NCBI GenBank assembly: GCA_964426555.1
Contig: CAYRQJ010000004.1
Coordinates: forward strand, 19,109 to 83,108
DNA from: an uncultured Candidatus Saccharibacteria bacterium
Lineage (GTDB): Bacteria > Patescibacteriota > Minisyncoccia > Phycocordibacterales > UBA9973
Direction of reading: 5' to 3'
DNA length: 64,000 nucleotides
Shown: positions 1 through 64,000 of the stretch, one piece after another
How the letters are laid out: every line of letters begins with the position of its first letter
Position numbering within the stretch: position 1 is the first letter of the stretch
Notes under the pieces: generated by a model
The model's database searches: none
What the model was told of the DNA's origin: nothing
What the model saw: only the letters and a program-made list of their open reading frames with translations
Made by a program: the position numbers and the translations under genes

Positions 1-50
1 AGGACCTTCGCTTTACAAAAGCGTTGCTCTACCAACTGAGCTAAAGCGGC
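1..50 (-). tRNA. tRNA-Thr (anticodon UGU), 5' 50 nt only; T-arm/3' acceptor lie beyond window start
   Basis: Reverse complement of 1-50 reads GCCGCTT-TA-GCTC-AGTTGGTA-GAGC-A-ACGCT-TTTGTAA-AGCGA-AGGTC-CT: canonical acceptor stem, D-arm, anticodon arm with U33, anticodon TGT, A37. Confidence 0.8.
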
Positions 51-219
51 AAACTATGTCACGCCAGCGTTGTATATTTAGAGATATGTGCGTTGTTCAT
101 ACCTACCAAAACAGCTAAAGCGGCATAGCTAAATAAATTGATGTTTAATAAATTAAACGATAATCTATTTAGCTATGAATATATTAGCATTTTGTTTAGA
201 CTTTTTCAAGTCCTGGTTT

Positions 220-933
220 TTAGTTAGCGTCTTTTTCTTCTTGTTTAATTTGAGCTGCTTTTTTTGCATCCAGTAACATTTGAGCCTTCATTTTTAGGAT
301 TTCAGGAACAGCTTTCTCTATTTCTTCAGTAGTCTTAAAGCCCGTATACAATTTTTCGTTCATTACCAATGCCGGCAATTTTGTGTCTTCAACTTTAAAG
401 ATTTTTATTAAAGACTGCAATGCGGTTAAATCCAAATTATAGTCAAAAGAATATATACGAACTTCAGGATAATTGTTGCGTAGTTCGGTAAGCACAGCAG
501 ATTGCTTTATACATTCACTACAATTTTCAGCTGTAGTATAAAAGTAAAATATTGGGACTACGGCTTCTCCGCATTTTGCTTTTATCTTTTGCATTAAAAG
601 ATAGTCTTTGATTTGTAGTAACGAATAGTAACGTTTTAATTCTGTGACTTCTTCTTTGTTTTTTATATTAGATTCACTGTATGCAATCTTTGCTGCCAAG
701 TCATTTAAAGTATCTGACAATGTATTTGCTGCTACATCTTTACAAGACAATTCTTGCAACAATTGAAACTGGGTCTCAGAAGACATAATGTCTATACCTA
801 TAGAATCTTGGATAGATTTTATATTTTCTAATTTTCGATTTGAAAGAAAAGAAGAAAGCCCAAGTGTAGTTATAAATAATGCCAAAGTTATAAGGAAAAC
901 CACAAAGTATCTTTTAGTGTCTGTTTTTTGCAT
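220..933 (-). CDS. membrane-anchored thioredoxin-like protein (CxxC: NCSEC)
   Basis: ORF 237 aa; N-terminal hydrophobic helix (FVVFLITLALFITTLGL), CSEC redox-type motif in C-terminal half; start codon abuts IR element. Confidence 0.6.
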   Translation of the reverse strand: MQKTDTKRYFVVFLITLALFITTLGLSSFLSNRKLENIKSIQDSIGIDIMSSETQFQLLQELSCKDVAANTLSDTLNDLAAKIAYSESNIKNKEEVTELKRYYSLLQIKDYLLMQKIKAKCGEAVVPIFYFYTTAENCSECIKQSAVLTELRNNYPEVRIYSFDYNLDLTALQSLIKIFKVEDTKLPALVMNEKLYTGFKTTEEIEKAVPEILKMKAQMLLDAKKAAQIKQEEKDAN

Positions 934-1051
934 CCCGTTAGAAGCAGATCGCGATCAATTCACGATTTTGCTTTATTACATTTATAATTTTTGTTTGTTT
1001 TAAATTCATACATTTACACATATTTACATTGCGATCGCGGCTTCTAACGGG
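934..1051. repeat. 117-bp IR-bounded element copy 1 (TIR CCCGTTAGAAGCAGATCGCGATC ... GATCGCGGCTTCTAACGGG), abutting start codon of 220..933
   Basis: Perfect 11-12 bp terminal inverted repeat, about 19 bp imperfect; AT-rich interior about 80% identical to copy at 35195-35310; CAT of the gene at 931-933 immediately precedes the element. Confidence 0.8.
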
Positions 1052-1075
1052 ATTGCATATTTCTATATCCTAACA

Positions 1076-2341
1076 TTAAATTCCGCGCGCGTCACGTTCA
1101 CCTGTCCAACTGGCTTCATAAGACCTGATAGCGTTGTACAGTGCCTTCATAAGCCAAAATGGAGCTACAATACTGTATATAAAGAAAAATAAGATAATGT
1201 TTATAGAAAGCTTGATTTTACCCTGTTTGATTTTTTGTCCAATAAACAGTGAATTAAACACCGCTAAATACACTAAAATAGTTAGAAATAATATGGCATT
1301 TGTAGGCACATAAAACCAGTCAAAACCAGCGCTGGGCATTTTAAAAACTTGACCAGTAGCTGAAACAGAAAGATATTTTACATATAAATAATTTACAATA
1401 TTATATATAGTAAACAAAAACAAAAATACAACTGATAATGCAGAAACTATACCACTGGGTAATGTTATAAACCCAATATTCCCATACTGTCTTCGGAACA
1501 ATAAATGCCTGTAATCAAATACATTTTTAAAAAAACCATAAAGCCAACGAATGCGTTGACGATACAACCCACCAACAGTTGGTGGCGCAATAGTGTAAAC
1601 ATAAGCATCAGGAGCATGTTCAATCTTCATATGGTTTTGCTTCATACGTAATGCAATTTCCTGATCTTCGGTCATATAAGCATGACGATACGGACCAATT
1701 TTATCAAAAACAGCTTTTCTAAAAATAGAAAACGGACCAGGTGTAACATGAATAGCATCCACAAAAGCCAACATCTTTTTTACAAAAATAGAAAAATCAT
1801 ATTCTACTGCTTGTGCGCGCTGGACAATAGTTTTAGGTTCGTGGGTTACAATAGTTGGAGCTACCGCCATAACATCTGGAGAAAAGAAATAAGTCATGAT
1901 GCGTTTTAAAGATTGCGGATGAACCATAGAGTCTGAATCCAGACAGCCAACAAACGGAGTATGCGAATTTTCTAAACCAAGATTATTAGCAGAAAATTTA
2001 CCACCATTTTCTTTTGTAAAAAGTTTTATATTGGGTACATCTTTATACTGTTGCATTATTTGCCAAGTATCGTCCGTGGACCCATCGTCAACAATATTTA
2101 TAAAAAGCTTATCCATTGGATAATCTAATTCTAAAAGAGATTTTACCGTTTTTTCTATATTATGAGATTCGTTATATGCAGGGATGGTTATAGTTACCCC
2201 AGGATAGTCTGGGAGTTCAATTTTTTCAGTACGAACCAATAAATCCTTTCTTTTTTGTAAAAAAACATACAAAAAAAACACCTGCACATAAAGAGATACA
2301 AACGAAAATGCATAAAATAGAACCATGCGCAGATCTTCCAT
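1076..2341 (-). CDS. processive family-2 glycosyltransferase (PgaC/IcaA/NodC/cellulose-synthase-like)
   Basis: 421 aa; DGSTDDT (DXD) motif, QRIRW (QxxRW) processivity motif, N- and C-terminal TM helices. Confidence 0.8.
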   Translation of the reverse strand: MEDLRMVLFYAFSFVSLYVQVFFLYVFLQKRKDLLVRTEKIELPDYPGVTITIPAYNESHNIEKTVKSLLELDYPMDKLFINIVDDGSTDDTWQIMQQYKDVPNIKLFTKENGGKFSANNLGLENSHTPFVGCLDSDSMVHPQSLKRIMTYFFSPDVMAVAPTIVTHEPKTIVQRAQAVEYDFSIFVKKMLAFVDAIHVTPGPFSIFRKAVFDKIGPYRHAYMTEDQEIALRMKQNHMKIEHAPDAYVYTIAPPTVGGLYRQRIRWLYGFFKNVFDYRHLLFRRQYGNIGFITLPSGIVSALSVVFLFLFTIYNIVNYLYVKYLSVSATGQVFKMPSAGFDWFYVPTNAILFLTILVYLAVFNSLFIGQKIKQGKIKLSINIILFFFIYSIVAPFWLMKALYNAIRSYEASWTGERDARGI

Positions 2342-2418
2342 ATATATTACAACTATAGCACAAAAGGCCTATTTTTTAAATGGTGGTATAGATTTTATAA
2401 AATGCTACAATATACAAA

Positions 2419-3251
2419 TGGAACAAGAAAATAACACACAAGACAATTCTACGCATTCACAAAATGATGTAGAAAATAATATTAATAGCACAGTTTCTAA
2501 TGTTACTAATGAAAATAGCGAAGCAGTGATAGTAGAAAAATCTGCAAAAACTGGTAGCAAAATTAGTCCGTCAAATGCAATTGTAATTGCCGGAGTATTA
2601 ATAGCGCTAGCAGTAATTGTAACTGGGCGCGGAAGTATAGATGGTAAAAAATTAAAATCTGGAGACAAATTAGAAGTTAAAGAAATTTCAGAAACTCGTA
2701 GCTTGTCCCCTGTTTCAAAAACAGAACACGTTCGCGGGGATTTATCTAAAGCTAAAGTTGCAATTGTAGAATTTTCAGACTTTCAATGTCCATACTGTAA
2801 AGCAATGCACCCAAATTTATTAAGTATCATGGAAAATTACGGAACTGATGTTGTTTTGGTTTATCGTCATTACCCATTGGAATCTATTCACCCATTAGCA
2901 AGACCAACAGCAATAGCCAGTGAATGTGTAGCTGAAATTGCAGGAAATGATGGGTTTTGGAAATTTACAGATAGTATCTTTAATTATACAGGATCAGGTA
3001 ATCCATTAGAGCAAACTAATTTAGAAACAATTGCAGTATCAAGTGGTGCTAATTTAGAAAAAATTAAAAGCTGTGTTAATAGTGGTAAATACGACAAACT
3101 AATTGACGCTTCAATAGACGATGGTAATAATGCTGGTGTACAAGGAACTCCAGATCTAACAGTGATAAATCTTGAAACTGGTGAAGCTATCCATGCCGGC
3201 GCCGACCCACGAGCTTTAATGCAAATACTTTCAAAAATTTTAAAAAAATAA
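2419..3251 (+). CDS. DsbA-family thiol:disulfide oxidoreductase, membrane anchored
   Basis: FSDFQCPYCK thioredoxin-fold CPYC motif; TM helix IVIAGVLIALAVIV. The ORF track starts at 2325, overlapping the 5' end of the divergent GT2 gene, so the internal ATG at 2419 is preferred. Confidence 0.75.
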
Positions 3252-3269
3252 ATTAAAATTTATAAACAA

Positions 3270-3296
3270 TAAAACCCCATTTAATGGGGTTTTATT
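3270..3296. terminator. bidirectional rho-independent terminator hairpin (AAAACCCCATTTAATGGGGTTTT)
   Basis: GC stem CCCCAT/ATGGGG flanked by A-run and T-run between convergent genes. Confidence 0.7.
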
Positions 3297-3888
3297 GTTT
3301 TTCTTTATTTTTTAACCGTAATACAAGTAAAAATACCGTAAAAGTAGACACTGTGGCACGAATGCCATATACCAAAGGCAATAATGCCATTGTTTTTAAT
3401 GGTTGTATTGTACCCAGACCTGACGCTAGTGCGTTAATTCCCCACATACTAAGAGATTCGGTATTTTTTGAAGATTTCCATAAATGGACAAATGTTGGAA
3501 AATAAGCAATAACTAAAATAAACTGAATGGCTAAATGCGCTAAGATATTTTGACCACTGACTAGCCAACCAATAAAAATAACTCCAGTTAAAAGCAAACA
3601 ATATTTTTCAAATTTATTAAATATTCTACGAGTATTTTTATTAAACAAAACAACAAAGAAAATTGTTATTGTTGAAAAACTATCAATAATATTAAATGCA
3701 TTAGAAGTTATACCATTTATTCCTGTTTCCTTATAACTAGTTAGTATGCTTAATAAATTAGCAATTACTAAGAAAAGCCATGTTGCAAGAATTGGTTTTG
3801 ATTTCCCAGATTTAATTGAAACCAAATAGATACTGCAATATGTAATAATAAAAATAACCATTAAAATCTGCGGAAGGAATTTTATCAT
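3292..3888 (-). CDS. hypothetical polytopic membrane protein
   Basis: 198 aa, about 6 predicted hydrophobic helices, no recognisable motif. Confidence 0.5.
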   Translation of the reverse strand: MIKFLPQILMVIFIITYCSIYLVSIKSGKSKPILATWLFLVIANLLSILTSYKETGINGITSNAFNIIDSFSTITIFFVVLFNKNTRRIFNKFEKYCLLLTGVIFIGWLVSGQNILAHLAIQFILVIAYFPTFVHLWKSSKNTESLSMWGINALASGLGTIQPLKTMALLPLVYGIRATVSTFTVFLLVLRLKNKEKQ

Positions 3889-3909
3889 GTAATTTATTCT
3901 ACTACGAGT

Positions 3910-5271
3910 TTAGTCGAAGTAATTTCTTAGACGAATTATTTTTTGGTGAGTACGCAACTTTTCGTGGACCTTGGCTTCGATTTGGCGAATACGTTCACGA
4001 GTAACTTGGAATTCTTGACCTACTTCTTCCAGTGTATGCTGTACACCGTCTAGTAGTCCAAAACGTAGTTCTAATATGCGACGTTCTTTAGGAGAAAGTT
4101 CTGCTAAAACTTCACGAATTTGGTCTTGTAAAATTCGTCTAGAAGATTCTTGGTCGGGTCTTAAAATTTTATCATCGGCAATAAAATCACCACGAGCTGA
4201 TTTGTCTTCATCGTCACCAATAGGTTGTTCCAACGACACTGTGTCTTGGTTGATTTGCTGAATCATATGGATTTTGTCTACTTCGATGTCCATTTCAGTA
4301 GCTATTTCTTCGGGCATTGGTTCACGGCCCAAATCTTGAGCTAAACGGCGTACAACTTGTTTGTATTTGGAAATAGTTTCTACCATGTGCACAGGTATAC
4401 GAATAGTACGAGACTGGTCAGCCAATGCACGAGTAATAGATTGACGAATCCACCATGTAGCATAAGTTGAGAATTTGTAACCTTTTGTCCAGTCAAATTT
4501 TTCTACGGCTTTAAATAATCCAAGGTTTCCTTCTTGAATAAGATCAAGTAGTGAAAGATCTGCAGATCGCCCAACATATTTTTTTGCAATAGACACAACA
4601 AGACGCAAGTTTGCACGAGCTAAAATATTTTTAGCTTCTTCTTCACCTTTTTCAATTCTACGCGCTAAATCACGCTCGTCCGCTGCTGTTACCAGTGCGT
4701 ATTGCCCAATTTCACGAAGATACATTTGAATGGAATCGTATTGACTAGACGGCACATCACGCAGTACTTTATCGTTGGCTTTTAATGCATCTACGTCTAA
4801 GTCCAGCAAATTTCCGCCTTCTAATACATCAATATGAACAAATAGAAACATTTCATATAATTCATCTAAAAGAGAAATATTATGTTCAATATCTGGAAAT
4901 TCTTTTAAGATTTCGTCGTATGTTATAAAACCACGTTTTTTACCTTTTTCTAAAAGTACATTCTTTTTTTCTTCAATAAAATTTTTATTTTTACTTAAAG
5001 GAGTATTTTTGGTAGTTGATTTAGATACTGTTTTTGATACAGGTTTCTTTACTACATTTTTTACAGGTTTTTTAGATGGTGTTTTTTTAACAATTTTCTT
5101 TACAATCTTTTTAGGTGCTATTTTTTTAACTACCTTTTTTACAGGTTTAACAACTTTTTTAGGTGCTGCTTTTTTTGCAGGTGTTTTTACTACTTTCCCG
5201 CCTGCGTGGACAGGTTTTTTGTTTTTAGAAACAGGTTTTACAGGTTTTTTTGTTTGTTTTTTTGTTGCCAT
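3910..5271 (-). CDS. rpoD: RNA polymerase sigma-70 factor RpoD with lysine-rich N-terminal extension
   Basis: Region 2.x motif [40 protein letters not shown]; region 4 [19 protein letters not shown]; N-terminal about 90 aa of KKPVK/AKKA repeats. Confidence 0.95.
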
Positions 5272-5398
5272 ATCCCATTAGAAATAAGAAATCAAAGATT
5301 TCTGTATTTGATTATCTATTAAAATTAAATCGATTATATTCATCTATTATACTAAATTAAACTATTAAACTGAACAATTTCTAAACGGGACATGTATA

Positions 5399-7174
5399 TT
5401 ATGTGTTACGACGCTTTTGCTTAATAATTTCAATCTTCTTTTGGAGTATCTGGTATTCTTTAATCAAATCAAGGTTATTTTCGTTAGTGATTAATTTTTC
5501 TTTAACTTGATTTACTATATCACGAATAATATTTTCTTCATATATTAACAATAATTCATTAATGTAAGATTGTTTATTACTGGCTCGGTCAAAGTCTATC
5601 TCAGCAGCTAATGATAATTCTTCAAATTGAGGTTTAAGATTTGATATTTCGTTTTCTAAAATTTCATTGGGGATATTTTCTTTTGCAAAATCTCGAATGG
5701 TGTCTCTATGCGAATATATTTGGCTATTTATATCTTGACTGGCAAAATATATTCCATAAAATTTTTCTTTAATACTACTGGGTTTTTCATTTTGTAAAAT
5801 TTGCACACTGGGATTTTCTACTGAAACTGTATTATTTGTACTATTGTTTTCTTTTTTTATTAAGTCATCTACATCTTTTAAAATAAAATCTATATTAATT
5901 GAAAAATATTTTTCTACAATTCTTGCTGCTTCTTGACGGTCAACCGCACTGGAAAGTATAGCAATTAATGGCAGAATTTCTTTTTTTACTTCTTGAATTG
6001 ATTTTTCTCGAACATCATTTTTATTAATTATTTCTTGACACAAAGATTCTATTGGAAGTTGTGCTTCACGCAAAATATTTTTCCATATGTCTATTCCACC
6101 AACTCCGGAAAGTATATCTGCTGGGTCTTTAGCTCCTGGTAAATTTTTAATTAATTTAATATTTATACCTAATGGCAATGCAACATTTAGTACTCGGATT
6201 TTTGCTTTTCTACCAGCTTCATCATTATCTAATGCTAAAATCATATTTTTAGAAAGTCGTGACAACAAACCAAGATGTGTAGGTGTACCAGTTTCATTTA
6301 TTGTATCCCCGGAGAATGCTGTACCTGATACTGCAACAGTATTAGGAAAACCCGACTGATGGGACAATACTACATCAAACTGTCCTTCTACTACTACAGA
6401 AAAATCATGTTTACGAATATATTGTTTTGCATGAGAAAAACCATATAAAATATTAGACTTGTGATAAACTTCTGTTTCAGGAGAATTTATATATTTCCCA
6501 GTTTTACCATCATCAAGCTGTGGTAGTATTCTTCCAGAATAACCAATTACTCTACCCGCAGAATCTTCAATAGGAAACATTATTCTTCCTCGGAATCTAT
6601 TATAAATGGTATTACCATTTGAATTTTCTTTTTCAGATTTTATAGCAAGACCACATTTTATGATTGTGTCATCTGTATAATTTAAACTTTTTAAATGATC
6701 AGTTAGAGAATTCCAAGAATTATCTGCGTATCCTATTTTAAAGTTTTTAATTGTTTCAGATTTTAACGAACGAGACTGCAAATAATCCATTGCGTCTTTA
6801 TCTTTTAAAAGATTTTCTTCAAAAAATTTTGTAGCATCTTTTAAACAAGAATACATTATTTCTTTTTGATCTATTTCTTGTTTTGAAACTGGCTTCAAAG
6901 TTACACCTGCGCGGCGAGCTAGTTCTTCTAGCGCACCGCGAAAGTCTAACCCTTCGTAACGTTCTACAAAAGAAAATATGTCGCCTTTTTCGCCGCAACC
7001 AAAACAGTAATATGTGCCGCGGTCAGGCGAGACATAAAAACTGGCTGATTTTTCGTTGTGAAAAGGACATCGTGCACTAAGGTATTTTCCTTTTTGGGTA
7101 AGAGTAAGATACGAGCCAACGATTTCATCTATTGGCAGTCTAGATTTAATTTCTTCCACATGACTACCCCACAT
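5399..7174 (-). CDS. dnaG: DNA primase DnaG
   Basis: CHC2 zinc finger CPFHNEKSASFYV...YYCFGCGEKGD; TOPRIM region (VVVEGQFDV, LDNDEAG). Confidence 0.95.
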   Translation of the reverse strand: MWGSHVEEIKSRLPIDEIVGSYLTLTQKGKYLSARCPFHNEKSASFYVSPDRGTYYCFGCGEKGDIFSFVERYEGLDFRGALEELARRAGVTLKPVSKQEIDQKEIMYSCLKDATKFFEENLLKDKDAMDYLQSRSLKSETIKNFKIGYADNSWNSLTDHLKSLNYTDDTIIKCGLAIKSEKENSNGNTIYNRFRGRIMFPIEDSAGRVIGYSGRILPQLDDGKTGKYINSPETEVYHKSNILYGFSHAKQYIRKHDFSVVVEGQFDVVLSHQSGFPNTVAVSGTAFSGDTINETGTPTHLGLLSRLSKNMILALDNDEAGRKAKIRVLNVALPLGINIKLIKNLPGAKDPADILSGVGGIDIWKNILREAQLPIESLCQEIINKNDVREKSIQEVKKEILPLIAILSSAVDRQEAARIVEKYFSINIDFILKDVDDLIKKENNSTNNTVSVENPSVQILQNEKPSSIKEKFYGIYFASQDINSQIYSHRDTIRDFAKENIPNEILENEISNLKPQFEELSLAAEIDFDRASNKQSYINELLLIYEENIIRDIVNQVKEKLITNENNLDLIKEYQILQKKIEIIKQKRRNT

Positions 7175-7185
7175 ACAATATTTAA

Positions 7186-10100
7186 TTACAAGGCTTCCCC
7201 TGTTTCTTCGTCGATAATAATATCGTCAGATATTTCTCTAAATCCAGTACCAGCTGGTATAAGTCTTCCAACAATAACGTTTTCTTTTAGACCACGTAGA
7301 CGGTCAATTCCACCTTTTACAGCATTGTTAATCAAAACACGATTTGTATTTTGGAAAGATGCAGCTGAAAGCCAAGATTTTGCAGTAAGAGAAACTTCTG
7401 TAATTCCAAGAACTAATGAATCTGCTTTTGAAATTCTTAGGCCTTCGTATTCTAAGCGCATGTTTTCTTCGTCTAGTTCAATCTTTTCTACAATTTCTCC
7501 TGGAGACAATGTTGAATCTCCTGTTTCTTTTACACGCATACGAGAGAACATTTGACGGATGATAATTTCAATATGTTTATGGTCAATAGATGCACTTTGT
7601 AATTCGTAAACTTTTGTAATTTCACGAACAATATAATCTTGTGCCATTTTAGCGCCACCTGTTTTAAAGATTTCACCAATATCAGCTGAACCATCAGTAA
7701 GTAATTCCCCAGCAACAACTTTTTGCCCTGGTTTTACGATTGGGTTACGGCGATTTGGTAATACATATTCAATTGAACCATCTTTACTTGCTCCGCGTTC
7801 GTTTGAAAGAACAACTATAGTTTTTTCTGATCCAGTTTGACGAACTTCTAAAACTTCTCCGTCTACTTTACTTAGAATAGCTGGACTTTTTGGAATACGA
7901 CGTTCGAAGATTTCTTCAATACGAGGAAGACCTTGGGTAATATCAGTACCTGCTACACCTCCGGCGTGGAATGTACGCAGTGTTAACTGTGTTCCAGGTT
8001 CACCAATAGCTTGCGCTGCAATAATACCCACAGCCTGACCAAATGCAATCATTTCGTTTCGTCCAAGATCAGCTCCGTAACATAATTTACATACTCCAAA
8101 TCGTCCTTTACATCCAAGTGGTGTACGAACAACTACTTCGGTTACACCTTTGGCTACAATATCAATTGCAATATCTTTTGTTACAAGAGTATTCTTTTTA
8201 TATAATGAATTTCCACCTTTATCTTTAAGATCAATAGCTAATACACGTCCACGAATTTGGCGTAGTAATGGAATTTCTGTACCACCAATAGTTTCTGTTT
8301 TAAGAATTTTTGATTCTTTTGTTTTACAATCTTCTTCAGTAATGATTACGTCTTGTGACACATCAACTAAACGACGAGTCAAATAACCAGCTTTAGCAGT
8401 ATTCAATGCTGTATCGGCAGAACCTTTACGAGAACCGTGAGTAGTAATGAAATATTGAATTGGAGAAAGACCTTCGATGTAAGATGGGATAACTGGGTAG
8501 TCAATAATACGCCCTGTTGTGTTAACAATAAGACCTTTCATTCCACACATTTGAACCATTGACCCCATGTTTCCACGAGCTCCTGAAATGATTAAATCAT
8601 ATGTACTACTTTTTGGATCAAGTGTTGCAGGAATTGCTTTCTCAATTTCTTTTTTAGCTTTTTCCCAAATTTCAAGAACTTTACGATAACGTTCTTCGTC
8701 AGTCAAAAGACCATCTTCGTAGTGACCAATAACAATTAGTTCTTTAGCACGAGCTGCTTTTACGATAGCTTCTTTTTCTACAGGAACACGTACGTTATCA
8801 ATACCCCAAGTAGTTCCTGATTTTGTAGCATAACGGAAACCGAATGCTTTGATTTTATCTAAGAAACCAGCAGTAACATCAATACCGTAGTGGAAGATCA
8901 AATCATCAACTAATGCACTAACGCCTTTTTTACCCATTTCTTCGTTAATATATGGGAATGTTTCTGGCAAAATATTGTTAAACAAAATTCTTCCTACTGT
9001 TGTTTCAAAAACTTTACCTTCAAATTTTGCATATTTTTCTTTTGTAGTTGGTAAAACTTTTATTTTTGTACGGTAGTCAATATGTCCAAAATCAAGTGCT
9101 AAAATTGCTTGGTTTGGTGAAGAGAAAATCATACCTTGACCTTTTTCGTCTGGAACATCTTTTGTCATCCAGAAAGATCCCAATACCATGTCCATTTTTG
9201 GTTCTGTAATTGGTTCACCGTTTTGTGGTTTCAACAAGTTTTTGTTTGCAGCCATTAACATGCGAGCTTCGTCTTGTGAAGCTTCACTAAGCGGTAGATA
9301 TACTGCCATTTGGTCTCCATCAAAGTCCGCGTTGAACCCTGTACAAACCAATGGGTGTAGTTGAATAGCATTACCTTCGATCAAAACTGGCATAAATGCT
9401 TGAATACCTAAACGGTGCAATGTTGGAGCACGGTTTAGTAATACATATTTACCTTTGATTACATCTTCAAGAATTGCCCAAACTTCTGGGATTTGATCTT
9501 CAATTAATTTGTTTGCTCCACGAATATTGTAAGCTAATTCTGTTTCAATAAGTTTTGCAATAACAAATGGACGGAATAATTCCAGTGCCATATGTTTTGG
9601 AAGACCACATTGGTTTAAAGACAGATCTGGTCCAACAACAATTACACTACGTCCAGAATAGTCCACACGCTTACCAAGCAAGTTTGCACGGAAAAGACCT
9701 TGTTTAGATTTCAAGTTATCAGCTAAAGATTTTAAAGCTCTCTTTTGAGATTGACTCATAGCTTGAGCACCATCTTGTTTTGCCATTGAGTTATCAATCA
9801 ATGCATCAACTGCTTCTTGCAAGATTCTTTTTTCATTTCTTAGAATTACATCTGGAGCTGAAATTTCTATCAGCTTACGCAAGCGATTGTTACGGTTGAT
9901 AACACGTCGGTAAAGGTCGTTAATATCACTTGTAGCATGACGTCCACCATCCAGCGCCACCATAGGACGAAGAGCTGGTGGAATAACTGGAATAACAGAC
10001 AAGAACATCCATTCAGGACGAGAATGTGAATGAAGTAGTGAACGAATTAACGCCAATCTTTTTTCTGTTTTTTCACGATCAAGTGATTTTGATTTTTCAA

Positions 10101-10821
10101 GATCTTTTTCTACTTTCTCTTTTAGTTTTTCTAAATCAATGTTTTTAAACAAACTGTAAATTGCTTCGGCCCCAATTGATGCTTCAAAACAACTACCATA
10201 TTTTAATGAATAATGATGATATTGTAATTCGTTCATTACACGGCCCATTTGGATACCATCGATATCATTTTTTGCTTGAGTAAATAATTCTTTTAGTTTT
10301 TCTTTTGATTCTTCGTCTGTAACTGTTTTTATTTTTGATTTGTACTCACTTTCAAGATTCTTACGAACTTCTTCTTTTGATTCTTCATGAACAGCAGTAA
10401 CAATGTATCCTGCAAAGTAAATAACTTTTTCAAGTTCACCACCAGAAATACCCATGATTAATGCCATACGAGATGGAACACCTTTTAAAAACCAAATGTG
10501 TGCAACAGGACTAGCTAATTCAATGTGTCCCATTCTCTCACGACGAACAATTGCGCGAGTTACTTCAACTCCACATTTTTCACAAACAATATCTTTATAA
10601 CGAATACGGCGGTATTTACCACAGTAACATTCATAGTCTTTTTCTGGACCAAAGATTTTTTCGTCAAACAAACCACCACGCTCACTGCGTCCTGTACGGT
10701 AGTTTATAGTTTCTGGTTTTGTAATTTCACCAAATGACCATTCGCGAACTCTTTCTGGTGAAGCCAAACGAAGAGCAATGTAGTCAAAAGATTTTGTATC
10801 AAATGTTTTTTTACTATTCAT
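7186..10821 (-). CDS. rpoC: DNA-directed RNA polymerase subunit beta' (short form, 1211 aa)
   Basis: NADFDGDQMAV catalytic motif, zinc-binding CxxC clusters near N-terminus, bridge/trigger regions conserved. Confidence 0.95.
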   Translation of the reverse strand: MNSKKTFDTKSFDYIALRLASPERVREWSFGEITKPETINYRTGRSERGGLFDEKIFGPEKDYECYCGKYRRIRYKDIVCEKCGVEVTRAIVRRERMGHIELASPVAHIWFLKGVPSRMALIMGISGGELEKVIYFAGYIVTAVHEESKEEVRKNLESEYKSKIKTVTDEESKEKLKELFTQAKNDIDGIQMGRVMNELQYHHYSLKYGSCFEASIGAEAIYSLFKNIDLEKLKEKVEKDLEKSKSLDREKTEKRLALIRSLLHSHSRPEWMFLSVIPVIPPALRPMVALDGGRHATSDINDLYRRVINRNNRLRKLIEISAPDVILRNEKRILQEAVDALIDNSMAKQDGAQAMSQSQKRALKSLADNLKSKQGLFRANLLGKRVDYSGRSVIVVGPDLSLNQCGLPKHMALELFRPFVIAKLIETELAYNIRGANKLIEDQIPEVWAILEDVIKGKYVLLNRAPTLHRLGIQAFMPVLIEGNAIQLHPLVCTGFNADFDGDQMAVYLPLSEASQDEARMLMAANKNLLKPQNGEPITEPKMDMVLGSFWMTKDVPDEKGQGMIFSSPNQAILALDFGHIDYRTKIKVLPTTKEKYAKFEGKVFETTVGRILFNNILPETFPYINEEMGKKGVSALVDDLIFHYGIDVTAGFLDKIKAFGFRYATKSGTTWGIDNVRVPVEKEAIVKAARAKELIVIGHYEDGLLTDEERYRKVLEIWEKAKKEIEKAIPATLDPKSSTYDLIISGARGNMGSMVQMCGMKGLIVNTTGRIIDYPVIPSYIEGLSPIQYFITTHGSRKGSADTALNTAKAGYLTRRLVDVSQDVIITEEDCKTKESKILKTETIGGTEIPLLRQIRGRVLAIDLKDKGGNSLYKKNTLVTKDIAIDIVAKGVTEVVVRTPLGCKGRFGVCKLCYGADLGRNEMIAFGQAVGIIAAQAIGEPGTQLTLRTFHAGGVAGTDITQGLPRIEEIFERRIPKSPAILSKVDGEVLEVRQTGSEKTIVVLSNERGASKDGSIEYVLPNRRNPIVKPGQKVVAGELLTDGSADIGEIFKTGGAKMAQDYIVREITKVYELQSASIDHKHIEIIIRQMFSRMRVKETGDSTLSPGEIVEKIELDEENMRLEYEGLRISKADSLVLGITEVSLTAKSWLSAASFQNTNRVLINNAVKGGIDRLRGLKENVIVGRLIPAGTGFREISDDIIIDEETGEAL

Positions 10822-10827
10822 ATAATA

Positions 10828-13800
10828 TTAAATGGTTTGCCCATTATTAGCTTCTAAATCTTCCGACATTGATTCGTTTATTAATTCAAGTACTTCTGGA
10901 TTTTCTTCTATATCTGCAGTAGCTTCTGTATCGTTACTGAATTTTCTTAAATCTACGTCCAGTGCTAACCCACGCAAGTATGAAAGCATAACGTTAAACG
11001 ATGCTGGGGAATGTGGTTCTGGAATTGGATTACCTTTGATAATTGCATCAAAAGTTTGTGAACGTCCTTGGATATCGTCAGATTTAATTGTAAGCATTTC
11101 ACGTAAAATGTTTGATGCTCCGTAACCTTCCAATGCCCATACCTCCATTTCTCCAAAACGCTGACCTCCGGATTGTGCTTTACCACCCAAAGGTTGTTGT
11201 GTAATAAGAGAATACGGCCCAATAGCACGCATGTGAAGTTTGTCTTCCACCATGTGGTGCAGTTTCAACATATATTTCATACCAACAGCAATATCTTGTT
11301 CAAATCTTTCACCAGTGCGTCCATCATATAATGGAACTCGTCCATTTTCTGGAAGACCTGCTTTTACTAGTTCTTCTTGAATTTCAGCAACTGTTGCACT
11401 CATAAATGGTGGAACTATTGCTTGGTAGCCTAATGTATGAGCAGCAAGACCTAGATGCATTTCTAGAATTTGTCCCAAGTTCATACGAGAAGGAATACCC
11501 AGTGGAGTAAGAATTACATCAATAGGAGTACCGTCTGCCATGTATGGCATTTCTTCAATTGGTAGGATTCGTGAAATAACACCTTTGTTACCGTGACGTC
11601 CAGCTAATTTGTCTCCAATTGAAATATTACGAACTTGCGCAATTTCAATAACAATTCTTTTTAATATTCCTGACTCTAATTTGTTTCCAGCTTCACGAGA
11701 GAATATTTTTACTCCAACGATACGGCCTTTTTTACCATGTTCCAGTCTTAGTGATGTGTCTTTTACATCACGAGCTTTTTCAGCAAAGATACTGCGAAGC
11801 AATCTTTCTTCTGGAGTTAATTCTGTTTCGCCTTTTGGTGTAATTTTACCTACCAAAATATCATTTTCACGAACTTCTGCTCCAATACGAATAACACCAT
11901 CTTCATCAAGATCTTTTAGTTTTGCTTCACCCACATTTGGGATGTCACGAGTAGTTTGTTCGGGTCCAAGTTTTGTGTCACGAACATTACAAATAAATTC
12001 TGTTGTATAAATAGATGTAAATACAGATTCACGAACCATTTTTTCTGAAAGAATAATCGCATCTTCAAAGTTTGCTCCATTCCATGTCATAAATGCAACA
12101 CGTACATTTTGACCCAATGCAATTTCTCCATTTACTGTTGAACTTGTGTCCGCTAAAATATCACCAGTTTTTACTTCGTCGCCAATAGATACTATTGGTC
12201 TTTGGTGGAAAACATTAAAGTTGTTTGTTCGAGAAAAAGTTACTAATGGATAAGTTACTGATTTACCAGCTTTATCTTTGATCATTACTTTTTTACCATC
12301 TACATAAGTAACTGTTCCTGCATTTTTAGCTAAGATTAGGCGTCCTGAATCACGTCCAGCAAGTGCTTCGATACCTGTAGCCACAAGTGGAGCCATTGGA
12401 CGAATACATGGTACAGCTTGTTTTTGCATGTTTGATCCCATCAGTGCACGGTTACCGTCATCATGTTCTAAGAAAGGAATCATAGAAGTAGCAAGTGAAA
12501 ATGCTTGATTAGGAGCAACATCGATAAATTGAACATCTTCACGACGAGCCAAACCTGGAGAAACACGAATACGAGATTCTACGAAATCGTCCATAATGTT
12601 TCCTTTGTCATCTAGTTTAATTGCAGCATGAGCAATAACAGATTTTTCTTCTTCTAACGCATTTAGATAAACAATTTCTCCAGTAACTTTACTGTTTTTT
12701 ACTTTTACATAAGGAGTTTCAATAATACCGAATTCATTAATTTTTGCGTAAGTTGCCAAGTGCAAGATTAGACCAATGTTTGGACCTTCGGGAGTATGAA
12801 TTGGACATACGCGACCATAGTGAGACGTGTGCACGTCACGAACTTCAAGACCAGCACGTTCACGTGTTAGACCACCGGGCCCAAGAGCTGACAATGTTCG
12901 CAAATGTTCTAATTCTGCTAGAACATTTTCTTGGTTCATAAATTGTGACAATTGGTTTGTAGTAAAGAATTCTTTAATACGAGCTTCCAATGGGCGTTGG
13001 TTTAAAATTTGTACAGGCAAAGTCGTATCGATATCAATAGTCGACATACGGTCCTGAATGTTTCTTTTCATTTGTGTAAAACCAACACGAATTTTTTGTT
13101 GAAGCATTTCACCAACATAACGAACACGTCTTTGTCCAAGATGGTCAATATCGTCGGACTTTGCGTTTGGAGTATCGTTAAGTAATAGAATGTTTGAAAG
13201 TATAGTTATAATATCGTCAGCAGAAAGAGTACGAACTTCTAAATTTGCAGGATCCATTGATTTTTCAAAACGATTGTTAAATCTAAATCGTCCTACAGGC
13301 GAAAGATCATATCTTTCAGGTGAAAGAATAGCTTCAATATATTCACGAGCATTGTTTACGTCAGCTAGATCTCCGTCGCGAAGCTTTTTGTACATTTCCA
13401 AATATGCATTTGCACGGTCTTTTACTGGGTCTTTAGCAATTAAACCAGTTATAATTGTTTTTAGTTTTTCGTCTTTACCACAAGCTTTAATAATGTCTTC
13501 ATCTTTTTCAAGACCCATCGCACGAAGCAATGTCACAACATTGAATTTACGCTTTTTGTCAATACGAACATAAAGACCACTATCGGTTTCAGAATCTATT
13601 TCAATCCATACACCACGAGCAGGAATAATTTTAGCTCCAAAATATCTTTTTCCTTTTAAATCTTGGTCAGTAAAGAATACTCCAAAAGAACGAGCCAATT
13701 GCGGCACAATTACACGTTCTACACCATTGATAATAAAAGTTCCATGAGCAGTCATTAACGGCAAGTCTGCCATAAAAATTTCTTGCTCTTTGTCAGAATT

Positions 13801-14103
13801 TAAAGATTTGTTTGTTAGCTTTACGCGAGCTTTTAGTTGCCCTTCGTAAGTTACTTGGTTAAATTTTGCATCTTCTTCAGAACATTTTGGTTCTGAAAGA
13901 GAAAATGATACGAAATTTAATTCAAACTTTTTACCAGAATAATCATTGATTGGAGAAAATTCTTTAAAAACTTCTTTTAATCCAGATTCAACTAACCATT
14001 CAAATGATACGAGTTGGTTCTCTATAAGAGAAGGAAATTCGATCAAGGGTTTTTTGAATCTTGAAAATGTTTTTTTGACGTTTGTTGGTGTAGTCTTAGA
14101 CAT
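10828..14103 (-). CDS. rpoB: DNA-directed RNA polymerase subunit beta (short form, 1091 aa)
   Basis: Conserved beta-subunit blocks (GEMEVWALEGYGA; NMQKQAVP; HGNKGV). Confidence 0.95.
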   Translation of the reverse strand: MSKTTPTNVKKTFSRFKKPLIEFPSLIENQLVSFEWLVESGLKEVFKEFSPINDYSGKKFELNFVSFSLSEPKCSEEDAKFNQVTYEGQLKARVKLTNKSLNSDKEQEIFMADLPLMTAHGTFIINGVERVIVPQLARSFGVFFTDQDLKGKRYFGAKIIPARGVWIEIDSETDSGLYVRIDKKRKFNVVTLLRAMGLEKDEDIIKACGKDEKLKTIITGLIAKDPVKDRANAYLEMYKKLRDGDLADVNNAREYIEAILSPERYDLSPVGRFRFNNRFEKSMDPANLEVRTLSADDIITILSNILLLNDTPNAKSDDIDHLGQRRVRYVGEMLQQKIRVGFTQMKRNIQDRMSTIDIDTTLPVQILNQRPLEARIKEFFTTNQLSQFMNQENVLAELEHLRTLSALGPGGLTRERAGLEVRDVHTSHYGRVCPIHTPEGPNIGLILHLATYAKINEFGIIETPYVKVKNSKVTGEIVYLNALEEEKSVIAHAAIKLDDKGNIMDDFVESRIRVSPGLARREDVQFIDVAPNQAFSLATSMIPFLEHDDGNRALMGSNMQKQAVPCIRPMAPLVATGIEALAGRDSGRLILAKNAGTVTYVDGKKVMIKDKAGKSVTYPLVTFSRTNNFNVFHQRPIVSIGDEVKTGDILADTSSTVNGEIALGQNVRVAFMTWNGANFEDAIILSEKMVRESVFTSIYTTEFICNVRDTKLGPEQTTRDIPNVGEAKLKDLDEDGVIRIGAEVRENDILVGKITPKGETELTPEERLLRSIFAEKARDVKDTSLRLEHGKKGRIVGVKIFSREAGNKLESGILKRIVIEIAQVRNISIGDKLAGRHGNKGVISRILPIEEMPYMADGTPIDVILTPLGIPSRMNLGQILEMHLGLAAHTLGYQAIVPPFMSATVAEIQEELVKAGLPENGRVPLYDGRTGERFEQDIAVGMKYMLKLHHMVEDKLHMRAIGPYSLITQQPLGGKAQSGGQRFGEMEVWALEGYGASNILREMLTIKSDDIQGRSQTFDAIIKGNPIPEPHSPASFNVMLSYLRGLALDVDLRKFSNDTEATADIEENPEVLELINESMSEDLEANNGQTI

Positions 14104-14192
14104 ATTTTATTAATTAAATTTTACTCTCATTTAGACATTCCGTGACCGCGGAATAATTCTACTGAGATCTGCAATGCAATGAAAGGAAGCAA

Positions 14193-14226
14193 TAAAATGA
14201 CAAAAGACGCGGAAGGTAGCTTCCCC
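14193..14226 (-). terminator. putative rho-independent terminator about 150 nt downstream of trmD
   Basis: On minus strand GGAAGC-TAC-CTTCC hairpin followed by GCGTCTTTTGTCATTTT. Confidence 0.4.
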
Positions 14227-14377
14227 GTTTATCGTGGTTTTGTTTTATTTGTATCCTTGTCGCATTAGTAGATACTTTTAGCCCGTAGGCGTTACATTAA
14301 TGTGTGCCGTTCATTCGTAACTCATTCGGTGCACTGTGGATAATATACTATAAAACGCTTGCAATTGCAAGATATAG

Positions 14378-15088
14378 CTAATTCCCTTTTTGCTTCCAAT
14401 TTTCTATTTCTTTATGGTTTCCGGATAGTAAGACTTTGGGTACTTTGTATTTTTTACCATTATAAACCAGCTCTTCCGGGCGGGTGTATATTTCGCTACT
14501 ACTGACCCGTTCTTCTTCACGGGAATCAAAGTTACCCAGTACTCCAGCAACTTGCCGGGAAATACAATCAACCAATATCATTGCTGGCAATTCCCCGCCA
14601 GTCAAAACATAGTCACCAATAGAAACTTCGTCAACTTTTCCAAATTCTTTAGATAAGATTTTATTTACCCGTGCGTCTATACCTTCGTAGCGACCACATA
14701 TCATAACTATGTCTGTGATTTTGTTTTTTCCGTCCCCTGCCAGTTTTTTTGCATAATCTGTATCAAACTTTTTTCCTGCTGGTGAAAAGTTAATAATTTT
14801 GATTTTTGTATTCTTTTTCTTTTCTATTTTTTTGATTAAACTTTCTACTGCTTTTATTATTGGTTCGGCCATCATAACCATACCTGGACCGCCACCATAA
14901 GGACGCTCGTCGATTTGCTGTGAAATATTTCCATCGGGCCAAACTTTTTTATATTTACCAGTTACAAATTTACGCGGGTTTACAAAACTAACTTTGATTC
15001 TCTTTTCCTTTTGCGCCCGCGCCAAAATACTCTCACCCAAGTAAGAGTCAAACATCTCTGGAAATAATGTAATTATATGGAACTTCAT
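14378..15088 (-). CDS. trmD: tRNA (guanine37-N1)-methyltransferase TrmD
   Basis: MKFHIITLFPEMF start, GGGPGMVMMAEP SPOUT knot motif. Confidence 0.95.
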   Translation of the reverse strand: MKFHIITLFPEMFDSYLGESILARAQKEKRIKVSFVNPRKFVTGKYKKVWPDGNISQQIDERPYGGGPGMVMMAEPIIKAVESLIKKIEKKKNTKIKIINFSPAGKKFDTDYAKKLAGDGKNKITDIVMICGRYEGIDARVNKILSKEFGKVDEVSIGDYVLTGGELPAMILVDCISRQVAGVLGNFDSREEERVSSSEIYTRPEELVYNGKKYKVPKVLLSGNHKEIENWKQKGN

Positions 15089-15152
15089 AAGTTTAATATA
15101 ACATAAAATCCGCAGCTAAAATATTAGTGCGGATTTTATGTTTAAGAATTAA

Positions 15153-15521
15153 TTATAGTCCTTTTAGGTCAGCTAATGCTGCGTCCATTGTTTCTCCTGG
15201 ATCAGCAGAAACAGTAGTATTCATAGCACTTGGTGCTTCGTGAGTATTTTCACGAGCGAAACTGTGAGCTTCGCCACCTTCGGGTTCGTTAATTTTAAGA
15301 TTTACACGAGAATTACTTTTCATTCCGATAACACGAAGAAGTGTTCGGATTGCTTTAGCTGTATTACCTTGGCGGCCAATAACTTTTCCCATGTCAGCTG
15401 GGCTAACAGTTAAAGTTAATAATACACCCATTTCGTCAACGGTTCTTGTTATAGAAACATCGTTTGGGTTGTCAACTAAAGACTTTACGACATAGTCTAG
15501 AAATGCTTGATCATTCTGCAT
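15153..15521 (-). CDS. khpA: KH-domain RNA-binding protein (KhpA/YlqC-like, UPF0109) with acidic C-terminal extension
   Basis: YVVKSLVDNPNDVSI...MGKVIGRQGNTAKAIRTLL; position between rpsP and trmD as in many bacteria. Confidence 0.85.
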   Translation of the reverse strand: MQNDQAFLDYVVKSLVDNPNDVSITRTVDEMGVLLTLTVSPADMGKVIGRQGNTAKAIRTLLRVIGMKSNSRVNLKINEPEGGEAHSFARENTHEAPSAMNTTVSADPGETMDAALADLKGL

Positions 15522-15587
15522 ACACTGAATATTATATTACATCTTTTAAAACTCTTATTTGAGTTAAATAAAGTATAACATATTAAA

Positions 15588-15616
15588 CAAAAACCCCGCA
15601 ATGCGGGGCTTTTGTT
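15588..15616. terminator. bidirectional terminator hairpin AAAACCCCGCAATGCGGGGCTTTTG
   Basis: Perfect 7-bp GC stem CCCCGCA/TGCGGGG with flanking A/T runs, between rpsP and khpA. Confidence 0.7.
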
Positions 15617-15625
15617 AATATAAGA

Positions 15626-15931
15626 TTAACTTACTTTTGCGTCTTTCTTTTTACCAGTTTTAGATTTCTTTGGAAGTGCATTTTTCTTTTGTCCTTCAAT
15701 AATTCCTTGTGAGATTAAGAAATTGTGTACAGTATCTGATGCTTGAGCACCTTCAGCCATACGCTTGATAACTTTCTCTTTGTCTACTGTAAAGTTATTT
15801 GCTTTTAAATCATAATTCCCTAATATTTCAATAAAACGGCCACTTTTAGCAGCATTTTTTGAATCAGTAAGAACCACACGAAAAGCAGGATTATTCTTGC
15901 GCCCAAATCTTTGTAAACGAATTTTTAACAT
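15626..15931 (-). CDS. rpsP: 30S ribosomal protein S16
   Basis: MLKIRLQRFGRKNNPAFRVVLTDSKNAAKSGRFIEILGNYD matches bS16 N-terminus. Confidence 0.95.
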   Translation of the reverse strand: MLKIRLQRFGRKNNPAFRVVLTDSKNAAKSGRFIEILGNYDLKANNFTVDKEKVIKRMAEGAQASDTVHNFLISQGIIEGQKKNALPKKSKTGKKKDAKVS

Positions 15932-16003
15932 GTGTGCATATTATCAGTTTATATGGGACTAGTCAAGTGGCTTAAAATAAGTTAGTCTTAGTGTATAAGC
16001 CTG

Positions 16004-16120
16004 TCCCGTTAGAAGTTCTGCTGTTTATCTTGGGAAGGTATATAAAATAAAATTTAAATTTGATTACAGTTATTAATTAAAAAAGTACAGAAATCAAAGG
16101 ATTTCTTACTTCTAACGGGA
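16004..16120. repeat. 117-bp IR-bounded element copy 2 (TCCCGTTAGAAG ... CTTCTAACGGGA), right arm ends in the A of the rnr ATG
   Basis: 12-bp perfect terminal inverted repeat identical to copies at 934 and 35195; AT-rich interior diverged; lies in divergent rpsP/rnr intergenic region. Confidence 0.75.
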
Positions 16121-18108
16121 TGAGAAAAAAAAATACTTTTAATAAAAAACAAGAACCCCAAAATAAACTTCGAAACCAAAACGACAGAAACAAAGCTAAT
16201 AGAAATAAAGACAATAATAAAAATTTACCAACTGGTAAATTTTTAACCGGTGTTATTCGAACTAGTAAGTCTGGAAATGGGTTTATAGACTTTAACGAAA
16301 ATGAATCAGTAATAGTACCCAAAGGTGAATTAAGCACAGCTATTAATGGTGACACTGTGCGTATAGAGCTATTACCAAAAAGACGTGACAAACCCGGTGA
16401 CGCTGGAACAGTAGTAGAAATAATAAAACGTGGCACAACTCATATTGCCGGAACAATTGATTGTGAGGGTACTACATTTTATTTAAAACCAATGAAGTCT
16501 AAATTCCCTTTTTTGGTTTATATTACTCCGGGTCATTTAAATGGGGCTACATGTGGCAGTGCTGCATTTGTAAAAATAACAAATTGGGTTAGTGATATTC
16601 CTGGAAACGTAACTGGTGAAGTAACCAAAGTTTTTGGGACCCGAGGTGAGCACGAAACCGATATGGCTATGATACTGGCCGAATCACTGCAAGATTCTGA
16701 ATTTACAAAAGATTTGTTAGACGAAGTACGAAAATTTAAAGATGTAAATGCAGAAAGTGAATTAAAAAATGGCCGTCGAGATTTTCGTGGAATAACAACT
16801 TTTACTATTGACCCAGAGAGAGCTCAGGATTTTGATGATGCATTGTCGATAGAAGAAAATGCTGACGGTACATATACCATTGGTATCCATATTGCGGATG
16901 TGTCTAACTATATAATAGAAAATAGTAATTTAGATATAGAAAGTTTTCGTCGTGGGACATCAATATATCTTGTAGACCGCTGTATCCCAATGTTACCGGA
17001 AAGATTGTCTAACGACTTGTGTAGCTTGCGTGAAGGCGTACCAAGACTAACCATGAGTACTGTAGTTAAAATACAATCTGATGGCCGTATATTAGAACAT
17101 TGGGTAGGTACAGGTATAATAGAATCTAACAAAAGATTTACATATGGTGATGTAGATAAAATCTTAGAAGACAAAGCCGGACTATATTATAAAGAGCTAG
17201 ACATATTAATGAACTTAGCTGAGATACTGGAAAAAGGCCGCGTAGCCCGTGGTGCGTTGGTATTTAACCGAGATGAAATAAGATTTATATTAGACCCTGC
17301 AGGCAAACCTATAGACATTGTACGTGAGCACAGTAGCCCGTCTCACCTACTAATAGAAAGCTTTATGTTGTTAGCTAACAACATAACTGCCCAAATGATA
17401 GAAGATTATAACAATGGTGAAGGTAAAAAACGCGGCATGTACCGTGTACATGGCAAACCCAACGAAACTGCAATTTTTGATTTGGTAATTTTTGCAAAAC
17501 AATGCGGTATTCGTACTCCGCAAACATTGGAAAAACCTTTGGACATTATCAAACACATTATGAAAAAATCTGTAGGTAATGACATGGAATCTATTCTTAA
17601 CGATATGATAATTCGTGCACAAGCCAAAGCCCATTATAGTGAAGTAAACATGGGTCACTTTGGATTGGCATTATTGTCTTACAATCATTTTACATCCCCT
17701 ATTCGACGATACCCAGATTTGGTAGTACATAGACTGATAAAAAATATAATGGCCGGGAAAGAATTATATTACAGTAAAGCTGAACTACATGGTATTGCTG
17801 AGCATAGTAGTGAAAGAGAAGAAAAAGCTACCGAAGCCGAACGTGCAAGTATTCGCTATAAACAAATTGAATTTTTAGAAAATTCTGTTGGTACTGTACG
17901 TGTAGGACGACTAGTTGGTATGACTGATACTGTAATAAAAATAATTGATGACGAAACTATGGCAATGGTTCACTGTAACCAGTCTAAATATCGTTTTACA
18001 TTAGGACAAAAAGTAGAATACACATTGGACAAAGCCGATAGACTGCAAGATGAATTAAGTGGTGTAGTGAATAAGCCCGTAGAAGTAGTAGAAAAAGAAA
18101 TAAAATAA
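16120..18108 (+). CDS. rnr: ribonuclease R / RNase II-family exoribonuclease (RNB domain) with basic N-terminal tail
   Basis: RNB motifs DFRGITTFTIDPERAQDFDDALSIE, IHIADVSNY; C-terminal S1-like region; N-terminal KKNTFNKKQ...NRNK basic stretch. Confidence 0.9.
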   Translation: MRKKNTFNKKQEPQNKLRNQNDRNKANRNKDNNKNLPTGKFLTGVIRTSKSGNGFIDFNENESVIVPKGELSTAINGDTVRIELLPKRRDKPGDAGTVVEIIKRGTTHIAGTIDCEGTTFYLKPMKSKFPFLVYITPGHLNGATCGSAAFVKITNWVSDIPGNVTGEVTKVFGTRGEHETDMAMILAESLQDSEFTKDLLDEVRKFKDVNAESELKNGRRDFRGITTFTIDPERAQDFDDALSIEENADGTYTIGIHIADVSNYIIENSNLDIESFRRGTSIYLVDRCIPMLPERLSNDLCSLREGVPRLTMSTVVKIQSDGRILEHWVGTGIIESNKRFTYGDVDKILEDKAGLYYKELDILMNLAEILEKGRVARGALVFNRDEIRFILDPAGKPIDIVREHSSPSHLLIESFMLLANNITAQMIEDYNNGEGKKRGMYRVHGKPNETAIFDLVIFAKQCGIRTPQTLEKPLDIIKHIMKKSVGNDMESILNDMIIRAQAKAHYSEVNMGHFGLALLSYNHFTSPIRRYPDLVVHRLIKNIMAGKELYYSKAELHGIAEHSSEREEKATEAERASIRYKQIEFLENSVGTVRVGRLVGMTDTVIKIIDDETMAMVHCNQSKYRFTLGQKVEYTLDKADRLQDELSGVVNKPVEVVEKEIK

Positions 18109-18223
18109 TATGCACCCCGGGAATGAAAGAAAATTTTTTGTAATATTTCTAGTAATAATATTACTTGCCGGATTTTATTTACTATCACGGTATTAAAATT
18201 AATTAATGAGGAAAATAAAAAAG

Positions 18224-18258
18224 ACCTTTGATTTTTAAAATCTCAGGTCTTTTTTATT
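18224..18258 (+). terminator. rho-independent terminator after rnr
   Basis: AGACCTTTGATTTTTAAAATCTCAGGTCT hairpin followed by TTTTTTATTT. Confidence 0.7.
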
Positions 18259-18266
18259 TATATTAT

Positions 18267-21200
18267 CTATTTATTATTTTCTTTATACTGTCTAATTTTT
18301 TCATTTATTTCTGAAGTTTTTGCTGCAAAAATAGCTTGTTCTCTTGAGCTCATTTGTTCTTGATTAATTACCTTATCAGTAATTTGATTTAATCTTTCAT
18401 CTGTAACTACATTTTTATCAACAAAACTATTCCATTCTTCGTCTCCAACTTCAGCTAAGCCTTTATTTTTATAGTATTCTTCAATATTTTTAGTTTCTTT
18501 GTCAAAATCTTCTTTATCTTTTATAGTTTTAGCTAAATTCTCTTCAGATTCTCTATATCTGTCTTCTAAGTCTTGTGGTATTTTTTCATTTGGATTGTTT
18601 TGTTCAAAATCTTCAAATTCTTTAAACAATTCTCTTTCTTTTGAAGTTGCTAAATCAATTTCTTTGTCTAATTCTTCTTCTTTTTCTGCTTGACGATATC
18701 TGTCTTCTAAATCTTGTGGTATTTTTGTATTTGGATTTTTTGCAACAAAATCTTCAAATTCTTGAAAAATAGTTTCTCTTCTTTTTTTACTAGTTTCTTG
18801 TTTTGATTCACTAATTGAACCCACAATATTTCCAGACCTATTATCTACTGCTTTTACTTTACCATCAACGGCTGTAACATCTTTTACTGCAGTTTTTTTA
18901 ACTTTATCTTGTCCACTAGCTTTTTGTTCTCTACCTTTATCTTTTTTATTTTCAGCTTGCTCCATTGGTCTTCGTGGAACTATTGGAACTGGGATCGGTG
19001 GTTCTATTTCAGTTTCTCCTGGTAAATCAAAACGAATATGATTTATTTGGTTATTATTAACAATTGTATCAGTTACACTACCAGCATGATCGGTACCAAT
19101 ATGAGTAGCCAGCATTTGCATATGCTCAACTCCATTAGCATCAACACCATGCAAGTTGCCTATTTCAGCATAAGCACCTGTAAATACAGCATGACCATTT
19201 GATGCTTTTTCTATCATCATTTGGAAAGCTGCACTATCGTGTGGAATTACACCATTACCAAATTCATCTACAGGAATTTTAATTGGAAACATTTGACCAT
19301 CTTTTGTTACAGACAATAATAAAAACAAATTTTTGTTTTCCATTTGATCATGCGCAGCAACGGAAATATCGTCTCTCCATGAACCATCATTTAACATATG
19401 TTTTACATTAAATACAGCATCTCCATTTTCGTTAAAACCAGATCCACCTACTCCGCCCCATTGTGCTTTAAGCTCATTAAAGTCAGCACCCAAAAGATGT
19501 CCTGGGTTATTTGGGTCTTCATACATTGGTGTATCATTACCCATCCAGTCTCTACTAATATGAGTACCTAATTCTTGATGATCACGCATATATTCAGTAG
19601 CAGATTTTGTAACTGTTTCTGTAGTATTTTCACCAATAAATACAGCATCAGTATTTACATCTGCGGCTCTTAATGCTGCAAGAGATTCTGGGGTTAATTG
19701 GTTAGTAGCTGGGTCAATAGTAAGATCTTTTGCTACCACATCACTACCATGCATTAAATTATAAGATCCGTCTGGGTTTTCATGCAAATCAACTCCATCT
19801 GGTAAATGAGCATGGACACCACCAATTATTTCCTCATGACCAACACCCATTGGGATTCTTGGACCACCACCAAATAAAAATCTTCGAGCTGATTCCATTG
19901 CAGTAGCAGTATCACTAACGTGCATGTCATCGTTTGGTCCTGTGAAATGATTATGTATGCCTTTTACAGTTCCTTCAATCACACCATCTTCGTGAGTAAA
20001 TAAAGATGTAACTTCTTGAGTAGCAAAACTAAATATTGCTCCACCGACTACTCCTTTTACAAAAGCTTTTGCAACTCTTTTTGCTTTTATTTTTCTATAA
20101 ACTTTATCTTTTTCACCAATTTCTCCCTCTGTTAGATCATTTGAAAAAGTATCAACTAATGTTTTAAAATTAGCATCAAAATTAGCATGACGAGGACTGC
20201 TTGATTTACGAAGAGCTACTTTTAACATTGCGGCTTTTTCTAAAATAGCAGTACGGTCTGATTCAACTTTATCAAAACTTTCGTATGAGACTAAATCAAT
20301 TTTATTTTTTTCACCAAGTTGAATACGTGATTCAAAATCAACTAATTCGGCAACAATTTGATCCGCTTCGGCATCTGTTAAATCACCTCGTTCAAGTAAT
20401 GCTAATGAATTATCAAATGTAGATTTTATTTCTGTCGCATTTCTTGTTTCGTAAGCAGTTTTGTCCATTTCATTGCGACGTTCCATGTCGGCATCAAATT
20501 TTGTACCCTTTGCTTTTTCGCGCATATGTTGTGTACGTTCTCTTCTTGTACGAACAGATTCTTTTGAAGCTTCAAATGCTCCACCCACAACAAGACCTCC
20601 ACCAAATGCTAACCATTTAGCTGTATTTTTTGCTAGGCTTTTACTTAATGCTTTAATACCAAAATATGCTCCAGCAATAGCCCCAGTAGCTCCTATATTT
20701 ATTAATGCAGTACCTAATTTGGTTTTACCTGATGCTTCCATTATCTTATCAAAAGCAGTCTTTGAAGCTTCAGAATTTAAACTTTCTCGGGCTTTACCAA
20801 GAGTAAGCTGTACATCAAAATCCATATCTTGCAATGATTGGCCGTGGGCAATAGAATCTTTAACTTCTTTAGCGATATCAAACAAATTATCTGCATACAA
20901 ACTATTTTCTTGAGCATAAGCAGGATTATGCAAAAAAATTAATCTATCTTTTTCTGCTTTAAAAGCTTCTTCACTCATTGTATTTGAAGCAGCGTAAGAT
21001 TTGATTAATTCTTTTATTTGATTATTTACAGCAGTATTTCCTTCTCTTTTGGACTCATTTTCTTCTTCTCTTAATATTTCATCAGAAAATTCACTGGTGA
21101 AACGATCAACAATACCTTTCATTGCATTCTTATTATGTTCAGCATCAGCGTGGCCTTCTTCGCCATATTGTTTTTCGCCTTCGTAAAGATTGCCACTGTC

Positions 21201-21482
21201 TAAAATTTGCTGACGAACTTTTTCAACTTCTTTATTGCGATAATAGTCTTGAGCTAAATTATGTTTCCAAATACGTTTAAAAAATCGTTTAGTTCGACTA
21301 CCGGAAAGATCATCTTTTGATTCTGTCATGCGAGCATCAGCAATATCACGAGATTGTGCCGCAGCCAACTCGTCTATATTGATAATTCCAGCTTTAAAGA
21401 CTTTCTTTTCTATTTTTTTAGATGGATCATTATTTTCGTCTTTTTTATTATTGGGAACAGCATTCGGTATTATTTTGTCCAT
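18267..21482 (-). CDS. large hypothetical membrane protein (1071 aa) with glycine-zipper TM segments and tandem 45-aa acidic C-terminal repeats
   Basis: TM-like GATGAIAGAYFGIKAL / WLAFGGGLVVGGAFEA; two copies of F(Q/K)EFEDF..NPN.KIPQDLEDRYR; no catalytic motif recognised. Confidence 0.6.
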   Translation of the reverse strand: MDKIIPNAVPNNKKDENNDPSKKIEKKVFKAGIINIDELAAAQSRDIADARMTESKDDLSGSRTKRFFKRIWKHNLAQDYYRNKEVEKVRQQILDSGNLYEGEKQYGEEGHADAEHNKNAMKGIVDRFTSEFSDEILREEENESKREGNTAVNNQIKELIKSYAASNTMSEEAFKAEKDRLIFLHNPAYAQENSLYADNLFDIAKEVKDSIAHGQSLQDMDFDVQLTLGKARESLNSEASKTAFDKIMEASGKTKLGTALINIGATGAIAGAYFGIKALSKSLAKNTAKWLAFGGGLVVGGAFEASKESVRTRRERTQHMREKAKGTKFDADMERRNEMDKTAYETRNATEIKSTFDNSLALLERGDLTDAEADQIVAELVDFESRIQLGEKNKIDLVSYESFDKVESDRTAILEKAAMLKVALRKSSSPRHANFDANFKTLVDTFSNDLTEGEIGEKDKVYRKIKAKRVAKAFVKGVVGGAIFSFATQEVTSLFTHEDGVIEGTVKGIHNHFTGPNDDMHVSDTATAMESARRFLFGGGPRIPMGVGHEEIIGGVHAHLPDGVDLHENPDGSYNLMHGSDVVAKDLTIDPATNQLTPESLAALRAADVNTDAVFIGENTTETVTKSATEYMRDHQELGTHISRDWMGNDTPMYEDPNNPGHLLGADFNELKAQWGGVGGSGFNENGDAVFNVKHMLNDGSWRDDISVAAHDQMENKNLFLLLSVTKDGQMFPIKIPVDEFGNGVIPHDSAAFQMMIEKASNGHAVFTGAYAEIGNLHGVDANGVEHMQMLATHIGTDHAGSVTDTIVNNNQINHIRFDLPGETEIEPPIPVPIVPRRPMEQAENKKDKGREQKASGQDKVKKTAVKDVTAVDGKVKAVDNRSGNIVGSISESKQETSKKRRETIFQEFEDFVAKNPNTKIPQDLEDRYRQAEKEEELDKEIDLATSKERELFKEFEDFEQNNPNEKIPQDLEDRYRESEENLAKTIKDKEDFDKETKNIEEYYKNKGLAEVGDEEWNSFVDKNVVTDERLNQITDKVINQEQMSSREQAIFAAKTSEINEKIRQYKENNK

Positions 21483-21490
21483 AGGAGTAA

Positions 21491-21874
21491 TTAATTAAAA
21501 TATAAACTTTTAAATTCTTGCATTTCTCTTAGCATAAGTTCTTCTACATTTGGAATATGTGCCATTAGAAATTTATTTATTTCTTCTTCATTATCAGTAT
21601 CCAAAATTTTATCAAATGATGGTAATTGATCTTCAGATAAATGACTAACGATCATGGCATTTATGCGAGTTTCAAATCGATCAGAAAGATCAGATTTAAT
21701 TTGAGCAAGAACTTCGGGGTCTTTATTTTCGTAACCTTTTTCTTTAATAATAAGTTCTATAAAATCTTCTATATTTTTCATATCTAAATTATACAAATTA
21801 AAGGGCGAATATGTCAATAAATAACTAATAATACTTATAGTTACATTATATACTAAGACTTGACTTTTGTCCAT
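21491..21874 (-). CDS. small hypothetical acidic protein upstream of the 1071-aa gene (alternative start at 21781 gives 96 aa)
   Basis: ORF 127 aa; first 31 aa hydrophobic and possibly not translated; internal MKNIEDF start preceded by TATAAT-like sequence. Confidence 0.45.
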   Translation of the reverse strand: MDKSQVLVYNVTISIISYLLTYSPFNLYNLDMKNIEDFIELIIKEKGYENKDPEVLAQIKSDLSDRFETRINAMIVSHLSEDQLPSFDKILDTDNEEEINKFLMAHIPNVEELMLREMQEFKSLYFN

Positions 21875-22012
21875 TAGTATGCTATTATACTACTAATCCC
21901 CTATATGGGCAGTTCATTGAAAAATGACGGTTAAAAAATTTGTATTTTGTCGGGTTTGTGTTGAGTTTTACCATTCAGGTAGAAACAGCACAAATCAAAT
22001 AAAAAACAAAAC

Positions 22013-23065
22013 ATGTTTAACAGCAAAGGAGCCGCAACGGCACCACAAACAGAAGAAGCTCTATTAGAGCAGTTCTTGGTAAACGAGAACAACGTACAAA
22101 TGAACATTAAGTCTCTAGTACGCAAAATCGAGGAATTAAAGAATAAACTTGCTAAAATGAGCAAGGAGTTGTTTGGGACAGAAAACTTTACTGAAAAGAA
22201 AAGTTTTTGGCCTCATGTTCTTCTTTTTTTAATTCTTTTACTGGTTGCTGGAATTGAAATCCCAGTAAACGCGATGTCTTTCGAAATCTTTGACCGTAAT
22301 CCTGAGGAGACTCAGATTATGGCAATCGGTTTTGGTTTTTTAATCGCAGTTTTGGCTCACTTTACAGGATTTAGCCTGAAAAGAGCTTTTTCTGGAGAAA
22401 AGAATTTTTATTTCATATTTTTTGCCTGCATCATAATTGCTGGTTTTGCATTCTACACAACTGCATCATTTAGATTGCAGTATGCAGAAATTATGCATCG
22501 CAATGGGGTTTTAAAGTTTGGTCAGCAATTTTTCTTTGGCGTTGTAATGTACATCGTTGGAGCAATTGCAAGTTTTTTCCACACTAGTGGGGTAAAAAAC
22601 AGTAACCTTGAAAAGGTTTTCAAGGCCGAATTAAATAACCTAAGGTCTACAAAAATAGATCTAGCAAAAAATGTAGCAAAACGAGATCAATTGCGTAAGC
22701 AATATGCACTCGATAAAGCTGCAATTGAGCAAGCTAAAATTGATGAAATTAAACAAGAAAATGAAGAAAACAAAAAAATAGCCAAAAACGAAGCAGACCG
22801 GAATGAAAAATCTAAGAACACTGCAATCGAAATGAGAGCAGAGTTTGAAGAAATTTCAAAAAAGTTTGATATTGATTTAGGTAAAGCACAAGTAATGTTA
22901 AGTGATTCAACTTTTTCTAAGGCTCAAATGGAGGAATTTATTCCTTATATGGAGATAAAAGAAAGACTAGAATTATTATTAGCTGATGCTGCAAAAGTTT
23001 CTTCAAACGAAACCATGGGCAGGCTTGATGAAATGAACAATCAGTTTAACAATTTAAATGCTTAA
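22013..23065 (+). CDS. hypothetical membrane protein: N-terminal coiled coil, 4 TM helices, long C-terminal coiled coil
   Basis: 350 aa; hydrophobic helices at about aa 65-85, 100-120, 133-153, 170-190; K/E-rich heptad-like C-terminal 150 aa; overlaps next gene by 8 nt. Confidence 0.6.
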   Translation: MFNSKGAATAPQTEEALLEQFLVNENNVQMNIKSLVRKIEELKNKLAKMSKELFGTENFTEKKSFWPHVLLFLILLLVAGIEIPVNAMSFEIFDRNPEETQIMAIGFGFLIAVLAHFTGFSLKRAFSGEKNFYFIFFACIIIAGFAFYTTASFRLQYAEIMHRNGVLKFGQQFFFGVVMYIVGAIASFFHTSGVKNSNLEKVFKAELNNLRSTKIDLAKNVAKRDQLRKQYALDKAAIEQAKIDEIKQENEENKKIAKNEADRNEKSKNTAIEMRAEFEEISKKFDIDLGKAQVMLSDSTFSKAQMEEFIPYMEIKERLELLLADAAKVSSNETMGRLDEMNNQFNNLNA

Positions 23066-23762
23066 AAACATGAAAAATTTAAAATTGATTCTAGTTTCTG
23101 GCATTATTATTGCCTTGTTTTTTTCTTCTTGTTCTTCTACGGTTTCAGAAAAATCTACTCAAGATGTTTACATCTTGGTAGATAATACTGAAGCTAATCT
23201 CAATTCTCGTGAAGATCTGGTTACAACCAGTGAAATCGTGGAGATGGTAAAGTCAGGTGGCACTGTTACTTGGCAAAACATAAATGCTGTATCTTTGAAT
23301 TCACGAAAATCTATTGAGGTTACTCTTCCAGAGAACCCAACAAACTTCCAGAAAATGAATGTTCTGGAGCCGTTTGAAAAAGAAGTGAATGAGTTCAATA
23401 AAAAATTTCTGGGTCCTGTCACAAAGGGCACAGACAACAGCAGCATTTACAAGCCGGTATGCCAAGCTTTAACGACATTGTCTAAATCTTCCGCAAAAAA
23501 ACAAACCTTGATAATTGTTTCTGACATGATAGAAAATTCCCAGTTTGGGAATTTCTATAATCAAAAGCAAACTTTTGCTCAGGTAAAGAACCAGCTCGAC
23601 AGTAGTGGTTTTTCCTTTCCAAAAGATACTCGTATCAAAGTTATTATTTTGTATCATGCCGATAACCAAAAGCATGAAAAACAGCATGACAAAGCCATGA
23701 GGTTTTGGCAAAAGTTGTTTGAAGATGCAGACATTGAGTTTGAGGTGAGGGCTAATTTATAA
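23058..23762 (+). CDS. hypothetical lipoprotein/secreted protein
   Basis: Signal peptide with LFFSSC lipobox-like cysteine; 234 aa, no recognisable domain; translationally coupled to upstream gene. Confidence 0.55.
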   Translation: MLKNMKNLKLILVSGIIIALFFSSCSSTVSEKSTQDVYILVDNTEANLNSREDLVTTSEIVEMVKSGGTVTWQNINAVSLNSRKSIEVTLPENPTNFQKMNVLEPFEKEVNEFNKKFLGPVTKGTDNSSIYKPVCQALTTLSKSSAKKQTLIIVSDMIENSQFGNFYNQKQTFAQVKNQLDSSGFSFPKDTRIKVIILYHADNQKHEKQHDKAMRFWQKLFEDADIEFEVRANL

Positions 23763-23767
23763 AGGCC

Positions 23768-24271
23768 ATGGGAAGCGCAGAAAATGAAGCTGTAAAAAAG
23801 CTTGCTGCCCTTCTTCCACAACTAATCGATGTGAAAACTAAAATAGTACAAATTCAGGAAAAACTTTCCCAAATAAAATACTACAAAGAGTTCAAACAAA
23901 ACATCGATGCGCCGAGTGTACTTCCAATCCAAGAAGCCGAGGTTTTTGCAAGGTTTATAACTAATTTTCAAAAAACAATTCTTGATTTCAAGAAGTCGTT
24001 CAATGAGAACGATCTTTCAGAAGAATCAAGAGAAATCTTTCTAAGTATATTTTTATTAGTATGCAAAAAAGGTTTAGTTGTTGATGAAGATCAAATTGTT
24101 TACTTTGACAAAAGCCCCGGTCTTTGGAAAAAGAGTACGGTATATGTTCTGGGAAAATGGGACGATTTACCCTATAAAGCGAAAGCTGGGTATTCGTTAC
24201 AGGCTTATGGATACTTGTTAAGCTACAGTGAACTGGTAAGTCTTATAGACAAACTAGATTCGCTAATCTAA
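23768..24271 (+). CDS. hypothetical cytoplasmic protein (167 aa)
   Basis: No signal peptide, no known motif; starts 5 nt after upstream stop. Confidence 0.5.
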   Translation: MGSAENEAVKKLAALLPQLIDVKTKIVQIQEKLSQIKYYKEFKQNIDAPSVLPIQEAEVFARFITNFQKTILDFKKSFNENDLSEESREIFLSIFLLVCKKGLVVDEDQIVYFDKSPGLWKKSTVYVLGKWDDLPYKAKAGYSLQAYGYLLSYSELVSLIDKLDSLI

Positions 24272-24291
24272 CCGTCATTTAAAATTACAAG

Positions 24292-24322
24292 GCCCGTTCA
24301 AGAAATTGAACGGGTTTTTATT
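24292..24322 (+). terminator. rho-independent terminator
   Basis: CCCGTTCAAGAAATTGAACGGG hairpin followed by TTTTTATTTG. Confidence 0.7.
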
Positions 24323-24375
24323 TGATTTTTTGAATTTGTGTGATATTATATAAAAGAAAAAAATAAAATAAAACT

Positions 24376-25572
24376 ATGAAAATTAAAAATAAAATACTAA
24401 TCTGGATAATATTCATTATTCTTTCCTCATGTTCAAAGTTCCAAAAAGGTGGCGTCGATGAAACTGGCCTTGATATGGTTGAAGTTGAAGTTCCCTATTT
24501 TGGTAAACTATACACATTTGATTTTTATGGCAGAGAAATCACAATAAAAATTAATCCGTCTATAGTAGCTGATCTTGATTTGGAAAGTAACGACACTGCT
24601 CAAATTAGAGAGTTAGTTAAAAATCTAAAAGACAAAAATTTTGATAAAACAGTAAAAATGCTGATTGACCAAGCAAAAGAAATGGAGCTTGATGCTTTTG
24701 GCTATAGATTACTGTTAAAAAAGTTTGTTGAAGAAATTCTTGAAGACAAATCAAAAAACTTTGGAGAAGTCATAATGTGGTATGGGTTACGAACTAATGA
24801 CCTTGATGCGATACTTTCTAAAAAAGGTAAGCGGATTTTTTGCTATTCTTCTGGGTGGGGTTATTATTTTGTGAGAGATAAAACCGATGAAACAAATAGA
24901 GGAATGATGTCTTTAAATATAGAAAACACAGGGTACTGGAATGACAATAAGAATATTAATCCTGAAAACCAAGACCTACTTTTATCTTTTGATTTATTTC
25001 CAAAATCTAAACATTGCGATTTTATTTTTTCTAAAAAACTTCCTAAATTAGGCAAAAAGATTTTTTCTAAAAAAAGAAGCTTTGTTTATAAAGGAAGAGT
25101 TTATCAATTAAAAACATCATACAATAAATACTTTGTGCAATATTTAAACTCTCTCCCAATGAGAGGGCTTGGCAGAGAATATTTTAAAATTGAATTTAGT
25201 AAAGAAACTACGCAAAGTTTTGATTCTATACCTATGTGGATTAATGGCAAAACAAATGATGAAAAATTTAGCTTTTTACTAACTCTTGTGGATCAAGCTT
25301 TTCCTCATAGCGGTGGCGACAAAATTGAAAAATGGAATTATGTTGAACAAACCATGAAAGATGATTACGTCGACTGCGAAGACAGAGCAATTATGTTTTG
25401 CTATTTAGCAGAAAGATTTACAGATTCCAAAGCAGCCCTAGTCTTAAACGATGGTCACGCATGGGGTGCTGTACTAAACCAAAAATCATACAAATATACT
25501 ATGTGTGATCCGGGGTTAAAGTTGGGTCAAATGCTAGAACCAAATAAAAAATTCCGGATAATAGATCCTTAA
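24376..25572 (+). CDS. lipoprotein with C-terminal transglutaminase-like cysteine-protease core
   Basis: Signal plus ILSSC lipobox; C-terminal DCEDRAIMFCYLAERF...DGHAWGAV...MCDPG matches the Cys-His-Asp arrangement of transglutaminase-like superfamily. Confidence 0.6.
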   Translation: MKIKNKILIWIIFIILSSCSKFQKGGVDETGLDMVEVEVPYFGKLYTFDFYGREITIKINPSIVADLDLESNDTAQIRELVKNLKDKNFDKTVKMLIDQAKEMELDAFGYRLLLKKFVEEILEDKSKNFGEVIMWYGLRTNDLDAILSKKGKRIFCYSSGWGYYFVRDKTDETNRGMMSLNIENTGYWNDNKNINPENQDLLLSFDLFPKSKHCDFIFSKKLPKLGKKIFSKKRSFVYKGRVYQLKTSYNKYFVQYLNSLPMRGLGREYFKIEFSKETTQSFDSIPMWINGKTNDEKFSFLLTLVDQAFPHSGGDKIEKWNYVEQTMKDDYVDCEDRAIMFCYLAERFTDSKAALVLNDGHAWGAVLNQKSYKYTMCDPGLKLGQMLEPNKKFRIIDP

Positions 25573-25587
25573 TCCTAATTAACACAA

Positions 25588-25622
25588 ATGCCCTCCTGCA
25601 AAAATAGGAGGGCATTTTTATT
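25588..25622. terminator. bidirectional terminator hairpin GCCCTCCTGCAAAAATAGGAGGGC
   Basis: 8-bp GC-rich stem followed by TTTTTATTT, between convergent genes. Confidence 0.7.
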
Positions 25623-25640
25623 TGTATTTTTATATTATTA

Positions 25641-27935
25641 TTACTTCGCTACTTTTACAGCGTCGCCAAATTCTATGGAAAGTAATTTAGATACAGCGTC
25701 GGACCCCATGGTTACTCCGTATATTGTGCCAGCGCGGGACATTGTTTCCCGGTTATGAGTCACTACAAGAAGCTGTGTTGACGTTGAAAGTCGTTCTAAC
25801 ATGTCACCATAGCGCCTTGAATTGGCTTCGTCTAGCGCAGCGTCAGTCTCGTCCAATACAAGAAAAGGTGGTGGATTAACTTGAGACATTGCAAACAACA
25901 GTGCAATAGAAACCAAAGACCGTTCCCCACCGGAAAGCATGTTTAATTCTTTAACTTTTTTGTTTGGTAAATCTACATGTATGTCTACACCACGTTCAAA
26001 TTTTGGCAAAGTAGTTTCGCCTGCCTGCGCAGACAGGTCTTCATTTTCGAGACCTTCTTCTATTTCTTCTAAAGATAAAGTTTTTTCTTTTCGCATTTCA
26101 GCAACAAGAGAAAGAAATGCATTTCCCCCACCAAACATAGCTTTAAAGAAATTACTAAATTCACTATTTATTTTATCTATTCCGCGACTGAATTCTTTGC
26201 GAACAGTATCACGCAATTCCCCTATTAATCCCAACAGTGACTGCATACTTTGGTGTAAATCAGTTAGTTCTTTTGCTAAATATTCATCACGCTCTTTAGC
26301 ATTATCAAATTCTTTCGTTATTTCGTCACCACTGCCACCACCTAATTCTTCTAACTTCATACGTAGTCTTTCTAAACTGCGTCTTTCAGATTGTAGTATT
26401 TCTTTTGTAGCATTGTCTAATTTTTCTTCTGAATTTAGTGAATGAATTAAAAATGGTTCAAAGATTTTGTATTCTTCACGAAGAAGCATTATGTCCCCCA
26501 GAATTCTTTCCAGCTCATTTTCTCTATTTTGTTTTTCCGCGTTAAGACGAACACGCTCTACACGTTTTTTGTAATTTTCAGATTCAAAGCTACGCATTTT
26601 GGATTCTTCATCCAGTAAATTTGCGCGCTGTAAATGTTCGTCTTTTTCTAGAATACCAATAGAAGCAATGTTTTGTTCTATTTGGTTTTTTAGATCTTCT
26701 TGCATTGCTATAGCTGCTGACAATTCTTCACTATTATCAGTGTCTATATCTTCTCCTATATCTTTATGAATTCTATATTTATTTAAAAATTCTTTTACGC
26801 GGTGGCTAAGATTTTTTAGATTATCTATCCAAACATATTTTTCAGTATCAGGATTGCCTACTAAATTATCTATTTCATCAGCTAAATGGTCACAAAAAGA
26901 TGTAAATTCATCTTTACTAATATGCACAATTTCACTAGCTACTATTGGCTTTTTCTTTGGAGTTTGCAGTGCTTCAACAAGACCTTCGGTGCGACCAAGA
27001 CTGCGCTCTAAATTCTCACGAGTTCGAAGTAATGCAGATTTTTCAATTTGAATTTTCTCTATTGCTTCTTTTAATACAAATATTTGACTATTGTCATACA
27101 CTGCTTCATCTTCTATATTTCCAGAATCTGCACCGTGAGTTAGAATTTCATTTTCAATATTAAAAATTTCTTTTCTTATATCTTCTTCTTTTTTGTTTAA
27201 AATACCGTACGATGCATTTTCGTATTTGTAATATCTTATAGATAATTCTTTGCGAGCTTCTTCTGCTTCGCTAAGTTTTTGAACTTGTTTTTCTAAAAAT
27301 TTAAGATGTGGTAATAATTCCTTGCGTGCTGCTTCTACTTCGGAGATATTTATTTTTGCTTTTTCTAATTTTCTTTCAGCATCACGAATACGCAACTCAT
27401 ATACTCTTAGCCCTAATGCGTCGTCTATCATACTACGACGTTCACGTGGAGATGAAGATAGCAATCTGTCAGCTTCACCCTGAGAAATAATATGGTGCCC
27501 AGATGCTCCAATATGAACTGAAGCCAATAAATCAGTAACATCTTTTAGCCTTACTTCGGTTCCATTAACACTGTATATACTTTTACCATCAGCATACAAT
27601 TCACGAGCTACGGTTACATTATCAAAATCCAGTGAAATATTTTTTCCACCATCGTTAGCTAATGTTAGTAATCTTTTTTTATTATCAAAAGTTATTGCTA
27701 CGCGTAATTTGTTGGCAGCACCAAGACCTTTGGATCCCTTGAATAATAAATCAGTACTACCTTTACCACGAAGAGATTTCATAGACTGCTCTCCCAATAC
27801 AAAACGAATAGATTCTACAACGTTACTTTTACCTGAACCATTAGGCCCAACTACTGCTGTAATTGAAGAATCAATAGTAACAACTATTTTTTTACCAAAA
27901 GATTTAAAGCCAGTTATTTCTAAAGTCTTTAACAT
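25641..27935 (-). CDS. smc: chromosome segregation SMC protein, unusually short (764 aa)
   Basis: N-terminal head (GPNGSGKSNVVESIRFVLGEQS...QGEADRLL) and C-terminal head (LSGGERSLVSIALLFA...LVLDETDAALDEAN...VVTHNRETM) both canonical; intervening coiled coil/hinge only about 430 aa. Confidence 0.85.
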   Translation of the reverse strand: MLKTLEITGFKSFGKKIVVTIDSSITAVVGPNGSGKSNVVESIRFVLGEQSMKSLRGKGSTDLLFKGSKGLGAANKLRVAITFDNKKRLLTLANDGGKNISLDFDNVTVARELYADGKSIYSVNGTEVRLKDVTDLLASVHIGASGHHIISQGEADRLLSSSPRERRSMIDDALGLRVYELRIRDAERKLEKAKINISEVEAARKELLPHLKFLEKQVQKLSEAEEARKELSIRYYKYENASYGILNKKEEDIRKEIFNIENEILTHGADSGNIEDEAVYDNSQIFVLKEAIEKIQIEKSALLRTRENLERSLGRTEGLVEALQTPKKKPIVASEIVHISKDEFTSFCDHLADEIDNLVGNPDTEKYVWIDNLKNLSHRVKEFLNKYRIHKDIGEDIDTDNSEELSAAIAMQEDLKNQIEQNIASIGILEKDEHLQRANLLDEESKMRSFESENYKKRVERVRLNAEKQNRENELERILGDIMLLREEYKIFEPFLIHSLNSEEKLDNATKEILQSERRSLERLRMKLEELGGGSGDEITKEFDNAKERDEYLAKELTDLHQSMQSLLGLIGELRDTVRKEFSRGIDKINSEFSNFFKAMFGGGNAFLSLVAEMRKEKTLSLEEIEEGLENEDLSAQAGETTLPKFERGVDIHVDLPNKKVKELNMLSGGERSLVSIALLFAMSQVNPPPFLVLDETDAALDEANSRRYGDMLERLSTSTQLLVVTHNRETMSRAGTIYGVTMGSDAVSKLLSIEFGDAVKVAK

Positions 27936-27941
27936 ACTATA

Positions 27942-28637
27942 TTAATCTAACCATTTTTTCTTTTCTAATGCGGCACGGGCGGCGGCTTGCTCGGCTTCTT
28001 GTTTACTGTGGCCTTTACCTTCGGCAATACGGTCTGCGCCAAAAAACACTCCAACAGTAAAATGCTTGTCATGGTCTGGACCAGCTTCGTGCAGGACTTT
28101 GTAAGACGGAGTCACAGAATGATGTTCTTGAGATTTTTCTTGAATTAAAGATTTTGCATCACGCCACAACTTTTTCTTTACTATTTCGTCCAGTCTTGGC
28201 AGTAATGTAGTATGGATAAATTTTTCAGCATTTGCGTAACCATTGTCTTCAAAAATTGCACCTACTACTGCTTCATAAGTATTGGCTAATATATATGTAC
28301 GGGCTTTACCAATGTCTCTTGTTTCTCCTTTGGATAACAACAAATATTCACCAATATTCATAGCAATAGCAACTTCGCCAATAATGTTGGCATTTACCAA
28401 TGCGCTACGATATGCGGTTAGCTCCCCTTCGGCACAATTGGGATATGTTTTATATAAAAAATCTGTAACAACTAATTCTAAAACTGCATCACCTAGAAAT
28501 TCTAATCTTTCATTGTGAGGTAAACCCAGTTTTGCATTTTCGTTTAAATATGAACGATGAATAAACGCAGATGTAAGTATATCTTTGTTTTTAAATTTTA
28601 TGCCAATTTCTTTTTGGAATTTTTCAAAATCTGCCAT
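27942..28637 (-). CDS. rnc: ribonuclease III
   Basis: ERLEFLGDAVLELVV signature, C-terminal dsRBD; 2 nt after upstream stop. Confidence 0.95.
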   Translation of the reverse strand: MADFEKFQKEIGIKFKNKDILTSAFIHRSYLNENAKLGLPHNERLEFLGDAVLELVVTDFLYKTYPNCAEGELTAYRSALVNANIIGEVAIAMNIGEYLLLSKGETRDIGKARTYILANTYEAVVGAIFEDNGYANAEKFIHTTLLPRLDEIVKKKLWRDAKSLIQEKSQEHHSVTPSYKVLHEAGPDHDKHFTVGVFFGADRIAEGKGHSKQEAEQAAARAALEKKKWLD

Positions 28638-28638
28638 G

Positions 28639-29568
28639 TTATTTTTTTGTATTTTTTACTAAAATTTCTGTAGCTTTTCCAAGTAGTGGAATAATATTTT
28701 CGTATAGTGCTAAATTTGGAATACTGGATAATGGAAACCATTTTACATCATCAAGTCCACCTTCTTTTTGTAATTTAAGATCTTTAAATTCTGCACGTGC
28801 TAAGAAATAAACAGCTTGTTTACGAATTTTACCTTTTACTGGATGTGATGCAATGTATTCATTGCGACCAAGTTCGTCTTCTACAACTACTTCAATATTT
28901 AATTCTTCTTTAATTTCTCTTGCAGCCCCAACACGTTCGTCTTTAATGTCATCTATTCCGCCTTTACTTAAAGTCCAAAACCCAAAGATATCGTGCACTA
29001 ATGCAAAATAAATAGTGTCTTTTTCTATTGCATAAATTACAGCTCCGGCTTTTTTCTCTATGGGTAGCGTATCCGGGTCTACAACAACAGGTTCAGTTTT
29101 GGTATTTATTTTTCTTTTGCCATTTTTACCATTTTCATCTTTTCCGGGTTGACCCATTTCTTTATAAACTGCACCCAATACTCCATTTACGAATTTAGGT
29201 GACATATCAGCCCCAAACGCTTTTGCTAGTTCTATAGCTTCGTTAATGGCAACTTTTGGTGGAACATGCTCGTTGTCACCAAATATTAATTCGGCAAGTC
29301 CAATGCGTAAAATATTTCGGTCAATGATACCTATTTTTTCTATAGGCCATTCCGGAGCAGCTTTAACAATAACATCATCTAAAATAGATTTTTTACTAAT
29401 TATAAGTTTTGTAAGTTCACGAGCAAAAGCCGCATCAGGATGTCCTGGTGCAAATTCTGTAATATTTCTGTTTACAATAGCTGGAACTTCTTCCACAAGA
29501 AGATTCCTGAAATCCCATTCAAATAGGGACTGTAGTACGATAGAGCGAGATAAATGCCTGTTTGCCAT
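28639..29568 (-). CDS. nusB: NusB antitermination domain fused to a C-terminal Nudix-like hydrolase domain
   Basis: aa 1-140 NusB (IDRNILRIGLAELIF...VAINEAIELAKAFGADMSPKFVNGVLGAV); Lys/Gly linker; aa about 175-309 with REIKEELNIEV (REUxEE Nudix-box core). Confidence 0.7.
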   Translation of the reverse strand: MANRHLSRSIVLQSLFEWDFRNLLVEEVPAIVNRNITEFAPGHPDAAFARELTKLIISKKSILDDVIVKAAPEWPIEKIGIIDRNILRIGLAELIFGDNEHVPPKVAINEAIELAKAFGADMSPKFVNGVLGAVYKEMGQPGKDENGKNGKRKINTKTEPVVVDPDTLPIEKKAGAVIYAIEKDTIYFALVHDIFGFWTLSKGGIDDIKDERVGAAREIKEELNIEVVVEDELGRNEYIASHPVKGKIRKQAVYFLARAEFKDLKLQKEGGLDDVKWFPLSSIPNLALYENIIPLLGKATEILVKNTKK

Positions 29569-29610
29569 AAATTTATACGGTGTTTAAAAAGAACAAAACG
29601 CGCAAAAAAA

Positions 29611-29823
29611 TTACTTTGCGCGTTTTTTCGCTATCTTCTTTTCCACTTTCTTAAGAACATCAATAACTTTTTTACCTTTGTACATTCCTGTCTTCATGTC
29701 TACACGATGACGCAAATGTACAGAGCCTGTATCTTTATCAGTAACAGTCTTGATTTCGCTAAGAGCGTGGTGTGATCGACGGTTGCCTGTGTGGCCCCGT
29801 GTGTGTCTCATTCGAATTACCAT
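29611..29823 (-). CDS. rpmF: 50S ribosomal protein L32
   Basis: [21 protein letters not shown]...[18 protein letters not shown] matches bL32 (RRSHxAL, HLRHH, YRGxKV). The ORF-track 137-aa version has a non-homologous 5' extension. Confidence 0.85.
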
Positions 29824-29900
29824 AGGGTATTTATACCAAAAAAAAGCTTTTTTTGCAACCCTTGCAGAAAGTTTAGTAAAATAGAAATAATATCTAATAT

Positions 29901-31673
29901 GTGATACATTATATAAATATGGATGAGAAAAAATTGGAACATAACCGCCACACTTTAGCCCACCTTTTAGCACAATCAGTGTCAACGCTATACCCACAGT
30001 CTCAGCTGACTCTTGGCCCAGCAATTGATAATGGTTTTTACTATGATATTGATTTTGGTACTGAAAAAATCTCTGATACTGACCTGCAAAAAATTGAAGA
30101 TTTAATGAAAAAGAATCTTATTAATTGGACTGAATTTACACACAAAGTTGTATCAAAAGATGAAGCCTTGGCGATATTTTCAGGCAATGTTTATAAAACA
30201 GAACTAATAAATGAAATTACAGAACGAGCAGAAGAAATTACATTGTACACATGTGGTGGTTTTACTGATCTTTGTCGTGGTGGTCATGCAGAAAATCCTT
30301 CAATTGAAATTCCAAGTGATTCTTTCAAGCTAGACCGTGTAGCTGGAGCATACTGGCGCGGTGATGAAAAAAATAAAATGCTAACAAGAATTTACGGTTT
30401 AGCATTTGAGAATAAAGAAAAATTGGATGAATATATCATCCAACAAGAAGAAGCTAAAAAAAGAGACCATAGGAAGCTAGGTAAAGAGCTTGAACTATTT
30501 ACTATTATTGAAGAAATAGGAGCGGGTTTACCATTGTTTTATCCAAAAGGAGCAATACTACGTAGAACAATTGAAAATTTTATTACAGATGTTCAAGAAA
30601 AACGTGGGTTTGTACCAATATGGATACCTCATATTACAAAAGGTAAATTATATGAAATATCTGGGCATTTAGATAAATACGATGCAATGTATACACCAAT
30701 GACAATTGATGGTGGTGATAATTACTATTTAAAGCCGATGAATTGTCCGCATTTTATGATGCTTTATAAAACACTGCCTCATTCATACAGAGATTTACCT
30801 GTACGTTATGTTTCTACAACAACAAATTATCGTTACGAAAAATCTGGAGAACTATCTGGATTAACTAGAGTTAGATCTTTAACACAAGATGACTGTCATG
30901 TATTTTGTGAACCAACTCAAATCCACAACGAGATTAAAGTAATGCTAGAAATGATAAACGAAGTCTATGATGCATTTGGATTTAAAGATTTTTATGTTCG
31001 TATATCACTAAGAGATTCTCAGAATAAATCAAAATATCTTGGTAGCGATGAAGTTTGGAACACAGCAGAAAATGCATTACGCGAAATTGTAAAACAAACT
31101 GGTTGGAATTATAAAGAAGCTGAAGATGAAGCTGCTTTTTATGGACCAAAATTAGATTTTATGTTTAAAGATGCTATTGGCCGTGAATGGCAATTATCTA
31201 CAATTCAACTGGACTTTAATTTACCAGAAAGATTTGATTTAGATTATGTAAATAGTGAAGGTAATAAAGTTCGCCCTGTTGTAATTCACCGTGCAATGCT
31301 GGGGTCAACAGAGAGATTCATGGGTATAATGATAGAACATTTTGCAGGAGCATTTCCAACATGGCTATCCCCTGTACAAGTTAGTATTGTTCCAGTACGG
31401 GCAGAAATTCACGGCGAATACGCAAATACTATTTTAAACAGTCTAAAAGAAAAAGGAATCCGTGCAGAATTAAGCAGTAGTGATGACTCTCTGGGTAAGC
31501 GGATAAATAGTGCCAAAGCTCAAAAAGTTCCGTATGTTATTGTAATTGGTGATAAAGAAATAGAAAAGAATTTATTAACCGTAGAAACAAGAGGTGAAAA
31601 AATAGTAGACATAACAGTAGTTGATTTTGTTACAAAACTGGAAGACGAAATTAAAAATAAAATATTAAATTAA
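29901..31673 (+). CDS. thrS: threonyl-tRNA synthetase (590 aa, apparently lacking N-terminal TGS domain)
   Basis: HTLAHLLAQ (second additional domain), class II motifs incl. [33 protein letters not shown]-terminal anticodon-binding domain. Confidence 0.95.
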
Positions 31674-31706
31674 ATAAAAAACCGCACATTGTGCGGTTTT
31701 TTATTA
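31674..31706. terminator. bidirectional terminator hairpin AAAAACCGCACATTGTGCGGTTTTTT
   Basis: Perfect stem ACCGCACA/TGTGCGGT flanked by A- and T-runs between convergent thrS and pyk. Confidence 0.8.
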
Positions 31707-33116
31707 TAACTTCATAACCATCATTGTGTTTGTTGACCCGGGTGTACCAAATGGAACACCAGCAGTTAGTATAATACTGTCCCCTTTTTTAACCATTTTA
31801 TTTTTTAATAAAATTTGAGAAATTCCAGAACTGGCGCTAGTTATACCTTTGTATGTTTCAGTAACTATAGGCATTACTCCATAAGAAAGCATAGTTTGAC
31901 GAGCTACTTCTACGTGTGTAGTAGCTGCAACAATAATTTGTACAGGTCTGTGTCTTGAAATAATTTTTGAAGTAAAACCAGATTCAGTCAACGCAATTAT
32001 TAATTTAGCTTTTACATCTTCAGCCACATGAACAAGAGCAGAAGAAAGACTGTCTACTAAATCACCTTGTTTAACTTGAATTCTTTTATGCGTTTTTATT
32101 TCTTCTTCTACACGCAAGGCAGTTTTAGACATTATTTGTACAGCTAGAGTTGGGTATTCGCCAACTGCAGTTTCTTCGCTAAGCATTAATGCATCAGTAC
32201 CATCATAAATTGCATTTGCAATATCTGAGACTTCAGCACGAGTAGGTACAGGTGTACGAACCATGCTTTCTAGCATTTGAGTAGCGGTAATTACTGGTTT
32301 ACCAACTGTGTTACATTTATTAATAATTTTCTTTTGAATATATGGAACATTCTCAGCCCCAACTTCAATAGCTAAATCACCCCGGGCAACCATAATAGCG
32401 TCAGAATTTTCAATAATATTATCAATATTTAAAACAGCTTCTGGGGTTTCAATTTTAGCAATAATTTTTGCTTTTGATTTATGTTTAATTAAATATTTTC
32501 TTAAATCATTTATGTCTTTACTGTTACGAATAAATGATAGTGCAAAATAATCTACTCCATTTTTTATACCAAATAAAACATCTTTTAAATCTTTAGCTGT
32601 TAGTGCACTAATAGACAAATTTGCATTTGGCATATTTACACCACGTCTAGATTTTATTTCTCCACCAACAACTATTTTGGTTTCGATTTCTTTTGAATTT
32701 AATATTTTTGTAACCACTAAACTTTTTTTACCATCATCAAGCATAATAACATTACCCACAGATAAATCTTTTGCAATTTGTGGGTAATTTATATAAACTA
32801 TTTTTTCGTTACCCAAAATTTTATTTGTAGTTAGTATAAATTTTTGACCTTTTACTAATGTTATTTTGTCATTTATAAATTCCCCTATTCTTATTTTAGG
32901 TCCACAAAGATCCATAATTACACCAAGATATACTTTGTTATTATGTTCAAATTCGTTTCGTAATTTAATTGTTTTTTCGTGAGTTGTGTAGTCACCATGG
33001 CTCATGTTTAGTCTTAAAAACGCAACACCATTTTGGTGAAATTTATTAAATAAATCTATCGATTGAGAAGCTGGACCGATGGTTGTAATAATTTTTGTTT
33101 TTTGAAAAGTTTTCAT
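31704..33116 (-). CDS. pyk: pyruvate kinase
   Basis: KTKIITTIGPAS N-terminus, barrel and C-terminal domains; 470 aa. Confidence 0.9.
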   Translation of the reverse strand: MKTFQKTKIITTIGPASQSIDLFNKFHQNGVAFLRLNMSHGDYTTHEKTIKLRNEFEHNNKVYLGVIMDLCGPKIRIGEFINDKITLVKGQKFILTTNKILGNEKIVYINYPQIAKDLSVGNVIMLDDGKKSLVVTKILNSKEIETKIVVGGEIKSRRGVNMPNANLSISALTAKDLKDVLFGIKNGVDYFALSFIRNSKDINDLRKYLIKHKSKAKIIAKIETPEAVLNIDNIIENSDAIMVARGDLAIEVGAENVPYIQKKIINKCNTVGKPVITATQMLESMVRTPVPTRAEVSDIANAIYDGTDALMLSEETAVGEYPTLAVQIMSKTALRVEEEIKTHKRIQVKQGDLVDSLSSALVHVAEDVKAKLIIALTESGFTSKIISRHRPVQIIVAATTHVEVARQTMLSYGVMPIVTETYKGITSASSGISQILLKNKMVKKGDSIILTAGVPFGTPGSTNTMMVMKL

Positions 33117-35194
33117 TAGATATCTAGATTTGCGTATTTGGCATTGGTTTGAATAAAAGATTTTCTTGGGGCAACTTCGCTACCCATTAACATATCAAAT
33201 ATATTGTCAGCTGCTTCAGCATCGTCTACTTGGACTTGCTTAAGAATTCTGCGAGCAGGGTCCATTGTTGTTTCCCATAGTTCTTCAGAATTCATTTCTC
33301 CGAGACCTTTATAACGTTGAATATGGAATTTTGTAGCGGCTTTTTTCTTTGTTTCTTCAGACTCTTCGCCTTCTAATTCTACTACTTCGTCACTATCTTC
33401 AGATTCTATAACTACAGCATCTGGAACTTTGCCAACAACAGCGTCTCGTTCTTCGTCTGAATATGCATACCAAACTTCTTTACCTTTTTTAATTTTGAAA
33501 AGTGGTGGTTGAGCAATGTAAATAAATCCCCCGTCAATTAGCGGACGGAAATATCTATAGAACAATGTCAGAATTAGTGTACGAATGTGTGCACCATCCA
33601 CGTCGGCATCGGTTGCTATGATTATTTTATGGTAGCGTAATTTTGAAATATCAAAAGTATCACCAATAGCACAACCCATTGCAACAACTAAATTTTTAAT
33701 TTGTTCACTGGCTAACATTTTATCCAGTCGTGCTCTTTCAATATTTAGAATCTTTCCACGCAGTGGCAAAATTGCTTGAGTACGACGGTCACGTCCCATT
33801 TTTGCAGTACCACCCGCAGAATCTCCCTCTACAATAAATATTTCAGATTCTTCAGCAGATTTTGTTTGACAGTCAGCAAGCTTACCTGGCAATGTCATGC
33901 CTTCTAATGCTCCTTTACGAAGCACAGAATCTTTTGCAGCTTTAGCGGCTTTACGTGCACGCATAGCCAGCAGTGATTTATTGATTATAGCTTTAGCTTC
34001 ATCAGGATTTTCTTCAAAGAAACTGTTTAATGCGTCACCAAATACAGTGTTAACTGCACCCTGAGCTTCAGTAGAACCCAATTTACCTTTGGTTTGGCCT
34101 TCAAATTGGATTTCTGGCATCTTGATAGACACCACCGCAACAAGACCTTCTAGTACGTCATCTCCTGTAAAACCACCGTCAGCTTCTTTTGCAAGACCAG
34201 CTTTTTTAGCATAGGAATTTATAATACGAGTTAAGGCAGTTTTGAAACCAGTAACATGAGTTCCGTATTCGGGGTTATTTATATTGTTAGCAAAAGCAAC
34301 AATTCTAGTAGACACATCATCAACATAACGAAATACTACTTCTACGGCTACATTATCAATTTCTCTTTCAATATGAAAAATAGAAGAATGAATTGGTTTT
34401 TGATATTCAGTATAATGCTCCACTAATGAACGCAATCCCCCTTCGAAATAATAAGTATGACTTGGTAATTCTAAATTTAAATCTTTAAACCAAAAGACAT
34501 CATCTATATTTGTTTTTTTGCCAGACAAAACATCAGCCCCCATTTCACGAGCGTCAATTGTAGTAATGCGTAAACCTTTTACAAGGTAAGCTTGCTGACG
34601 AAAATGATTTACAATAGTTGTTAAACTAAAATTTGTTGTTTCTTTAAAAATTTCTGCGTCAGGTTGAAAAGTAATAATTGTTCCGCGAAGTTTTGATTTT
34701 TCAACTTGTTTTACATTGGCTTTTTTAATACCTTTTGAATATTCTTGAACATATTTACCACCTTCACGATGTACTACTGCCTGAGTATATACAGACAATG
34801 CATTTACCACAGACGCACCCACACCGTGCAGACCTCCGGAAACTTTATATCCAGATTCATCTCCACCAAATTTACCACCAGCATGCAGTGTAGTCATTAC
34901 AGTTTCCAGTGCAGAAACTTTTGTTTTAGAATGAATTCCTACTGGAATACCACGACCATTGTCGGCAACACGAATACGGTTACCAGGTAGTAGTACTACT
35001 TCGATATTATTACATTCACCGGCCATGGCTTCGTCACGAGAGTTGTCAAAAATTTCCCATACAAGGTGGTGTAGACCTTCGGGGCCAGTAGAACCAATGT
35101 ACATTCCGGGACGGCGACGAACTGGTTCTAATCCTTCTAGAACTGAAATTTCATCAGCTCCATAGTTCTTTTTTGATGTGTTTTTTTCTGCCAT
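33116..35194 (-). CDS. gyrB: DNA gyrase subunit B
   Basis: GHKL ATPase GLHHLVWEIFDNSRDEAMAG, TOPRIM EGDSAGG, LILTLFYRY; stop overlaps pyk start by 1 nt. Confidence 0.95.
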   Translation of the reverse strand: MAEKNTSKKNYGADEISVLEGLEPVRRRPGMYIGSTGPEGLHHLVWEIFDNSRDEAMAGECNNIEVVLLPGNRIRVADNGRGIPVGIHSKTKVSALETVMTTLHAGGKFGGDESGYKVSGGLHGVGASVVNALSVYTQAVVHREGGKYVQEYSKGIKKANVKQVEKSKLRGTIITFQPDAEIFKETTNFSLTTIVNHFRQQAYLVKGLRITTIDAREMGADVLSGKKTNIDDVFWFKDLNLELPSHTYYFEGGLRSLVEHYTEYQKPIHSSIFHIEREIDNVAVEVVFRYVDDVSTRIVAFANNINNPEYGTHVTGFKTALTRIINSYAKKAGLAKEADGGFTGDDVLEGLVAVVSIKMPEIQFEGQTKGKLGSTEAQGAVNTVFGDALNSFFEENPDEAKAIINKSLLAMRARKAAKAAKDSVLRKGALEGMTLPGKLADCQTKSAEESEIFIVEGDSAGGTAKMGRDRRTQAILPLRGKILNIERARLDKMLASEQIKNLVVAMGCAIGDTFDISKLRYHKIIIATDADVDGAHIRTLILTLFYRYFRPLIDGGFIYIAQPPLFKIKKGKEVWYAYSDEERDAVVGKVPDAVVIESEDSDEVVELEGEESEETKKKAATKFHIQRYKGLGEMNSEELWETTMDPARRILKQVQVDDAEAADNIFDMLMGSEVAPRKSFIQTNAKYANLDI

Positions 35195-35310
35195 CCCGTT
35201 AGAAGCAGATCGCGATTAAAACGCGTTCTTGCTTTATTATATTTATAATTTTATCGGTATTTAAATTCATGTTTATATTATGTATTATCGTGATCGCGGC
35301 TTCTAACCGG
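35195..35310. repeat. 116-bp IR-bounded element copy 3, abutting gyrB start codon
   Basis: CCCGTTAGAAGCAGATCGCGAT ... GATCGCGGCTTCTAACCGG inverted termini; interior about 80% identical to copy 1; internal TTTAAA-18-TATAAT on the gene strand. Confidence 0.8.
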
Positions 35311-35344
35311 ACCATGTATACATAAAGTATACCATATACAAAAA

Positions 35345-35375
35345 CTAAATAAAACCCTATTTTGCAAGGGTTTTA
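35345..35375 (-). terminator. rho-independent terminator after the 1310-aa fibre-like gene
   Basis: Minus strand AAACCCTTGCAAAATAGGGTTT hairpin followed by TATTTAGTTTTT. Confidence 0.65.
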
Positions 35376-35389
35376 TTGGTTAATTAGAC

Positions 35390-38300
35390 TTATATTACAG
35401 GCTCTGGGGCTGGTTCAGGATCTGGTGTTGGTGCTGGATCAGGGTCAGGTGTAGGAGCTGGATCGGGCGTTGGAGTTGAGTCTGGTGTTGGGTCTGGAGT
35501 AGGCGTTGGATCTGGTGTTGGAGATAGATCAGGTGTTGGATTTGATGCAGGAGATGGTGTTATTCCACTTTGATTTACCATTTGTAAGAATTGCTCTTCG
35601 TTAACACAGACACTGCCAACACACAATTCTTTTGTTTGAACTTTATCTGCATTTATTAATTTAGTAAAGATTACTTCTATATTATTCCCCACATCTGCCA
35701 AGAATATCTTTATCTTATTTGCTAAACTATTTTCTTTTGTTGTATCAAGTGAAGATAAATCTGTAACTTTTAAATTAAGTTCTTGAATAGCATTTAGTGC
35801 AATCATTTGTAATTCAAGATTATATGAAACTGCATAGTATCCATTTTTTTCTTTAACTAAATCAGGGAAAACTTGTGCCATTTCTTGAGCGATTAAACCA
35901 ACTTGTCTTCCTGATACATAACGTAGTGTTCCACCCAAGCTTTCTATGTCTTCATTCCATTCAAATGATACTGGGCGAAGTTGCATAACTTTTTCTAAAG
36001 ATCCAGTTAGTGAAGTAATATTATGTTTTAATCTTTCGTCAGATGTACATGTCCCAGCAACTTGAGCGCCGGCTTCTCGGAAACAGTCATCAGTATTAAT
36101 ATCGGCTACAACGTCTAGACCGTAGTCGGGAGTAGTATCTCCAATACCGACTTTACCATCACTAATAATTGTCATTCTATCAGTACCTGTTGTGGTTGTG
36201 GTATTAGCCGCAGTATAAAAAGTAATTGTGGTTACAGCGTTTGTAAGTGAACTACCACCACCAATACCAAAATTAGTTACGGCACTACTTGATGTGTAAT
36301 TAAACAATGCTACTGGCTCTTCGGCATTTGTATAATGAGGACCAACGATACGGGCATTTTTATCAGTAACGTTAGTTCTTGTATTTAAAGTATTGTCAGC
36401 ACCCAGCATCATAGTTATACCACCATTACTAATATCTAATGGATATGAAGGAGTTGCGGTAAGAATACCTAGACGATTATTTGTATCATCCCAGAAGAAG
36501 TTTGAATTGTCTTGAGAAATTAAACCGCCTGTCCCAGTAAAAGGAACTGAGCCTGATGTTAATGTAGAAAATGTAATATTCCCAGATGATGTTATGCCAG
36601 TAGCGGCTGCTATTGCACCACTGGAATTGACTTGAAATAAATCACCATCACCAACAGTAAACTTTGCTGCAGGAGACGCGTCCCCTATACCAATATTCCC
36701 AGTAGACAATGTTGTACCTGTACCATCTATTCCAGTACCAAATATTAAGTTACCAATAGTCATCGTATTTGTAGATGTAGCCGTTGGAGCATCAATGTCG
36801 TAGCCGATGACAATGTTATATGAACCAGTAGTAATATTATTACCAGCTTGGTAACCAAAAAGAGAGTTACCATCTGCACCAGTAGCAAATAATCTTGTGG
36901 TATTATGTCCAACCGCAGTATTTCCACTTACTGTTGTATCCGCAACTGTTGCAACCCATGCATGTCCACCTATAACCGTATTATATGAGCCGAGATAGTT
37001 AGCCGTAAGTGCGTAAGTACCCAATGCGATGTTATAAGTTCCAGTACTTGTATTATTCCCTGAAGAATAACCTAGGGATGCATTGTTAGTTCCAGTTGTA
37101 ACACCAGAAAGTGCATATTCCCCAACACCACTATTGTAGCTTCCGGTTGATAAATTAAACAACGATTGCTGACCAACAGCAGTATTGTCGCTTCCTGTAG
37201 TATTGTAATACATACTTGCTTTACCCAACGCAGTATTTGCTTTCCCTGTTGTATTTGCAGCCATAGTATCTGCACCAAATGCAACATTTGAATGACCTGT
37301 GGTTAATGCAGACATTGTATTTTTACCAACAGCACTATTATAGCTTCCTTCCCATACTAATGTAGCAGTTGAGCCTATGGTAAAGTTTCCGGAACTTTCT
37401 CCAACGAAAGTATTTCCCCCCGAAGTTGTCACTGCTCCATTATTCCCATAGTTAAAATCATGGATAAATCTATTTCCATCTTTATAAATAATTCCGTATT
37501 GTGCAGCAAAACTTGTTGCTGGCATTCGGAAGTTTTTTGTAATTTCAAGTTGTTCATTTGGTGTAGCTATACCTATACCAATGTTACCAGTAGACAACGT
37601 AGCATTGACCCCATCAATACCTGTTCCAAAAATAAGATTACCGATATTTAAAGTATTATCCTGAGTATAGTCTTGCGGTTCAATATCGTAGCCAATCATT
37701 ATGTTATGGTCTGCTGAAGACCAGCCAAGACCTGCGTTTTTACCAATAAATATATTGTTACTACCAGAGAAAGCCCCGCCTCCACCAGCAGATTGTCCTA
37801 AAATTGTATTGCCTGAACCAGAAGCATGAGAAGCAGCACTATCTCCAATACCTATATTGTCTGAACCGGTAGAATTACCAAGAGCGCCACTACCGATCGC
37901 AACACCGCTACCACCAGTGGCATCCTGAAGAGCTCCATATCCTATTGCAATAGCTCCGCTACCATCATAATTCTCTAATGCACCATGACCTATTGCGATA
38001 GAATAAGCTGCACCAGTTCCATTTTTTAACGCGTCAACACCTATTGCAACATTAGACTCACCATAATCATTGCTATATAAAGTACGATAACCAATAGCCA
38101 CATTATTATAACCCGAATCATTTACATTAAAAGCTTGATAACCAAAAATAGTATTTGTATTATCATTACTTGGTCCACGCCCAAGTCGTAAACCATTTAT
38201 TAATGCTTCTCCGTTTACATCTAATTTTGCTAATGGAGTCGCAGTACCAATACCAATACTTCCTGTTGAAACCGTTGTGCCTGTACCGTCGATTCCTGTA

Positions 38301-39322
38301 CCAAAAATAAGATTACCAATAGATAGTTGGTTATCACCACCAGCTGTTGGTAAATCAATATCGTAGCCAATAATAATATTATTGTCAGCACCAGTAGTTA
38401 AATTATTTGCGGCTTGGTAACCAATAAAAATATTATTTGCAAATACATCACCACCTTCATTTGCATTAGTACCAGCTCTGGCACCCAAAACAACATTATA
38501 TCCACCAGAAGTGTTACTATATAATCCTCTATTTCCAAAAATAGTATTATAACTACCGGTATTAAAAGGTGCAGAAGAACTACCAACCGCAGTATTGTAA
38601 CTACCGCTAATATTGTAAAGTAAAGACAAACTTCCAACACCAACATTGGCTTGTCCTGTTGTGTTGTTGTATAAAGCACCGTTACCAGCAACAGCTGTAT
38701 TATCTACTCCGGTTGTATTATTTTTTAAAGCGTTATATCCAATACCCGCATTTGAATATCCTGTGGTTACACTATTTAAAGCATTTTTACCAAATCCAGA
38801 ATTATAGCTTCCTTGCCAAGAACTAGTAGCCGTAGAACCCATTGTTAAATTACCAGCACTTTCACCAACAAAAGTACTTGACCCCTCAGTTGTCACTGTT
38901 CCATTGTTTCCATAAGTAAAATTATGAATGAACGTATTTGCCCCTTTGTAAATTATTCCGTATTGTGCAGCAAAACTTGTATCTGGTATTCGGAAGTTTT
39001 TTGTAATTTCTAATTGTTGATTTGGCGTATTCGTCCCTATACCTAATCTATTATTTGTATCATCCCAAAAGAAGTTTGTATTATCTTGTGTTAATGTAGA
39101 ACCATCAGAAAAAGCTATAGAGCCAGTTGTAAGAGTTGGTAGAATTGATACATAACAGTTAGCATCACCAGGTGCACAAGTAGGATCAAGCATAGCGTCA
39201 GATGGTATATATGGTAAACCAAAAGCTACTCCAGTACCAAAAATACTAAATATCACTGTGGCAATAATGAATTGTTTATTGTATTTAAGCCACTTTATCA
39301 TAACTATAATCTTGTCCCACAA
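35390..39322 (-). CDS. giant repetitive cell-surface fibre-like protein (1310 aa) with C-terminal intramolecular-chaperone (Peptidase_S74-like) domain and Pro/Thr-rich tail
   Basis: N-terminal signal-anchor identical to paralog; arrays of about 14-15 aa NTA[VI]G..[AS]L.[NS]N repeats (beta-helix/fibre-like); C-terminal TSDERLKHNI...LRPVSFEWNED...VGLIAQEMAQVFPDLV; ends TPTPDPTPD... Confidence 0.85.
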   Translation of the reverse strand: MWDKIIVMIKWLKYNKQFIIATVIFSIFGTGVAFGLPYIPSDAMLDPTCAPGDANCYVSILPTLTTGSIAFSDGSTLTQDNTNFFWDDTNNRLGIGTNTPNQQLEITKNFRIPDTSFAAQYGIIYKGANTFIHNFTYGNNGTVTTEGSSTFVGESAGNLTMGSTATSSWQGSYNSGFGKNALNSVTTGYSNAGIGYNALKNNTTGVDNTAVAGNGALYNNTTGQANVGVGSLSLLYNISGSYNTAVGSSSAPFNTGSYNTIFGNRGLYSNTSGGYNVVLGARAGTNANEGGDVFANNIFIGYQAANNLTTGADNNIIIGYDIDLPTAGGDNQLSIGNLIFGTGIDGTGTTVSTGSIGIGTATPLAKLDVNGEALINGLRLGRGPSNDNTNTIFGYQAFNVNDSGYNNVAIGYRTLYSNDYGESNVAIGVDALKNGTGAAYSIAIGHGALENYDGSGAIAIGYGALQDATGGSGVAIGSGALGNSTGSDNIGIGDSAASHASGSGNTILGQSAGGGGAFSGSNNIFIGKNAGLGWSSADHNIMIGYDIEPQDYTQDNTLNIGNLIFGTGIDGVNATLSTGNIGIGIATPNEQLEITKNFRMPATSFAAQYGIIYKDGNRFIHDFNYGNNGAVTTSGGNTFVGESSGNFTIGSTATLVWEGSYNSAVGKNTMSALTTGHSNVAFGADTMAANTTGKANTALGKASMYYNTTGSDNTAVGQQSLFNLSTGSYNSGVGEYALSGVTTGTNNASLGYSSGNNTSTGTYNIALGTYALTANYLGSYNTVIGGHAWVATVADTTVSGNTAVGHNTTRLFATGADGNSLFGYQAGNNITTGSYNIVIGYDIDAPTATSTNTMTIGNLIFGTGIDGTGTTLSTGNIGIGDASPAAKFTVGDGDLFQVNSSGAIAAATGITSSGNITFSTLTSGSVPFTGTGGLISQDNSNFFWDDTNNRLGILTATPSYPLDISNGGITMMLGADNTLNTRTNVTDKNARIVGPHYTNAEEPVALFNYTSSSAVTNFGIGGGSSLTNAVTTITFYTAANTTTTTGTDRMTIISDGKVGIGDTTPDYGLDVVADINTDDCFREAGAQVAGTCTSDERLKHNITSLTGSLEKVMQLRPVSFEWNEDIESLGGTLRYVSGRQVGLIAQEMAQVFPDLVKEKNGYYAVSYNLELQMIALNAIQELNLKVTDLSSLDTTKENSLANKIKIFLADVGNNIEVIFTKLINADKVQTKELCVGSVCVNEEQFLQMVNQSGITPSPASNPTPDLSPTPDPTPTPDPTPDSTPTPDPAPTPDPDPAPTPDPEPAPEPVI

Positions 39323-39412
39323 ATAAAGAGTAATCTTGATTTATGTTATGTATATTATACCAAAAAAATCGTTTAATCTTAAACGATTTTTGGGGTTAAA
39401 TGGGGATAAGTA
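39024..39412. repeat. about 390-bp direct repeat (copy B): 5' coding end plus promoter/terminator of fibre gene B, about 95% identical to 44916-45305
   Basis: Direct comparison of the two DNA stretches shows near-identity including the first about 290 coding nt and about 100 nt upstream. Confidence 0.85.
39340..39392 (-). promoter_or_regulatory. terminator hairpin (AAATCGTTTAAGATTAAACGATTT + U7) fused to extended -10 promoter (TGGTATAAT) for fibre gene B
   Basis: On minus strand: perfect 11-bp stem, 7 T, then TGgTATAAT with TTTAAG 18 nt upstream; gene start about 30-40 nt downstream. Confidence 0.6.
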
Positions 39413-39431
39413 ATGAGAGAAATTAGCTAAA

Positions 39432-42400
39432 TTATTCGGTTGTTGTTTCAGTATTAATTACTGGGTCTTCGTTAACTGTTTGGGTTGGTATTTCAGGAAT
39501 AGGTGGTGTTTCAACAGTTGAATTATCAGTATTTTCTTCAATATTTTGGTTCTCTTGTGTAGTATCTGTATTTGGTACTGGGTCAGGTGTTGGGGTTGGT
39601 TCAGGAGTTGAATCAGGAGTTGGTGTTACGTTTTGTGATTGTAATAGCTGTTGTAATTCTTGTTTTGTAATACAAACATCATCAATACAAAGTTTTTTAG
39701 TGTAAACTTCGTCAACAAAAATTGATTGAATTCCGTTCCCTACATCACTCAAGAATATTTTTATACGACTAGCTAAACTATTTTCTTTTGCGGGGTCAAG
39801 AGAATTTAAATCGGTAATTTTTAAATCTAAGTCTTGAATACTTTTAACAATTAATGGAGTTAGTTGAGAATAAGAAACTTTCCAATACTCATCTGGGTTA
39901 GACGGAATGATAACAGCATCAGGGTATGCATTGTACAATTCTTGAGCAACAAAACCATGAACACGAACATTTGGCTCTCGAATATATGAAAAATCTCTTA
40001 CCTTTATATCCATTAAGTTTCTTAGACTTAGACCAGTATCAACAATGTCTTGCTTTAGTCTTTGGTCAGAAGTTGTGGTTAATGTTAGTGTACCGGTTAC
40101 CAAAGACACAGTTCCAACATCACCACCGTCACCATCGTTAAACTGAATCCATTTACCAGCACTAGGAGTGTCTGCTCCGGCTTGATTGACTATACCAAAA
40201 CGGTAAAAATCATTACAATCGATTAAAAAATTTGAAGAATAATCAGCAGCATCCTCAAGAACAGTAAGCCTGTGTGTACCCAAAGTCACACTTCCGATTG
40301 TTGTTTTACCTAGGTTGGTCCAGTTCCCAGCGTCATCTAAATATGCAATAGATGATGAACTAGAATTAAGAGCATGTATGTTTTTTGTTGATGATGTTGC
40401 ACCTTGACCTTTAATCATTAATCTTGTGCTACCTATACCACCATTACTAGTATTACCAATAAAAGCATTACCATTAACATCAAAATCATTAACCGGAGAC
40501 ATTGATACACCAACTCTTCCACCAAAATATGCTGCATAATTATTAGTAGCTCCAGTAGGAACCTCAACATAAAGGCCGTACGCATTTGTTGCACTCGATA
40601 CAGAACTACCTTGTTGAATATACAACCCAATTGAATTTGTTATACTTGCATTTGTACTTTTAATAGGGGCGCCAGCAATAGCCATTGTTGCAGCATTAGT
40701 TATAGTACTTGCCCCCACAAATGAATATGTTGGTTGAGTTATTAATACTTCTCTTTGGGTTGCTATTGCACCTGTTGCCCATTGTCTACCCGCAGTAGTT
40801 AAAGTTAGTGATGGAATCTCAGTTGAGGCTGTTTGATTTGTATTAACAGCACCAGTGTACACAATACCTTTTAATGCACCAGTACTAGTAATAGTCTGAG
40901 CAACCTCAAGTTTGCCAGTGGGTGCAGCTATGCCTATACCAATATTTCCTGTTGATACAGTTGTGCCAGTTCCATCTATTCCAGTACCAAAGATAAGGTT
41001 ACCAATGGATAATTGGCTATCAGTTGTTGCGGATGGTGCATCGATATTATAACCAATTACAATATTTTTAGAACCGGTAGTTAATGCATCACCAGCTTGC
41101 CAACCTAATAAAATATTATAATCACCACTTGTCGCAGCAAGTCCTGAACCATAGCCAATAGATGTATTACCAGTACCCGATGTTGAAGTAAACAAGGCTT
41201 TATAACCAATCCCAATTGATTGATCTGCTGTAGTATTGGTTAATGATTGACTACCAAATACTTGATTACCAATACCCACATTGTCAGTACCGATCGTTTC
41301 AACTGCTGCATGATACCCTAAATAGACGTTATCAGAACTAGTTGTAATTGCTGCACCTGCTAAATATTCACTGGCCATAGCTTCTTGCCCAATTACAACA
41401 TTTCGAAAACCAACAAGTGAATATCCTGCGGCTGAACCCATCAACACATTTCCTCCACTGGTACCACTGGTTGTAATATTGAACCCAGAAGATTCTCCAA
41501 TAGAGATGTTATTACTACTTGTTGAAATATTTCTAAGTGCATCTTTATTTATAGCTACGTTAGAATAACCAGAACTAAGTGGTTGCGCAGCAGCAGCTCC
41601 AATTGCAACATTAAACTGTCCACTAGACAGATTTAACATTGTATTGTCACCAATAGAAATATTTCTATCTCCAGTTGCTGAAGAGTTAAGAGAATTACCA
41701 ATACCGATATTTGAATATGGAGTTACTCCTGTAGATGCAGTTCTGTGAATATACCAGTCACCTGCAACGCTACGAATTCCTGTATCCATAGTTGCTGTTG
41801 TAAATCTTAGTTCAGCGGTAGAAGAAGAGAGTGTGACAGATGCACCAGTTGTACTAACAGCTCCAGTTGAAGTAACTTGGAATTGTGATGTTGATCCAAC
41901 AGAAAACATATTTGTTGGGCTTGTATTCCCACCAATATTTACAAGCCCGCCAGTAGATATTCGCATTCTTTCAACACCAAGTGCTCCATTGTTTGTTCCA
42001 AAAACAATATTTCCACTATAAGTATTAATAACAAAATTAGTTACAGCTCCGCCTATTTGAAAACCAGCTTGACCTGTAGCACCTAAAGACATCTCATTAT
42101 AACCACCACTGGAACCATTTATAAAAAATTTTGCATAGTTTGAACCACTACCACCATTTGCATTGTATAAAGTTAAATCTGGAGTCCCAGTGGTTGATGT
42201 GTTTTCAATTAATATTTTTGTTTGTGTAGCATCGGCGTCTTTAATTAACAAAGCTTCTCCTGGAGCAGTAGCTCCAGTACCTATACCTACACGACCAGTA
42301 TCACGAAAAGTAACAAAAGCAGTACCGTTATCTTTAATTAAGAAATCCCCAGTTGAAGTTAAATCAACAAACGAATCAGTAGAAGTACCAGCAGTTAATG

Positions 42401-45215
42401 AATATATTCCAGATGATGTTATACCAGTCGCAGCTGCTATTGCACCAGATGAATTGACTTGAAATAAATCACCATCACCAACTGTAAACTTTGCTGCAGG
42501 ACTTGCATCACCGATACCCACATTCCCAGTTGAAAGTGTAGTCCCTGTGCCATCTATTCCTGTACCAAAGATTAAGTTACCAATAGACATTTGACCATCT
42601 GTCGTATTGCTTGGTGCGTCAATGTCATAACCAATGACAATATTCTTGTCACCAGTTGTTATTGCATTACCAGCAGCATAACCAATAGCGATGTTGTTTG
42701 CAGCGTCCCCCATACTTTGACCAGCACCAAAACCTATCAAAGTGTTGCCATCAGCAGCTAAATTTAGGCCAGCAATAGTACCAATTATTGTTGAATAATT
42801 AATTGCAGCGGTTGTTTGTCTTGCTGCACCATATCCAATAACTACATTGTCAGCACCAGCTCCATCACGAAGAACGGCTGAACCAATGGCTACGTTTTCA
42901 TTACCCGAACTTGTAAACATTGCTCTGTAACCCATAACTATGTTATCACTATCTCCAGCTAATCCTGATCCGGCTTCATAACCAATAGCAATGTTATCAC
43001 TACCTGTTGTAGAAATACCATTCATGGCACTTGTACCAATAGCAATGTTTTGCGATGCTGTTGTTAATGCATTTAAAGACGATACACCAATACCAATGTT
43101 ATTAGCTCCTTCGGTTACAAGTCTTAAACCACTAATACCCACATTATTACCACCACTTGTTGTGTCTTGTCCTGAATATTGACCAACACCACCTGCGCGA
43201 CCGGCAAAGAAATTGTTTGAGCCTGTTGTTACAGCACTAAATGTTCCCTGGTTTAAAACAGTATTAAGTAATGTTGTATCAAAACGAAGAGCAAATACTC
43301 CACCTATTTTATATCCATTAGTTAATACTCCAGTACTTGATGTGTTAAAGAAACCCGTAGCGCTACTAATCACAGCAGAAGCCCCTGAGCCTGACAATGT
43401 TAGTGCCGCACCAGTTGAATCTAATGTTTTTGCTCCGGCAAAAGTTTGTGTACCTGTTGTAACAACACCACCAAATGAAGCGGAAGCTGGTTCAAGATTT
43501 AAAGTAACCCCAGAAATAGTAGCGCCATTTGAATTTGCTGATGAACCAATAACCCCAATAGTTGTAACACCACCAGATGCTGCTGCCCATGTTAATGTTC
43601 CTGATCCATTATTTGTTAAAACATAACCACTGGCTCCAGCCTGAGATCCGGGCCATGTATAAGTAACATTATTTATTTTTACGATATTCCCAGATGAATC
43701 AACTTGGAATAGGTCTCCATTACCTACGGTTAATAATGAGGCAGGAGTAGTATCCCCAATACCTAAATTACCGGAATTAATTACTCGAATTTTTTCAGTT
43801 AAAGAACCACTAGTTGTTGTTGAGAAAGAAATATATCCAGTATTATTTACTCGGTTTTGGAAATAAAATTGCCCAGCATTAGAAGCTGCAGATTGACTGA
43901 ATCCTCCAACACGATAATTCACAGTTCCTGGCCATGCTCCTTCTCGTAAATCAAGTAATGTTTGATTTGTCCCTGCAACATCTTGCATTACAAATTGAGC
44001 TGCACCACTTGTTGCCCCTGCACGAATAGTCACATCTCCACTGGCTGTCATAACGTCTAATCTTACATTAGGTGATGCAATACCTATACCGATATTTCCA
44101 CTGGAAACTGATGTCCCTGTTCCATCAATACTTGTACCAAAGATTAAGTTACCAATAGATAATTGATTATCACCACTGGCAGTTGGTAAATCAATATCGT
44201 AGCCGATAATAATATTATTACCCGCACCTGATGTTGCATTATTAGCAGCTTGATATCCAATAAAAATATTATTGTCTAAATTACCAGTCCCACCAGTATT
44301 ATAACCAGAATCATATCCCAAGGAAACATTATTACTACCACCAGTATTTGAACGTAATGCATTTAACCCCATTCCAATATTGTAATTACCAGTTGAATTA
44401 TTGTATAAAACATTTCCCCCTATACCAGTATTATATAAACCAGTATTGTTATACAAAGCATTTGTACCGACGGCAGTATTATACCCAGTTGTACTATTTG
44501 AATACAGAGCATTGACCCCAACTGCAGTATTTCCACTACTAGTAGTATTATTTCTTAAGGCATATACACCAAACGCAGCATTAGATACTCCACTACTATT
44601 ATTTTCTAAAGACTGTTTACCAACAGCTGTATTGTCTACACCACCAATATTTGAATATAACGTCCTGTATCCAACAGCAGTACTACCATTCCCTGTATTT
44701 GTATAAAGAGCAGTATATCCAATTGCAGTATTTTGAAGAGCAGAAACTGAACTATATAAAGTCTGATAACCCACGGCAGTATTTTGACTACCATTAGTAT
44801 TTGAATTTAAAGTTTGATAACCCACTGCGGTATTTGTAGCAACACTACCAGCACCAAGACCAACACGAATATTATTTAATAAAACATCAGATCCAGAAAC
44901 TTCAAGTTTATAAGTAGGCGTATTCGTTCCTATCCCTAATCTATCATTTGTATCATCCCAAAAGAAATTTGTATTATCTTGTGTTAATGTAGAACCATCA
45001 GAAAAAGCTATAGACCCGGTAGTAAGCGTTGGTAGAATTGACACATAACAGTTAGCATCACCTGGTGCACATGTAGGATCAAGCATAGCGTCAGATGGTA
45101 TATATGGTAAACCAAAAGCTACTCCAGTACCAAAAATACTAAAGATCACTGTGGCAATAATGAATTGTTTATTGTATCTAAGCCACTTTATCATAACTAT
45201 AATCTTGTCCCACAA
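39432..45215 (-). CDS. giant repetitive cell-surface fibre-like protein (1927 aa), paralog of 35390..39322
   Basis: N-terminal 95 aa identical to paralog except 2 residues; long NTA[VI]G/NN[IV][SA][IL]G repeat arrays; shared 40-aa block NIGIGDASPAAKFTVGDGDLFQVNSSGAIAAATGITSSG; C-terminal TTSDQRLKQDIV...VRDFSYI...HGFVAQELYNAYPDAV chaperone domain; PT/E-rich tail. Confidence 0.85.
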   Translation of the reverse strand: MWDKIIVMIKWLRYNKQFIIATVIFSIFGTGVAFGLPYIPSDAMLDPTCAPGDANCYVSILPTLTTGSIAFSDGSTLTQDNTNFFWDDTNDRLGIGTNTPTYKLEVSGSDVLLNNIRVGLGAGSVATNTAVGYQTLNSNTNGSQNTAVGYQTLYSSVSALQNTAIGYTALYTNTGNGSTAVGYRTLYSNIGGVDNTAVGKQSLENNSSGVSNAAFGVYALRNNTTSSGNTAVGVNALYSNSTTGYNTAVGTNALYNNTGLYNTGIGGNVLYNNSTGNYNIGMGLNALRSNTGGSNNVSLGYDSGYNTGGTGNLDNNIFIGYQAANNATSGAGNNIIIGYDIDLPTASGDNQLSIGNLIFGTSIDGTGTSVSSGNIGIGIASPNVRLDVMTASGDVTIRAGATSGAAQFVMQDVAGTNQTLLDLREGAWPGTVNYRVGGFSQSAASNAGQFYFQNRVNNTGYISFSTTTSGSLTEKIRVINSGNLGIGDTTPASLLTVGNGDLFQVDSSGNIVKINNVTYTWPGSQAGASGYVLTNNGSGTLTWAAASGGVTTIGVIGSSANSNGATISGVTLNLEPASASFGGVVTTGTQTFAGAKTLDSTGAALTLSGSGASAVISSATGFFNTSSTGVLTNGYKIGGVFALRFDTTLLNTVLNQGTFSAVTTGSNNFFAGRAGGVGQYSGQDTTSGGNNVGISGLRLVTEGANNIGIGVSSLNALTTASQNIAIGTSAMNGISTTGSDNIAIGYEAGSGLAGDSDNIVMGYRAMFTSSGNENVAIGSAVLRDGAGADNVVIGYGAARQTTAAINYSTIIGTIAGLNLAADGNTLIGFGAGQSMGDAANNIAIGYAAGNAITTGDKNIVIGYDIDAPSNTTDGQMSIGNLIFGTGIDGTGTTLSTGNVGIGDASPAAKFTVGDGDLFQVNSSGAIAAATGITSSGIYSLTAGTSTDSFVDLTSTGDFLIKDNGTAFVTFRDTGRVGIGTGATAPGEALLIKDADATQTKILIENTSTTGTPDLTLYNANGGSGSNYAKFFINGSSGGYNEMSLGATGQAGFQIGGAVTNFVINTYSGNIVFGTNNGALGVERMRISTGGLVNIGGNTSPTNMFSVGSTSQFQVTSTGAVSTTGASVTLSSSTAELRFTTATMDTGIRSVAGDWYIHRTASTGVTPYSNIGIGNSLNSSATGDRNISIGDNTMLNLSSGQFNVAIGAAAAQPLSSGYSNVAINKDALRNISTSSNNISIGESSGFNITTSGTSGGNVLMGSAAGYSLVGFRNVVIGQEAMASEYLAGAAITTSSDNVYLGYHAAVETIGTDNVGIGNQVFGSQSLTNTTADQSIGIGYKALFTSTSGTGNTSIGYGSGLAATSGDYNILLGWQAGDALTTGSKNIVIGYNIDAPSATTDSQLSIGNLIFGTGIDGTGTTVSTGNIGIGIAAPTGKLEVAQTITSTGALKGIVYTGAVNTNQTASTEIPSLTLTTAGRQWATGAIATQREVLITQPTYSFVGASTITNAATMAIAGAPIKSTNASITNSIGLYIQQGSSVSSATNAYGLYVEVPTGATNNYAAYFGGRVGVSMSPVNDFDVNGNAFIGNTSNGGIGSTRLMIKGQGATSSTKNIHALNSSSSSIAYLDDAGNWTNLGKTTIGSVTLGTHRLTVLEDAADYSSNFLIDCNDFYRFGIVNQAGADTPSAGKWIQFNDGDGGDVGTVSLVTGTLTLTTTSDQRLKQDIVDTGLSLRNLMDIKVRDFSYIREPNVRVHGFVAQELYNAYPDAVIIPSNPDEYWKVSYSQLTPLIVKSIQDLDLKITDLNSLDPAKENSLASRIKIFLSDVGNGIQSIFVDEVYTKKLCIDDVCITKQELQQLLQSQNVTPTPDSTPEPTPTPDPVPNTDTTQENQNIEENTDNSTVETPPIPEIPTQTVNEDPVINTETTTE

Positions 45216-45305
45216 ATTAAGAATAATCTTGATTTATGTTATGTATATTATACCAAAAAAATCGTTTAAGATTAAACGATTTTTGGGTAAATGTGGGGAT
45301 AAATA
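44916..45305. repeat. about 390-bp direct repeat (copy A), partner of 39024-39412
   Basis: See partner; includes 5' coding end of gene A and its upstream terminator/promoter module. Confidence 0.85.
45233..45285 (-). promoter_or_regulatory. terminator hairpin (pheT) fused to extended -10 promoter for fibre gene A
   Basis: Same AAATCGTTTAAGATTAAACGATTT hairpin + T-run + TGGTATAAT as at 39340-39392. Confidence 0.6.
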
Positions 45306-45326
45306 ATTGGTTAAAATAAAATTTAT

Positions 45327-47228
45327 TTATCTTATTTCAAGCCCGGAAATTTGCTTTAAATTAGCTTCTATTTTTTGCATAACTTCAGCTATTTCTGTGT
45401 CGGTTAAAGTCCTGTCTTTTGCTTGAAAAACCATTCGGAATGCGTAAGAATTTTTACCATCTTTACTAAATTTATCAAACAAGTTTGGGCCTACTACAAC
45501 AAGTTCATTGATACTATTTTTTATATTTTCTAAAACTACATCATCTGTTATATCAACTGGCACCCATACTGAAATGTCGCGAGTTATAAATGGGTATTGG
45601 GACCAAGGAGTAAAGGTTCTAGTTTCTAGCTTATAGTTGCTAGTTGAAGCGGAATCAGTGAATGGAATATTACTCACAACCTCGCCTGCTCTATCTGTTA
45701 AATTTTTAGTAAGAATAGATGCAAAATCTATTAAATTAGATTCTTGCACTTCGCTTTTATTCGCATATGCAACATGTATTTCTTCAGTATCATTTATAAA
45801 TACAGTTCCAATTTCAAAGATTTTTATTTCATTTTGGTTCAACAATGGTGCATTATTTTTGTTTAACTCGTAAGACGTCCTTAACCCATCGGTTAAATTG
45901 GTTCGTAGAAAATCTTTACCTTTGGCACCACGAGCTATTTGAATATCCCCTTTTTTACAAAAAGAATATGTCATAACTTCGTTATAACCATTTGATATTA
46001 AATCATTTCTAATGCTTTCTATTTTATTGTATTGTTCATTTTCTTTTGCAGTAAAAATATTTTTTATATCAGGCATTATTGGGACTAATTTGTCGTAACC
46101 ATAAATACGTCCAATTTCTTCTACCATATCTATTTCACTTTCTAAATCAAGACGAAAAACAGGTGCTGTTACTTTAAATGTACCAGCATTAAAAACATAT
46201 TCATATTTATAATTTTTTAAAATATTTTCTATATCAACATCTGTAATACTGCTACCCAATTTTTTATTTACCAAATTTGATGTGAAAGAAATTATTCTTT
46301 CAACTTGGGCTACTGGATACACATCTACAACTTCTTCTAAGACTGCATCGGGACACATCTCGCAAATCAATGCCGATAATTCAAGCATTCCAAAATCACA
46401 TAATTCTGGGGTTAAATTATTTTCAAATCTTTTTGCAGCATCAGATAGTACTCCTATTCTACGAGCGGTTTTACGAATACAAATTGGGTCAAAATTCCCT
46501 ACTTCTAAAACAATGTCCACGGTATCATCCTGGATTCCTGAATTTACTCCACCCTTTATGCCACCCAGTGCTAATGTCTCACCACCAGAATTAGTGATTA
46601 CTAAATCAGTTTCTTTTAGTTTTGCAACTATGGCGTCGCGCCCAACTAAAGTTAGCTCTTCATCCACCCCTGCATTTGTAATAACAATTTTTTGATCAGA
46701 AAATTTACGTAAATCAAAAGCATGTGTTGGTTGCCCGCAATTTAGCATTACTAAATTTGTAGCGTCTACAATGTTATTAATACTGCGTTGTCCTGCATTT
46801 TCCAAATGTTTTACTACCCAATCAGGTGATGGCCCAACTTTAATATTGCGCACTATTCTAGCAGAATATCTACGACAAGAATTTGTTTGAATATCAATTT
46901 GTAAATTAGTTTTTTGTATTTCTTTCTTTGCTAAAATTTTGTCATAGCCATCTTTTGTTTCAACAAAGTTTAAACCAAGTTGACCAGAAATTTCCAAAGC
47001 TACACCTTTGTGAGAAAGTAAATCATGCGCACGATTAGGTAAAATGTTTACATCCAATATCCAATCTGAAATCTCGTTAGAGGCAGGATCTGTTTCAATA
47101 GATCCGTCGGCTCTAATCGGGACTAATCCTTCTACTTCCGTAAGATGGTACGTTAAAACATCGTGCAGTTTTTCTGCATCTGGAGCATCGGGTATATACC
47201 ATTTTAACCAGTTATAAGATATTTTCAT
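45327..47228 (-). CDS. pheT: phenylalanyl-tRNA synthetase beta subunit (short, 633 aa)
   Basis: MKISYNWLKWYIP N-terminus, B3/4 and B5 regions; lacks N-terminal tRNA-binding domain present in the 795-aa E. coli protein. Confidence 0.9.
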   Translation of the reverse strand: MKISYNWLKWYIPDAPDAEKLHDVLTYHLTEVEGLVPIRADGSIETDPASNEISDWILDVNILPNRAHDLLSHKGVALEISGQLGLNFVETKDGYDKILAKKEIQKTNLQIDIQTNSCRRYSARIVRNIKVGPSPDWVVKHLENAGQRSINNIVDATNLVMLNCGQPTHAFDLRKFSDQKIVITNAGVDEELTLVGRDAIVAKLKETDLVITNSGGETLALGGIKGGVNSGIQDDTVDIVLEVGNFDPICIRKTARRIGVLSDAAKRFENNLTPELCDFGMLELSALICEMCPDAVLEEVVDVYPVAQVERIISFTSNLVNKKLGSSITDVDIENILKNYKYEYVFNAGTFKVTAPVFRLDLESEIDMVEEIGRIYGYDKLVPIMPDIKNIFTAKENEQYNKIESIRNDLISNGYNEVMTYSFCKKGDIQIARGAKGKDFLRTNLTDGLRTSYELNKNNAPLLNQNEIKIFEIGTVFINDTEEIHVAYANKSEVQESNLIDFASILTKNLTDRAGEVVSNIPFTDSASTSNYKLETRTFTPWSQYPFITRDISVWVPVDITDDVVLENIKNSINELVVVGPNLFDKFSKDGKNSYAFRMVFQAKDRTLTDTEIAEVMQKIEANLKQISGLEIR

Positions 47229-47232
47229 AAAA

Positions 47233-47937
47233 TTAAAATTGATTAAGTCTTAAATCACCCCCATAAAACAAACGCACATCGTGAATATTCCAACGTATCA
47301 TTGCTATACGGTCCAGCCCCCCACCAAAAGCAAAACCTTGGACTTTCTCTGGATCAAAACCTGCATTTTTTAATACTATTGGGTTTAGCATTCCTCCACC
47401 CATCATTTCCAACCATCGCCCATTAAATTTTGCATGGACTTCTACTGATGGTTCCGTAAAAGGAAAGAAGCTAGGACGAAATTCTATTTCTACATTGAGA
47501 CCTAATGCTTTTTTATAAAATTCAATAAGTACGGCTTTCATGTTAGACAAATTTATATTTTCTCCTATCATAAAACCGTCTATTTGGTAAAACTGCATTT
47601 CATGAGTAGCGTCTGTTGCTTCATTACGAAAAACTTTACCTATGGAAATATATGCGCCATTGGTCTCATTATTTTTTGCCATTTGTTCTAACATTCTGGC
47701 GGTAGTGTTTGTGTTATGAGTACGCAGTACTTTGTCTTCTAAATTCTTTATATAAAAAGTATCCTGCATGTCGCGAGCTGGATGGTCTTTAGGAACGTTC
47801 AGCGCATCAAAATTATGCCAAGTGTCGTCCATTTCTGGGCCATTAGCTATACTAAAACCCATATCGGTAAATACAGTATAAGCTTCATTGGCTAGTAAAT
47901 TCAAAGGGTGTTGTGACCCAGTTGGGTGTTGTTCCAT
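47233..47937 (-). CDS. pheS: phenylalanyl-tRNA synthetase alpha subunit (catalytic core only, 234 aa)
   Basis: HPARDMQDTFYI, FRPSFFPFTEPSVEV class II motifs; N-terminal coiled-coil arm absent. Confidence 0.9.
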   Translation of the reverse strand: MEQHPTGSQHPLNLLANEAYTVFTDMGFSIANGPEMDDTWHNFDALNVPKDHPARDMQDTFYIKNLEDKVLRTHNTNTTARMLEQMAKNNETNGAYISIGKVFRNEATDATHEMQFYQIDGFMIGENINLSNMKAVLIEFYKKALGLNVEIEFRPSFFPFTEPSVEVHAKFNGRWLEMMGGGMLNPIVLKNAGFDPEKVQGFAFGGGLDRIAMIRWNIHDVRLFYGGDLRLNQF

Positions 47938-48051
47938 ATTTAAATACTACCTTTTTTAAGGCTTTTTTTCAAATTTATAATTCATAAGTTACCTCACCCT
48001 TACATCCCTCTCGATTGAATGGCGAGGGAAATCGCAATTAAAGCAAATTAG

Positions 48052-48702
48052 TTATCCGGCTATAAGTTCGTTAACTTTAGACATTGTAGTTCCAGTTACA
48101 ATACCGTCAGCTGTAATTTTGTTAGCAGTTTGGAATTTTTTAACCGCAGTTTCAGTCATTGGACCAAATGCACCGTCAGCTATGCCTGTTAAATATTTAT
48201 TATCAATTAAAAATTGTTGCAGTATTTTTACTTGTTCTCCTTTACTACCCTTTTTTAAAGTTTGAGTAATAGGACCAATAGCAATATCAGTTTCTTCTTC
48301 TACAACTACAGGTTTTACAACGTTTCCACTGGTTGGTATTTTAGTATCATTAGATATAACAGTTTCATTTGCATTACCATTCATAGTAATGGTTACATTG
48401 TCTTTTGTTTTAGTGTTAGCACTGTCTACTGTATTTTCTAAAGTATTTTGGTCTATTACTGTTTCTTCGTCTGTTGTTGGATTTATTTCATTACCAAAAG
48501 GGTCAGTAAGATTTGTTTCTTCTTCTACAACCGTAGCAGTCTTACTGCCAAATATTTTTTTAGACAAAGCCATTTCTGGATTAATCTTCAAATAAAAAGC
48601 TCCGAATGTTCCTGCACATAAGATAAGCAATAATACAATAATAAATGTTAGAGTTTTGTTTGACATAAGAAATAAAATACTTTTACTTTTATAGTATATC
48701 AC
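48052..48702 (-). CDS. membrane-anchored protein with C-terminal peptidoglycan-binding (PG_binding_1-like) domain
   Basis: N-terminal TM; C-terminal GSKGEQVKILQQFL...ADGAFGPMTETAVKKFQ...ADGIVTGTT. Confidence 0.7.
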   Translation of the reverse strand: MIYYKSKSILFLMSNKTLTFIIVLLLILCAGTFGAFYLKINPEMALSKKIFGSKTATVVEEETNLTDPFGNEINPTTDEETVIDQNTLENTVDSANTKTKDNVTITMNGNANETVISNDTKIPTSGNVVKPVVVEEETDIAIGPITQTLKKGSKGEQVKILQQFLIDNKYLTGIADGAFGPMTETAVKKFQTANKITADGIVTGTTMSKVNELIAG

Positions 48703-48835
48703 AATACATATGATATACTAGTAAATATGGAGAAAGAATCCACAAAAATATTGTTGGTTTTTATAATGTTTGTACTACTTTTTGCTGGTTTTTTGTTTGG
48801 GTTTTTAGACAACGGCCCTGAGCATTGGATAAGTT

Positions 48836-51835
48836 TTAATTAAATATCTTTATTGAGAGCGCGCAATATTGGCAAACATTATTTGTACCATAATTTTTTG
48901 TATTACATGGCCGAGTAACCCAGTCTCCTGAATTTAACAAATTGTTATAATCTGCAATATCTCGTATCAACAAATCTACATGTTCATTTGTAATATTTGT
49001 AGAATAAACTGCATTTTTGTCTTTAGAATTTGATTCTAAAAAAAGCAATCTTGAGTTTGTTACAATTTTCCCATGTTCGGCGCCACGAATTAAATAAGAA
49101 TACATCGCCAGTTGACGCATATAAGAAGACAATCTTTCTTCTTCATTTAATTTTTCAATTTCATTTTTAGTTTTACTTTTACCAGTTTTAAAATCTGTAA
49201 CAATAATCTCACCCTCAGAATATCTTTCAGTTAAATCAATTTTTCCATACATTGTTAGATTTGGGAATTGTGGATCTCTAAAAGATATATCTCTTTCTGC
49301 TATTCTATCAGCTGACAAATTGGGGTAATAATTTTTTATCCAATCTGTAGTTATGCTTAGGCCTTCTTTTGTTAATTTTGATAATTCTTTTAAATCCAGT
49401 ACACCATCTTTTTGTAATGATTCTTTTATTTTATTTTCAATTACTGTAACTGGGGGTAATTTATTTTCTTTGATTATATATTCCAAAGCATTATGCACGG
49501 CACTACCTAAAGATAAACTATTACTTTTTGTTTCAGGTAATTTTAAAAAATTTCTAAAATACCATTTCCAACTACACTCAAAAAAATTATTAAGCATTGA
49601 AACAGAAATTCTGGTTTCTGGGAATCTATCTTTTACAAAAGAAATTACATTACCCATTTCAAGATTATCCTGAACTAATTTCGGCTTCAAAGCAAAATTA
49701 TTTATTCCACTATTAATTATAGCATTTTCATTTTCAATACTATTTTTAATAGTAAAATGTTTTGGGTCTAAATCTTTTATTATATTAGCTAAAGTCAAAT
49801 CCCCTCCTTCTAATTTTTCTTTAGCATAAGTAATGGTTAAAAATTCTTTTCCACGAGTTATTGCAACATATAATTCTCTTTTAGCTGTTTCGGTGTCTTT
49901 TTTCTCAATTAAATTATTAATTTTTTCAGGTAATGAAAAAGCATTCTTTTTACTACTCATTAAAATTTCTTGGTTCATATGCGCCACAAATACATGTTTG
50001 TATTCAAGACCTTTTGATCGGTGCAGTGTCATTACATTTACACCATCTAATTTGCCAATTAAAGCCAAGCTGATGTTTGTATCGTAACTGGATAATCTTT
50101 CTAAATAAGAGATAAAATCAACTATTTTACCAGAAGGATTTTTTTCTTCAAATGACTGAGCCAGGTGTATAAAAGTTCTTACTATTTCTACATTCTTTAA
50201 TAGCTCATCGTGATTTTGAGATTTTTCTATTAATAATTCATTGCCAACAAAAGAAACAATATGTGAGATTTTTTCATTATACAAATCTACTGAATATCTT
50301 TTTAATGTCTTACCCCAATTAGACACAGGGTTAACAGATTCAAATAAATTTTCGTTAACTGATAAATTTATTAAATCATCAATTGTTAAATTATCTGGTT
50401 TTTTAAAATCTTTCAAGAATTTTTGTGCCGTATACGAATCAATACCGGAAACTTTATCCAATAATAATTTACTAATAAAAATACTATTAAAAGGATTATT
50501 TATTAAATTAATTACAGAAATTATACTTTCAAATTCTGCTAAATTAAATAAAGATACATTTTTTTCTGAAGTCACTGGAATATTCATATCTGACAAAACT
50601 TGGGCAACTGCTTTTACGTGTTTATTTTTAGGAACAAGGATTGCAAAATCTTCAGGACTAGCACCATTTGCAATGTGGTCTTTTATGTTCAAAGCTATAC
50701 CAATAATTTCATCTCTTGGGTAATTGTATTCTAGTAGATTAATTTCTTTATTTATTTTTGTATTAGTTTTTAAACTATCCTTTGTAATACTACTTTTTAA
50801 CAAATCATCGGCTAAATTTAAAATATTCCCAGTAGAACGATAGTTCTCAACAAGTGTAATTAATTTTGCTTTTCCAAAAATATGCGAGAATTCTTCAAAA
50901 TAATTTATATTTGCCCCAGAAAATCCATATATCAACTGCCTATCATCCCCCACTACAAAAATATTAGGCAATTCCACTTCTTGCCAAACAGCCTTTAGGA
51001 AATTATTTTGGACAAACGATGAATCTTGATGTTCGTCGATTAAGATATATAAATATTCTTCTTTGATATCACTTTGCGCATCACTGCTTTCTTTTACAAT
51101 TTGCAATGCATATTCTAAAACATCATCATAATCCATTAAATTTCTTTCTTTTTTTAGATCTTCATATATTTTATAAAATTTTACAGCTTCAAGAGTACGG
51201 TTATAGGAATTTATTTTAGTTACAATAGCTTGTTTTAGTTGTCCACGACTTTCTCCACGAGAAGAAATATTTTCAGGATCGTTTTCTAAATCTTTAATTT
51301 CAACATCAATTAAAACTTGGAATTCTTCAGGAGTTATTCTTTCTTTTTTTAATAAAGAAATTAAACTTTTTAAATCATTAAAATACTGAGCATTGTTTGA
51401 ACGACTTTTTAAATACTGCCAGTCATGAGAATTTAGAATTTCATCTACCAAAAAAACAGTTTCTTTTTCGTCGATTAATTTCGGAGAATAATCAAATCCT
51501 AAAACTTCGTAGTATTTTTCAACTATATTCCCAGCAAAACTATGAAATGTATTTATTGTTACATCTCTTGAAATATTGCCGACATATTTTTCAAGTCTTT
51601 GGCGCATTGCAGAAACACCAGAGCGTGTAAAAGTTAGTGCCAATATGCCATTGGGTGGCGTATCAGTTTTGTCTATAATATTTGCGATACGCAAAGCTAA
51701 TACTTGAGTTTTCCCTGTACCGGGACCAGCCACAACCATAACAGGCCCGTCAATTGTATCAACAGCGTCTTTTTGAGCAATATTTAGTTTTTTGTATTCA
51801 TTGTTAAATACGTCTTTATCTGGGTTGTGTGACAT
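48836..51835 (-). CDS. UvrD/PcrA-family helicase fused to C-terminal RecB/Cas4-type PD-(D/E)xK nuclease with Cys cluster
   Basis: Helicase motifs I (AGPGTGKTQVL), II (DEHQDSS), IV (ENYRSTGNI); C-terminal GKIDLTE...IIVTDFKTGK nuclease motif and C...C-x2-C (CQYC) cysteines. Confidence 0.85.
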   Translation of the reverse strand: MSHNPDKDVFNNEYKKLNIAQKDAVDTIDGPVMVVAGPGTGKTQVLALRIANIIDKTDTPPNGILALTFTRSGVSAMRQRLEKYVGNISRDVTINTFHSFAGNIVEKYYEVLGFDYSPKLIDEKETVFLVDEILNSHDWQYLKSRSNNAQYFNDLKSLISLLKKERITPEEFQVLIDVEIKDLENDPENISSRGESRGQLKQAIVTKINSYNRTLEAVKFYKIYEDLKKERNLMDYDDVLEYALQIVKESSDAQSDIKEEYLYILIDEHQDSSFVQNNFLKAVWQEVELPNIFVVGDDRQLIYGFSGANINYFEEFSHIFGKAKLITLVENYRSTGNILNLADDLLKSSITKDSLKTNTKINKEINLLEYNYPRDEIIGIALNIKDHIANGASPEDFAILVPKNKHVKAVAQVLSDMNIPVTSEKNVSLFNLAEFESIISVINLINNPFNSIFISKLLLDKVSGIDSYTAQKFLKDFKKPDNLTIDDLINLSVNENLFESVNPVSNWGKTLKRYSVDLYNEKISHIVSFVGNELLIEKSQNHDELLKNVEIVRTFIHLAQSFEEKNPSGKIVDFISYLERLSSYDTNISLALIGKLDGVNVMTLHRSKGLEYKHVFVAHMNQEILMSSKKNAFSLPEKINNLIEKKDTETAKRELYVAITRGKEFLTITYAKEKLEGGDLTLANIIKDLDPKHFTIKNSIENENAIINSGINNFALKPKLVQDNLEMGNVISFVKDRFPETRISVSMLNNFFECSWKWYFRNFLKLPETKSNSLSLGSAVHNALEYIIKENKLPPVTVIENKIKESLQKDGVLDLKELSKLTKEGLSITTDWIKNYYPNLSADRIAERDISFRDPQFPNLTMYGKIDLTERYSEGEIIVTDFKTGKSKTKNEIEKLNEEERLSSYMRQLAMYSYLIRGAEHGKIVTNSRLLFLESNSKDKNAVYSTNITNEHVDLLIRDIADYNNLLNSGDWVTRPCNTKNYGTNNVCQYCALSIKIFN

Positions 51836-51944
51836 AAGTTGATTATAACTTAATTAAATGAATCTAAAAAGGCTCGATATTTTAATATATTTATCATAGT
51901 CAATAGCTTTTTATTACGCCAAATCAATTGTATAATAATACAAT

Positions 51945-52955
51945 ATGAAAAGAATTTTAATGTTTTTAGGATTATTTGTTTTACCCACTACTGGTTTTGC
52001 TCATGTTAGATATGTTTTAGAAGAAAATATAGACTACCATACATTACTGGGACAAAACTGGGGGTTATTAAAATCAGGAATAAATAATTCGGGTTTTATA
52101 GTTGGAACTATTGTTAGTCTTATAATAATAGGAGTAATAATTGAAATGTTGCATACCAAAATATTTAAAAGTTATTTTGACAAAGTAAAAGAAAGATTAA
52201 ATTCATACCATGAATTAGTACCATGGATTATTAGACTTTGTCTTGGTATTGCGTTAATTGGTGCAGGTACAGGACATTTTTTAATATCACCAATAATGGC
52301 AAGCAGCGCATTAATTGCAAATATTGAAATACTATTAGGATTTTTATTCTTAGCTGGATTTTTATTAGTACCAGCAACAATAGCAACAATTATTATATAT
52401 ATTATTGCTATAACTACTGATACATATTTTTTAGGTAATTTAGACTTTTTAGCTTTAGCTATTGGGTTATTAGTATTTCACAGTGCGCGCCCAGGGGTAG
52501 ACGACATCTTAGGAATTTCTTTATTAAAATTTATTAAAATTAAAAGATTATATTTAGACTTGATCTTGAGAATTGGTGTAGGGACAGCAATGATATATCT
52601 TGGTTTATTTGAAAAAATTCTTAATCCCCTTTTAGCAGAACACGTTGTAAATCAATTTAGTTTAACCAGTATAATACCAGTCACAGCTGCTACTTGGACT
52701 TTGGCGACAGGAATAATTGAAACTGCATTAGGGTTAATTATTATGTTTGGATTATTTACTAGAATTGCAGCAATAATTAGTATTATTGTTATTTCTATTA
52801 CTTTTTTCTTTTTTAATGAAGCAGTATTTTCTCATGTTACATTGTTTGGGATATTATCAATCATTGCAGTAGAAGGTAGCAGTATTTTAAGCTTGGATAA
52901 TATAATCAAAAATAAAAAACTATTGACCAAAACAAATAATATTGGAATACGCTAG
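51945..52955 (+). CDS. hypothetical polytopic membrane protein (about 8 TM)
   Basis: 336 aa, highly hydrophobic, no conserved motif recognised. Confidence 0.5.
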   Translation: MKRILMFLGLFVLPTTGFAHVRYVLEENIDYHTLLGQNWGLLKSGINNSGFIVGTIVSLIIIGVIIEMLHTKIFKSYFDKVKERLNSYHELVPWIIRLCLGIALIGAGTGHFLISPIMASSALIANIEILLGFLFLAGFLLVPATIATIIIYIIAITTDTYFLGNLDFLALAIGLLVFHSARPGVDDILGISLLKFIKIKRLYLDLILRIGVGTAMIYLGLFEKILNPLLAEHVVNQFSLTSIIPVTAATWTLATGIIETALGLIIMFGLFTRIAAIISIIVISITFFFFNEAVFSHVTLFGILSIIAVEGSSILSLDNIIKNKKLLTKTNNIGIR

Positions 52956-53109
52956 TTAAATTTGGAATTAAAAAGTATGCAGTGTATAATACTACACGAA
53001 GCGATCCTTTTTACGCAGGTGGTTTTGTTTTTTTTAATTTCTTAACCCCTGTACAAGGCAAACCCCCAATTCGTAAGAATTGGGGGTTTGCTGCAATACG
53101 TTAAATTGA

Positions 53110-53700
53110 TTATATTTTTACTAATTCTGTAAAAATTACTAACCTGTCTGAAGATGATTTTTTAATATTATTCCACAAACCACTACAAGTAATTAGATTT
53201 AAATATGCACCATTAGATTTCGGCACAAATACATCGGTATAATCTTCACCTGGGGTGTAAATTTTAATTTTAATTACATTAAACACAAGAATATTCCCCA
53301 AACTGTCTTCTATATAAATTTTGTCGTCAACACGCAATTTATATAAATTATCAAATACGGCAGGTAAATTCCCTTTCCATCCAGAATGTCCATCGATTAT
53401 GGCTACCCCATTTTCTCCTGGTCGCGGACCTAAATTATACCAACCTACATTTTTGGGTCCAGAAGGAGCATCAACTGCACCATCTTTTGTTAATCCAACA
53501 TGTTCAACTTTTGATACCACCCCAATAATTGGGATTTTTAAATTTACAGGATTTAATTTGCTATTATTTTTAATAACAATATTTTGTAAATTTACAAAAA
53601 GTAAGATTTTTCTTTCTTTTGCTTTTACTATAATAAATAAAAAAACAAAAATTACTAAAAGAAATCCCAATAGTATATTTTTATTTTTAAAATTTAACAT
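53110..53700 (-). CDS. sortase-family transpeptidase
   Basis: N-terminal TM anchor; catalytic His in AIIDGHSG, active-site LNLITCSG (TLxTC motif). Confidence 0.8.
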   Translation of the reverse strand: MLNFKNKNILLGFLLVIFVFLFIIVKAKERKILLFVNLQNIVIKNNSKLNPVNLKIPIIGVVSKVEHVGLTKDGAVDAPSGPKNVGWYNLGPRPGENGVAIIDGHSGWKGNLPAVFDNLYKLRVDDKIYIEDSLGNILVFNVIKIKIYTPGEDYTDVFVPKSNGAYLNLITCSGLWNNIKKSSSDRLVIFTELVKI

Positions 53701-53717
53701 TAATTTTTAAAACAACA

Positions 53718-55010
53718 TTATTTATTGTTTACTGCTTTGCGATGAAAATATATAAACAAAGATGCCCCAATTATTCCTAAAAATATAATTGCGTAACTTA
53801 TATAATTTTTTGACTGAGTTGGGTAACCTGTATTTGGCATGGCTGGCACAAAGACTGTATTTACCGGAGGATTAGAAATTGCAGTAATTACTGGGTTACT
53901 AATCACAACAGGTAAAGTATTATTTTCAAGTAATCTTGCAGCGTCACTCATTGCTTGAAGAATATAAACTGGGATAGACCCACCAGACTGAACAACTGGT
54001 ATTATATAAGTATTTATTATTGTACAAATTTTTTCAGCGCCTGTAGCAAATGTTATAGATCCGGCAGAATCACAATCTCCAGAAAAAGTTTTTGTATAAC
54101 TATTATTTACATCTTCACTAACTTCGTAAGTACCTCCAGATAATGAATACAGTGTTCCAGGTGAGATTACTCCAACAGCTGGACTACCAGACACATTTAC
54201 TCCACCTGTTTTTACATATAAATTAAAATCAGAAGAAGCAAGTAGTCCACCTCCGGTATTAACCACAGTTTTGATTATATGAAAACTGGCATTAGTACAA
54301 GTTGGAACAGTAACGGTACTAGTATCTCCAGTTGTTATTACTCCTGCCCCAATAGAAAGTAGTCTTCCTGTTACAGTTGTATTTGCTCCAATAGTAATTG
54401 CATTTGCATTATCAACTATTGTTCCAGAAAATGTAGTAGTTGCTGCTAATGTTGTAGCTGCAGTTGGTGTCCAGAACACATCACAAGCAGATGGTCCAGT
54501 TAAAGTTACAGTAGTACCAACAGTAGAAGTTAAAGCCCCTACTGGTCTAAAAATATAAGTACCGCTACCACTAAGAGTAATTGGGCTTCCAATATTCATT
54601 GCACCACTACTACAATATACTCCGGGGTTATACACCCCAATTGTCCCATGAGTGGCGTCTGTACCTAAATCAATTGCACCTGGTGCAAAAGTAAAAGTAC
54701 AAGCATTAGCGGCTAAAGACCCTAATAAAGTTGATGTGTCTGTTTGTGCAGTCGGTGTTGGTGCACCTGCTCCATAAATTGTGCCACTGACTATTGGTGG
54801 TGTTACTGGGCCAGTTGTATAGCCTACGTCACCATTAATAGTAGTTGCGGCTGATGTGTTGGTATATGTACCAGCAAGTACCCCGTAACTGGCTGATAAG
54901 CCAAGAGATGGAGTTGTTGCACCAAAACTAATGTTTGGAGAAATTATTCCCAAGACTAAAAATGCTGCTGCTAATACAGTTAGCGCTGGTTCCTTCTTAA
55001 ATTTTCTCAT
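53718..55010 (-). CDS. Thr/Gly-rich secreted surface protein with C-terminal sortase-type sorting signal (MPNTG + hydrophobic segment + HRK tail)
   Basis: Signal peptide MRKFKKEPALTVLAAAFLVLGII; C-terminus ...VPAMPNTGYPTQSKNY-ISYAIIFLGIIGASLFIYF-HRKAVNNK; immediately upstream of sortase gene. Confidence 0.75.
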   Translation of the reverse strand: MRKFKKEPALTVLAAAFLVLGIISPNISFGATTPSLGLSASYGVLAGTYTNTSAATTINGDVGYTTGPVTPPIVSGTIYGAGAPTPTAQTDTSTLLGSLAANACTFTFAPGAIDLGTDATHGTIGVYNPGVYCSSGAMNIGSPITLSGSGTYIFRPVGALTSTVGTTVTLTGPSACDVFWTPTAATTLAATTTFSGTIVDNANAITIGANTTVTGRLLSIGAGVITTGDTSTVTVPTCTNASFHIIKTVVNTGGGLLASSDFNLYVKTGGVNVSGSPAVGVISPGTLYSLSGGTYEVSEDVNNSYTKTFSGDCDSAGSITFATGAEKICTIINTYIIPVVQSGGSIPVYILQAMSDAARLLENNTLPVVISNPVITAISNPPVNTVFVPAMPNTGYPTQSKNYISYAIIFLGIIGASLFIYFHRKAVNNK

Positions 55011-55185
55011 AAAATATTTACTTTTGTTAGCTAGTTATGACCATATACAGTATGACACACTATATACATAATAGATACAAGAGAATTTATAGCTTATATT
55101 ACAAGAGTTTGCGGTGGTAATCTAAAAATGGTAAAACTAGATATCAGTAAAGATATTTTTTCTTAAAAAACTATTTACTAAATAA

Positions 55186-55272
55186 GGAGGCGTCGCATAG
55201 TGGTCTAGTGCACTACCTTGGAAAGGTAGCATGGTGTCAAAGCCATCGGAGGTTCAAATCCTCTCGCCTCCT
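55186..55272 (+). tRNA. tRNA-Ser (anticodon GGA), class II with long variable arm
   Basis: GGAGGCG acceptor pairing CGCCTCC; anticodon stem CTACC/GGTAG, loop TTGGAAA; variable arm CATGG...CCATC; T-arm GGAGG-TTCAAAT-CCTCT. Confidence 0.85.
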
Positions 55273-55281
55273 CAAATAAAT

Positions 55282-56172
55282 CTATATACTATTTCTTAAT
55301 CTTTTTATGCGTTCTTCGGCTGGTGGGTGTGTTGAAAAAAGATTTCCAATTTTTTTACCAACATTACCATTTCCAAATGGATTAGCAATATATAAATGCG
55401 ATATTGCGGTAGATTGATGTTTCATAGGTTGAGAATATGCTGCGATTTTTTCCAATGCACTGGCTAAACCTTCGGGGTATCTTGTAAGCAAAGCACCAGA
55501 TGCATCAGCTAAATATTCTCTATTTCGTGAAATTGCTAACTGCATTAGTGTAGCTAATATAGGAGCAAGGATAGATAATACAATTCCAATAACTACCATT
55601 ATCCCCCCACCATTTTCTCGGTCATCACGTCCACCAAAAAATGACATTCGTATAAACATGTCAGACACAATGGAAATAAATCCCACCAGCACTACTGCTA
55701 CTGTAGATACCAACATATCACGGTTACCAATATGTGACATTTCATGAGCAATTACGCCTTCTAGCTCGGTCTTGTTAAGAATTGCCAGTAGTCCTGTTGT
55801 AGCTGCAATTACAGCATGATTTTTATCACGACCAGTCGCAAAAGCATTTGGTGCAGAATCTTCAACTACATATATTTTAGGCATTGGCAGACCTGCAGTA
55901 ATTGATAAATTTTCCACTGCATTATAAAAATCAAAATATTCTTCCCTACTAGCCGGTTTAGCCCCCGCCAATGTTAATACAATTTTGTCAGAATACCAGT
56001 AACCAACTATATTCATTACAATGCTAAATAAAACAAAAATATATAGAATATTTGGGTTGTGGTAAGTTTGCGCAAAAACAAAACCTAACCCAATTACAAT
56101 ACCAAAGAACAGGCTCATTAGTAGCCAGGTCTTACGAACGCTTTGTGATTGATGAGTATAAAGTGTAGCCAT
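55282..56172 (-). CDS. htpX: zinc metalloprotease HtpX (M48)
   Basis: HEMSHIGNRD HExxH motif, four TM helices, M48 topology. Confidence 0.9.
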   Translation of the reverse strand: MATLYTHQSQSVRKTWLLMSLFFGIVIGLGFVFAQTYHNPNILYIFVLFSIVMNIVGYWYSDKIVLTLAGAKPASREEYFDFYNAVENLSITAGLPMPKIYVVEDSAPNAFATGRDKNHAVIAATTGLLAILNKTELEGVIAHEMSHIGNRDMLVSTVAVVLVGFISIVSDMFIRMSFFGGRDDRENGGGIMVVIGIVLSILAPILATLMQLAISRNREYLADASGALLTRYPEGLASALEKIAAYSQPMKHQSTAISHLYIANPFGNGNVGKKIGNLFSTHPPAEERIKRLRNSI

Positions 56173-56192
56173 GGTCGATTTATTTTATATTA

Positions 56193-56648
56193 CTAGTTAA
56201 TTACAATAGGAATAATTATTTGTTTGATCAATGCTGGGTCACCAGATGGGTTGTCGTTTTCTAAAACTAAATATGCTGGACCAACTGGTAAACCTGTAAA
56301 GTTTACATTAGCAGTAAACGAAACTGGAGCTGTAGTCATCCAGTCAGTAGTAGCGCTACCATGGGTAGTTAGTAATACATTGTTTGAAATATCAGTAACT
56401 TTAACTATTATATTTGCTTCAAAAAAATAAGCATTTTTAATAGAACCTGAAATAATAGATGCCCCAGTTAATGTATCTCCTGGATTAAAAGAAAGACTAA
56501 CTAAATCCAGTGCATTACCTGTTACTACTGGGGCTATTGTATTATTGGTGGGTGTAATTTTTTTAGGACTAAAAAACATAAAACCAAGTATCCCCAAACC
56601 TAGAATGAGTATGACTATGGTTTTTATTTTTGAAGTTTTATTTACCAT
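56193..56648 (-). CDS. hypothetical secreted/anchored beta-rich protein (151 aa)
   Basis: N-terminal TM/signal; no known motif. Confidence 0.5.
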   Translation of the reverse strand: MVNKTSKIKTIVILILGLGILGFMFFSPKKITPTNNTIAPVVTGNALDLVSLSFNPGDTLTGASIISGSIKNAYFFEANIIVKVTDISNNVLLTTHGSATTDWMTTAPVSFTANVNFTGLPVGPAYLVLENDNPSGDPALIKQIIIPIVIN

Positions 56649-56653
56649 AATTT

Positions 56654-57214
56654 TTAGAACTTTACTTCTACAGGTTGTGCTTCTACACCATTGTCATCAA
56701 TATCGAAGAATTCTTTTTTAGCAAAACCAAACATGCTTGCAATAACATTTCCTGGGAAAACTTGTAGTGCAGTATTGAAATCTCTTACATTTGCGTTGTA
56801 GAAACGACGAGATGCTTGGATTTTGTTTTCAGTATCAGATAATTCATTTTGTAAGCCAAGGAAATTTGTATTAGCTTTCAAGTCGGGGTAAGCTTCAGCA
56901 ATTGCAAAAATGCTTTTAAGTGCTCCGGTTAGCATGTTTTCAGCTTCAGCGTGAGCTGGAGTAACACCACCAGAACCCATTGCCATAGCGCGAGCTTTGG
57001 TAACATTTTCAAATGCAGTAGTTTCGTGAGTAGCGTAACCTTTAACTGTACTAACTAAATTTGGTATTAAATCATAACGACGCTTTAGTTGAGTCTCTAT
57101 ATCTGCCCAAGCTTCTTCTGCACGATTACGACGACGAATAAACCCATTGTATGATGCTACAAAAAATAGCACCAAAAGTATTAAAATTCCTAAAAATATC
57201 ATTCCTGTTCCCAT
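56654..57214 (-). CDS. lemA: LemA-family membrane protein
   Basis: N-terminal TM followed by YNGFIRRRNRAEEAWADIETQLKRRYDLIPNLV (LemA signature). Confidence 0.85.
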   Translation of the reverse strand: MGTGMIFLGILILLVLFFVASYNGFIRRRNRAEEAWADIETQLKRRYDLIPNLVSTVKGYATHETTAFENVTKARAMAMGSGGVTPAHAEAENMLTGALKSIFAIAEAYPDLKANTNFLGLQNELSDTENKIQASRRFYNANVRDFNTALQVFPGNVIASMFGFAKKEFFDIDDNGVEAQPVEVKF

Positions 57215-57255
57215 ATTATGTATATACTACTTATATGGGTCTATTATAACATATT

Positions 57256-57289
57256 ACTAAAGAGCGCGCCCATGGGCGCGCTCTTTAGT
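57256..57289. terminator. long perfect palindrome ACTAAAGAGCGCGCCCATGGGCGCGCTCTTTAGT downstream of secF
   Basis: 15-bp perfect stem; weak U-tract, so terminator function is probable but not certain. Confidence 0.5.
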
Positions 57290-57303
57290 AATTGCAGCTT
57301 ATT

Positions 57304-58218
57304 TTACTTCTTCTTATTTAATTTTTTCTTTTCAGAATATTCATGCATCATCACAAGTACTGGTGAAGCCAAGAATATTGAAGAATATGTCCCAAAGAAC
57401 ATTCCAGCAGTTAGCATTATAGCTAATAGTCTTGTAGCTTGTGGACCCCATATAGCAAGTGCTACTAACGCTAATATAACAACAAGAGATGTCATAATTG
57501 AGCGATGGTAAACTTCAGAGATACTTTTACCAACAACTTCTGAGAAAGGTGCATTTGTTTTATTTGTATTTAAATTCTCACGAATTCTATCAAACACAAC
57601 AATAGTATCTGAAACTGAAAGCCCTAGAATTGTTAATATTGAAACAACAAACAATGTATCTACTTCTACGTTGTAAATTTTAGAAACAATTACAAATACT
57701 CCTACTGGAATTAATACATCGTGTAGTAATGTGATTATTGCAGTAACACCATATTTCCAAGATTTTACAGGATAAGACACTTTTCTAAAAGAAAATGCAA
57801 TAAACAATACAATTCCCAAAGATACAAGAATAATTGAAGTTATAGATTTGCGTACCAATTCTTTTCCAACTGATGGACCAATTGTAGTATAACCACGAAC
57901 TTCCATACCAGTAAATTTTGCATTAATTTGATTTGTTATATTTTCTCTTTCTGCAGGAGTAACTTCACGCATTTTTAAAATATAACCATCAGCTCCATAT
58001 GGCTGAACATGGATTTCATTTGCTGTATCCCCCGCCAAAAATGCAGTTACATCTTCTACTGCTGGTTTCGCTCCATTAGCCCATCCAATTTCTATAGACG
58101 TACCGCCTTTGAAATCAATACCAGCCTTAAAACCAAAAACAATAACGCTGGTAATTGCTAATACAGTTAATATAGCCGAAATTAATACAAAGATTTTTTT
58201 GTGTTTAATTATATACAT
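57304..58218 (-). CDS. secF: protein-export membrane protein SecF
   Basis: Six-TM SecF architecture, conserved periplasmic loop and C-terminal RND-like helices. Confidence 0.9.
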   Translation of the reverse strand: MYIIKHKKIFVLISAILTVLAITSVIVFGFKAGIDFKGGTSIEIGWANGAKPAVEDVTAFLAGDTANEIHVQPYGADGYILKMREVTPAERENITNQINAKFTGMEVRGYTTIGPSVGKELVRKSITSIILVSLGIVLFIAFSFRKVSYPVKSWKYGVTAIITLLHDVLIPVGVFVIVSKIYNVEVDTLFVVSILTILGLSVSDTIVVFDRIRENLNTNKTNAPFSEVVGKSISEVYHRSIMTSLVVILALVALAIWGPQATRLLAIMLTAGMFFGTYSSIFLASPVLVMMHEYSEKKKLNKKK

Positions 58219-58223
58219 AAAGA

Positions 58224-59591
58224 TTAAATTTTTGTCTTAGCATTTCTAAATCCTGAACCAAAGATAAATTGTGCAAATTTACCTTCGCGTCCTAACGGCA
58301 TAGCGCGGAAGAATGCTTTACTAATAATATAAGACACAAGTAATGAAACTAATGTTCCCAAGAAAAATGTAAACGCAAAAGATTTAATCAAAGTAGTACC
58401 TGCAGAATAAAGAATAAATCCTGTGATAAGTGACGAGAAGTTTGAATCACGAACTGAACTCCATGCTCGTGCAAAACCAGCATTTAAACCGTCACGTATA
58501 GTACCACCATGACGAATTTCTTCTTTCATTCGCTCAAACACAAGAATGTTTGAATCCACTGCAATACCCAAAGATATAATAAACCCAGCAATACCAGCAG
58601 CGGTTAGTGTAACTGGCCAAAGCTTGAAAACAAATAGCATTATTGCAGTATAAATTGCTAAATTTAGTACTGCTATTACTCCTGAAAAACGGTACCACAG
58701 TATCATACACAGTGCGATAAGCAGGAATCCAATTGCCCCAGCTTTTACCCCAGCATTTGTTGCTGCTGTTCCCAGTGTTGCCCCAATGTTATTTGTAGAA
58801 ACAAGTTCTATTGGTACAGGTAATGCTCCTGAATTTAGTCGGCGTGCTAAGTCTTGTGCTTCTTTTACTGTAAAGCCTCCACTAATTACGGCTTGTCCAC
58901 CAGTAATTTCTTCATTCACTGTTGGAGCTGAAATAATACTTCCGTCTAAATAAATTGCAATAGTTTTACCAATACTTGCTTTTGTTATATCGGCAAATAA
59001 TTTTGAGCCTTCATCATTCCAAGTAATAGAAATAGTAGGTCTTCCAGTAGTACTGTCAAAGACTACTTCTGCGCGTTTTAAGAATCGGCCATCAAGTCCT
59101 GAAGATGTATATTGATCAATACTGCCTAAATCCAACTGCCCATCAGCTCCAACTTTTACTTCAATAGGAGCATCTTTGTTTCTTTCAACTTTAAATTCAA
59201 GAATTGGAGTTTGACCAATCAATGCTACAGCTTGAGCAACGTCTGTTACTCCGGGTAATTCAATAGCTAATCTTTCTTCATTACCATTTGCAAAAGACCC
59301 AGCTTCTGTGCGAACAACTGCTTCGGAAACTCCAAAGGCATTTACACGACGTTCAATAATTTCACGTAGTGATGTCATTGCATTACCAACATCAGTTGCT
59401 GGAATTTTTGAAACATCAGCTTTGTAAACTAGTTGTGTCCCACCTGAAAGATCCAAGCCCAGTTTAAATGGCTTGTTCATAAATCCAGTATGAGTTTGAC
59501 CGGACAATTTTGGTTCACTAGCGTAAATAAAATATCCAATTCCTACTGCCAAAACCAGTAGTAGTAGCGCGGCGATTCTTTTCTTGATCAT
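58224..59591 (-). CDS. secD: protein-export membrane protein SecD
   Basis: SecD periplasmic P1 domain then 5 C-terminal TM with conserved LNLAIYTAIMLF/GFILYSAGT blocks. Confidence 0.9.
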   Translation of the reverse strand: MIKKRIAALLLLVLAVGIGYFIYASEPKLSGQTHTGFMNKPFKLGLDLSGGTQLVYKADVSKIPATDVGNAMTSLREIIERRVNAFGVSEAVVRTEAGSFANGNEERLAIELPGVTDVAQAVALIGQTPILEFKVERNKDAPIEVKVGADGQLDLGSIDQYTSSGLDGRFLKRAEVVFDSTTGRPTISITWNDEGSKLFADITKASIGKTIAIYLDGSIISAPTVNEEITGGQAVISGGFTVKEAQDLARRLNSGALPVPIELVSTNNIGATLGTAATNAGVKAGAIGFLLIALCMILWYRFSGVIAVLNLAIYTAIMLFVFKLWPVTLTAAGIAGFIISLGIAVDSNILVFERMKEEIRHGGTIRDGLNAGFARAWSSVRDSNFSSLITGFILYSAGTTLIKSFAFTFFLGTLVSLLVSYIISKAFFRAMPLGREGKFAQFIFGSGFRNAKTKI

Positions 59592-59742
59592 AGAAATAAT
59601 ACCTGTATATAACGAAAACTATCTAATAACTACAAAACTATATCATAAAATATGGCTTAAATCTACCTTGTTTGAGTTATATATAAACTTGCTTTTTATT
59701 TTAATCTATGGTATAATACTACTTAATAAATAACCCAAACAA

Positions 59743-60192
59743 ATGAAAAAAATTATATTTGTGCTTTTAATAGCACTCAACGGAAGCGCAGTATTTGCGC
59801 AAAAAAATGAAACCAGTATTTCAGCTGGTTTCACGTTAGCTCCACAAGCAGCATTTAACCCTAATGCCCCATCTGATGGATTCAAATATTTAGTTAATCT
59901 GTTCCCGCAGGTAACTATTGCTAAAGGGAAAATGTTTGCTGTTGGATTTTATTCAATAGCTTTTAATAACTTTGGAGCTGCCATTGGAATAAACCCAACT
60001 CCTAAACTTACTAGCTATTTAGTTGGCTTTAAATCAACAATGACTAGCAATAATTACTTGGGTGCTGGAATTGGTACCCCTTTAGCAAGTGGTCGGGCAA
60101 CCGGATTCATAGAATTTGGATCCAGTATGAAAAACTGGACGCCAGCATTCTATATCGGTATGTTTATACCGTTTACCGTAAAGCTACGATAG
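59743..60192 (+). CDS. small secreted protein with alternating-hydrophobic (beta-strand-like) pattern
   Basis: Signal peptide MKKIIFVLLIALNGSAVFAQ; 149 aa. Confidence 0.5.
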   Translation: MKKIIFVLLIALNGSAVFAQKNETSISAGFTLAPQAAFNPNAPSDGFKYLVNLFPQVTIAKGKMFAVGFYSIAFNNFGAAIGINPTPKLTSYLVGFKSTMTSNNYLGAGIGTPLASGRATGFIEFGSSMKNWTPAFYIGMFIPFTVKLR

Positions 60193-60218
60193 CTAAAAAA
60201 TTCACACATCTAGCAGGA

Positions 60219-60791
60219 TTAATCATCCTGCTTTTTTCTTTGTAAAAATTTGTCTTCCAGCCTTAATAATACATGTGATACTGTAATACCGACTATAATT
60301 CCCGCAACAATATCTACTGGAAAATGAACACCAGCAATAATTCGTGCCAGCATTATACAAATAGATGCATAAATTATTGGCATAGCTCGTTTACCACGCA
60401 TGCGATACATTACATAAGATAATGCAGCAAACATTGTAGCGTGGCCAGATGGCATAGAATCCATTCCCCTATGGATAAACAATGGCTGTAAATTTTCATA
60501 TACCAAAAATGGTCTTGGTGCTCCAATAATACCTTTTAAAAATTCGGTAATACCCCACGCAATAACAATTATTATAAATATCCGAATTAATTCATGAATT
60601 ACTTTTTTTACTTGGTACAGAATGCGAAGCCCTGGATAATCTTTATTCATTCGAGAAAGTATTAAAATAACTGCAAAAATTATTACTACGTATTGCAAAT
60701 ACTGTGCGCAAAATATAACAATAGCATCAAAAACTGGGTCTCTCCAAGCTAATGAATGTAATAAATTAAAAATATAACTATTTATTCCCAT
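60219..60791 (-). CDS. PAP2-family lipid phosphatase (undecaprenyl-diphosphatase-like)
   Basis: PAP2 motifs KGIIGAPRP, PSGH, ARIIAGVHFPVD. Confidence 0.8.
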   Translation of the reverse strand: MGINSYIFNLLHSLAWRDPVFDAIVIFCAQYLQYVVIIFAVILILSRMNKDYPGLRILYQVKKVIHELIRIFIIIVIAWGITEFLKGIIGAPRPFLVYENLQPLFIHRGMDSMPSGHATMFAALSYVMYRMRGKRAMPIIYASICIMLARIIAGVHFPVDIVAGIIVGITVSHVLLRLEDKFLQRKKQDD

Positions 60792-60792
60792 A

Positions 60793-61638
60793 TTATTTTT
60801 TGTTTTTAGCTACTAATACTACATTATTCATCAAACATGCCACAGTTACGGGTCCAACACCACCCGGGGTTGGGGTTATAAAGCTACATTTATCTTTCAA
60901 ACTTTCAAAATCAGCGTCCCCTACTAATTCTCCACTAACTTCCAGTGTTCCAGCATCTATTACTATTACCCCATCGCGCACGTCTTCTCCCTGTAATATA
61001 TTAGGACTACCTACTGCGGTTATTACAACATCAGCTTTATTTAGAATTTCTTTTTTTCTAGCATCATCAGTTTTTCGGTCAATAATATTTACAACAGCAT
61101 TTGTTTGTTTTAACAAATGTACTATTGGTTTACCCACTAATTTACCATGTCCAATTATGGCAATATTTTTATTTTCTAAATCAGGCAAAACAAAATTTAA
61201 TATTTTCAATACAGCGTTGGCTGTGGGCATTATTAATGTATCTGTACTATTTTTATTTTCATAAAAAACTTCATCATATTTAGTAGATAACCCATCCACA
61301 TCTAAATGAACTGGGATAGAATCTAATACTGCTTTGGTATCAATACCATCTGGCAATGGTAATTGTACAATTATCCCACACATATTGGGACGTAAAGATA
61401 TTTCATGAATTTTAGAAATTATTTCGTTTGTTGTAATATCTTCATTTAAATTTGCATCAACAAATTCTATACCAATATCACCCGCAATACGTTTTTTCAT
61501 ATTTACATAGCGCACTGACGGGCCATCTTGCCCAACTAAAATATCAGAAAATTCAGGAGTAAAATCTAAACTAGCGATTTGTTTTTTTAAATCACCTAAT
61601 AATTCTTTACTAAATTCACGCCCATTAAATACCACCAT
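60793..61638 (-). CDS. folD: bifunctional methylenetetrahydrofolate dehydrogenase/cyclohydrolase
   Basis: PGGVGPVTVACLMNNVV, GHGKLVGKP, VDRKT motifs. Confidence 0.9.
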   Translation of the reverse strand: MVVFNGREFSKELLGDLKKQIASLDFTPEFSDILVGQDGPSVRYVNMKKRIAGDIGIEFVDANLNEDITTNEIISKIHEISLRPNMCGIIVQLPLPDGIDTKAVLDSIPVHLDVDGLSTKYDEVFYENKNSTDTLIMPTANAVLKILNFVLPDLENKNIAIIGHGKLVGKPIVHLLKQTNAVVNIIDRKTDDARKKEILNKADVVITAVGSPNILQGEDVRDGVIVIDAGTLEVSGELVGDADFESLKDKCSFITPTPGGVGPVTVACLMNNVVLVAKNKK

Positions 61639-62782
61639 ATTCTTTATCTACTCCTAAAAATTCTTTATTAATATCGTCCCGATGAAATGATCTTCCATAT
61701 TTGCGCATTGCTTGCAGTATCCCAAGACCAAGAAATGCTGAAACCAGGTGCGACCCACCATAACTCATAAATGGCAATGTAATACCCGTCACAGGCATTA
61801 CGCCCATATTCATACCTATATTTATAACAATATGACTAAAGAATAACAATGCCATTCCAATACCAAAAAGCATTTCAAAATTGCTAGCTCCATACATTGC
61901 TGTCATTAAAATTCGCGTAATTACAATGGTATATAAAATTAATAAGATTACCACCCCAACAAAACCCCATTCTTCTGCAAAGGCTGCAAAAATAAAGTCA
62001 GTCTCATATTCTGGCAAGAATTGTAAACGTGACTGTGTACCAAAACCAAGACCTTTACCAAATGCCTGGCCTGAACCAACAGCAATTGTTGATTGCAAAA
62101 CATTATAACCCGAACCATGAATATCACTTAATGGATTTAAAAATGTATTAATTCTTTTCTTTTGATAATCTTCAAATACAAAGATATACAAACTGGAAAA
62201 CAATATAACCCCAATTACACTAAGAACAATAAGATGTTTTCGAGAAAGTCCTGATGCCATAACCATTCCAAACCATACAACTATCAATATCATCGCTGAA
62301 CCAAAGTCTGGTTGAAAAAATACAAGTAGAAATGGTAGTAGCATATACATTCCAGATACTATAATATGTCTAAAGTTTGCTATTTCAATATGTCTACGTG
62401 AAAAATATTTGGCTAAAATTAAAATCAGAATAATCTTCATTAAATCAACTGGCTGAAATGCAAAATTACCTAATTTAAACCATGATTGTGCCCCATTAGA
62501 AAGATGCCCTACAGCAAAAAGCATTATTAATAAAAATAAACAAATTGTATATATACTTAGAACAGCCCTGGATTTTCTTAAAAATCTTGGGTCAATACTA
62601 CTGGCTAAAAAGAATACAAACAAAGAAATAATTATAGAAATTAACTGTTTATGGAAAAACACATCACTGCCTGATAATGGCCACAATGCTCCAAGTGATG
62701 CTAATAGTATTGGAATAATTGCCAGTAAAAGTACCCAATCTATATTTTTAAATACAGATAGAAAGGATTTATTATTTGACAT
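61625..62782 (-). CDS. rodA: SEDS-family peptidoglycan glycosyltransferase (RodA/FtsW)
   Basis: 10-TM SEDS architecture, QPDFGSAM, LPEYETDFIFAAFAEEWGFVG motifs. Confidence 0.85.
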   Translation of the reverse strand: MSNNKSFLSVFKNIDWVLLLAIIPILLASLGALWPLSGSDVFFHKQLISIIISLFVFFLASSIDPRFLRKSRAVLSIYTICLFLLIMLFAVGHLSNGAQSWFKLGNFAFQPVDLMKIILILILAKYFSRRHIEIANFRHIIVSGMYMLLPFLLVFFQPDFGSAMILIVVWFGMVMASGLSRKHLIVLSVIGVILFSSLYIFVFEDYQKKRINTFLNPLSDIHGSGYNVLQSTIAVGSGQAFGKGLGFGTQSRLQFLPEYETDFIFAAFAEEWGFVGVVILLILYTIVITRILMTAMYGASNFEMLFGIGMALLFFSHIVINIGMNMGVMPVTGITLPFMSYGGSHLVSAFLGLGILQAMRKYGRSFHRDDINKEFLGVDKEYGGI

Positions 62783-63548
62783 AAGTAAAAGGATTGATTC
62801 TCTTTATTAGCTCGTATCTTTTAGGTGTAGATTTAAATTCATAAGGCCAAGAAAAAAATAGTTCTTCTGAGCTTTTAGATTCCACACTAGCTACAGTTTT
62901 ACTAACTGCAATTGGTTCATCTTTTTCGTCATATACAATTACAATATAATCGGACAGAGGAATTTGTTTTAAAGAATTATTAGTTATATTTACTTTTAAT
63001 CTTTCTGCTCCTAATATAGTTGTTCTATCCCAAAGAGAAACTTCAATTGGTAGTGTGTTTATATTTATATTTGTTTTTTCAAAATAGATTTGGTTTTCAT
63101 CCCAGCTAAATCTTGCGCGTACTGGTACACGGGCCCCGGTACGAACTCCAGATTCAAATACAGCAAATTCACTGGCTGGTGGTATAAATGTACTACCCCG
63201 AACTTCGCTAATTATTTTTCCATCTTGATTATATAATGTAAATTTATAACCTGCATTTTTAGATCCAGCTCCGGATTCTGTAGAAGTAAGCTTGGCAACA
63301 ACATTATAGACATCTTCCGCTACTGGATATACTGCTGCAAAATCTACCTGAGGCAATGCTACAGTTTTTGGACAATATAATCTGCATTGACCGCCACAGT
63401 CTACTCCGGTTTCGGTACCATTTTGTTTTTTATCACTACAAGTTGGTTTTTTAAAAATTACAGGATAAAAAATTACAAACAAAAAAACACAAATGAGTAT
63501 AAAAAAAATACCCAAATAACTCCCCTGTCTTCTTGTTCGCCATGACAT
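62772..63548 (-). CDS. hypothetical membrane-anchored extracytoplasmic protein (258 aa)
   Basis: N-terminal TM (LGIFFILICVFLFVIFYPVIF), Cys-rich segment, no known motif; overlaps rodA start by 11 nt. Confidence 0.5.
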   Translation of the reverse strand: MSWRTRRQGSYLGIFFILICVFLFVIFYPVIFKKPTCSDKKQNGTETGVDCGGQCRLYCPKTVALPQVDFAAVYPVAEDVYNVVAKLTSTESGAGSKNAGYKFTLYNQDGKIISEVRGSTFIPPASEFAVFESGVRTGARVPVRARFSWDENQIYFEKTNININTLPIEVSLWDRTTILGAERLKVNITNNSLKQIPLSDYIVIVYDEKDEPIAVSKTVASVESKSSEELFFSWPYEFKSTPKRYELIKRINPFTYVK

Positions 63549-63646
63549 ATATTTTTAGTATAACATATAAAAATATAGCAAAAAAGACATTTAACCAATT
63601 GGTTAAATGTCTTTTTTTACTTTCAACTTTACATAAAGTTCATGTC

Positions 63647-63764
63647 TCTGTTCTCCCGACTACCTACTTTCCCAATTAATAGTATCATCGGCACTACAAT
63701 GTTTCACTGCTCTGTTCGGAATGGGAAGAGGTGGTTCCACTGCGTCAAATCAGGAGAACGGAAA
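63647..63764 (-). rRNA. rrf: 5S ribosomal RNA
   Basis: Minus strand reads ...GTGGAACCACCTCTTCCCATTCCGAACAGAGCAGTGAAAC...GGGAAAGTAGGTAGTCGGGAGAAC, matching conserved 5S helices/loops. Confidence 0.85.
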
Positions 63765-63887
63765 CCTGAACACCTACATAGAGAATGCAAATTGGCGTTA
63801 TTGTAAACGAGTTCCAAGAAAAAATATAAAACAAACAATATGGTGGTAGCAGAATAAATTCTGCTACCGAAAGTGATCTATATAGTT

Positions 63888-64000
63888 CCTGATAAGATGG
63901 GGTCATTAGTACGCCTTGGCTAAACACAATACTGTGCGTACACCTAGCGCCTATCAACGAAATCATCTCTTACGTCCCTCGTAACGATTTATTATCTTGG
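63888..64000 (-). rRNA. rrl: 23S ribosomal RNA, 3'-terminal about 110 nt (continues beyond window end)
   Basis: Minus strand ...CGTTGATAGGCGCTAGGTGTACGCACAGTATTGTGTTTAGCCAAGGCGTACTAATGACCCCATCTTATCAGG matches 23S domain VI 3' end (GTTGATAGGC...GTGTAAGCGCAG...GGTACTAATGAACCG). Confidence 0.8.

Follow-up and report, generated by a model that had tools for sequence, protein, structure and literature searches.

Four plus-strand genes stand together at positions 22013 to 25572 of the window, the whole 64,000-nucleotide stretch of Saccharibacteria DNA analysed here, and the initial annotation took them for a four-gene operon embedded in minus-strand housekeeping genes. The question is which of these genes belong together and what the conserved part might do. 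The features of the region are as follows:

18267..21874, minus strand: possible associated pair of DUF5663 (21491-21781/21874) and an unannotated 1071-aa protein (18267-21482)
21782..22012, no strand assigned: divergent intergenic region (sequence scan)
21817->21788, minus strand: perfect TTGACA-18-TATAAT, ending 6 nt ahead of the probable start codon of DUF5663
21860-21888, plus strand: promoter-like site of g1, TTGACT-17-TATTAT, flagged as TG-extended
22013..23065, plus strand: g1, a 350-aa polytopic membrane protein (ORF, hydrophobicity, homology)
23058..23762, plus strand: g2, a lipoprotein of 234 aa, or 230 aa from the probable start at 23070 (lipobox Cys21, AF2, homology)
23768..24271, plus strand: g3, a 167-aa cytoplasmic protein (ORF, AF2, homology)
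24289..24328, plus strand: terminator-like hairpin (24289-24318) with T-run, closing the g1-g2-g3 unit
24322..24349, plus strand: promoter-like site of g4, TTGATT-16-TATTAT, flagged as TG-extended
24376..25572, plus strand: g4, a 398-aa lipoprotein (ORF, signal sequence, homology)
25586..25617, both strands: terminator-like hairpin with a weak minus-strand T-run, between g4 and the convergent SMC gene

The four open reading frames and both terminators were found where the initial annotation placed them, and the four are real genes because all of them have conserved homologues. The strand switch is confirmed by the sign of the GC and AT skew, which flips across 22-26 kb as expected when the coding strand changes. 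The housekeeping flanks are present on the right side (SMC, RNase III, NusB-NUDIX), but the left side holds DUF5663 and the unannotated 1071-aa protein. Genes g1 and g2 are closely packed under either start of g2, but the reported 8-nt overlap hinges on the start codon; the alignment of g2 orthologues begins with the ATG at 23070, and this start leaves a gap of 4 nt. The promoter proposed for the divergent region has its counterpart in the plus-strand promoter-like site before g1. DUF5663 is annotated as 96-109 aa in relatives, so that an intergenic gap of about 231 nt is likewise kept. The region contains 15 terminator-like sites, compared with 3.5 +/- 2.1 in shuffles.

The conserved unit is a three-gene operon, g1-g2-g3 (22013-24271), on the Saccharibacteria chromosome. 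The claim of a four-gene operon does not hold: a terminator after g3 (8849-8878 in locus L007, 5604-5633 in L014) and, ahead of g4, a strong promoter-like site are present again in these two orthologous loci, which differ in sequence, so that the arrangement is kept in three loci including the window. The promoter-like equivalents in L007 (TTGACT-16-TATAAT) and L014 are stronger than that of the window. Moreover, g4 is absent in L001/L002 and displaced by unrelated genes in other loci, and its homologues were found in only three related loci (L007, L008 and L014). It is a separate, patchily distributed transcription unit, a neighbour outside the conserved cassette. Its signal sequence and lipobox Cys (LSS|C) agree with the earlier assignment as a lipoprotein. 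The transglutaminase-like label fared worse, since no Pfam or PDB profile matched even at E<=10; its sole support is a set of residues, Cys334, His361 and Asp378, that do not vary among 3 sequences.

The co-conservation of the remaining three genes was borne out. In the Saccharibacteria and Patescibacteria loci that reach far enough downstream, g1, g2 and g3 occur together except in the divergent locus L022, which is without g3, and in L021, where the next ORF is cut by the contig end. The cassette was found in at least three different neighbourhoods: beside SMC in either orientation, beside DUF5663 and a kinase-bearing protein (L011), and beside SecDF/LemA/M48 (L012). No family in Pfam, NCBIfam, PHROG or PADLOC was found for g1, g2 or g3. 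The description of an envelope-located, co-conserved functional module, free of known catalytic families and of ATPase or nuclease signatures, is upheld.

The product of g1 has the four transmembrane (TM) segments ascribed to it (aa 69-87, 102-120, 132-150 and 173-191; nt 22217-22585). The coiled-coil arms were also confirmed: the N-arm is heptad-like (aa 15-62), and the PDB matches of the g1 profile are canonical coiled coils only. The C-arm (aa 193-350, about 160 aa) is rich in charged residues (28 K/R and 30 D/E) and has a single Pro. Both ends are cytoplasmic and carry long helical, coiled-coil-like arms; the C-terminus is placed there because natural fusion proteins run in the order g1, extra TM segment, g2. 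Across 24 diverse family members, R154 (22472-22474, after TM3) is invariant and E82 (22256-22258) is conserved in at least 90%. E82 sits in a motif E-x-P-x-N at the outer end of TM1.

As for g2, its signal sequence and lipobox Cys (FSS|C) likewise support the lipoprotein assignment. The AF2 model is confident (pLDDT 87.2, pTM 0.82), and a Foldseek search of the PDB gave 32 matches at E<=1e-3, of which the named entries either are vWA domains or contain one. Among known systems, the vWA domain at the pilus tip of Streptococcus sanguinis (PilB) is one of the closest, and the top matches include lipid-anchored or auxiliary channel subunits such as Cav alpha2delta (3jbr_F) and CLCA1. As in the vWA/integrin I-domain, strands and helices alternate in the model, with Asp/Thr closing strand 1 and Ser-Asp closing strand 4. 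These residues belong to the conserved motifs D38-N-T40-E (23181-23192) and S151-D152-M-I-E155 (23520-23534), and from the order of strands and helices D38 and S151-D152 would fall where MIDAS residues sit. On the other hand, the TM-scores of the vWA matches are low (0.3-0.5), there is no Pfam VWA or other sequence-level vWA match, and comparison with the integrin I-domain gave an hhalign probability of 0.4%, that is, no similarity. The window protein also has D-N-T-E-A instead of the canonical D-x-S-x-S. In the wider family the usual form is D-x-T-[DE], often with Ser as the next residue (D-x-T-x-S in many relatives), and two members have D-x-S-E-S. The extracytoplasmic domain is therefore predicted to be a divergent, lipid-anchored vWA-like domain, assigned at the level of the fold, and metal binding is putative.

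The third product, g3, is without a hydrophobic segment, in line with its description as a small cytoplasmic protein. Its AF2 model (pLDDT 90.9, pTM 0.85) is a helical bundle with a small beta hairpin, for which Foldseek found no structural relatives (best E 0.9 in PDB, 0.35 in BFVD). Its homologues form 10 clusters, all CPR-type, and it resembles none of the genes flanking g1-g2 in mobile elements. From this sequence distribution, g3 is CPR-specific.

The distribution of g1 and g2 is far wider. An exhaustive profile search placed 1336 clusters in the g2 family, and the window proteins are related to the families outside CPR with hhalign probabilities of 99.3% (g1, E 1.6e-20) and 99.9% (g2 against the non-CPR subfamily, E 9e-34). 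This large family was previously unannotated and was missed by the initial annotation; the pair is not mentioned in the reviews PMC5704250 and PMC7431656, and neither Pfam nor NCBIfam contains a model of it. A g1 homologue lies directly upstream of g2 in 48 of the 49 non-CPR loci with enough upstream DNA, mostly with a 4-nt ATGA overlap, and a g1-family ORF also precedes g2 in other loci with upstream sequence (L011-L013, L021-L025). Natural g1-g2 fusions exist as well, for example L026 and L028. Among the best 150 g2 matches, 11 are proteins of 500-755 aa with the g2 domain as their C-terminal part, and 7 of these scored with the CPR g1 profile. Thus g1-g2 is a fixed, near-obligate gene pair of one large family, and from this linkage we infer that the two proteins form a physical complex.

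Outside CPR, the pair is found in company with DNA-transfer genes. In a metagenome sample picked by one subfamily motif, [IL][VI]YSDLME, a coupling ATPase (T4CP) is encoded at +1, immediately downstream of g1-g2, in 55 of 58 loci, a figure that describes this motif-selected subfamily and not all 1336 clusters. In the same sample 35 loci have a relaxase and 9 have ArdC, and others encode a recombinase of the tyrosine or serine type. The module order is recombinase, g1, g2, VirD4-like T4CP (CD1115 family), relaxosome accessory gene, MobP-type relaxase and ArdC, a combination that marks integrative mobilizable elements. These elements are about 10 kb and encode no mating channel. A second element (L026) is organised differently, with the fusion gene beside relaxase and T4CP. 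The divergence of g1 and g2 tracks that of T4CP and relaxase (r 0.77-0.92), which indicates backbone genes rather than swapped cargo. The Saccharibacteria copy differs from these modules. It is stably chromosomal in a syntenic position with no recombinase nearby, and g3 stands where the T4CP stands in mobile elements. No T4CP, relaxase or T4SS gene was found in the 64-kb window or adjoining any CPR cassette, and hence its link to DNA transfer is one of homology only. Loci in Nitrospirota, Acidobacteriota and one other case (L023-L025) also have g1-g2 without transfer genes.

Our best reading, which we hold tentatively, is that g1-g2 is a two-protein envelope adaptor shared with DNA-transfer modules. 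The vWA-like head of g2 would grip an extracytoplasmic partner with its MIDAS-like Asp/Thr...Ser-Asp pocket; candidate partners are the acidic E82 of g1 itself, a component of a secretion or mating channel, or a ligand at the surface, the contact with E82 being pure conjecture. The cytoplasmic arms of g1 would recruit a soluble partner, which may be the T4CP in mobile elements and g3 in Saccharibacteria. The T4CPs next to g1-g2 have almost no membrane domain: only about 75 aa precede their Walker A motif, and these contain 0-1 hydrophobic segment. DotM is a membrane partner of the coupling protein DotL, and g1 is similarly polytopic and encoded beside a T4CP. By analogy, g1 might serve its T4CP as such a partner or as a membrane domain of the TrwB/VirD4 kind, but g1 has no sequence similarity to these, and they are without its combination of four TM segments, coiled coils and an extracytoplasmic vWA partner. 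Of the systems in which T4CP membrane domains were tested, most (TrwB, PcfC, MobB) could not do without them, but TcpA could (PMC7431656). In the mobile elements g2 and T4CP usually lie 150-200 nt apart, which counts against the DNA-transfer reading as far as co-transcription is concerned. In Saccharibacteria the module would be a co-opted part derived from conjugation. The same has been proposed for their type IV secretion system: the T4SS of Patescibacteria goes back to the conjugation machinery of monoderms, and most Patescibacteria T4CP homologues are encoded away from virB4 (PMC12102498).

The main rival, which we regard as unlikely, is entry or surface exclusion, where g1 and g2 in the carrier cell block transfer or mating by related elements; in Saccharibacteria the pair would then have been domesticated to keep out invading DNA or type IV secretion. 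The exclusion factors known from transfer regions are as a rule membrane lipoproteins or small proteins of the inner membrane, as are TraT/TraS, Eex and YddJ, and a lipoprotein with an inner-membrane protein in a transfer region is likewise what g1-g2 presents. TrbK of RP4 is an example cited in PMC5704250, and proteins of this kind can occur in mobilization modules of such elements (PMC5704250). Within the same elements, the mean identity is 30% for g1 and 36% for g2 compared with 52% for T4CP and 46% for relaxase, and this faster evolution fits surface or specificity proteins; the stand-alone chromosomal copies (L023-L025, CPR) fit protection. Nevertheless, exclusion proteins are usually small and limited to one element family, whereas g1-g2 is much larger (the two proteins together have about 590 aa), is conserved between phyla and occurs as a fusion in several lineages, with no homology to them and no exclusion family matched in Pfam or NCBIfam. 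Exclusion also offers no obvious role for the long cytoplasmic arms or the CPR-specific g3, and the elements encode no channel to exclude.

An anti-phage or abortive-infection effector carried by mobile elements as a defence gene is improbable. In such a system g2 would sense an envelope event and g1 would act as a pore or signal through its coiled-coil tail, loosely as in Zorya, where ZorA/ZorB also pairs a membrane protein bearing a long cytoplasmic coiled-coil tail with a partner outside the membrane. The elements do carry defence-like cargo (ResIII helicase, AAA_21/AAA_23 ATPases), a CHAT-TPR protein adjoins g1-g2 in L023 and is nearby in L026, and single members match SLATT_5, PycTM and the ZorA coiled coil weakly. 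But g1-g2 has no MotA/ExbB domain, no MotB-like partner and no nuclease, NTPase or other effector domain; no member has a significant PADLOC match, the only signal being Zorya coiled-coil noise (E 1.3e-3) in one fusion protein. Its position upstream of T4CP is fixed, outside the variable cargo, and it co-diverges with the backbone. No relatives were found in 2.9 M viral contigs, and the one non-CPR g2 searched by tblastn (P0073) had no match in 72,556 plasmids. Slightly less credible still is a channel for ions or solutes, unrelated to DNA transfer, in which a lipid-anchored vWA protein is the auxiliary subunit, as in Cav alpha1-alpha2delta or TMEM16A-CLCA1. The likeness to alpha2delta lies in g2 being anchored outside the membrane and paired with a polytopic protein, and the Foldseek matches to 3jbr_F and the CLCA1 vWA domain, the four TM segments, the conserved Glu and Arg at the outer face and the stand-alone copies can be read in the same way. 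However, no similarity to any transporter or channel family emerged; within the TM helices the only conserved polar residues are E82 and, in part of the family, His116, R154 lying just after TM3; and core-gene status in the mobilizable elements would be unexplained. Very improbable is the original proposal of a four-gene operon for envelope remodelling or host interaction with g4 as its catalytic member. The gene adjoins the cassette in the same orientation in the window, L007, L008 and L014 and encodes a lipoprotein with the invariant Cys, His and Asp, but a terminator and a promoter-like site part it from g3 in all three g4-bearing lineages, most cassette-bearing genomes are without it or have a replacement, and the transglutaminase profile match is missing. 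Envelope remodelling or host interaction as such is possible, with no specific support in this analysis.

Finally, 10 CPR loci have the DUF5663 gene and the gene for the 1071-aa protein beside the cassette, arranged in two ways. The L011 homologue of the 1071-aa protein contains a Ser/Thr kinase domain.

Four plus-strand open reading frames (ORFs) occupy 22013-25572 of the window, at exactly the positions given in the initial annotation, which had regarded them as one four-gene operon.

22013-23065, plus strand: g1, ORF of 350 aa
23058-23762, plus strand: g2, ORF of 234 aa
23768-24271, plus strand: g3, ORF of 167 aa
24376-25572, plus strand: g4, ORF of 398 aa
21860-21888, plus strand: promoter-like site TTGACT-17-TATTAT, flagged as TG-extended, ~125 nt upstream of g1
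24289-24318: terminator-like hairpin with a T-run, in the g3-g4 spacer
25586-25617: terminator-like hairpin that reads on both strands

The strand switch is also visible in the base composition: both GC and AT skew change sign over 22-26 kb, as expected from a switch of the coding strand. Terminator-like sites are frequent in the region (15, compared with 3.5 +/- 2.1 in shuffled sequences). The extent of the operon had to be revised. In the window and in two related loci, L007 and L014, the g3-g4 spacer carries a terminator and then a strong promoter-like site, the spacer sequences being different, which makes g4 a transcription unit of its own. Among the related loci, no more than three (L007, L008 and L014) have a g4 homologue; L001/L002 lack the gene, and an unrelated 237-aa gene takes its place in L003-6. 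The conserved unit is thus a three-gene operon, g1-g2-g3 (called the cassette), and not a four-gene one. The 8-nt overlap reported between g1 and g2 exists for the ORF start listed here and depends on that choice of start codon; with the ATG at 23070, from which the orthologues align, it becomes a 4-nt gap.

None of g1-g4 has a significant match in Pfam, NCBIfam, PHROGs or PADLOC, and the same is true of the 66 g2-family members and of the versions found in mobile elements. The initial annotation had seen no ATPase or nuclease signature of known defence systems. In PADLOC-DB 2.0 the best E-values were only 0.013-0.19 for the window proteins; those of their relatives were at least 5e-4, came from coiled-coil matches and were not significant. 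No description of the g1-g2 pair was found in a literature search, no relatives in a scan of viral contigs, and no match in a plasmid collection searched by tblastn with one g2 (P0073) from outside the Patescibacteria-type (CPR) genomes.

The g1 protein consists of a heptad-like N-terminal arm, a part with four hydrophobic stretches (aa 69-87, 102-120, 132-150 and 173-191), and a C-terminal arm of ~160 aa which is strongly charged (28 K/R, 30 D/E and one Pro). The g1 family profile matches only canonical coiled coils in PDB, for example ATP synthase b, ZapB and GCN4. The earlier description as a 4-TM protein flanked by coiled coils agrees with these features. R154, which follows TM3, is the same in all 24 diverse g1 proteins compared, and E82, in the E-x-P-x-N motif where TM1 ends on the outer side, is conserved in at least 90%.

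Both g2 and g4 have an N-terminal signal sequence that ends in a lipobox Cys, with [LVI][ASTVI][GAS]C as the reference pattern, so their designation as lipoproteins holds, with lipidation being putative. The signal sequence of g2 ends in ...LFFSS/C (LASC, LSAC, LAAC and others in orthologues), and Cys21 is at least 90% conserved, g1-g2 fusions included. The AF2 model of g2, based on a 19-sequence alignment, is confident, with a pLDDT of 87.2 and a pTM of 0.82. Its secondary structure consists of E31-38, H53-59, E64-71, E80-84, H92-114 and H127-138 in the first half and E144-150, H169-177, E189-194, H200-219 and E223-227 in the second, which fits a Rossmann-like alpha/beta fold, its central sheet lying between helices, in the strand order of the von Willebrand factor A (vWA) domain. 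A Foldseek search of PDB gave 32 matches at E<=1e-3, and every named entry either is a vWA domain or contains one: integrin I-domains, TRAP, RGLG, ITIH1, CLCA1, anthrax-toxin receptors, PilB pilin vWA, Rpn10, Ku, NorD and Cav alpha2delta. The match probabilities are mostly 0.9-1.0, yet the TM-scores are only 0.3-0.5. The MIDAS residues of vWA domains sit at the ends of strands 1 and 4. In the g2 model, candidate MIDAS residues (D38-N-T40-E-A, S124-S125 and S151-D152) are found at topologically matching places, where D38 (D-N-T-E) closes strand 1 and S151-D152 (S-D-M-x-E) closes strand 4. D38 is invariant in the 66 members, and T40, S151, D152 and E155 are at least 90% conserved. While the canonical MIDAS motif is D-x-S-x-S ... 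T ... D, the window g2 has D-N-T-E-A; its relatives mostly have D-x-T-[DE], often with Ser next, and two have D-x-S-E-S. At the sequence level no vWA match was obtained. Pfam gave none for g2 at E<=1 and none for the 66 family members at E<=0.01, a PDB profile search with g2 gave 0 matches at E<=10, and hhalign against an integrin alphaM I-domain gave a probability of 0.4%. Therefore, we call the g2 model vWA-like at the fold level only.

The third protein, g3, lies directly after g2 in the Saccharibacteria version. It has no hydrophobic segment, in accordance with its description as a small cytoplasmic protein, and its confident AF2 model (pLDDT 90.9, pTM 0.85) is a helical bundle with a small hairpin. 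Foldseek found no significant match for it in PDB or among viral predicted structures, the PDB sequence/profile search gave 0 matches, and hhalign showed it to be unrelated to the mobile-element genes (T4CP, the type IV coupling protein; the accessory gene; and c4) and to g1. For g4, whose lipobox is ILSS/C after the signal sequence, the transglutaminase-like domain gained no support from the searches: neither the full protein nor its C-terminal 98 or 198 aa has a Pfam match at E<=10. What could still suggest such a label is the invariance of C334 (D-C-E-D-R), H361 and D378 (C-D-P-G) in only three homologues. The PDB sequence/profile matches of g4 (RNase E S1 domain, onconase) were judged to be noise.

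The window belongs to a Saccharibacterium, and the loci related to it come from Candidatus Saccharibacteria or Patescibacteria, including one in assembly GCA_020049755.1 which is 99% identical. The three genes occur together in every related locus that reaches far enough downstream, barring the divergent L021 and L022. The lack of co-conservation in other genomes that would have refuted the initial annotation is therefore not seen for g1-g2-g3. In L022 g3 is missing; in L021 it was not detected, and the next ORF is truncated by the contig end. The sizes in relatives are ~350 aa (g1), ~230 aa (g2) and ~170 aa (g3). The cassette is kept across at least three different neighbourhoods. It is convergent with the gene of an SMC homologue in the window, L001, L007, L008, L014, L015 and L018, downstream of and co-directional with it in L003-6, L013 and L016, next to a DUF5663 gene and a 1737-aa kinase-bearing protein in L011, and next to SecDF/LemA/M48 in L012. 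A functional link with SMC was rejected, since the adjacency reflects ordinary synteny and does not hold in L011 and L012. Neither the window nor the flanks examined of any CPR cassette contain a gene for a coupling protein, a relaxase, a recombinase or the T4SS. The CPR version is chromosomal, free of transfer genes in these flanks, and has an orphan partner, g3. In L007, g1 (6554-7616) is split by an apparent frameshift into ORFs of 93 and 275 aa, owing to an assembly error or because the gene is a pseudogene.

The size of the family became apparent from the search method. Word-based searches gave only 5, 19 and 10 homologue clusters for g1, g2 and g3, respectively, and an exhaustive HMMER profile search with g2 gave 1336 clusters (defined at 50% identity) at E<=1e-3, of which 554 also pass E<=1e-10. 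The CPR and non-CPR versions of g1 and g2 are homologous over their full length, with hhalign probabilities of 99.3% for g1 (E 1.6e-20 over the TM core) and 99.9% for g2 (E 9e-34). Eleven of the top 150 g2 matches are g1-g2 fusions, proteins of 500-755 aa with the g2 domain at the C-terminus (P0055, P0057, P0059, P0060, P0067, P0074, P0081, P0094, P0140, P0148 and P0158). Seven of them score with the CPR g1 profile and the remainder show a g1-type core in the alignment. Their domain order is g1, an extra TM segment and g2, and this order places the C-terminus of g1 in the cytoplasm. The lipobox Cys is invariant in the fusions and follows the internal TM segment, which may allow lipidation and processing into two chains. 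The existence of such fusions argues for a physical g1-g2 complex. Further copies of the pair come from Acidobacteriota (L023), from Nitrospirota (L024) and from one other genome (L025); in L024 and L025 the two genes overlap by 4 nt. Taken together, g1 and g2 form a near-obligate pair with natural fusions in a large unannotated family. Some neighbours of the pair were recorded in passing: a divergent gene of a CHAT-TPR (caspase-like) protein adjoins it in L023 (2953-6173), another CHAT-TPR protein lies less than 6 kb from a fusion in L026 (1-1134), and a T4SS_pilin (PF18895) lies ~3.9 kb from a fusion in L028 (7356-7784), the rest of the latter locus being housekeeping.

Scanning metagenomes with a single g2 subfamily from outside CPR yielded 68 loci. 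The broad g2 alignment is too diverse as a query and the subfamily was selected by motif, so this neighbourhood sample is biased. A g1-family ORF lies directly before g2 in 48 of the 49 loci whose upstream sequence measures 400 nt or more, and the two genes mostly overlap in an ATGA. Clustering of the neighbours gave a fixed gene order: one or two ORFs of unknown function, g1, g2, and then genes of ~480, ~170, ~280 and ~330 aa. According to Pfam/NCBIfam, the ~480-aa protein, which follows g2 in 55 of 58 loci, is a VirD4-like coupling protein of the CD1115 family, the ~170-aa gene encodes a possible relaxosome accessory protein, the ~280-aa gene a MobA/VirD2 (MobP) relaxase (a relaxase being present in 35 loci), and the ~330-aa gene ArdC. 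One or two of the ORFs before g1 (one of ~190 aa, acidic at its tail, the other of ~124 aa) are always present (21 loci, for example L032, L034, L037, L040, L050, L063 and L074); they have no match in Pfam, NCBIfam or PADLOC. Tyrosine or serine recombinases occur near the g1-g2 modules, which are flanked by housekeeping genes or by defence-like cargo. No mating-channel gene was found in the mobile-element loci examined. Judged by gene content, the loci of this subfamily are integrative mobilizable elements, and their neighbouring gene families suggest Bacteroidota as the host group. In L026, where the element is organised in another way, the fusion gene again has a relaxase and a coupling protein as neighbours. 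Contig WLWD01000010.1 (4.3 Mb) has two g1-g2-T4CP modules (L094 and L095) ~2.2 Mb apart.

The divergence of g1 and of g2 follows that of the coupling protein and the relaxase across 16 complete elements (r 0.77-0.92). Their mean identities are 30% and 36%, compared with 52% for the coupling protein and 46% for the relaxase, so g1 and g2 evolve faster. On this sequence evidence, the g1-g2 pair belongs to the backbone genes of the transfer modules in the sampled subfamily rather than to the cargo. Ahead of Walker A, the coupling proteins have only ~75 residues, with 0-1 hydrophobic segment. According to published work, TrwB, PcfC and MobB cannot do without their membrane domains, although a TcpA mutant without its membrane domain still transfers, at lower frequency (PMC7431656).

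We infer that g1-g2 is an envelope adaptor. The vWA-like head of g2 would bind an extracytoplasmic partner, and the cytoplasmic coiled-coil arms of g1 would recruit a soluble partner, namely the coupling ATPase in mobile elements and g3 in Saccharibacteria. Acidic ligands complete a MIDAS site, and alpha2delta binds Cav channels; by analogy, the conserved Glu of g1 itself might be the extracytoplasmic partner of g2. The main rival is entry or surface exclusion by g1-g2. The theme of a lipoprotein with a membrane protein fits it and so does the faster evolution of g1 and g2, but the size, the cross-phylum conservation, the fusions and the cytoplasmic arms are left unexplained. Weaker still are a role in defence, where the PADLOC searches gave nothing significant, a role as a channel, suggested for a pair which includes a 4-TM protein, and the envelope remodelling by four genes put forward in the initial annotation, of which three make up the conserved unit.

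A further step from the envelope adaptor, which we consider unlikely, is that g1-g2 represents a new widespread adaptor class for type IV DNA transfer, and that Saccharibacteria co-opted it with the ATPase swapped for g3. The pair would then provide membrane docking in trans to a coupling ATPase poor in membrane domain, and in Saccharibacteria it would link a response in the cytoplasm to surface contact, either with the host cell or with the conjugation-derived secretion system that they have themselves. Integrative mobilizable elements move resistance and defence genes, and the docking of mobilizable elements onto a helper mating channel is, to our knowledge, poorly understood. The large family pair, for which Pfam, NCBIfam, PHROG and PADLOC have no model, is a backbone part of one family of such small elements. 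The T4SS of Patescibacteria has been argued to be co-opted from monoderm conjugation machinery, and the same work reports that the genes of their coupling-protein homologues mostly lie apart from virB4 (PMC12102498). Besides the T4SS, the cassette is a candidate for a second co-option of conjugation-derived machinery in the reduced genomes of episymbiotic Saccharibacteria, and it comes with the orphan-fold partner g3.

The association may extend further. A DUF5663 gene and a protein of ~1000-1700 aa lie beside the cassette in 10 CPR loci (the window, at 18267-21874 on the minus strand, and L001, L007, L008, L010, L011, L014, L015, L018 and L022), usually divergent from it, and downstream on the same strand in L022. 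The large protein matches no Pfam family and is conserved in its N-terminal ~850 aa; in L011 it is fused to a Ser/Thr kinase domain. Because of this kinase-bearing neighbour, the N-terminal G-A-A-T-A-P-x-T/S motif of g1 (aa 6-13, window 22028-22051), conserved in CPR g1 on the cytoplasmic side, may be a phosphorylation site. On the minus strand at 21781-21817, a perfect sigma-70 consensus (TTGACA-18-TATAAT) stops 6 nt short of the DUF5663 ATG used by relatives (MKNIEDF, 96 aa), which suggests a leaderless mRNA, and the 127-aa ORF call is probably too long.

Several other minus-strand genes of the window deserve mention. The SMC homologue (25641-27935) has only 764 aa compared with 1181 positions in TIGR02168 and scores under the cutoff of that model (468 vs 567 bits); the short form is also present in related loci (748-766 aa). 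A NusB-NUDIX fusion of 309 aa (28639-29568) is conserved in all related loci. Two giant ORFs, at 35390-39322 (1310 aa) and 39432-45215 (1927 aa), both have a C-terminal Peptidase_S74 (endosialidase-chaperone) domain and look like self-cleaving, tailspike-like surface fibres.

Follow-up and report, generated by a model that had tools for sequence, protein, structure and literature searches.

A NusB protein carrying a tethered NUDT2-like Nudix domain in Patescibacteria

We found that the nusB gene of a Patescibacteria (Paceibacteria-type) genome encodes a genuine NusB followed by a disordered tether, about 25 residues long, and a Nudix domain of the NUDT2/Ap4A-hydrolase kind, an assignment that we regard as practically certain. 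The gene, here called nusB::nudix, is probably the housekeeping nusB of this genome, and no second NusB was found within the 64-kb window (the whole stretch of DNA that was analysed). Few transcription factors are as conserved or as well studied as NusB, which is regarded as an RNA-binding protein with a single domain. Among the ultra-small Patescibacteria the fused form is the ordinary nusB gene of at least 588 species, so that in a bacterial radiation that ranks among the largest and the least understood an enzyme-derived second domain on NusB is the usual state. An earlier note on this DNA had proposed a NusB–Nudix fusion, and both of its domain calls were upheld by sequence models, predicted fold and hundreds of homologues of the same architecture. 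The protein is named only "NusB" in the databases, and we found no description of the fusion in the searchable open-access full-text literature. The features of the locus are collected in Table 1.

Table 1. Features of the nusB::nudix locus, with positions numbered from the first letter of the window.
Feature	Position	Strand	Basis or remark
nusB::nudix gene, 309 codons plus TAA stop (28639-28641)	28639..29568	minus	ORF listing, DNA, full-length homologue coverage
NusB domain, residues 1-140, seven-helix bundle	29149..29568	minus	PF01029, TIGR01951, phmmer alignments, Foldseek
Flexible Lys/Gly-rich linker, residues 141-168 (PGKDENGKNGKRKINTKTEP...)	29065..29148	minus	low pLDDT
Nudix-fold domain, Ap4A/ApnA-hydrolase (NUDT2-like) type, residues 169-309	28642..29064	minus	PF00293, Foldseek, PDB profile search
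Nudix box G203...I225, GGIDDIKDERVGAAREIKEELNI	28894..28962	minus	read from sequence, column statistics
rpmF (ribosomal protein L32), upstream	29611..29823	minus	translation; start approximate
Terminator-like hairpin (29626-29595) then BoxA-like GTTCTTTTTAAACA (29594-29581)	29581..29626	minus	BoxA-like element 13-26 nt ahead of start codon
rnc (RNase III)	27942..28637	minus	start codon 1 nt past nusB::nudix stop
smc, short 764-aa form, last gene of conserved block	25641..27935	minus	ORF listing

In the window DNA the gene is one unbroken open reading frame of 309 amino acids with an ATG start. Its N-terminus, MANRHLSRS, is invariant among homologues, and the start is therefore correct. As with any single metagenomic sequence, one may ask whether adjacent nusB and Nudix genes were merged by an error of sequencing, assembly or frame. 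Nothing specific speaks for such an artefact, and we give it next to no credence: the same continuous frame recurs across independent projects, with at least 588 species-level genomes and thousands of database proteins that have it, and the homologues, these genomes and 80 related loci together refute it. A close copy that seemed to be a stand-alone Nudix gene beside nusB (P0130) proved to be a fusion truncated by a contig end. The best 120 homologues all carry both PF01029 and PF00293, except for one shorter entry of 273 amino acids. Among the close stand-alone Nudix relatives checked, we found no split pair of nusB and nudix genes that might have been the ancestor of the fusion; one true stand-alone relative (P0164) lies within a phage-like element and another (P0245) in an ordinary bacterium among unrelated neighbours. 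The same Nudix clade is elsewhere fused to Metallophos, GDSL lipase, Endonuclease V and DnaA_C HTH domains.

The N-terminal 140 residues had been read as unmistakably NusB, and the profile and fold comparisons bear this out. The Pfam NusB model PF01029 matches residues 7–136 with 100.6 bits against a gathering score of 23.1 (E 1.2e-28), and the NCBIfam nusB equivalog model TIGR01951 scores 115.3 bits against a cut-off of 88.35, covering profile positions 2–130 of 131. In phmmer alignments the NusB proteins of T. maritima, E. coli and Aquifex align over nearly their full length with residues 1–140, and the VPxKVAINEAIELAK-FG block is almost identical in all three. An aromatic residue, F16, is kept at the position of E. 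coli NusB Y18; this and the BoxA-like motif enriched upstream of the gene are indirect hints that the NusB part may bind BoxA RNA with S10. The model predicts seven helices, for the most part at a pLDDT of about 90 or higher. By Foldseek, this part has a TM score of 0.88–0.89 to Aquifex NusB in the NusB–NusE–BoxA complex (3r2c), and 0.80–0.89 across the E. coli, M. tuberculosis, T. maritima and Aquifex proteins. The NusB part is most probably an orthologue of NusB itself.

The linker was described in the earlier note as rich in Lys and Gly; its composition agrees, and disorder is predicted, with pLDDT below 50 over residues 143–163 in one predicted model and 143–159 in another. Family linkers have a median length of 20 amino acids (5th–95th percentile, 11–28) and contain 23% Lys. 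The net charge is only about +1, and there is therefore no obvious RNA-binding tail. The segment G139-x-P141-G-K143 at the linker start and the segment P169-I-E-K-K are both nearly invariant among homologues. The models indicate that the NusB and Nudix domains fold separately and have no set mutual orientation: the single domains are modelled at pLDDT of about 90 or better, although pTM for the whole protein is 0.52–0.54. A deeper alignment raised the AlphaFold pLDDT from 80 to 90.5 but left pTM at 0.54, with the domains still not fixed together.

The C-terminal domain aligns to the Nudix fold, which takes up residues 169–305, and retains the three glutamates of the REx2EE core. The Pfam NUDIX model PF00293 matches residues 194–285 with 36.7 bits against a gathering score of 21.1 (E 5e-9). 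The top Foldseek match is the Aquifex Ap4A hydrolase 3i7u (TM 0.86), and 1vc8 is matched with a TM of 0.84. The predicted topology consists of strands in residues 170–204, a helix (211–223) bearing REIKEE, strands in 227–279 and a C-terminal helix. When the family profile was compared with the PDB, the eight top matches were all ApnA hydrolases (E 3e-15 to 1.5e-10), beginning with the Aquifex Ap4A hydrolase (3e-15), Chlamydia CT771, T. thermophilus Ndx1, human NUDT2 and the C. elegans Ap4A hydrolase; M. tuberculosis Rv2985 and Dcp2 decapping enzymes came after them. W198-T-x-x-K202-G of the window protein is the counterpart of the NUDT2 motif WTPPKGH. Furthermore, Y238 aligns with a Tyr of the Aquifex, Ndx1, human and CT771 enzymes, and Y289 with a Tyr or Phe; in the C. 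elegans and human Ap4A hydrolase structures, one aromatic residue downstream of the box and a second near the C-terminal helix stack the adenine.

On these profile matches the Nudix domain is of the Ap4A/ApnA-hydrolase (NUDT2-like) type and not RppH or MutT. In the comparison with MutT and RppH that the earlier note called for, the catalytic glutamates E218, E221 and E222 are kept but the type is a different one. We reject the RppH, TIGR02705 YtkD, MutT, NudC and similar identities because every curated model scores far under its cut-off. The best RppH model (PRK00714) reaches 17.8 bits against 118, all RppH cut-offs being 116 or more; the PDB matches with E<=0.01 do not include E. coli RppH and have Bdellovibrio RppH only at 1.6e-3. 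The model for the MutT1/Rv2985 8-oxo-(d)GTP phosphatase (NF052459) gives 32.8 bits against 475 and aligns with the Nudix part alone, with neither a score above the cut-off nor a C-terminal histidine-phosphatase domain found.

The box of the window protein reads G203-GIDDI-K209-DERVGAA-R217-E218-I-K-E221-E222-L-N224-I225. The stretches that had been quoted as a Nudix box with minor deviations, REIKEELNIEV and GGIDDIKDE, are present, and against GX5EX7REUXEEXGU there are two deviations: the first Glu is replaced by K209 and the Gly by N224. G203, R217, E218, I219, E221, E222 and I225 are kept, leaving the metal-binding REx2EE core intact. Because R217-E218-x2-E221-E222 is retained in the presence of K209 and N224, hydrolysis by the window protein is plausible from its sequence.

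Conservation across the family was examined in 275 full-length fusions, a sample shaped by the queries rather than a census, of which 131 lack the EEE triad. Only 29% of these 131 retain E218 and 27% retain E221, while the residues of the pocket persist: W198 and K202 in 100%, W277 and Y289 in 99%, Y238 in 96% and K250 in 92%; D193 is kept in 98%. Across the family, the losses are of the type RE to RV, RI or RK and EE to KE (RVVKKE in the degenerate-box orthologue P0199, for example), and Y238 and Y289 are kept in at least 96%. In the window's own clade the box is mostly canonical, GEREEEG being the commonest pattern. Degenerate-box genes keep their rpmF/nusB/rnc surroundings, and among fused representatives the domain order and short linker are constant although the Nudix domains are only 27–57% identical to that of the window. 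Since about half of the sampled homologues have lost the catalytic glutamates yet keep the domain, hydrolysis is not the family-wide point of the fusion, and cleavage cannot be essential. The earlier proposal that the fusion links antitermination to hydrolysis of a nucleotide, cap or alarmone is thus retained as a suggestion and given up as an explanation for the family as a whole. Because the pocket residues are near-invariant while the catalytic glutamates are often lost, the conserved job of the Nudix domain looks like binding of a purine-nucleoside-polyphosphate group, with hydrolysis optional.

The nusB-rnc-smc gene order was correctly described before, and it is shared widely: of 80 related loci, 79 have rnc immediately after the fusion gene and 73 have smc downstream. 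Upstream, rpmF is located 42 nt from nusB::nudix in the window and was found by tblastn in 78 of the 80. The order extends to divergent loci, with rnc directly downstream in L081–L083 and L092 and a Pfam Ribosomal_L32p match to the equivalent upstream gene in L083 and L092. As to phylogenetic distribution, which had been left to be traced, the fusion occurs in at least 588 species-level genomes of Patescibacteria, nearly always in the order rpmF - nusB::nudix - rnc - smc.

The interval ahead of the gene contains a hairpin and a BoxA-like element (Table 1); the BoxA consensus is GYTCTTTAANA (PMC5725501). A BoxA-like motif is enriched upstream of nusB::nudix in relatives as well. The rRNA content of the window is a 5S gene and the last 116 nt of a 23S gene only, and no rRNA operon was found in any of 88 retrieved loci, so the rRNA leader and its BoxA lie beyond the DNA covered.

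The NusB-Nudix pair also recurs, again as a unit, C-terminally in NB-ARC/TPR proteins, and relatives of these proteins bear cold-shock or S1 RNA-binding domains where the NusB-Nudix module sits. For the NB-ARC proteins PADLOC gave weak domain-level matches only, and we do not assign them to a known defence system.

How might the two domains work together? We tentatively propose that the tethered Nudix domain captures, and in the window protein also cleaves, the triphosphate or Np4 cap at the 5' end of the nascent transcript that bears BoxA. Like other NusB proteins, the NusB part would join S10 in binding the BoxA RNA of the nascent rRNA leader, and would thereby keep the Nudix module beside the transcript. 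The module would bind a purine-nucleoside-polyphosphate group, for which the most likely candidate is the triphosphate or Np4N cap at the 5' terminus of that same transcript. Lineages with an intact box, that of the window included, may also cleave this ligand and so act as a tethered decapping enzyme or pyrophosphohydrolase ahead of RNase III processing of the leader, whereas lineages with a degenerate box may merely hold it. Np4 caps are added at transcription initiation and are also taken off by Np4A hydrolases, the Nudix enzyme RppH among them (PMC13010140). In favour of a 5'-end ligand we count the short flexible tether, the coupling of the gene to RNase III, the C-terminal placement of the NusB-Nudix unit in NB-ARC/TPR proteins whose relatives have RNA-binding domains there, and the precedent of RsmB, in which a NusB-like domain is fused to an rRNA-modifying enzyme. 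Against it we count the RppH models far under their cut-offs, the box deviations K209 and N224, the frequent loss of catalytic Glu and the linker charge of only about +1.

Three other functional readings have to be weighed against a 5'-end ligand. The module may bind a free nucleotide instead (Ap4A or another ApnA, an NTP or (p)ppGpp), degrading it in the window lineage, so that occupancy tunes antitermination and couples rRNA synthesis to stress or energy state. We consider this doubtful, although the nearest solved relatives all hydrolyse free ApnA and the pocket residues are kept even without catalysis, a pattern exactly as in the ligand-sensing Nudix domains of TRPM2; moreover, the top fold matches include the Nudix domain of NrtR (3gz8), which senses ADP-ribose within a transcription regulator. 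A sensor, however, needs a route by which occupancy is passed to NusB, and no fixed contact is predicted (pTM 0.52–0.54); its ligands are candidates only, and the placement of NusB-Nudix at the position of RNA-binding domains in NB-ARC proteins is left unexplained.

The absence of catalytic glutamates from many lineages, in a domain that is still under purifying selection, would also suit a protein-binding adaptor, that is, a Nudix fold built into the rRNA antitermination complex as a structural element that contacts RNA polymerase, NusA, S10 or RNase III and needs neither ligand nor catalysis. SuhB, an enzyme-fold protein, is integral to the E. coli rrn antitermination complex (PMC6614797, PMC6614801). 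The near-invariance of G139-x-P-G-K143 and P169-I-E-K-K likewise implies that more than a passive spacer is conserved. We nevertheless judge an adaptor unlikely, as the most conserved residues form the canonical nucleotide pocket (WTxxKG, Y238, K250, Y289) and no new surface. Least favoured of the functional readings, and in our estimate quite improbable, is an Ap4A- or NTP-sanitising housekeeping hydrolase that was joined to nusB by chance during genome reduction and has no link to transcription. The mostly canonical GEREEEG-type box of the window's clade, the beads-on-a-string independence of the domains and the fusion of the same Nudix clade to unrelated partners (Metallophos, GDSL lipase, Endonuclease V, DnaA_C HTH) are what such an enzyme would show. 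But a mere enzyme deprived of its catalytic glutamates is expected to be lost, and degenerate-box domains persist in the same operon with conserved pockets; order and short linker (11–28 amino acids) stay constant despite Nudix identities of 27–57%, and both domains were co-opted jointly into NB-ARC proteins.

More broadly, and with considerable doubt, we suggest that in a large branch of Patescibacteria the rRNA antitermination complex gained a Nudix module that would read, and in some lineages cut, the nascent rRNA leader at its 5' polyphosphate or Np4 cap, or else respond to a free ApnA signal; that this module may replace SuhB; and that NusB-Nudix was co-opted as an RNA-sensing domain in NB-ARC/TPR (STAND) proteins. 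If the Nudix domain acts on the transcript 5' end or senses ApnA, then antitermination, 5'-end chemistry (triphosphate or Np4 caps) and RNase III processing would be joined in one operon, and rRNA biogenesis would become directly accessible to experiment in organisms that can rarely be cultured. Built-in recognition of a nucleotide or cap would likewise be a regulatory or quality-control input to rRNA synthesis that is new relative to model bacteria. If the domain is merely a co-expressed Ap4A hydrolase, the fusion would be a curiosity of genome streamlining. The family also forms a clean natural series from enzyme to binding module, with canonical and degenerate boxes in orthologous genes, and should be useful for the study of pseudoenzyme evolution.

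Among known systems, characterised NusB proteins are single-domain and about 130–160 amino acids long, and the window protein differs from them by about 170 extra C-terminal residues. RsmB/Sun, which methylates 16S rRNA (m5C967) and has a NusB-like domain at its N-terminus, is a precedent for fusing an RNA-binding domain of the NusB fold to an enzyme acting on rRNA. RsmB models match residues 32–154 of the window protein, but with 41.7 bits against a cut-off of 319; the partner in RsmB is a SAM methyltransferase and not a Nudix domain, and a Pfam search found no methyltransferase domain in the window protein. The ApnA hydrolases (NUDT2, the C. elegans enzyme, Aquifex aq_158, Ndx1, CT771 and the Nudix domain of MutT1/Rv2985) are the top profile and fold matches and share with the window domain the W-T-x-x-K-G motif before the box and the aromatics at the Y238 and Y289 positions. 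Their identity to it is only about 20–30%, however, and the window domain differs in its fusion to NusB and in the replaced first Glu and Gly of the box, reaches no curated NCBIfam model, and belongs to a family in which many members have lost the catalytic glutamates.

RppH, a Nudix enzyme for RNA 5' polyphosphate and cap groups that is also an Np4A hydrolase (PMC13010140), has the activity that we propose for the tethered domain, but it is free-standing and differs in sequence (no RppH model exceeds 17.8 bits, the cut-offs being 116 or more). SuhB offers a parallel as an enzyme-fold structural subunit of the NusB-containing E. coli complex (PMC6614797, PMC6614801), but it has an unrelated inositol monophosphatase fold and is a separate polypeptide. 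A further likeness is to TRPM2, whose fused Nudix domain retains activity in some lineages and in others does nothing but bind its ligand (PMC6461439). The box of its NUDT9-H domain is canonical or vestigial (REF..EE to RIL..QE) depending on lineage, similar substitutions occur in NusB::Nudix, and in NUDT9 the changes RE to RI and EE to KK abolish catalysis (PMC6461439). NUDT9-H differs in belonging to the ADP-ribose pyrophosphatase subfamily, in being part of a eukaryotic membrane channel and in having an established ligand, ADPR.

The gene nusB::nudix encodes a protein that is NusB in its N-terminal part and Nudix in its C-terminal part, as the earlier note had proposed. Pfam assigns residues 7–136 to NusB (100.6 bits, E = 1.2e-28) and residues 194–285 to NUDIX (PF00293; 36.7 bits, gathering threshold 21.1, E = 5e-9), and TIGR01951, the nusB equivalog model of NCBIfam, is matched at 115.3 bits (cut-off 88.35). 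The Nudix motif, quoted in that note as having minor deviations, is present: its two departures from GX5EX7REUXEEXGU are E to K209 and G to N224, and the REx2EE core is whole. The nusB-rnc-smc operon order likewise stands, the one addition being that it runs on the minus strand. The nusB::nudix stop lies 1 nt from the rnc start codon, smc follows rnc, and rpmF (L32) ends 42 nt upstream of the fusion gene.

Canonical bacterial SMC proteins, at about 1,100–1,200 aa, are much longer than the product of the smc gene in the window. Since tblastn matches in related loci span a similar length, the short smc seems typical of the window's clade. The GC-rich hairpin between smc and a convergent ORF looks like a bidirectional terminator.

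Features of the window and of loci carrying related proteins, with positions on the sequence named
Feature	Sequence	Position	Strand	Basis or detail
nusB::nudix ORF, 309 codons	window	28639-29568	minus	ORF listing, DNA; uninterrupted
Nudix box G203-GIDDI-K209-DERVGAA-R217-E218-I-K-E221-E222-L-N224-I225	window	28894-28962	minus	sequence
Terminator-like hairpin after rpmF	window	29626-29595	minus	hairpin search
BoxA-like GTTCTTTTTAAACA	window	29594-29581	minus	directly after hairpin, 13-26 nt before ATG
smc, 764 aa	window	25641-27935	minus	
GC-rich hairpin, 12-13 bp	window	25586-25617		T-runs on both strands
ORF of 398 aa, convergent with smc	window	24376-25572		
5S rRNA and final 116 nt of 23S rRNA	window	63651-64000	minus	right edge
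P0253	L088	98-3757		single uninterrupted 1219-aa ORF
NB-ARC gene and P0207	L089	1263-4734		
P0216 with TPR protein	L090	5001-9502		
P0164	L085	4001-4453		stand-alone Nudix relative, canonical box

AlphaFold was run with 20 and then with 67 aligned homologues, giving mean pLDDT values of 80.1 and 90.5. Residues 2–138 are modelled as a seven-helix bundle and residues 170–308 as an alpha/beta domain with REIKEE on helix 211–223; pLDDT falls below 50 at residues 143–159. The pTM stayed at 0.52–0.54 though each domain was modelled at about 90 or better, so that the linker seems to leave the two domains free to move relative to each other. Across the family the linker has a median length of 20 aa, 23% Lys and a net charge of about +1. 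In Foldseek searches of the PDB the C-terminal part aligns with the Aquifex Ap4A hydrolase 3i7u (E = 1.4e-8, target-normalised TM 0.86), and also with mycobacterial MutT1/Rv2985, the C. elegans and human Ap4A hydrolases, T. thermophilus Ndx1 (TM 0.84) and the NrtR Nudix domain. The N-terminal part matches NusB structures including the Aquifex NusB–NusE–BoxA complex 3r2c (TM 0.88–0.89). By phmmer, residues 3–133 align with residues 5–129 of the 139 in E. coli NusB, with near-identity across the block VP.KVAINEAIELAK.FG..S.KFVNGVL.

The best 120 database homologues (58–97% identical, about 300 aa) come from Patescibacteria, Paceibacterota, Nomurabacteria and Pacebacteria MAGs, and all except one shorter 273-aa entry carry PF01029 and PF00293. 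They are named only 'NusB', if named at all. On the phylogenetic distribution, which the earlier note had asked about, a scan that took a single genome from each GTDB species confirmed at least 588 fusion loci. The 80 listed are all full-length, every named lineage among them is Patescibacteria, and the gene order recurs, with rnc downstream in 79/80, rpmF upstream in 78/80 and smc downstream in 73/80. An assembly artefact, to which we give a negligible probability, is refuted because the fusion recurs both in these homologues and in the species loci. The fusion is thus real, and databases show its two domains under the name NusB only; a full-text literature search found no paper on it, and as far as is searchable it is undescribed.

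The Nudix part alone, searched exhaustively by HMMER against 1.84 billion cluster representatives, matched no more than 760 proteins with E of 1e-3 or below, 121 of them reaching 1e-10 or below, and by this measure the fused domain is a distinct, fairly isolated Nudix clade. Full-length NusB–Nudix fusions make up 35 of the best 150 matches, their Nudix domains being 27–57% identical to that of the window. One apparent stand-alone close copy, P0130, is actually a fusion interrupted by a contig end. True stand-alone relatives are about 30–35% identical, their box is canonical, and their surroundings, in a phage-like element and in an ordinary bacterium, are unrelated. One of them, P0164, has phage- or mobile-element-like surroundings with an integrase, a DNA methylase and Phage_rep_O. 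Further proteins of the narrow clade (P0223, P0260, P0230, P0172 and P0168) show other architectures: fusions to a sigma70_r4/DnaA_C helix-turn-helix, to a calcineurin-like phosphoesterase, to a GDSL lipase and to Endonuclease V, and a tandem Nudix–Nudix protein.

A profile of 31 diverse fused Nudix domains was searched against all PDB sequences, and its top eight matches are all dinucleoside-polyphosphate hydrolases: the Aquifex Ap4A hydrolase first (3e-15), Chlamydia CT771, T. thermophilus Ndx1 (wild type and E50Q mutant), human NUDT2 (three sequence variants) and the C. elegans Ap4A enzyme. Next in rank are Rv2985 of M. tuberculosis and the Dcp2 decapping enzymes; for Bdellovibrio RppH the profile gives no better than 1.6e-3, and the E. 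coli RppH is absent from its PDB matches. In alignments, the fused domain and ApnA hydrolases have in common a W-T-x-x-K-G motif upstream of the box, and aromatic residues of the hydrolases fall opposite Y238 and Y289, positions that we take to be the adenine-stacking pair of Ap4A hydrolases. RppH (NCBIfam models at most 17.8 bits, cut-offs 116 or more) and MutT1 (32.8 bits, cut-off 475) are rejected as identities. Because all curated NCBIfam Nudix models score the window protein far under their cut-offs, its Nudix domain is, judged by sequence, NUDT2-like in type but outside any named orthologous group.

The catalytic box is often lost while the pocket is kept. Among 275 full-length fusions aligned to the domain HMM, a sample shaped by our queries and not a census, only 144 retain the E218/E221/E222 triad. 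In the other 131, where R-V..K-E, R-I..K-E, R-K..E-E and R-E..K-E recur, E218 is kept in 29% and E221 in 27%; W198 and K202 are kept in 100%, W277 and Y289 in 99%, D193 in 98%, Y238 in 96% and K250 in 92%. The degenerate-box genes are not decaying remnants: three of them (P0228, P0219 and P0159) each lie directly upstream of rnc, and length is kept (about 291 aa) in the clade of P0199, which includes P0277–P0288. Upstream of the three is rpmF (P0219, P0159) or RNase HII (P0228). The P0199 clade also keeps the pocket residues, and its precomputed Pfam annotation is NusB alone, NUDIX escaping detection. At matched NusB divergence, Nudix identity is 40% in degenerate lineages versus 52%, which points to somewhat faster evolution that is still clearly constrained. 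A rough neighbour-joining tree intermixes proteins with canonical and with degenerate boxes, a pattern suggestive of repeated independent loss. The sub-clade of the window protein has a whole REx2EE core, position 209 being K or Q and position 224 being N or D (patterns GKREEEN and GKREEED), and catalysis by the window protein is plausible but unproven.

Genes outside the housekeeping context carry the two-domain module as well, with a degenerate box. P0253 reads HEPN_Swt1–NB-ARC–TPR–NusB–Nudix; an NB-ARC gene precedes P0207 (CSD-like–NusB–Nudix); and P0216 is a free NusB–Nudix gene adjoining a large TPR protein and a NYN-domain gene, its locus having common metabolic genes on its flanks and belonging to a genome of ordinary metabolism. 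Over both domains, P0253 and P0207 are 37–44% identical to P0216. The homologues of P0253 are NB-ARC/TPR proteins about 900 aa long that make up one family; they usually end in a cold-shock domain, sometimes in S1, and a few carry a C-terminal CSD and NusB without Nudix. For the NB-ARC proteins, which may be an RNA-sensing STAND system, PADLOC hits were no more than weak.

Upstream of the gene we found a BoxA-like motif. Its core G[TC]TCTTT lies within 130 nt upstream in 16/76 related loci, that is, in only a fifth, and the window copy is imperfect and overlaps a T-run; mononucleotide shuffles gave 0.59 +/- 0.76 loci. The core occurs 2.33 times per kb upstream of the gene versus 0.32 elsewhere in the same loci (about 7-fold), and the 8-mer GYTCTTTA 0.91 versus 0.05 times (about 17-fold). 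Loci with the motif include L002–L004, L010, L042, L048, L053, L056, L061, L069, L073, L075 and L081/L082, with striking copies in L042 (GCTCTTTAATCAA) and L048 (GTTCTTTAAACA); in L053 and L069 the motif stands in tandem. The BoxA consensus GYTCTTTAANA is gamma-proteobacterial; autoregulation of Nus-factor genes via upstream BoxA elements is documented (PMC5725501). The motif hints at BoxA-mediated autoregulation of nusB::nudix, and hints that the NusB of the fusion still binds BoxA. The 16S gene and its leader, the expected place of an rRNA BoxA, lie beyond the window edge.

The NusB part is genuine, an ApnA-hydrolase-type nucleotide pocket is kept irrespective of catalysis, the fusion is tightly linked to RNase III, and the tether is flexible. 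For the mechanism we infer that NusB and S10 would bind BoxA of the nascent rRNA leader and that the tethered Nudix pocket would hold a nearby purine-nucleoside-polyphosphate group. Tentatively, the likeliest ligand is on that very transcript: its 5' triphosphate or its Np4 cap, which would be cleaved in lineages with an intact box. This ligand is favoured because the NusB-like domain of RsmB already brings an enzyme to rRNA (RsmB models match the NusB part of the window protein), because Dcp2 decapping enzymes are next-best in the PDB profile search, and because the module is used as a unit where RNA-binding domains normally sit. It is favoured also because enzymes that hydrolyse Np4A, among them the Nudix protein RppH, remove Np4 caps as well, and these caps are added at transcription initiation (PMC13010140).

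A main weakness of the 5'-end reading is that the fused domain falls outside the RppH family. The pocket might instead sense or hydrolyse free ApnA or an alarmone and tune antitermination, which we consider rather unlikely; that the fusion serves as a SuhB-like protein adaptor is unlikely, and that it is a housekeeping hydrolase uncoupled from transcription is quite doubtful.

The fusion is lineage-wide, sits on a classic transcription factor, displays a drift from enzyme to binder and opens direct experiments. For loss of the box with binding kept in a fused Nudix domain, the NUDT9-H domain of TRPM2 is a close precedent: it is catalytically active in invertebrates but in vertebrates does nothing more than bind ADP-ribose, and catalysis in NUDT9 and TRPM2 is lost through the changes RE to RI and EE to KK (PMC6461439).

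Follow-up and report, generated by a model that had tools for sequence, protein, structure and literature searches.

How can a piece of mobile DNA sit on the first base of an essential gene and leave that gene expressed? The question arises at gyrB in the window, the whole 64,000-nt stretch of DNA analysed here, where a hairpin element ends in the A of the start codon. The initial annotation had described three such elements of about 117 bp with 12-bp perfect terminal inverted repeats (TIRs) and had taken them for a MITE-like or leader cassette supplying promoter and 5' leader to unrelated genes. The answer given here is that the element is a mobile hairpin, widespread in Patescibacteria/CPR, which inserts at start codons in unrelated essential genes and leaves the gene intact by restoring the ATG with its last base. 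For the feature as a whole, that is, MITE-like insertion at start codons together with the expression relay proposed below, we estimate a probability of about three in four.

The organism of the window is a Patescibacterium of the Nomurabacteria/Paceibacterota type. GC content is 34%, and intergenic DNA makes up 2870 nt, or 4.5% of the window. A Shine-Dalgarno (SD) motif is absent before all 44 gene starts listed in the window, so that the lack of one before the element-bearing genes, rightly pointed out in the initial annotation, is not specific to them. In many window genes, a -10-like box lies 4-10 nt away from the ATG; together with the missing SD motifs, this suggests that the mRNAs are mostly leaderless or near-leaderless. 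A 5S rRNA gene (63651-63757), the 3' end of a 23S rRNA gene (63885-64000), a tRNA-Ser(GGA) gene (55186-55273) and a truncated tRNA at the edge (1-50) are ordinary features of the window. Four copies of the element are present, before the gene for a 237-aa protein, rpoD, rnr and gyrB:

220-933, minus strand: 237-aa gene, an ORF without Pfam match
933..1052, minus strand: copy 1, 120 nt, before the 237-aa gene; flanked by ATGCAA at 1053-1058 and 928-933
2325-3251: DsbA-like gene
3910-5271, minus strand: rpoD, the primary sigma factor
5273..5390, minus strand: copy 4, 118 nt, with variant arms TCCCGTTTAGAAAT / ATTTCTAATGGGA, between the dnaG stop and rpoD
5399-5401: dnaG stop codon, upstream of copy 4
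16004..16120, plus strand: copy 2, 117 nt, before rnr; its distal start-codon copy has decayed to CTG (16001-16003)
16120-18108, plus strand: rnr (RNase R), confirmed by Pfam and homologues
33116..35194, minus strand: gyrB, identified by Pfam and homologues
35194..35311, minus strand: copy 3, 118 nt, before gyrB

The 12-mer CTTCTAACGGGA has six occurrences, arranged as three inverted pairs about 95 nt apart (933-944/1041-1052, 16004-16015/16109-16120 and 35194-35205/35300-35311), with one mismatch in the distal arm of the gyrB copy; by simple arithmetic, about 0.008 exact 12-mer matches would be expected by chance in 128 kb, counting both strands. The three pairs first described therefore stand, but their number has to be raised by the fourth copy at 5273-5390, and the repeat at gyrB is not perfect. 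In copies 1-3 the proximal arm, ...CTTCTAACGGG-ATG, opens a long ORF, so the reported fusion to the initiator codon holds for all three; rnr and gyrB were correctly named, but the supposed thioredoxin-like gene is the 237-aa ORF. Two further details could be reproduced: the pairing of copies 1 and 3 extends to about 20 bp, with a 4-nt bulge, and these copies are about 80% identical over their full length. When the putative leaders were folded, three of the four window copies did far better than shuffled sequences (z-scores of -3.9 to -5.9).

The key to the origin of the element lies just outside its arms. The old start codon and the next one to three bases of that gene are directly repeated beyond the distal arm, giving the general layout ATGAA/TCCCG...CGGG/ATGAA, or likewise with ATGGA or ATGAG. 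The window repeats are ATGCAA in copy 1 and ATGG in copy 3, and copy 4 has the 4-bp duplication CATG (5391-5394) and TATG (5269-5272). Comparison with orthologous loci in relatives, given here under our L handles with percent identities of the flanking protein, revealed the corresponding empty sites:

gyrB site, L121 and L122 (GyrB 98%) and others (86-89%), empty: terminator-TGATATAAT-N10-ATGGCAG
gyrB site, window, filled: ...TGGTATACT-N10-ATGG[118 nt]ATGGCAG
rnr site, L128 and L129 (RNase R 96%), empty: ...gtataagtATGAAAA
rnr site, window, filled: ...gtataagcCTG[117 nt]ATGAGAAAA
rpoD site, L132, L133 and L134 (RpoD 92, 89 and 80%), empty: dnaG stop, then 5, 1 and 7 nt, then ATG
rpoD site, window, filled: CATG[118 nt]TATG
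237-aa gene site: ATGCAA[120 nt]ATGCAA in the window; an element about 96% identical in L132; empty in L133

Filled and empty alleles differ exactly by the element and one copy of the duplicated bases; the empty gyrB site of L121, for example, has one single ATGG. Each of the four window copies has an empty counterpart with a single ATG in relatives whose flanking protein is 89-98% identical, and homologues of the downstream genes in other genomes often lack the element. The check that the initial annotation had suggested on the gyrB and rnr leaders of relatives thus returned presence/absence polymorphism, with the duplication visible at gyrB, and not an ordinary conserved leader. We also considered an IS200/IS605-type insertion without duplication, which was rejected on the grounds that the sibling copies 1 and 3 carry differing flanks that match their own genes. 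An exceptional divergence of the gyrB promoter (9/24) was likewise not clearly seen, the adjacent end of the upstream gene being only 65-78% identical. Directly beside the rnr insertion, a 39-nt in-frame indel sets the lysine-/asparagine-rich N-terminus of RNase R apart from that of an otherwise 96% identical relative (window 16120-16200 against L128 10001-10090).

Across the family, when the T...A termini are counted in full, 131 of 211 copies among the matches listed have a duplication of exactly 4 bp, 14 have one of 3 bp and 8 one of 5 bp; the commonest are TGAA, TGGA and TGAG. Insertions away from an ATG also have 4-bp duplications (TAAA, TAAG, TTGA), and a few lie one base upstream of the start (TATG, CATG). 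Insertion thus makes a staggered duplication of 3-5 bp, usually 4, with A/TGRR at a gene start codon as the preferred target. The final A of the element is followed by the TG that opens the duplication, so that an intact ATG and ORF are rebuilt at the proximal end, while the original ATG and the gene's own initiation signal stay at the distal end. Tandem arrays of the form ATGAA-E1-ATGAA-E2-ATGAA, in which the interiors are unrelated to each other, were also encountered. The TIRs, the duplications seen against empty sites, the tandems, the several copies per genome and the lack of any link to a gene family all bear out the MITE-like character first proposed, and the element is very probably a non-autonomous TIR transposon of this kind. 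In a subfamily with a constant ACTTG (L016, L017, L042 (4811), L057, L086, L088 and L090 (5100)), this pentamer, not the gene's ATGNN, precedes the distal arm; in L088 and L017, CTTG forms the spacer between two tandem elements.

The distribution of the family was examined with the pattern TCCCGTTAGAA-N80-110-TTCTAAYGGGA, which matched at least 120 loci in a set of one genome per species and at least 120 loci in metagenome contigs, so that more than 240 further copies exist outside the window as a lower bound from the two exact-arm scans. Almost all matches listed are from Patescibacteria, with a few in MAGs labelled Omnitrophota; those of the genome scan come from Saccharibacteria, many Paceibacteria lineages, Levyibacteriota, and Doudna-, Kerfeld- and Kazan-type MAGs. 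The viral contigs scanned held zero copies. A genome can carry several copies, such as the four in the 64-kb window and six within 5 kb of L090, and several contigs of one MAG may have them. The L090 group (DAIDBF010000005.1, 2966-7998) consists of six hairpin elements within one ribosomal-protein operon, each on a start codon (S19, L29, S17, L24, S8 and an L6-like gene). Four of these six carry arms of a second family, TCCCGCACCTTTAGAGGAC...GTCCTCTAAAAGTGCGGGA, in the same geometry and with the same ATGAR duplication.

The element is 102-132 bp long, and its invariant termini TCCCGTTAGAA / TTCTAACGGGA enclose a variable, AT-rich interior and pair into a stem of 13-20 bp. The inverted repeats comprise 11 invariant and 2 covarying bp, positions 12-13 being Watson-Crick paired in 94% of the elements; CGCGRYC...GRYCGCG-RYCT adjoins the arms in about one third. 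Because the scans required exact arms, part of this conservation stems from the search itself. A further search, which used the ATGNN repeat as its anchor and made no demand on the arms, returned 148 canonical elements and 18 variants, some with compensatory arm changes (GTTAGAG/CTCTAAC, TCACG/CGTGA) and some belonging to other arm families in which only TCCC.../...GGGA is kept. Eleven identical arm bases across phylum-level lineages are unusual for transposon ends, exceed what a transposase normally needs for binding, and hint at an additional constraint; the invariance may reflect the stop and start codons embedded in the arm, or a conserved factor acting at the RNA level. Interiors are sometimes unrelated even at orthologous genes (L042 and L118), yet their orientation relative to the gene is strongly biased (37:5 and 42:0, and 38:1 in the replication set). 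In a GC-rich subfamily found in different Saccharibacteria/Patescibacteria MAGs (L025, L039, L051, L061, L098), the interior has ATCGRATAGGGTTCGG followed by a hairpin, a motif that may be a -10-like TAGGGT or a mere subfamily signature. Mini-hairpins of 28-41 nt with the same arms and almost no interior (L104 7695-7735, L210 5484-5511, L215 1247-1275) may be deletion derivatives.

Normally, a non-autonomous element of this kind would be expected to have an autonomous partner with the same termini. Nearly every arm has its partner 60-170 bp away (290 paired), and a search at 170-4000 bp returned one stray 285-bp pair only. The roughly 1.8 Mb checked around the elements contained no autonomous element or transposase with these termini, nor did the 20 window ORFs scanned against Pfam include a transposase domain; the longest ORF within an element is at most 41 codons. 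Literature searched by sequence and by concept, with incomplete coverage, yielded no prior description.

Could the hairpin instead be a vertically inherited cis-regulatory leader that hides the start region in the RNA and is recognised by a conserved factor? Arms invariant across phyla in the exact-arm scans, the covariation and compensatory changes in the stem, the strong orientation bias and the favourable folding of three of the four window copies are what such a leader would show. However, its presence differs between strains that are 96-98% identical, the copies have target-site duplications and occur in tandem, the interiors can be unrelated at orthologous genes, and gene-family specificity is absent. 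Mismatches show no bias of G-U over A-C, hence no signal of sense-strand RNA pairing, and Rfam 15 gave no match either at the window elements (gathering score) or at ten elements in six loci (E<=1). As the sole explanation, such a leader is largely refuted, and we regard it as very improbable.

The genes downstream lead to the same transposon reading. Among the matches listed, an ORF of at least 50 codons follows 211 of 254 elements, and in 231 of the 254 the arm's final A serves as the first base of an ATG. This enrichment at start codons is the opposite of what the initial annotation had named as the finding that would overturn its proposal, a motif common across the genome with no preference for starts. 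The 117 downstream proteins of the first set of listed matches fall into 155 Pfam families with a largest cluster of 4, and include T2SS-F, SSB, SecG, topoisomerases, tRNA synthetases, ClpP and ribosomal proteins. Such diversity rules out a regulon leader, and the wide range of lineages further argues against a lineage-specific repeat. The preference for starts also exceeds what the target sequence alone predicts, since the window offers 52 intergenic TGRR sites against 16 ATGRR start codons, while about 90% of insertions are at start codons. Either the insertion machinery targets starts, perhaps through the transcription bubble of a leaderless promoter, or nearly all other insertions are lethal in genomes as compact as these.

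The remaining part of the question, namely how the gene is expressed behind the insertion, is best followed at gyrB, where the relevant features, all on the minus strand, are:

35194..35205: proximal arm CTTCTAACGGGA; its final A (35194) is the A of the gyrB ATG
35199..35315: upstream ORF (38 codons and a stop) that starts at the distal ATG, crosses the element and ends at the proximal-arm TAA
35300..35311: distal arm TCCGGTTAGAAG, one mismatch to the consensus TCCCGTTAGAAG
35312..35315: distal ATGG, the old gyrB start codon and left half of the duplication (right half 35191-35194)
35326..35334: extended -10 box TGGTATACT, read from the sequence, separated from the distal ATG by 10 nt
35348..35377: intrinsic terminator of the upstream 1310-aa gene, conserved in relatives

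The terminator lies outside the element and borders the insertion site. Beyond it are two giant paralogous genes (35390-39322 and 39432-45215, minus strand; 1310 and 1927 aa), which share near-identical 40-nt upstream regions (TGGTATAAT...) and TTG starts. Large genes at the same position in relatives match Peptidase_S74, and their proline-/glutamate-rich C-terminal ends vary strongly between strains.

The initial annotation had proposed that the element supplies a promoter, that is, an outward-facing promoter within the cassette from which the gene is transcribed. Hexamer pairs do occur in the interiors: the TTTAAA-18-TATAAT arrangement of the gyrB copy was recovered by our promoter scan, and TAGTATAAT is visible in copy 4. 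In addition, rnr must be expressed although copy 2 has no distal ATG. Yet -10-like hexamers are as frequent antisense as sense (112 vs 106 on the two strands), and the opposite strand of the gyrB copy gives equally good promoter-like matches; this lack of strand bias rules out an internal promoter as a family feature. Copies within ribosomal-protein operons, moreover, need no new promoter. What is found instead is a native signal at the distal end. A TANNNT peak 6-7 nt before the distal ATG occurs in 63 of 190 copies, against about 6 for each other offset, and is also present in genomes with at least 47% GC; this spacing is the geometry of a putative leaderless promoter. An SD motif precedes the distal ATG in 18 of 190 copies (L010, for example), and other distal ATGs follow the stop codon of the preceding gene, as at rpoD and in the ribosomal operon. 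With a -10 box, an SD or coupling at the distal ATG, the old start keeps its native initiation signal. At gyrB, TGGTATACT occupies the position of the native promoter, for which relatives have TGnTATAAT-N10-ATGG, and it probably serves as one. Taken together, the lack of strand bias and the retained native -10 box indicate that transcription probably begins at the gene's own promoter and takes in the whole element as a leader, and the promoter cassette becomes unlikely. The initial annotation had allowed a structured leader only if transcription starts upstream of the distal repeat; that much probably holds.

A transcribed leader that begins with the old start codon would place a reading frame in front of the gene. 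Stops make up 5.6% of codons in frame with the distal ATG, against 8.1% and 8.0% in the other frames. In 93 elements, the distal-ATG frame is open through the interior in 30, the other frames in 12 and 10, and shuffles gave 10.1 +/- 2.9 with a maximum of 19; weighting by cluster left the contrast in place (23.9 vs 9.5 and 9.5). The result was replicated in 122 new elements, with 34 open against 14 and 8 and shuffles at 9.5 +/- 2.8. A stop-free distal-ATG frame is seen in about 37% of copies where about 12% is expected. The openness depends on the phase:

phase ending at the arm TAA (UUC-UAA-CGGG-AUG): open in 43/77
phase ending at the TGA of AUGA: open in 17/50
phase in frame with the gene: open in 3/36 (0/19 and 3/17)

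Element lengths that are multiples of three are favoured as well (57:34:24 and 45:26:25). An in-frame N-terminal extension of the gene product is excluded, the phase shared with the gene being closed in 33 of 36 copies. In 60 of 173 copies with a distal ATG, far more than chance would give, the upstream frame ends at the TAA (-7) or at the TGA of ATGA (+1), and the upstream stop thus lies within a few nucleotides of the downstream start or overlaps it, as in termination-reinitiation. In the gyrB copy, the 38-codon upstream ORF, which is presumably translated, has its TAA 4 nt before the gyrB ATG. The duplicated start codon and the phase-specific open frame, like the spread of the family across Patescibacteria, were absent from the initial annotation.

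These statistics suggest a stop-restart relay. The native promoter would transcribe the element, and ribosomes would load at the old ATG and translate into the element, melting the hairpin. They would then terminate at the stop in the proximal arm, in the UUC-UAA-CGGG-AUG context in one phase or at the UGA of AUGA in another, and re-initiate at the rebuilt ATG. Such a relay would make the insertion nearly silent, even in essential genes and within operons. We propose it tentatively, from replicated sequence statistics, and rate its chances at somewhat below even. In about 60% of copies a stop closes the upstream frame early, and copy 2, without a distal ATG, indicates that the relay is not the only route to expression. 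Whether the upstream frame is open does not correlate with a detectable -10 box.

Another use of the duplicated start codon would be ribosome bypass or shunting, of the sort known from T4 gene 60 or the CaMV 35S leader, in which a ribosome loaded at the distal AUG crosses the hairpin without translating it and lands on the matching proximal AUG. The two triplets are indeed identical and are brought together by the foot of a stable hairpin, and some copies have a 4-codon upstream ORF that ends in the distal arm (MQSR*). Against it, the enriched long open frames that end at the arm stop point to ordinary translation rather than hopping, the take-off codon is not followed by a stop in most copies, and the matching bases after the ATG are accounted for by the target duplication. 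We judge bypass extremely improbable.

A third possibility takes place at the RNA level, with a conserved nuclease cutting the hairpin at GGG/AUG and thereby producing leaderless mRNAs from leadered or polycistronic transcripts. In a host without SD motifs and with -10 boxes beside its ATGs, leaderless mRNAs would be well translated. The A of AUG marks the exact end of the stem in the 231 of 254 listed matches mentioned above, the terminal ...GGGA is retained in the other arm families too, consecutive genes inside operons are preceded by elements, and the window carries an RNase III gene (27942-28637, assigned through its orthologue in L128). RNase III does not typically cut right at a stem's foot, however, and cleavage leaves both the phase-specific depletion of stops in the distal-ATG frame and the length periodicity unexplained. 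As a full account, mRNA punctuation of this sort is quite unlikely. It can nevertheless be accommodated beside the relay in a broader view of the element as a transposon family that is translationally transparent or even useful: the family targets start codons, possibly leaderless transcription starts, its terminal repeat gives the A of the ATG together with stops in the other two phases, and ribosomes are relayed, or the foot of the hairpin is cut to yield a leaderless mRNA. This broader view is possible, with odds a little short of even.

Patescibacteria have tiny, dense genomes, and the element shows how mobile DNA can persist in them by landing on a start codon and rebuilding it. The annotation of hundreds of MAGs is affected, both through falsely long 5' intergenic regions and through a duplicated ATG that can be miscalled as the start, and the insertion polymorphisms can be used as strain-level markers. 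Natural pairs of filled and empty alleles of gyrB, rpoD, rnr and ribosomal-protein genes lend themselves to tests of leaderless initiation, re-initiation and RNA processing, in a group that has only recently become genetically tractable (PMC10633639). If the relay is true, the 12-nt arm is a compact, portable stop-restart module. If the element is a transparent transposon, it represents a new way for selfish DNA to live inside the essential genes and operons of minimal genomes, and gives a phylum-wide handle on translation initiation in SD-less Patescibacteria.

Among known systems, bacterial MITEs that form transcribed hairpins beside genes include Correia/NEMIS in Neisseria, RUP and ERIC (PMC3184786, PMC2229807). 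Hairpin-forming MITEs such as Correia/NEMIS are the closest known relatives in kind, sharing with the element a size of about 100-150 bp, TIRs that form a long hairpin, a target-site duplication, the lack of a transposase gene and many copies per genome; these MITEs are also co-transcribed with their neighbours. Correia elements have a 26-bp TIR and a TA duplication, whereas the present element has TCCCGTTAGAA as its termini and a 4-bp duplication, mostly TGAA, which sets it outside that family. Unlike Correia/NEMIS, it lies in about 90% of cases exactly on a start codon, whose ATG its last base completes, has stops in its arm beside the rebuilt ATG, and keeps the upstream frame open. Its termini are identical across phylum-level lineages, while Correia/NEMIS-type elements are confined to a genus.

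Palindromic elements are also found in Rickettsia (RPEs), reportedly described by Ogata et al. in 2000. RPEs are mobile, are tolerated in essential genes of reduced genomes and have a length constrained by the reading frame, so that palindromic mobile DNA in essential genes and a frame-related length constraint are common to both. RPEs, though, insert in frame and are translated within the host protein, whereas 33 of 36 copies of the present element are closed in the gene's frame, and the element ends in a stop beside a regenerated start. REPINs of the REPIN-RAYT type resemble the element as hairpins of about 100 nt that are long maintained and could be mobilised in trans by one host enzyme. 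They make no target duplication and carry a GTAG-type motif; the verified 4-bp duplications separate the element from them. The only Y1_Tnp gene seen, a PF01797 Y1 transposase of the IS200/IS605/RAYT type in L134 (12722-13356), is preceded by a REP-like hairpin, CTCCGCTAGG...CCTAGCGGAG, which is unrelated to the element arms. In integron attC sites, RYYYAAC ... GTTRRRY, the AAC and GTT are innermost; the element has the reverse order (GTTAGAA ... TTCTAAC), with four further terminal bp outside, and is not an attC site.

A more distant likeness is to the gap of T4 gene 60 and the mitochondrial 'byp' insertions, mobile insertions in coding regions that have identical flanking triplets and a hairpin and are hopped over; these too are triplet-flanked hairpins neutralised at translation. 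Matched ATGs are present in the element, but a stop right after the take-off codon is usually absent, and the evidence favours read-through and restart over hopping. The proposed relay itself is closest to termination-reinitiation coupling (AUGA, UAAnnnnAUG), in which the upstream ORF stops at most 7 nt from the start or overlaps it. In many copies the upstream ORF is predicted to lie at the 5' end of the transcript, like the leaderless upstream ORFs known, for example, from mycobacteria (PMC4633059). What distinguishes the element from known coupling is that the device is borne by a transposon and created by the insertion itself.

What the first reader, a model, noticed from the sequence alone, without database searches (positions are those of the whole stretch)
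35390..45215. Tandem giant paralogous fibre-like surface proteins (1310 and 1927 aa) with beta-helix-type repeats and phage-tail-fibre-type C-terminal chaperone domains
Both proteins share a near-identical N-terminal 95 aa (signal-anchor MWDKIIVMIKWL.YNKQFIIATVIFSIFGTGVAFGLPYIP, then PTCAPGDANCY). Both carry long arrays of 14-15-aa NTA[VI]G..[ST]L..N-type repeats reminiscent of YadA-head, tail-fibre or beta-roll folds, and several identical internal blocks (GNLIFGTGIDGTGTTVSTGNIGIG; a shared 40-aa NIGIGDASPAAKF...GITSSG). Each ends with a Peptidase_S74-like intramolecular chaperone domain plus a Pro/Thr-rich tail. Together they occupy about 9.8 kb (15% of the window) immediately next to gyrB. 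In an organism with a reduced genome, such investment suggests a major cell-surface or host-attachment structure. This is the strongest candidate in the window for an undescribed system.
Basis: partly seen in the sequence, partly recalled or inferred. Interest (0 to 1): 0.85.

Follow-up and report, generated by a model that had tools for sequence, protein, structure and literature searches.

The report
Exported phage-fibre-like surface adhesins of Saccharibacteria
Two large neighbouring genes in a tiny-genome, probably epibiotic bacterium encode exported fibres built from phage tail-fibre and adhesin modules, which makes them good but untested candidates for how such bacteria grip their host cells; the protein family itself is already widespread and loosely annotated.

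Summary
Two intact minus-strand genes (35390-39322, 1310 aa; 39432-45215, 1927 aa) lie between gyrB and pheT. Their first 95 residues are 93/95 identical. Each has three repeat arrays and a C-terminal Peptidase_S74 domain with an invariant SDxxxK motif, followed by a Pro/Thr-rich tail.

Corrections:
- The repeat period is 17 aa, not 14-15.
- The leader looks like a cleavable Sec signal peptide rather than a signal-anchor.

The genes are native: GC3 matches the housekeeping genes and the window holds no phage genes. The pheT-fibre-gyrB locus recurs in related Saccharibacteria, but its fibre content differs completely between genomes. Cellular relatives carry a leader (39/69); viral ones do not (3/73).

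Best reading: Sec-exported, trimeric, self-cleaving surface fibres used for attachment. The closest studied system is the Bdellovibrio MAT fibres. It is not an undescribed system, because thousands of homologues are already labelled "tail fiber domain-containing protein". No role in Patescibacteria has been reported in the library searched. Function is inferred, not shown.

The parts
35390..39322 (-). FibA gene, 1310 aa from TTG (1303 aa from the ATG at codon 8)
   Evidence: ORF list; Pfam and PHROG hits
39432..45215 (-). FibB gene, 1927 aa from TTG. The public annotation starts at codon 8 (1920 aa, equal to P0001)
39354..39391 (-). Upstream of FibA: a hairpin (AAAAATCGTTTAAGATTAAACGATTTTT) followed by an extended -10 promoter-like site (TGGTATAAT)
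   Evidence: Sequence; promoter scan, 10/12 match with TG. The scan as a whole is not above chance, so this is weak evidence.
45247..45284 (-). Upstream of FibB: the same hairpin and TGGTATAAT element, duplicated
   Evidence: Sequence; alignment of the two 5' regions, 93% mean identity
39218..39322 (-). FibA leader, aa 1-35: basic n-region, hydrophobic core, then A-F-G before L36. Predicted Sec signal peptide.
   Evidence: Sequence; AxA-type ends conserved in orthologues; leaders enriched in cellular versus viral relatives
39023..39217 (-). FibA conserved mature N-terminal module, aa 36-100: Cys-loop DPTCAPGDANC (C49, C56) and the 'FFWDDTNNRLGIGTNTP' joint
   Evidence: 12 of 14 nucleotide differences from FibB are synonymous; the same module occurs in 14 metagenome loci
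38216..38878 (-). FibA array 1 of 17-aa repeats plus cap (aa 149-369)
37541..38155 (-). FibA array 2 plus cap (aa 390-594)
36653..37414 (-). FibA array 3 plus cap (aa 637-890)
36044..36652 (-). FibA distal region and tip before the cleavage site (aa 891-1093), with a second FFWDD joint at 942. Putative binding end.
   Evidence: The AF2 model has low confidence here.
35588..36043 (-). FibA S74 intramolecular chaperone (aa 1094-1245): S1094/K1099 in SDERLK, two long helices, then the Cys hairpin ELCVGSVCV
   Evidence: Pfam E=4e-16; Ser and Lys invariant in 29 sequences; pLDDT 75-95; Foldseek hits 7dc3, 3gw6, 3gud, 4uw8
35393..35587 (-). FibA Pro/Thr/Asp-rich tail (aa 1246-1310). No LPXTG motif and no hydrophobic end.
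35348..35377 (-). Terminator-like hairpin after FibA
45111..45215 (-). FibB leader (aa 1-35)
44916..45110 (-). FibB conserved mature N-terminal module (aa 36-100)
44052..44834 (-). FibB array 1 plus cap (aa 128-388), the most regular run of 17-aa repeats
43152..44051 (-). FibB non-repeat domain between arrays 1 and 2 (aa 389-688)
   Evidence: The only PDB similarity is the capping-loop motif of Bd2133.
42480..43151 (-). FibB array 2 plus cap (aa 689-912)
41712..42479 (-). FibB non-repeat domain between arrays 2 and 3 (aa 913-1168), with weak similarity to the Bd2133 beta-helix region
40902..41711 (-). FibB array 3 plus cap (aa 1169-1438)
40071..40901 (-). FibB tip region before the cleavage site (aa 1439-1715), unrelated to the FibA tip
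39636..40070 (-). FibB S74 intramolecular chaperone (aa 1716-1860): SDQRLK and the Cys hairpin KLCIDDVCI
   Evidence: Pfam E=1e-8
39435..39635 (-). FibB Thr/Pro/Glu-rich tail (aa 1861-1927)

Best explanation
FibA and FibB are native chromosomal genes of a Saccharibacteria-like (Patescibacteria) bacterium. They encode long modular fibres that are exported by the Sec pathway.

Each protein has, in order:
- a signal peptide, probably cleaved after AFG35;
- a conserved ~65-aa N-terminal module with a small Cys-loop, the likely cell-proximal attachment end;
- three arrays of 17-aa repeats that fold as YadA-like beta-rolls, each closed by a conserved ~55-aa cap ending in the GN[IV]GIGxxxPxxxLxV loop;
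- a variable distal tip;
- an S74 intramolecular chaperone.

By analogy with phage fibres and Bdellovibrio MAT fibres, the chaperone would drive trimerisation and then cut itself off at Ser1094 (FibA) or Ser1716 (FibB). This would release the chaperone together with its Pro/Thr-rich tail and expose the tip. The mature trimer would project from the cell and bind a surface structure, probably a glycan, on the host bacterium or another surface. The two genes offer two different tips and lengths behind the same export and anchoring module. The locus between pheT and gyrB is a hot spot where fibre modules are exchanged.

Shown here: gene integrity, domain composition, motifs, folds, native composition, synteny and variability, and the leader difference between cellular and viral relatives.

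Inferred: signal cleavage, trimerisation, autoproteolysis, surface anchoring, and host binding.
For: - S74: above the Pfam cut-off in both proteins. SDxxxK is present, with Ser and Lys invariant across 29 homologues. The confident part of the model matches the MyRF ICA domain, the K1F endosialidase chaperone, the GA-1 chaperone and the T5 fibre.
- Phage ancestry: PHROG tail-spike and tail-fibre families, 112 phage records at 27-35% identity, and 249 matching stretches in viral contigs.
- Export: an N-terminal hydrophobic leader is present in 39/69 cellular fibre ORFs but only 3/73 viral ones (Fisher p=1.7e-12), and in 74/120 database homologues. AxA-type leader ends are conserved. SecDF and a DsbA-like protein are encoded in the window.
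- Native origin: GC3 is 0.17-0.19, like the housekeeping genes, and codon-usage correlation is 0.88-0.90. The 64 kb window holds no phage, eCIS or reverse-transcriptase genes.
- Conserved locus, variable content: pheS-pheT-fibre(s)-gyrB recurs in L006 (gyrB 85% identical), L018, L014, L034, L158 and L161, with fibres of 584 to 1,384+ aa that align only in pieces. L035 (3,249 aa) shows the pheS-pheT side only.
- Constraint on the shared modules: 0 non-synonymous against 16 synonymous differences in the 38-aa block, and 2 against 12 in the first 100 codons.
- Precedent: Bdellovibrio MAT fibres have a signal peptide, a conserved N-domain, a trimeric shaft and S74 with SDxxxK. They are surface-displayed, self-cleave, and one binds prey glycans (PMC10769870). 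FibB shows weak sequence similarity to Bd2133 through the capping-loop motif.
Against: - There is no evidence of expression, surface location, trimerisation, cleavage or binding.
- The anchoring mechanism is unknown: no LPXTG, lipobox, C-terminal membrane segment or recognisable wall-binding domain.
- The tip regions and the N-terminal module were modelled with low confidence. The repeat-array model is only moderate (pLDDT about 60-79, pTM 0.57).
- The family also occurs in free-living bacteria such as Limnobacter, Bacteroidota and Acidobacteriota, so it is not specific to epibionts.
- The Tn-seq study of a cultivated Saccharibacterium named other adhesin types (VCBS, dockerin, FN3), not these (PMC10633639).
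- Promoter-like matches in the region are no more frequent than chance.
Confidence: 0.6

Rival explanations
1. They are general surface or envelope fibres (biofilm, particle or substrate adhesion, or an S-layer-like coat) with no role in recognising a specific host cell.
For: The same family occurs in many bacteria that are not known as epibionts, including Limnobacter, Saprospiraceae, Acidobacteriota and Sphingomonadaceae. YadA-like heads bind many kinds of ligand. The Tn-seq adhesins of a cultivated Saccharibacterium are of other types.
Against: The fibre content of the locus differs between genomes whose gyrB is 73-85% identical. Two different tips sit behind one leader. These patterns are more typical of specificity determinants than of a housekeeping coat. 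Among the 78 related genomic loci, 48 are Patescibacteria and 6 are Bdellovibrionales, but the search patterns came from the query, so this count is biased.
Confidence: 0.25
2. They are tail fibres of a prophage, a defective prophage, or a tailocin or eCIS particle encoded elsewhere in the genome. They would assemble in the cytoplasm and would not be displayed on the cell.
For: There is clear homology to phage tail-fibre and tail-spike families and to many viral contigs. S74 is a classical phage fibre feature.
Against: Both proteins have an N-terminal secretion leader, which viral relatives almost never have (3/73 against 39/69). No phage, sheath, tube, baseplate, terminase or integrase gene lies within 35 kb on one side and 19 kb on the other. 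Codon usage is native. The locus sits in a conserved housekeeping position across genomes.
Confidence: 0.07
3. The fibre shaft is only a carrier, and the released C-terminal fragment (chaperone, Cys hairpin and Pro/Thr-rich tail) is the functional product. This would parallel MyRF, where S74-type cleavage liberates an active fragment.
For: The post-chaperone Cys hairpin (KELCVGxVCVTxxEF) and the acidic Pro/Thr tail are conserved in Saccharibacteria orthologues. The best fold match is the MyRF ICA domain.
Against: The tail is low-complexity and varies in sequence and length. In phages and in Bdellovibrio, the released chaperone is a by-product.
Confidence: 0.04
4. The genes are decaying or non-functional repeats, or an assembly artefact of repetitive DNA.
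For: Repetitive genes are prone to misassembly. FibA read from Met8 is not in the protein collection, whereas FibB is.
Against: The uninterrupted ORFs of 1310 and 1927 codons occur in AT-rich DNA. Repeat copies are only 62-80% identical at the DNA level, too divergent to collapse in assembly. There is strong purifying selection on the shared modules. The catalytic motif is intact.
Confidence: 0.02

Closest known systems
Bdellovibrio bacteriovorus MAT (mosaic adhesive trimer) fibres, S74 subgroup, e.g. Bd3182 (Caulton et al. 2024, PMC10769870)
   Same: Both are chromosomal, not prophage, genes present in several copies. Both have a signal peptide, an N-terminal module conserved between paralogues, and a long modular beta-structured shaft with the recurring VG..P...L capping loop. 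Both have variable tips and a C-terminal S74 chaperone with SDxxxK. The lifestyle also requires contact with another bacterium. FibB has weak direct sequence similarity to Bd2133.
   Different: The N-terminal module here is ~65 aa with a Cys-loop, not the ~130-aa beta-rich MAT domain, and it shows no similarity to the N-termini of Bdellovibrionales relatives. The shaft contains three YadA-like 17-aa arrays. A Cys hairpin and a Pro/Thr-rich tail follow the chaperone. The organism probably has a Gram-positive-type envelope (it has a sortase), so anchoring must differ. No experimental data exist.
Phage tail fibres and tailspikes with a C-terminal intramolecular chaperone (K1F endosialidase 3gw6, T5 L-shaped fibre 4uw8, GA-1 appendage 3gud)
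   Same: They share the chaperone fold and the Ser-Lys motif. Repeat and cap modules are shared at 27-35% identity with fibres of Pelagibacter, cyanobacterial and Roseobacter phages. Both are built as mosaics.
   Different: The window proteins have a secretion leader. They lie among housekeeping genes, have native codon usage, and sit in a syntenic chromosomal locus. No virion is involved.
Trimeric autotransporter adhesins (YadA, UspA1, EibD, BoaA, CbpF)
   Different: There is no C-terminal YadA_anchor beta-barrel and no coiled-coil stalk. The repeat is 17 aa rather than 14. Trimerisation would be handled by S74 rather than by the anchor.
MyRF ICA domain (7dc3)
   Same: It is the best fold match to the chaperone domain (E=3e-5), and it uses the same self-cleaving trimerisation logic.
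   Different: It is a eukaryotic membrane-bound transcription factor and shares no fibre shaft.

Membership tests
Peptidase_S74 / intramolecular chaperone (ICA) domain | Profile match above the curated threshold | tested here: met
   PF13884 scores 59.3 bits (FibA 1094-1157) and 35.5 bits (FibB 1716-1768) against a cut-off of 22
Peptidase_S74 / intramolecular chaperone (ICA) domain | Catalytic Ser-Lys pair in an SDxxxK motif at the start of the domain | tested here: met
   SDERLK at 1094 and SDQRLK at 1716. Ser and Lys are invariant in the 29-sequence alignment.
Peptidase_S74 / intramolecular chaperone (ICA) domain | Chaperone fold as in the K1F, T5, GA-1 and MyRF structures | tested here: met
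   The AF2 model has pLDDT 75-95 over the domain. Foldseek hits: 7dc3 E=3e-5, 3gw6 E=1.5e-3, 3gud, 4uw8.
Peptidase_S74 / intramolecular chaperone (ICA) domain | Trimerisation-dependent self-cleavage at the Ser | not testable with these tools
   Needs protein expression and an S-to-A mutant
Bdellovibrio MAT superfamily (S74 subgroup) | N-terminal signal peptide | tested here: met
   Basic and hydrophobic leader ending in AFG; AxA-type ends in orthologues. No dedicated predictor was available.
Bdellovibrio MAT superfamily (S74 subgroup) | Conserved ~130-aa beta-rich N-terminal domain directly after the signal peptide | tested here: not met
   The conserved module here is ~65 aa with a Cys-loop. 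It shows no similarity to the N-termini of Bdellovibrionales relatives. The HD100 MAT N-domain sequences themselves were not available, so distant homology is not excluded.
Bdellovibrio MAT superfamily (S74 subgroup) | Long shaft with the recurring capping-loop motif V-G-G/N-x-x-x-P-x-x-x-L | tested here: met
   The GIGxxxPxxxL motif occurs 6 times in FibA and 5 times in FibB. It aligns to the same motif in Bd2133.
Bdellovibrio MAT superfamily (S74 subgroup) | Surface display and binding of another bacterium's surface | not testable with these tools
   Experimental
Trimeric autotransporter adhesins | YadA-like head (left-handed parallel beta-roll) | tested here: met
Trimeric autotransporter adhesins | C-terminal beta-barrel membrane anchor (YadA_anchor) | tested here: not met
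   No such Pfam hit; the C-terminus is S74 plus a Pro/Thr tail
Phage or prophage tail fibre (virion component) | Sequence homology to phage fibre proteins | tested here: met
Phage or prophage tail fibre (virion component) | Encoded within a phage or prophage structural gene cluster | tested here: not met
   All annotated neighbours are housekeeping genes, and the unannotated ORFs give no PHROG hits
Phage or prophage tail fibre (virion component) | No secretion signal (cytoplasmic assembly) | tested here: not met
   A leader is present. Only 3/73 viral relatives have one, against 39/69 cellular relatives.
Sortase-anchored (LPXTG) wall proteins | C-terminal LPXTG-type motif, hydrophobic segment and basic tail | tested here: not met
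   No LPXTG motif, and the tails end in acidic Pro/Thr sequence. A neighbouring Ice_binding-like protein does have MPNTG, a membrane segment and a basic tail.

The most novel reading that the evidence does not exclude
The pheT-gyrB fibre locus could be the host-range determinant of this Saccharibacteria lineage, and by extension of many Patescibacteria. In this reading, phage-derived, S74-matured trimeric fibres share one lineage-specific export and anchoring module (signal peptide plus PPxSxYxPGETLDPxCxPGDxNC). They are retargeted to new host cells by swapping shaft and tip modules at the conserved GIGxxxP joints. This would be the cellular equivalent of how phages change host range.
Probability: 0.35. 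Interest if true: 0.75.

Novelty: new variant of a known kind. Interest (0 to 1): 0.5.

Why it matters
How ultrasmall epibiotic Patescibacteria find and hold their host cells is largely unknown. Published work implicates type IV pili and a few unrelated adhesins (PMC12206443, PMC10633639).

These genes give concrete, testable candidates:
- a defined cleavage site for biochemistry;
- two distinct tips for glycan or cell-binding assays;
- a syntenic, variable locus that can be tracked in metagenomes to relate fibre type to host.

The finding also extends the idea of cell-surface fibres borrowed from phages beyond the predator Bdellovibrio. It adds a simple sequence rule, the presence of a secretion leader, that separates cellular from viral versions.

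Tried and rejected
- Prophage, tailocin or eCIS context: rejected. Pfam and PHROG scans of the other ORFs in the window found only housekeeping genes.
- Recent horizontal import: rejected on GC3 and codon usage.
- Recent gene conversion as the reason for the identical 38-aa block: rejected. The DNA differs at 16 of 114 positions, all synonymous. For the 5' leader and promoter (94% identical, with a sharp end after codon ~100), a more recent exchange remains possible.
- Diversity-generating retroelement: no reverse transcriptase in the window, and no template/variable-repeat pair among the repeats found.
- Sortase anchoring: no motif.
- PDB sequence searches of the tips and inter-array domains gave only the capping-loop match to Bd2133 and chance hits.
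- The hit of the FibA tail to chlorovirus P14 (6ncl) is a Cys-x4-Cys plus Pro-rich low-complexity match and was not pursued.
- A homologue search with the N-terminal 156 aa returned only short fragments matching the joint.
- Look-ups of the source contig and of FibA by exact sequence gave nothing.
- Bdellovibrionales loci were mostly truncated and could not settle homology of the N-domain.
- NCBIfam gave no meaningful hit.
- The literature searches found no paper linking S74 or MAT-type fibres to Patescibacteria. The library is incomplete, so this is not proof of absence.
Full report
**Observation**

The two ORFs are present exactly as described, on the minus strand: FibA at 35390-39322 (1310 aa) and FibB at 39432-45215 (1927 aa). 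They lie between pheT (45327-47228) and gyrB (33116-35194) and occupy 15.4% of the window. Open frames this long cannot arise by chance in 34% GC DNA. The first 95 residues are 93/95 identical. Both ORFs are listed from TTG, but database protein P0001 equals FibB residues 8-1927, so the public annotation starts at the ATG of codon 8.

**Anatomy**

Each protein begins with a basic and hydrophobic leader ending in A-F-G35. A conserved module follows, containing a Cys-loop (DPTCAPGDANC, C49/C56) and the joint FFWDDTNxRLGIGTNTP.

Each protein then carries three arrays of repeats with consensus N-[TIV]-[AV]-[IV]-G-x-x-[AS]-[LM]-x-x-N-[TS]-[TS]-G-x-x. The period is 17 residues (mode; range 15-18), not 14-15. 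Every array ends in the same ~55-aa cap (NIIIGYDIDxP...QLSIGNLIFGTGIDGTGTTxSTGNIGIGxxxPxxxLxV). At the DNA level, five of the six caps form one repeat family at 62-79% identity to the reference copy. FibB has two additional non-repeat domains between its arrays. The regions before the C-terminal domain, the presumed tips, are unrelated in the two proteins.

Both proteins end with a Peptidase_S74 domain (Pfam 59.3 and 35.5 bits, cut-off 22) that starts with SDERLK (1094) or SDQRLK (1716). After it come two long helices, a small Cys hairpin (ELCVGSVCV / KLCIDDVCI) and a 65-67-residue tail rich in Pro, Thr, Asp and Glu. There is no LPXTG motif and no C-terminal hydrophobic segment.

Each gene is preceded by the same hairpin plus TGGTATAAT element. 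Only the FibA copy passes the promoter scan, and promoter-like matches in the region are no more frequent than chance.

**Organism and context**

All annotated neighbours are housekeeping genes: pyk, gyrB, pheST, thrS, a sigma-70 factor, DnaG, SMC, RNase III, NusB, SecDF, an AddA-like helicase, and 5S/23S rRNA. Two large ORFs (7186-10821 and 10828-14103) were not scanned and are presumed to be rpoC and rpoB. The ORFs without a Pfam hit also have no PHROG hit. There is no phage, tail, eCIS or reverse-transcriptase gene.

The closest genomic relatives are Saccharibacteria MAGs. The gyrB in L006 is 85% identical and the pheS in L014 is 71% identical. The fibre genes have the same GC3 (0.17-0.19) and codon usage (r=0.88-0.90) as the housekeeping genes. 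Their slightly higher GC comes from second codon positions, that is, from Gly, Ala, Thr and Ser. They are therefore long-resident native genes.

**Relatives**

More than 3,400 database proteins match. Most are 1,000-2,300 aa and most carry S74. Where named, they are called 'tail fiber domain-containing protein' (Nomurabacteria, Paceibacteria, Parcubacteria, Limnobacter, Bacteroidota) or, by JGI, 'trimeric autotransporter adhesin'.

In species-representative genomes, 48 of 78 related loci are Patescibacteria, 6 are Bdellovibrionales and 7 are uncultured 'Gammaproteobacteria', some with genomes of about 1 Mb. The search patterns were derived from the query, so this tally is biased.

The repeats and caps are also homologous to real phage fibres. 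PHROG tail-spike, tail-fibre and virion-protein families match. So do 112 phage records at 27-35% identity and 249 stretches in viral contigs. The viral matches, however, start at about residue 61, after the leader and Cys-loop.

In a direct comparison of 5'-complete fibre ORFs, 39/69 from cellular genomes have an N-terminal hydrophobic leader, against 3/73 from viral contigs (Fisher p=1.7e-12). Among the 120 best database homologues, 74 have one. There are thus two populations of this protein kind, and the window genes belong to the exported, cellular one.

**Structure**

The AF2 model of FibA 930-1240 is confident over the chaperone (pLDDT 75-95) and poor over the tip. Foldseek matches the MyRF ICA domain (7dc3, E=3e-5), the K1F endosialidase chaperone (3gw6), the GA-1 chaperone (3gud) and the T5 fibre with its chaperone (4uw8). 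Ser1094 and Lys1099 are invariant in an alignment of 29 homologues.

The recurring loop GN[IV]GIGxxxPxxxLxV occurs 6 times in FibA and 5 times in FibB. It aligns to the same loop in the Bdellovibrio fibre Bd2133. It corresponds to the 'capping loop' consensus reported for MAT fibres, S74 proteins and MyRF (PMC10769870).

**Evolution of the locus**

The arrangement pheS-pheT-fibre(s)-gyrB recurs in related genomes and metagenomes, but the fibres differ:
- L006: at least 1,384 aa plus 690 aa.
- L018: 1,047 aa.
- L014: at least 869 aa.
- L034: 404 plus 1,006 aa.
- L035: 3,249 aa.
- L158 and L161: 629 aa.
- L025 and L159 carry tandem fibre pairs (584 plus 957 aa in L025) but without detected pheT or gyrB matches.

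These fibres align with FibA and FibB only in pieces at 30-75% identity, whereas gyrB is 71-85% identical. The L006 gene next to gyrB combines the window's leader (75%) with a FibB-like chaperone (65%) and a short middle, which makes it a mosaic.

A back-translated search for the Cys-loop peptide found 14 metagenome loci. They share the same mature N-terminus (AxA | (T/A)PPxSxYxPGETLDPxCxPGDxNC) in front of fibres of 419 to more than 1,000 aa.

Within the window, the 5' region is 94% identical from about 85 nt upstream to codon ~100, and it diverges abruptly right after the first GIGTNTP joint. The shared modules are under strong purifying selection. In the first 100 codons, 12 of 14 nucleotide differences are synonymous. 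In the identical 38-aa block, all 16 differences are synonymous.

**Mechanism proposed**

The following steps are inferred unless stated otherwise:
1. The proteins are exported through Sec. SecDF is encoded in the window, and a DsbA-like oxidoreductase that could form the Cys-loops is encoded at 2325-3251.
2. The leader is removed after G35.
3. The S74 domain brings three chains into register and then cleaves at Ser1094 or Ser1716, releasing the chaperone with its tail.
4. The mature trimer consists of three stacked YadA-like head segments separated by caps and, in FibB, by extra domains.
5. The conserved N-terminal module holds the fibre on the cell through an unknown partner, and the distal tip binds a target.

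The sequence shows the parts, their folds, the intact catalytic motif, the leader, and the pattern of conservation and variation. Cleavage, trimerisation, anchoring and the ligand are not shown.

**Comparison with known systems**

The closest studied system is the S74 subgroup of the Bdellovibrio MAT fibres. These have a signal peptide, a conserved N-domain, a long trimeric shaft, variable tips and S74 with SDxxxK. They are surface-displayed, Bd3182 self-cleaves, and Bd2439 binds Proteus glycans (PMC10769870). The logic is the same here.

Membership in that superfamily is not established, however. Its defining ~130-aa N-domain is not recognisable, and the N-termini of Bdellovibrionales relatives are unrelated.

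The proteins are not trimeric autotransporters, because there is no beta-barrel anchor. They are not virion components, because they have a leader, native context and native composition. They are not sortase substrates, although a neighbouring Ice_binding-like protein is one.

**Rivals**

- A general, non-host-specific adhesin or coat remains plausible (0.25), because the family also occurs in free-living bacteria.
- A particle-borne fibre encoded elsewhere is unlikely (0.07).
- A function for the released fragment (0.04) and non-functional or artefactual genes (0.02) are minor possibilities.

**Novelty and verdict**

The kind of thing is known: phage-derived, S74-capped, exported fibre adhesins, widely annotated as tail-fibre-domain proteins.

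What is new is the particular build:
- a lineage-specific leader and Cys-loop module;
- triple 17-aa YadA-like arrays;
- a post-chaperone Cys hairpin and tail;
- placement in a conserved but hypervariable locus of Saccharibacteria.

No role for such fibres in Patescibacteria was found in the literature searched, and that library is incomplete. I rate interest at 0.5. These are solid, testable candidates for epibiont-host attachment, but they are not a new category and they carry no functional evidence yet.

Noticed in passing
window 53110-55010 (minus strand): A sortase gene (53110-53700) lies next to a 430-aa Ice_binding-like protein. That protein has a signal peptide and a C-terminal MPNTG motif, a hydrophobic segment and a basic tail, so it is a probable sortase-anchored surface protein with a non-canonical sorting motif.
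   Followed up: partly
window 18267-21874 (minus strand): A 1071-aa ORF has no Pfam or PHROG hit and no obvious leader. It lies immediately downstream of a DUF5663 gene (21491-21874) on the same strand.
   Followed up: partly
window 22013-25572 (plus strand): Four consecutive ORFs (350, 234, 167 and 398 aa) have no Pfam or PHROG match.
   Followed up: partly
window 2325-3251 (plus strand): A DsbA/thioredoxin-like protein. It could form the disulfides in the conserved Cys-loops of exported proteins such as the fibres.
   Followed up: no
window 48052-48702 (minus strand): A small protein with an N-terminal hydrophobic segment and a PG_binding_1 domain, two genes upstream of the fibre locus. A role in holding fibres at the wall is conceivable but untested.
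   Followed up: no
L044, L045, L069, L078: Uncultured 'Gammaproteobacteria' MAGs (two with chromosomes of about 0.94-1.0 Mb) encode giant relatives of 3,100-4,500 aa with leaders and, in some, S74 motifs. These are very large fibres for such small genomes.
   Followed up: partly
window 35393-35660 (FibA aa 1227-1308): The Cys-x4-Cys hairpin plus Pro-rich tail gives a weak PDB hit to chlorovirus PBCV-1 capsid protein P14 (6ncl, E=3.5e-4). This is probably low-complexity similarity.
   Followed up: no
window 39362-39391 and 45255-45284: The same AT-rich hairpin followed by a T-run sits directly in front of the promoter-like element of each fibre gene. It could act as a terminator or insulator, so that each gene is transcribed on its own.
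   Followed up: partly
homologues P0003, P0004, P0006 and others: Many homologues carry a precomputed Pfam hit to PF26696. The local Pfam copy did not report this family, so its name and meaning are unknown here.
   Followed up: no
L159 1310-4725; L025 9995-14683: Other genomes also have tandem pairs of fibre genes with near-identical leaders but different bodies. This suggests that duplication followed by divergence is a recurrent feature of this locus type.
   Followed up: partly
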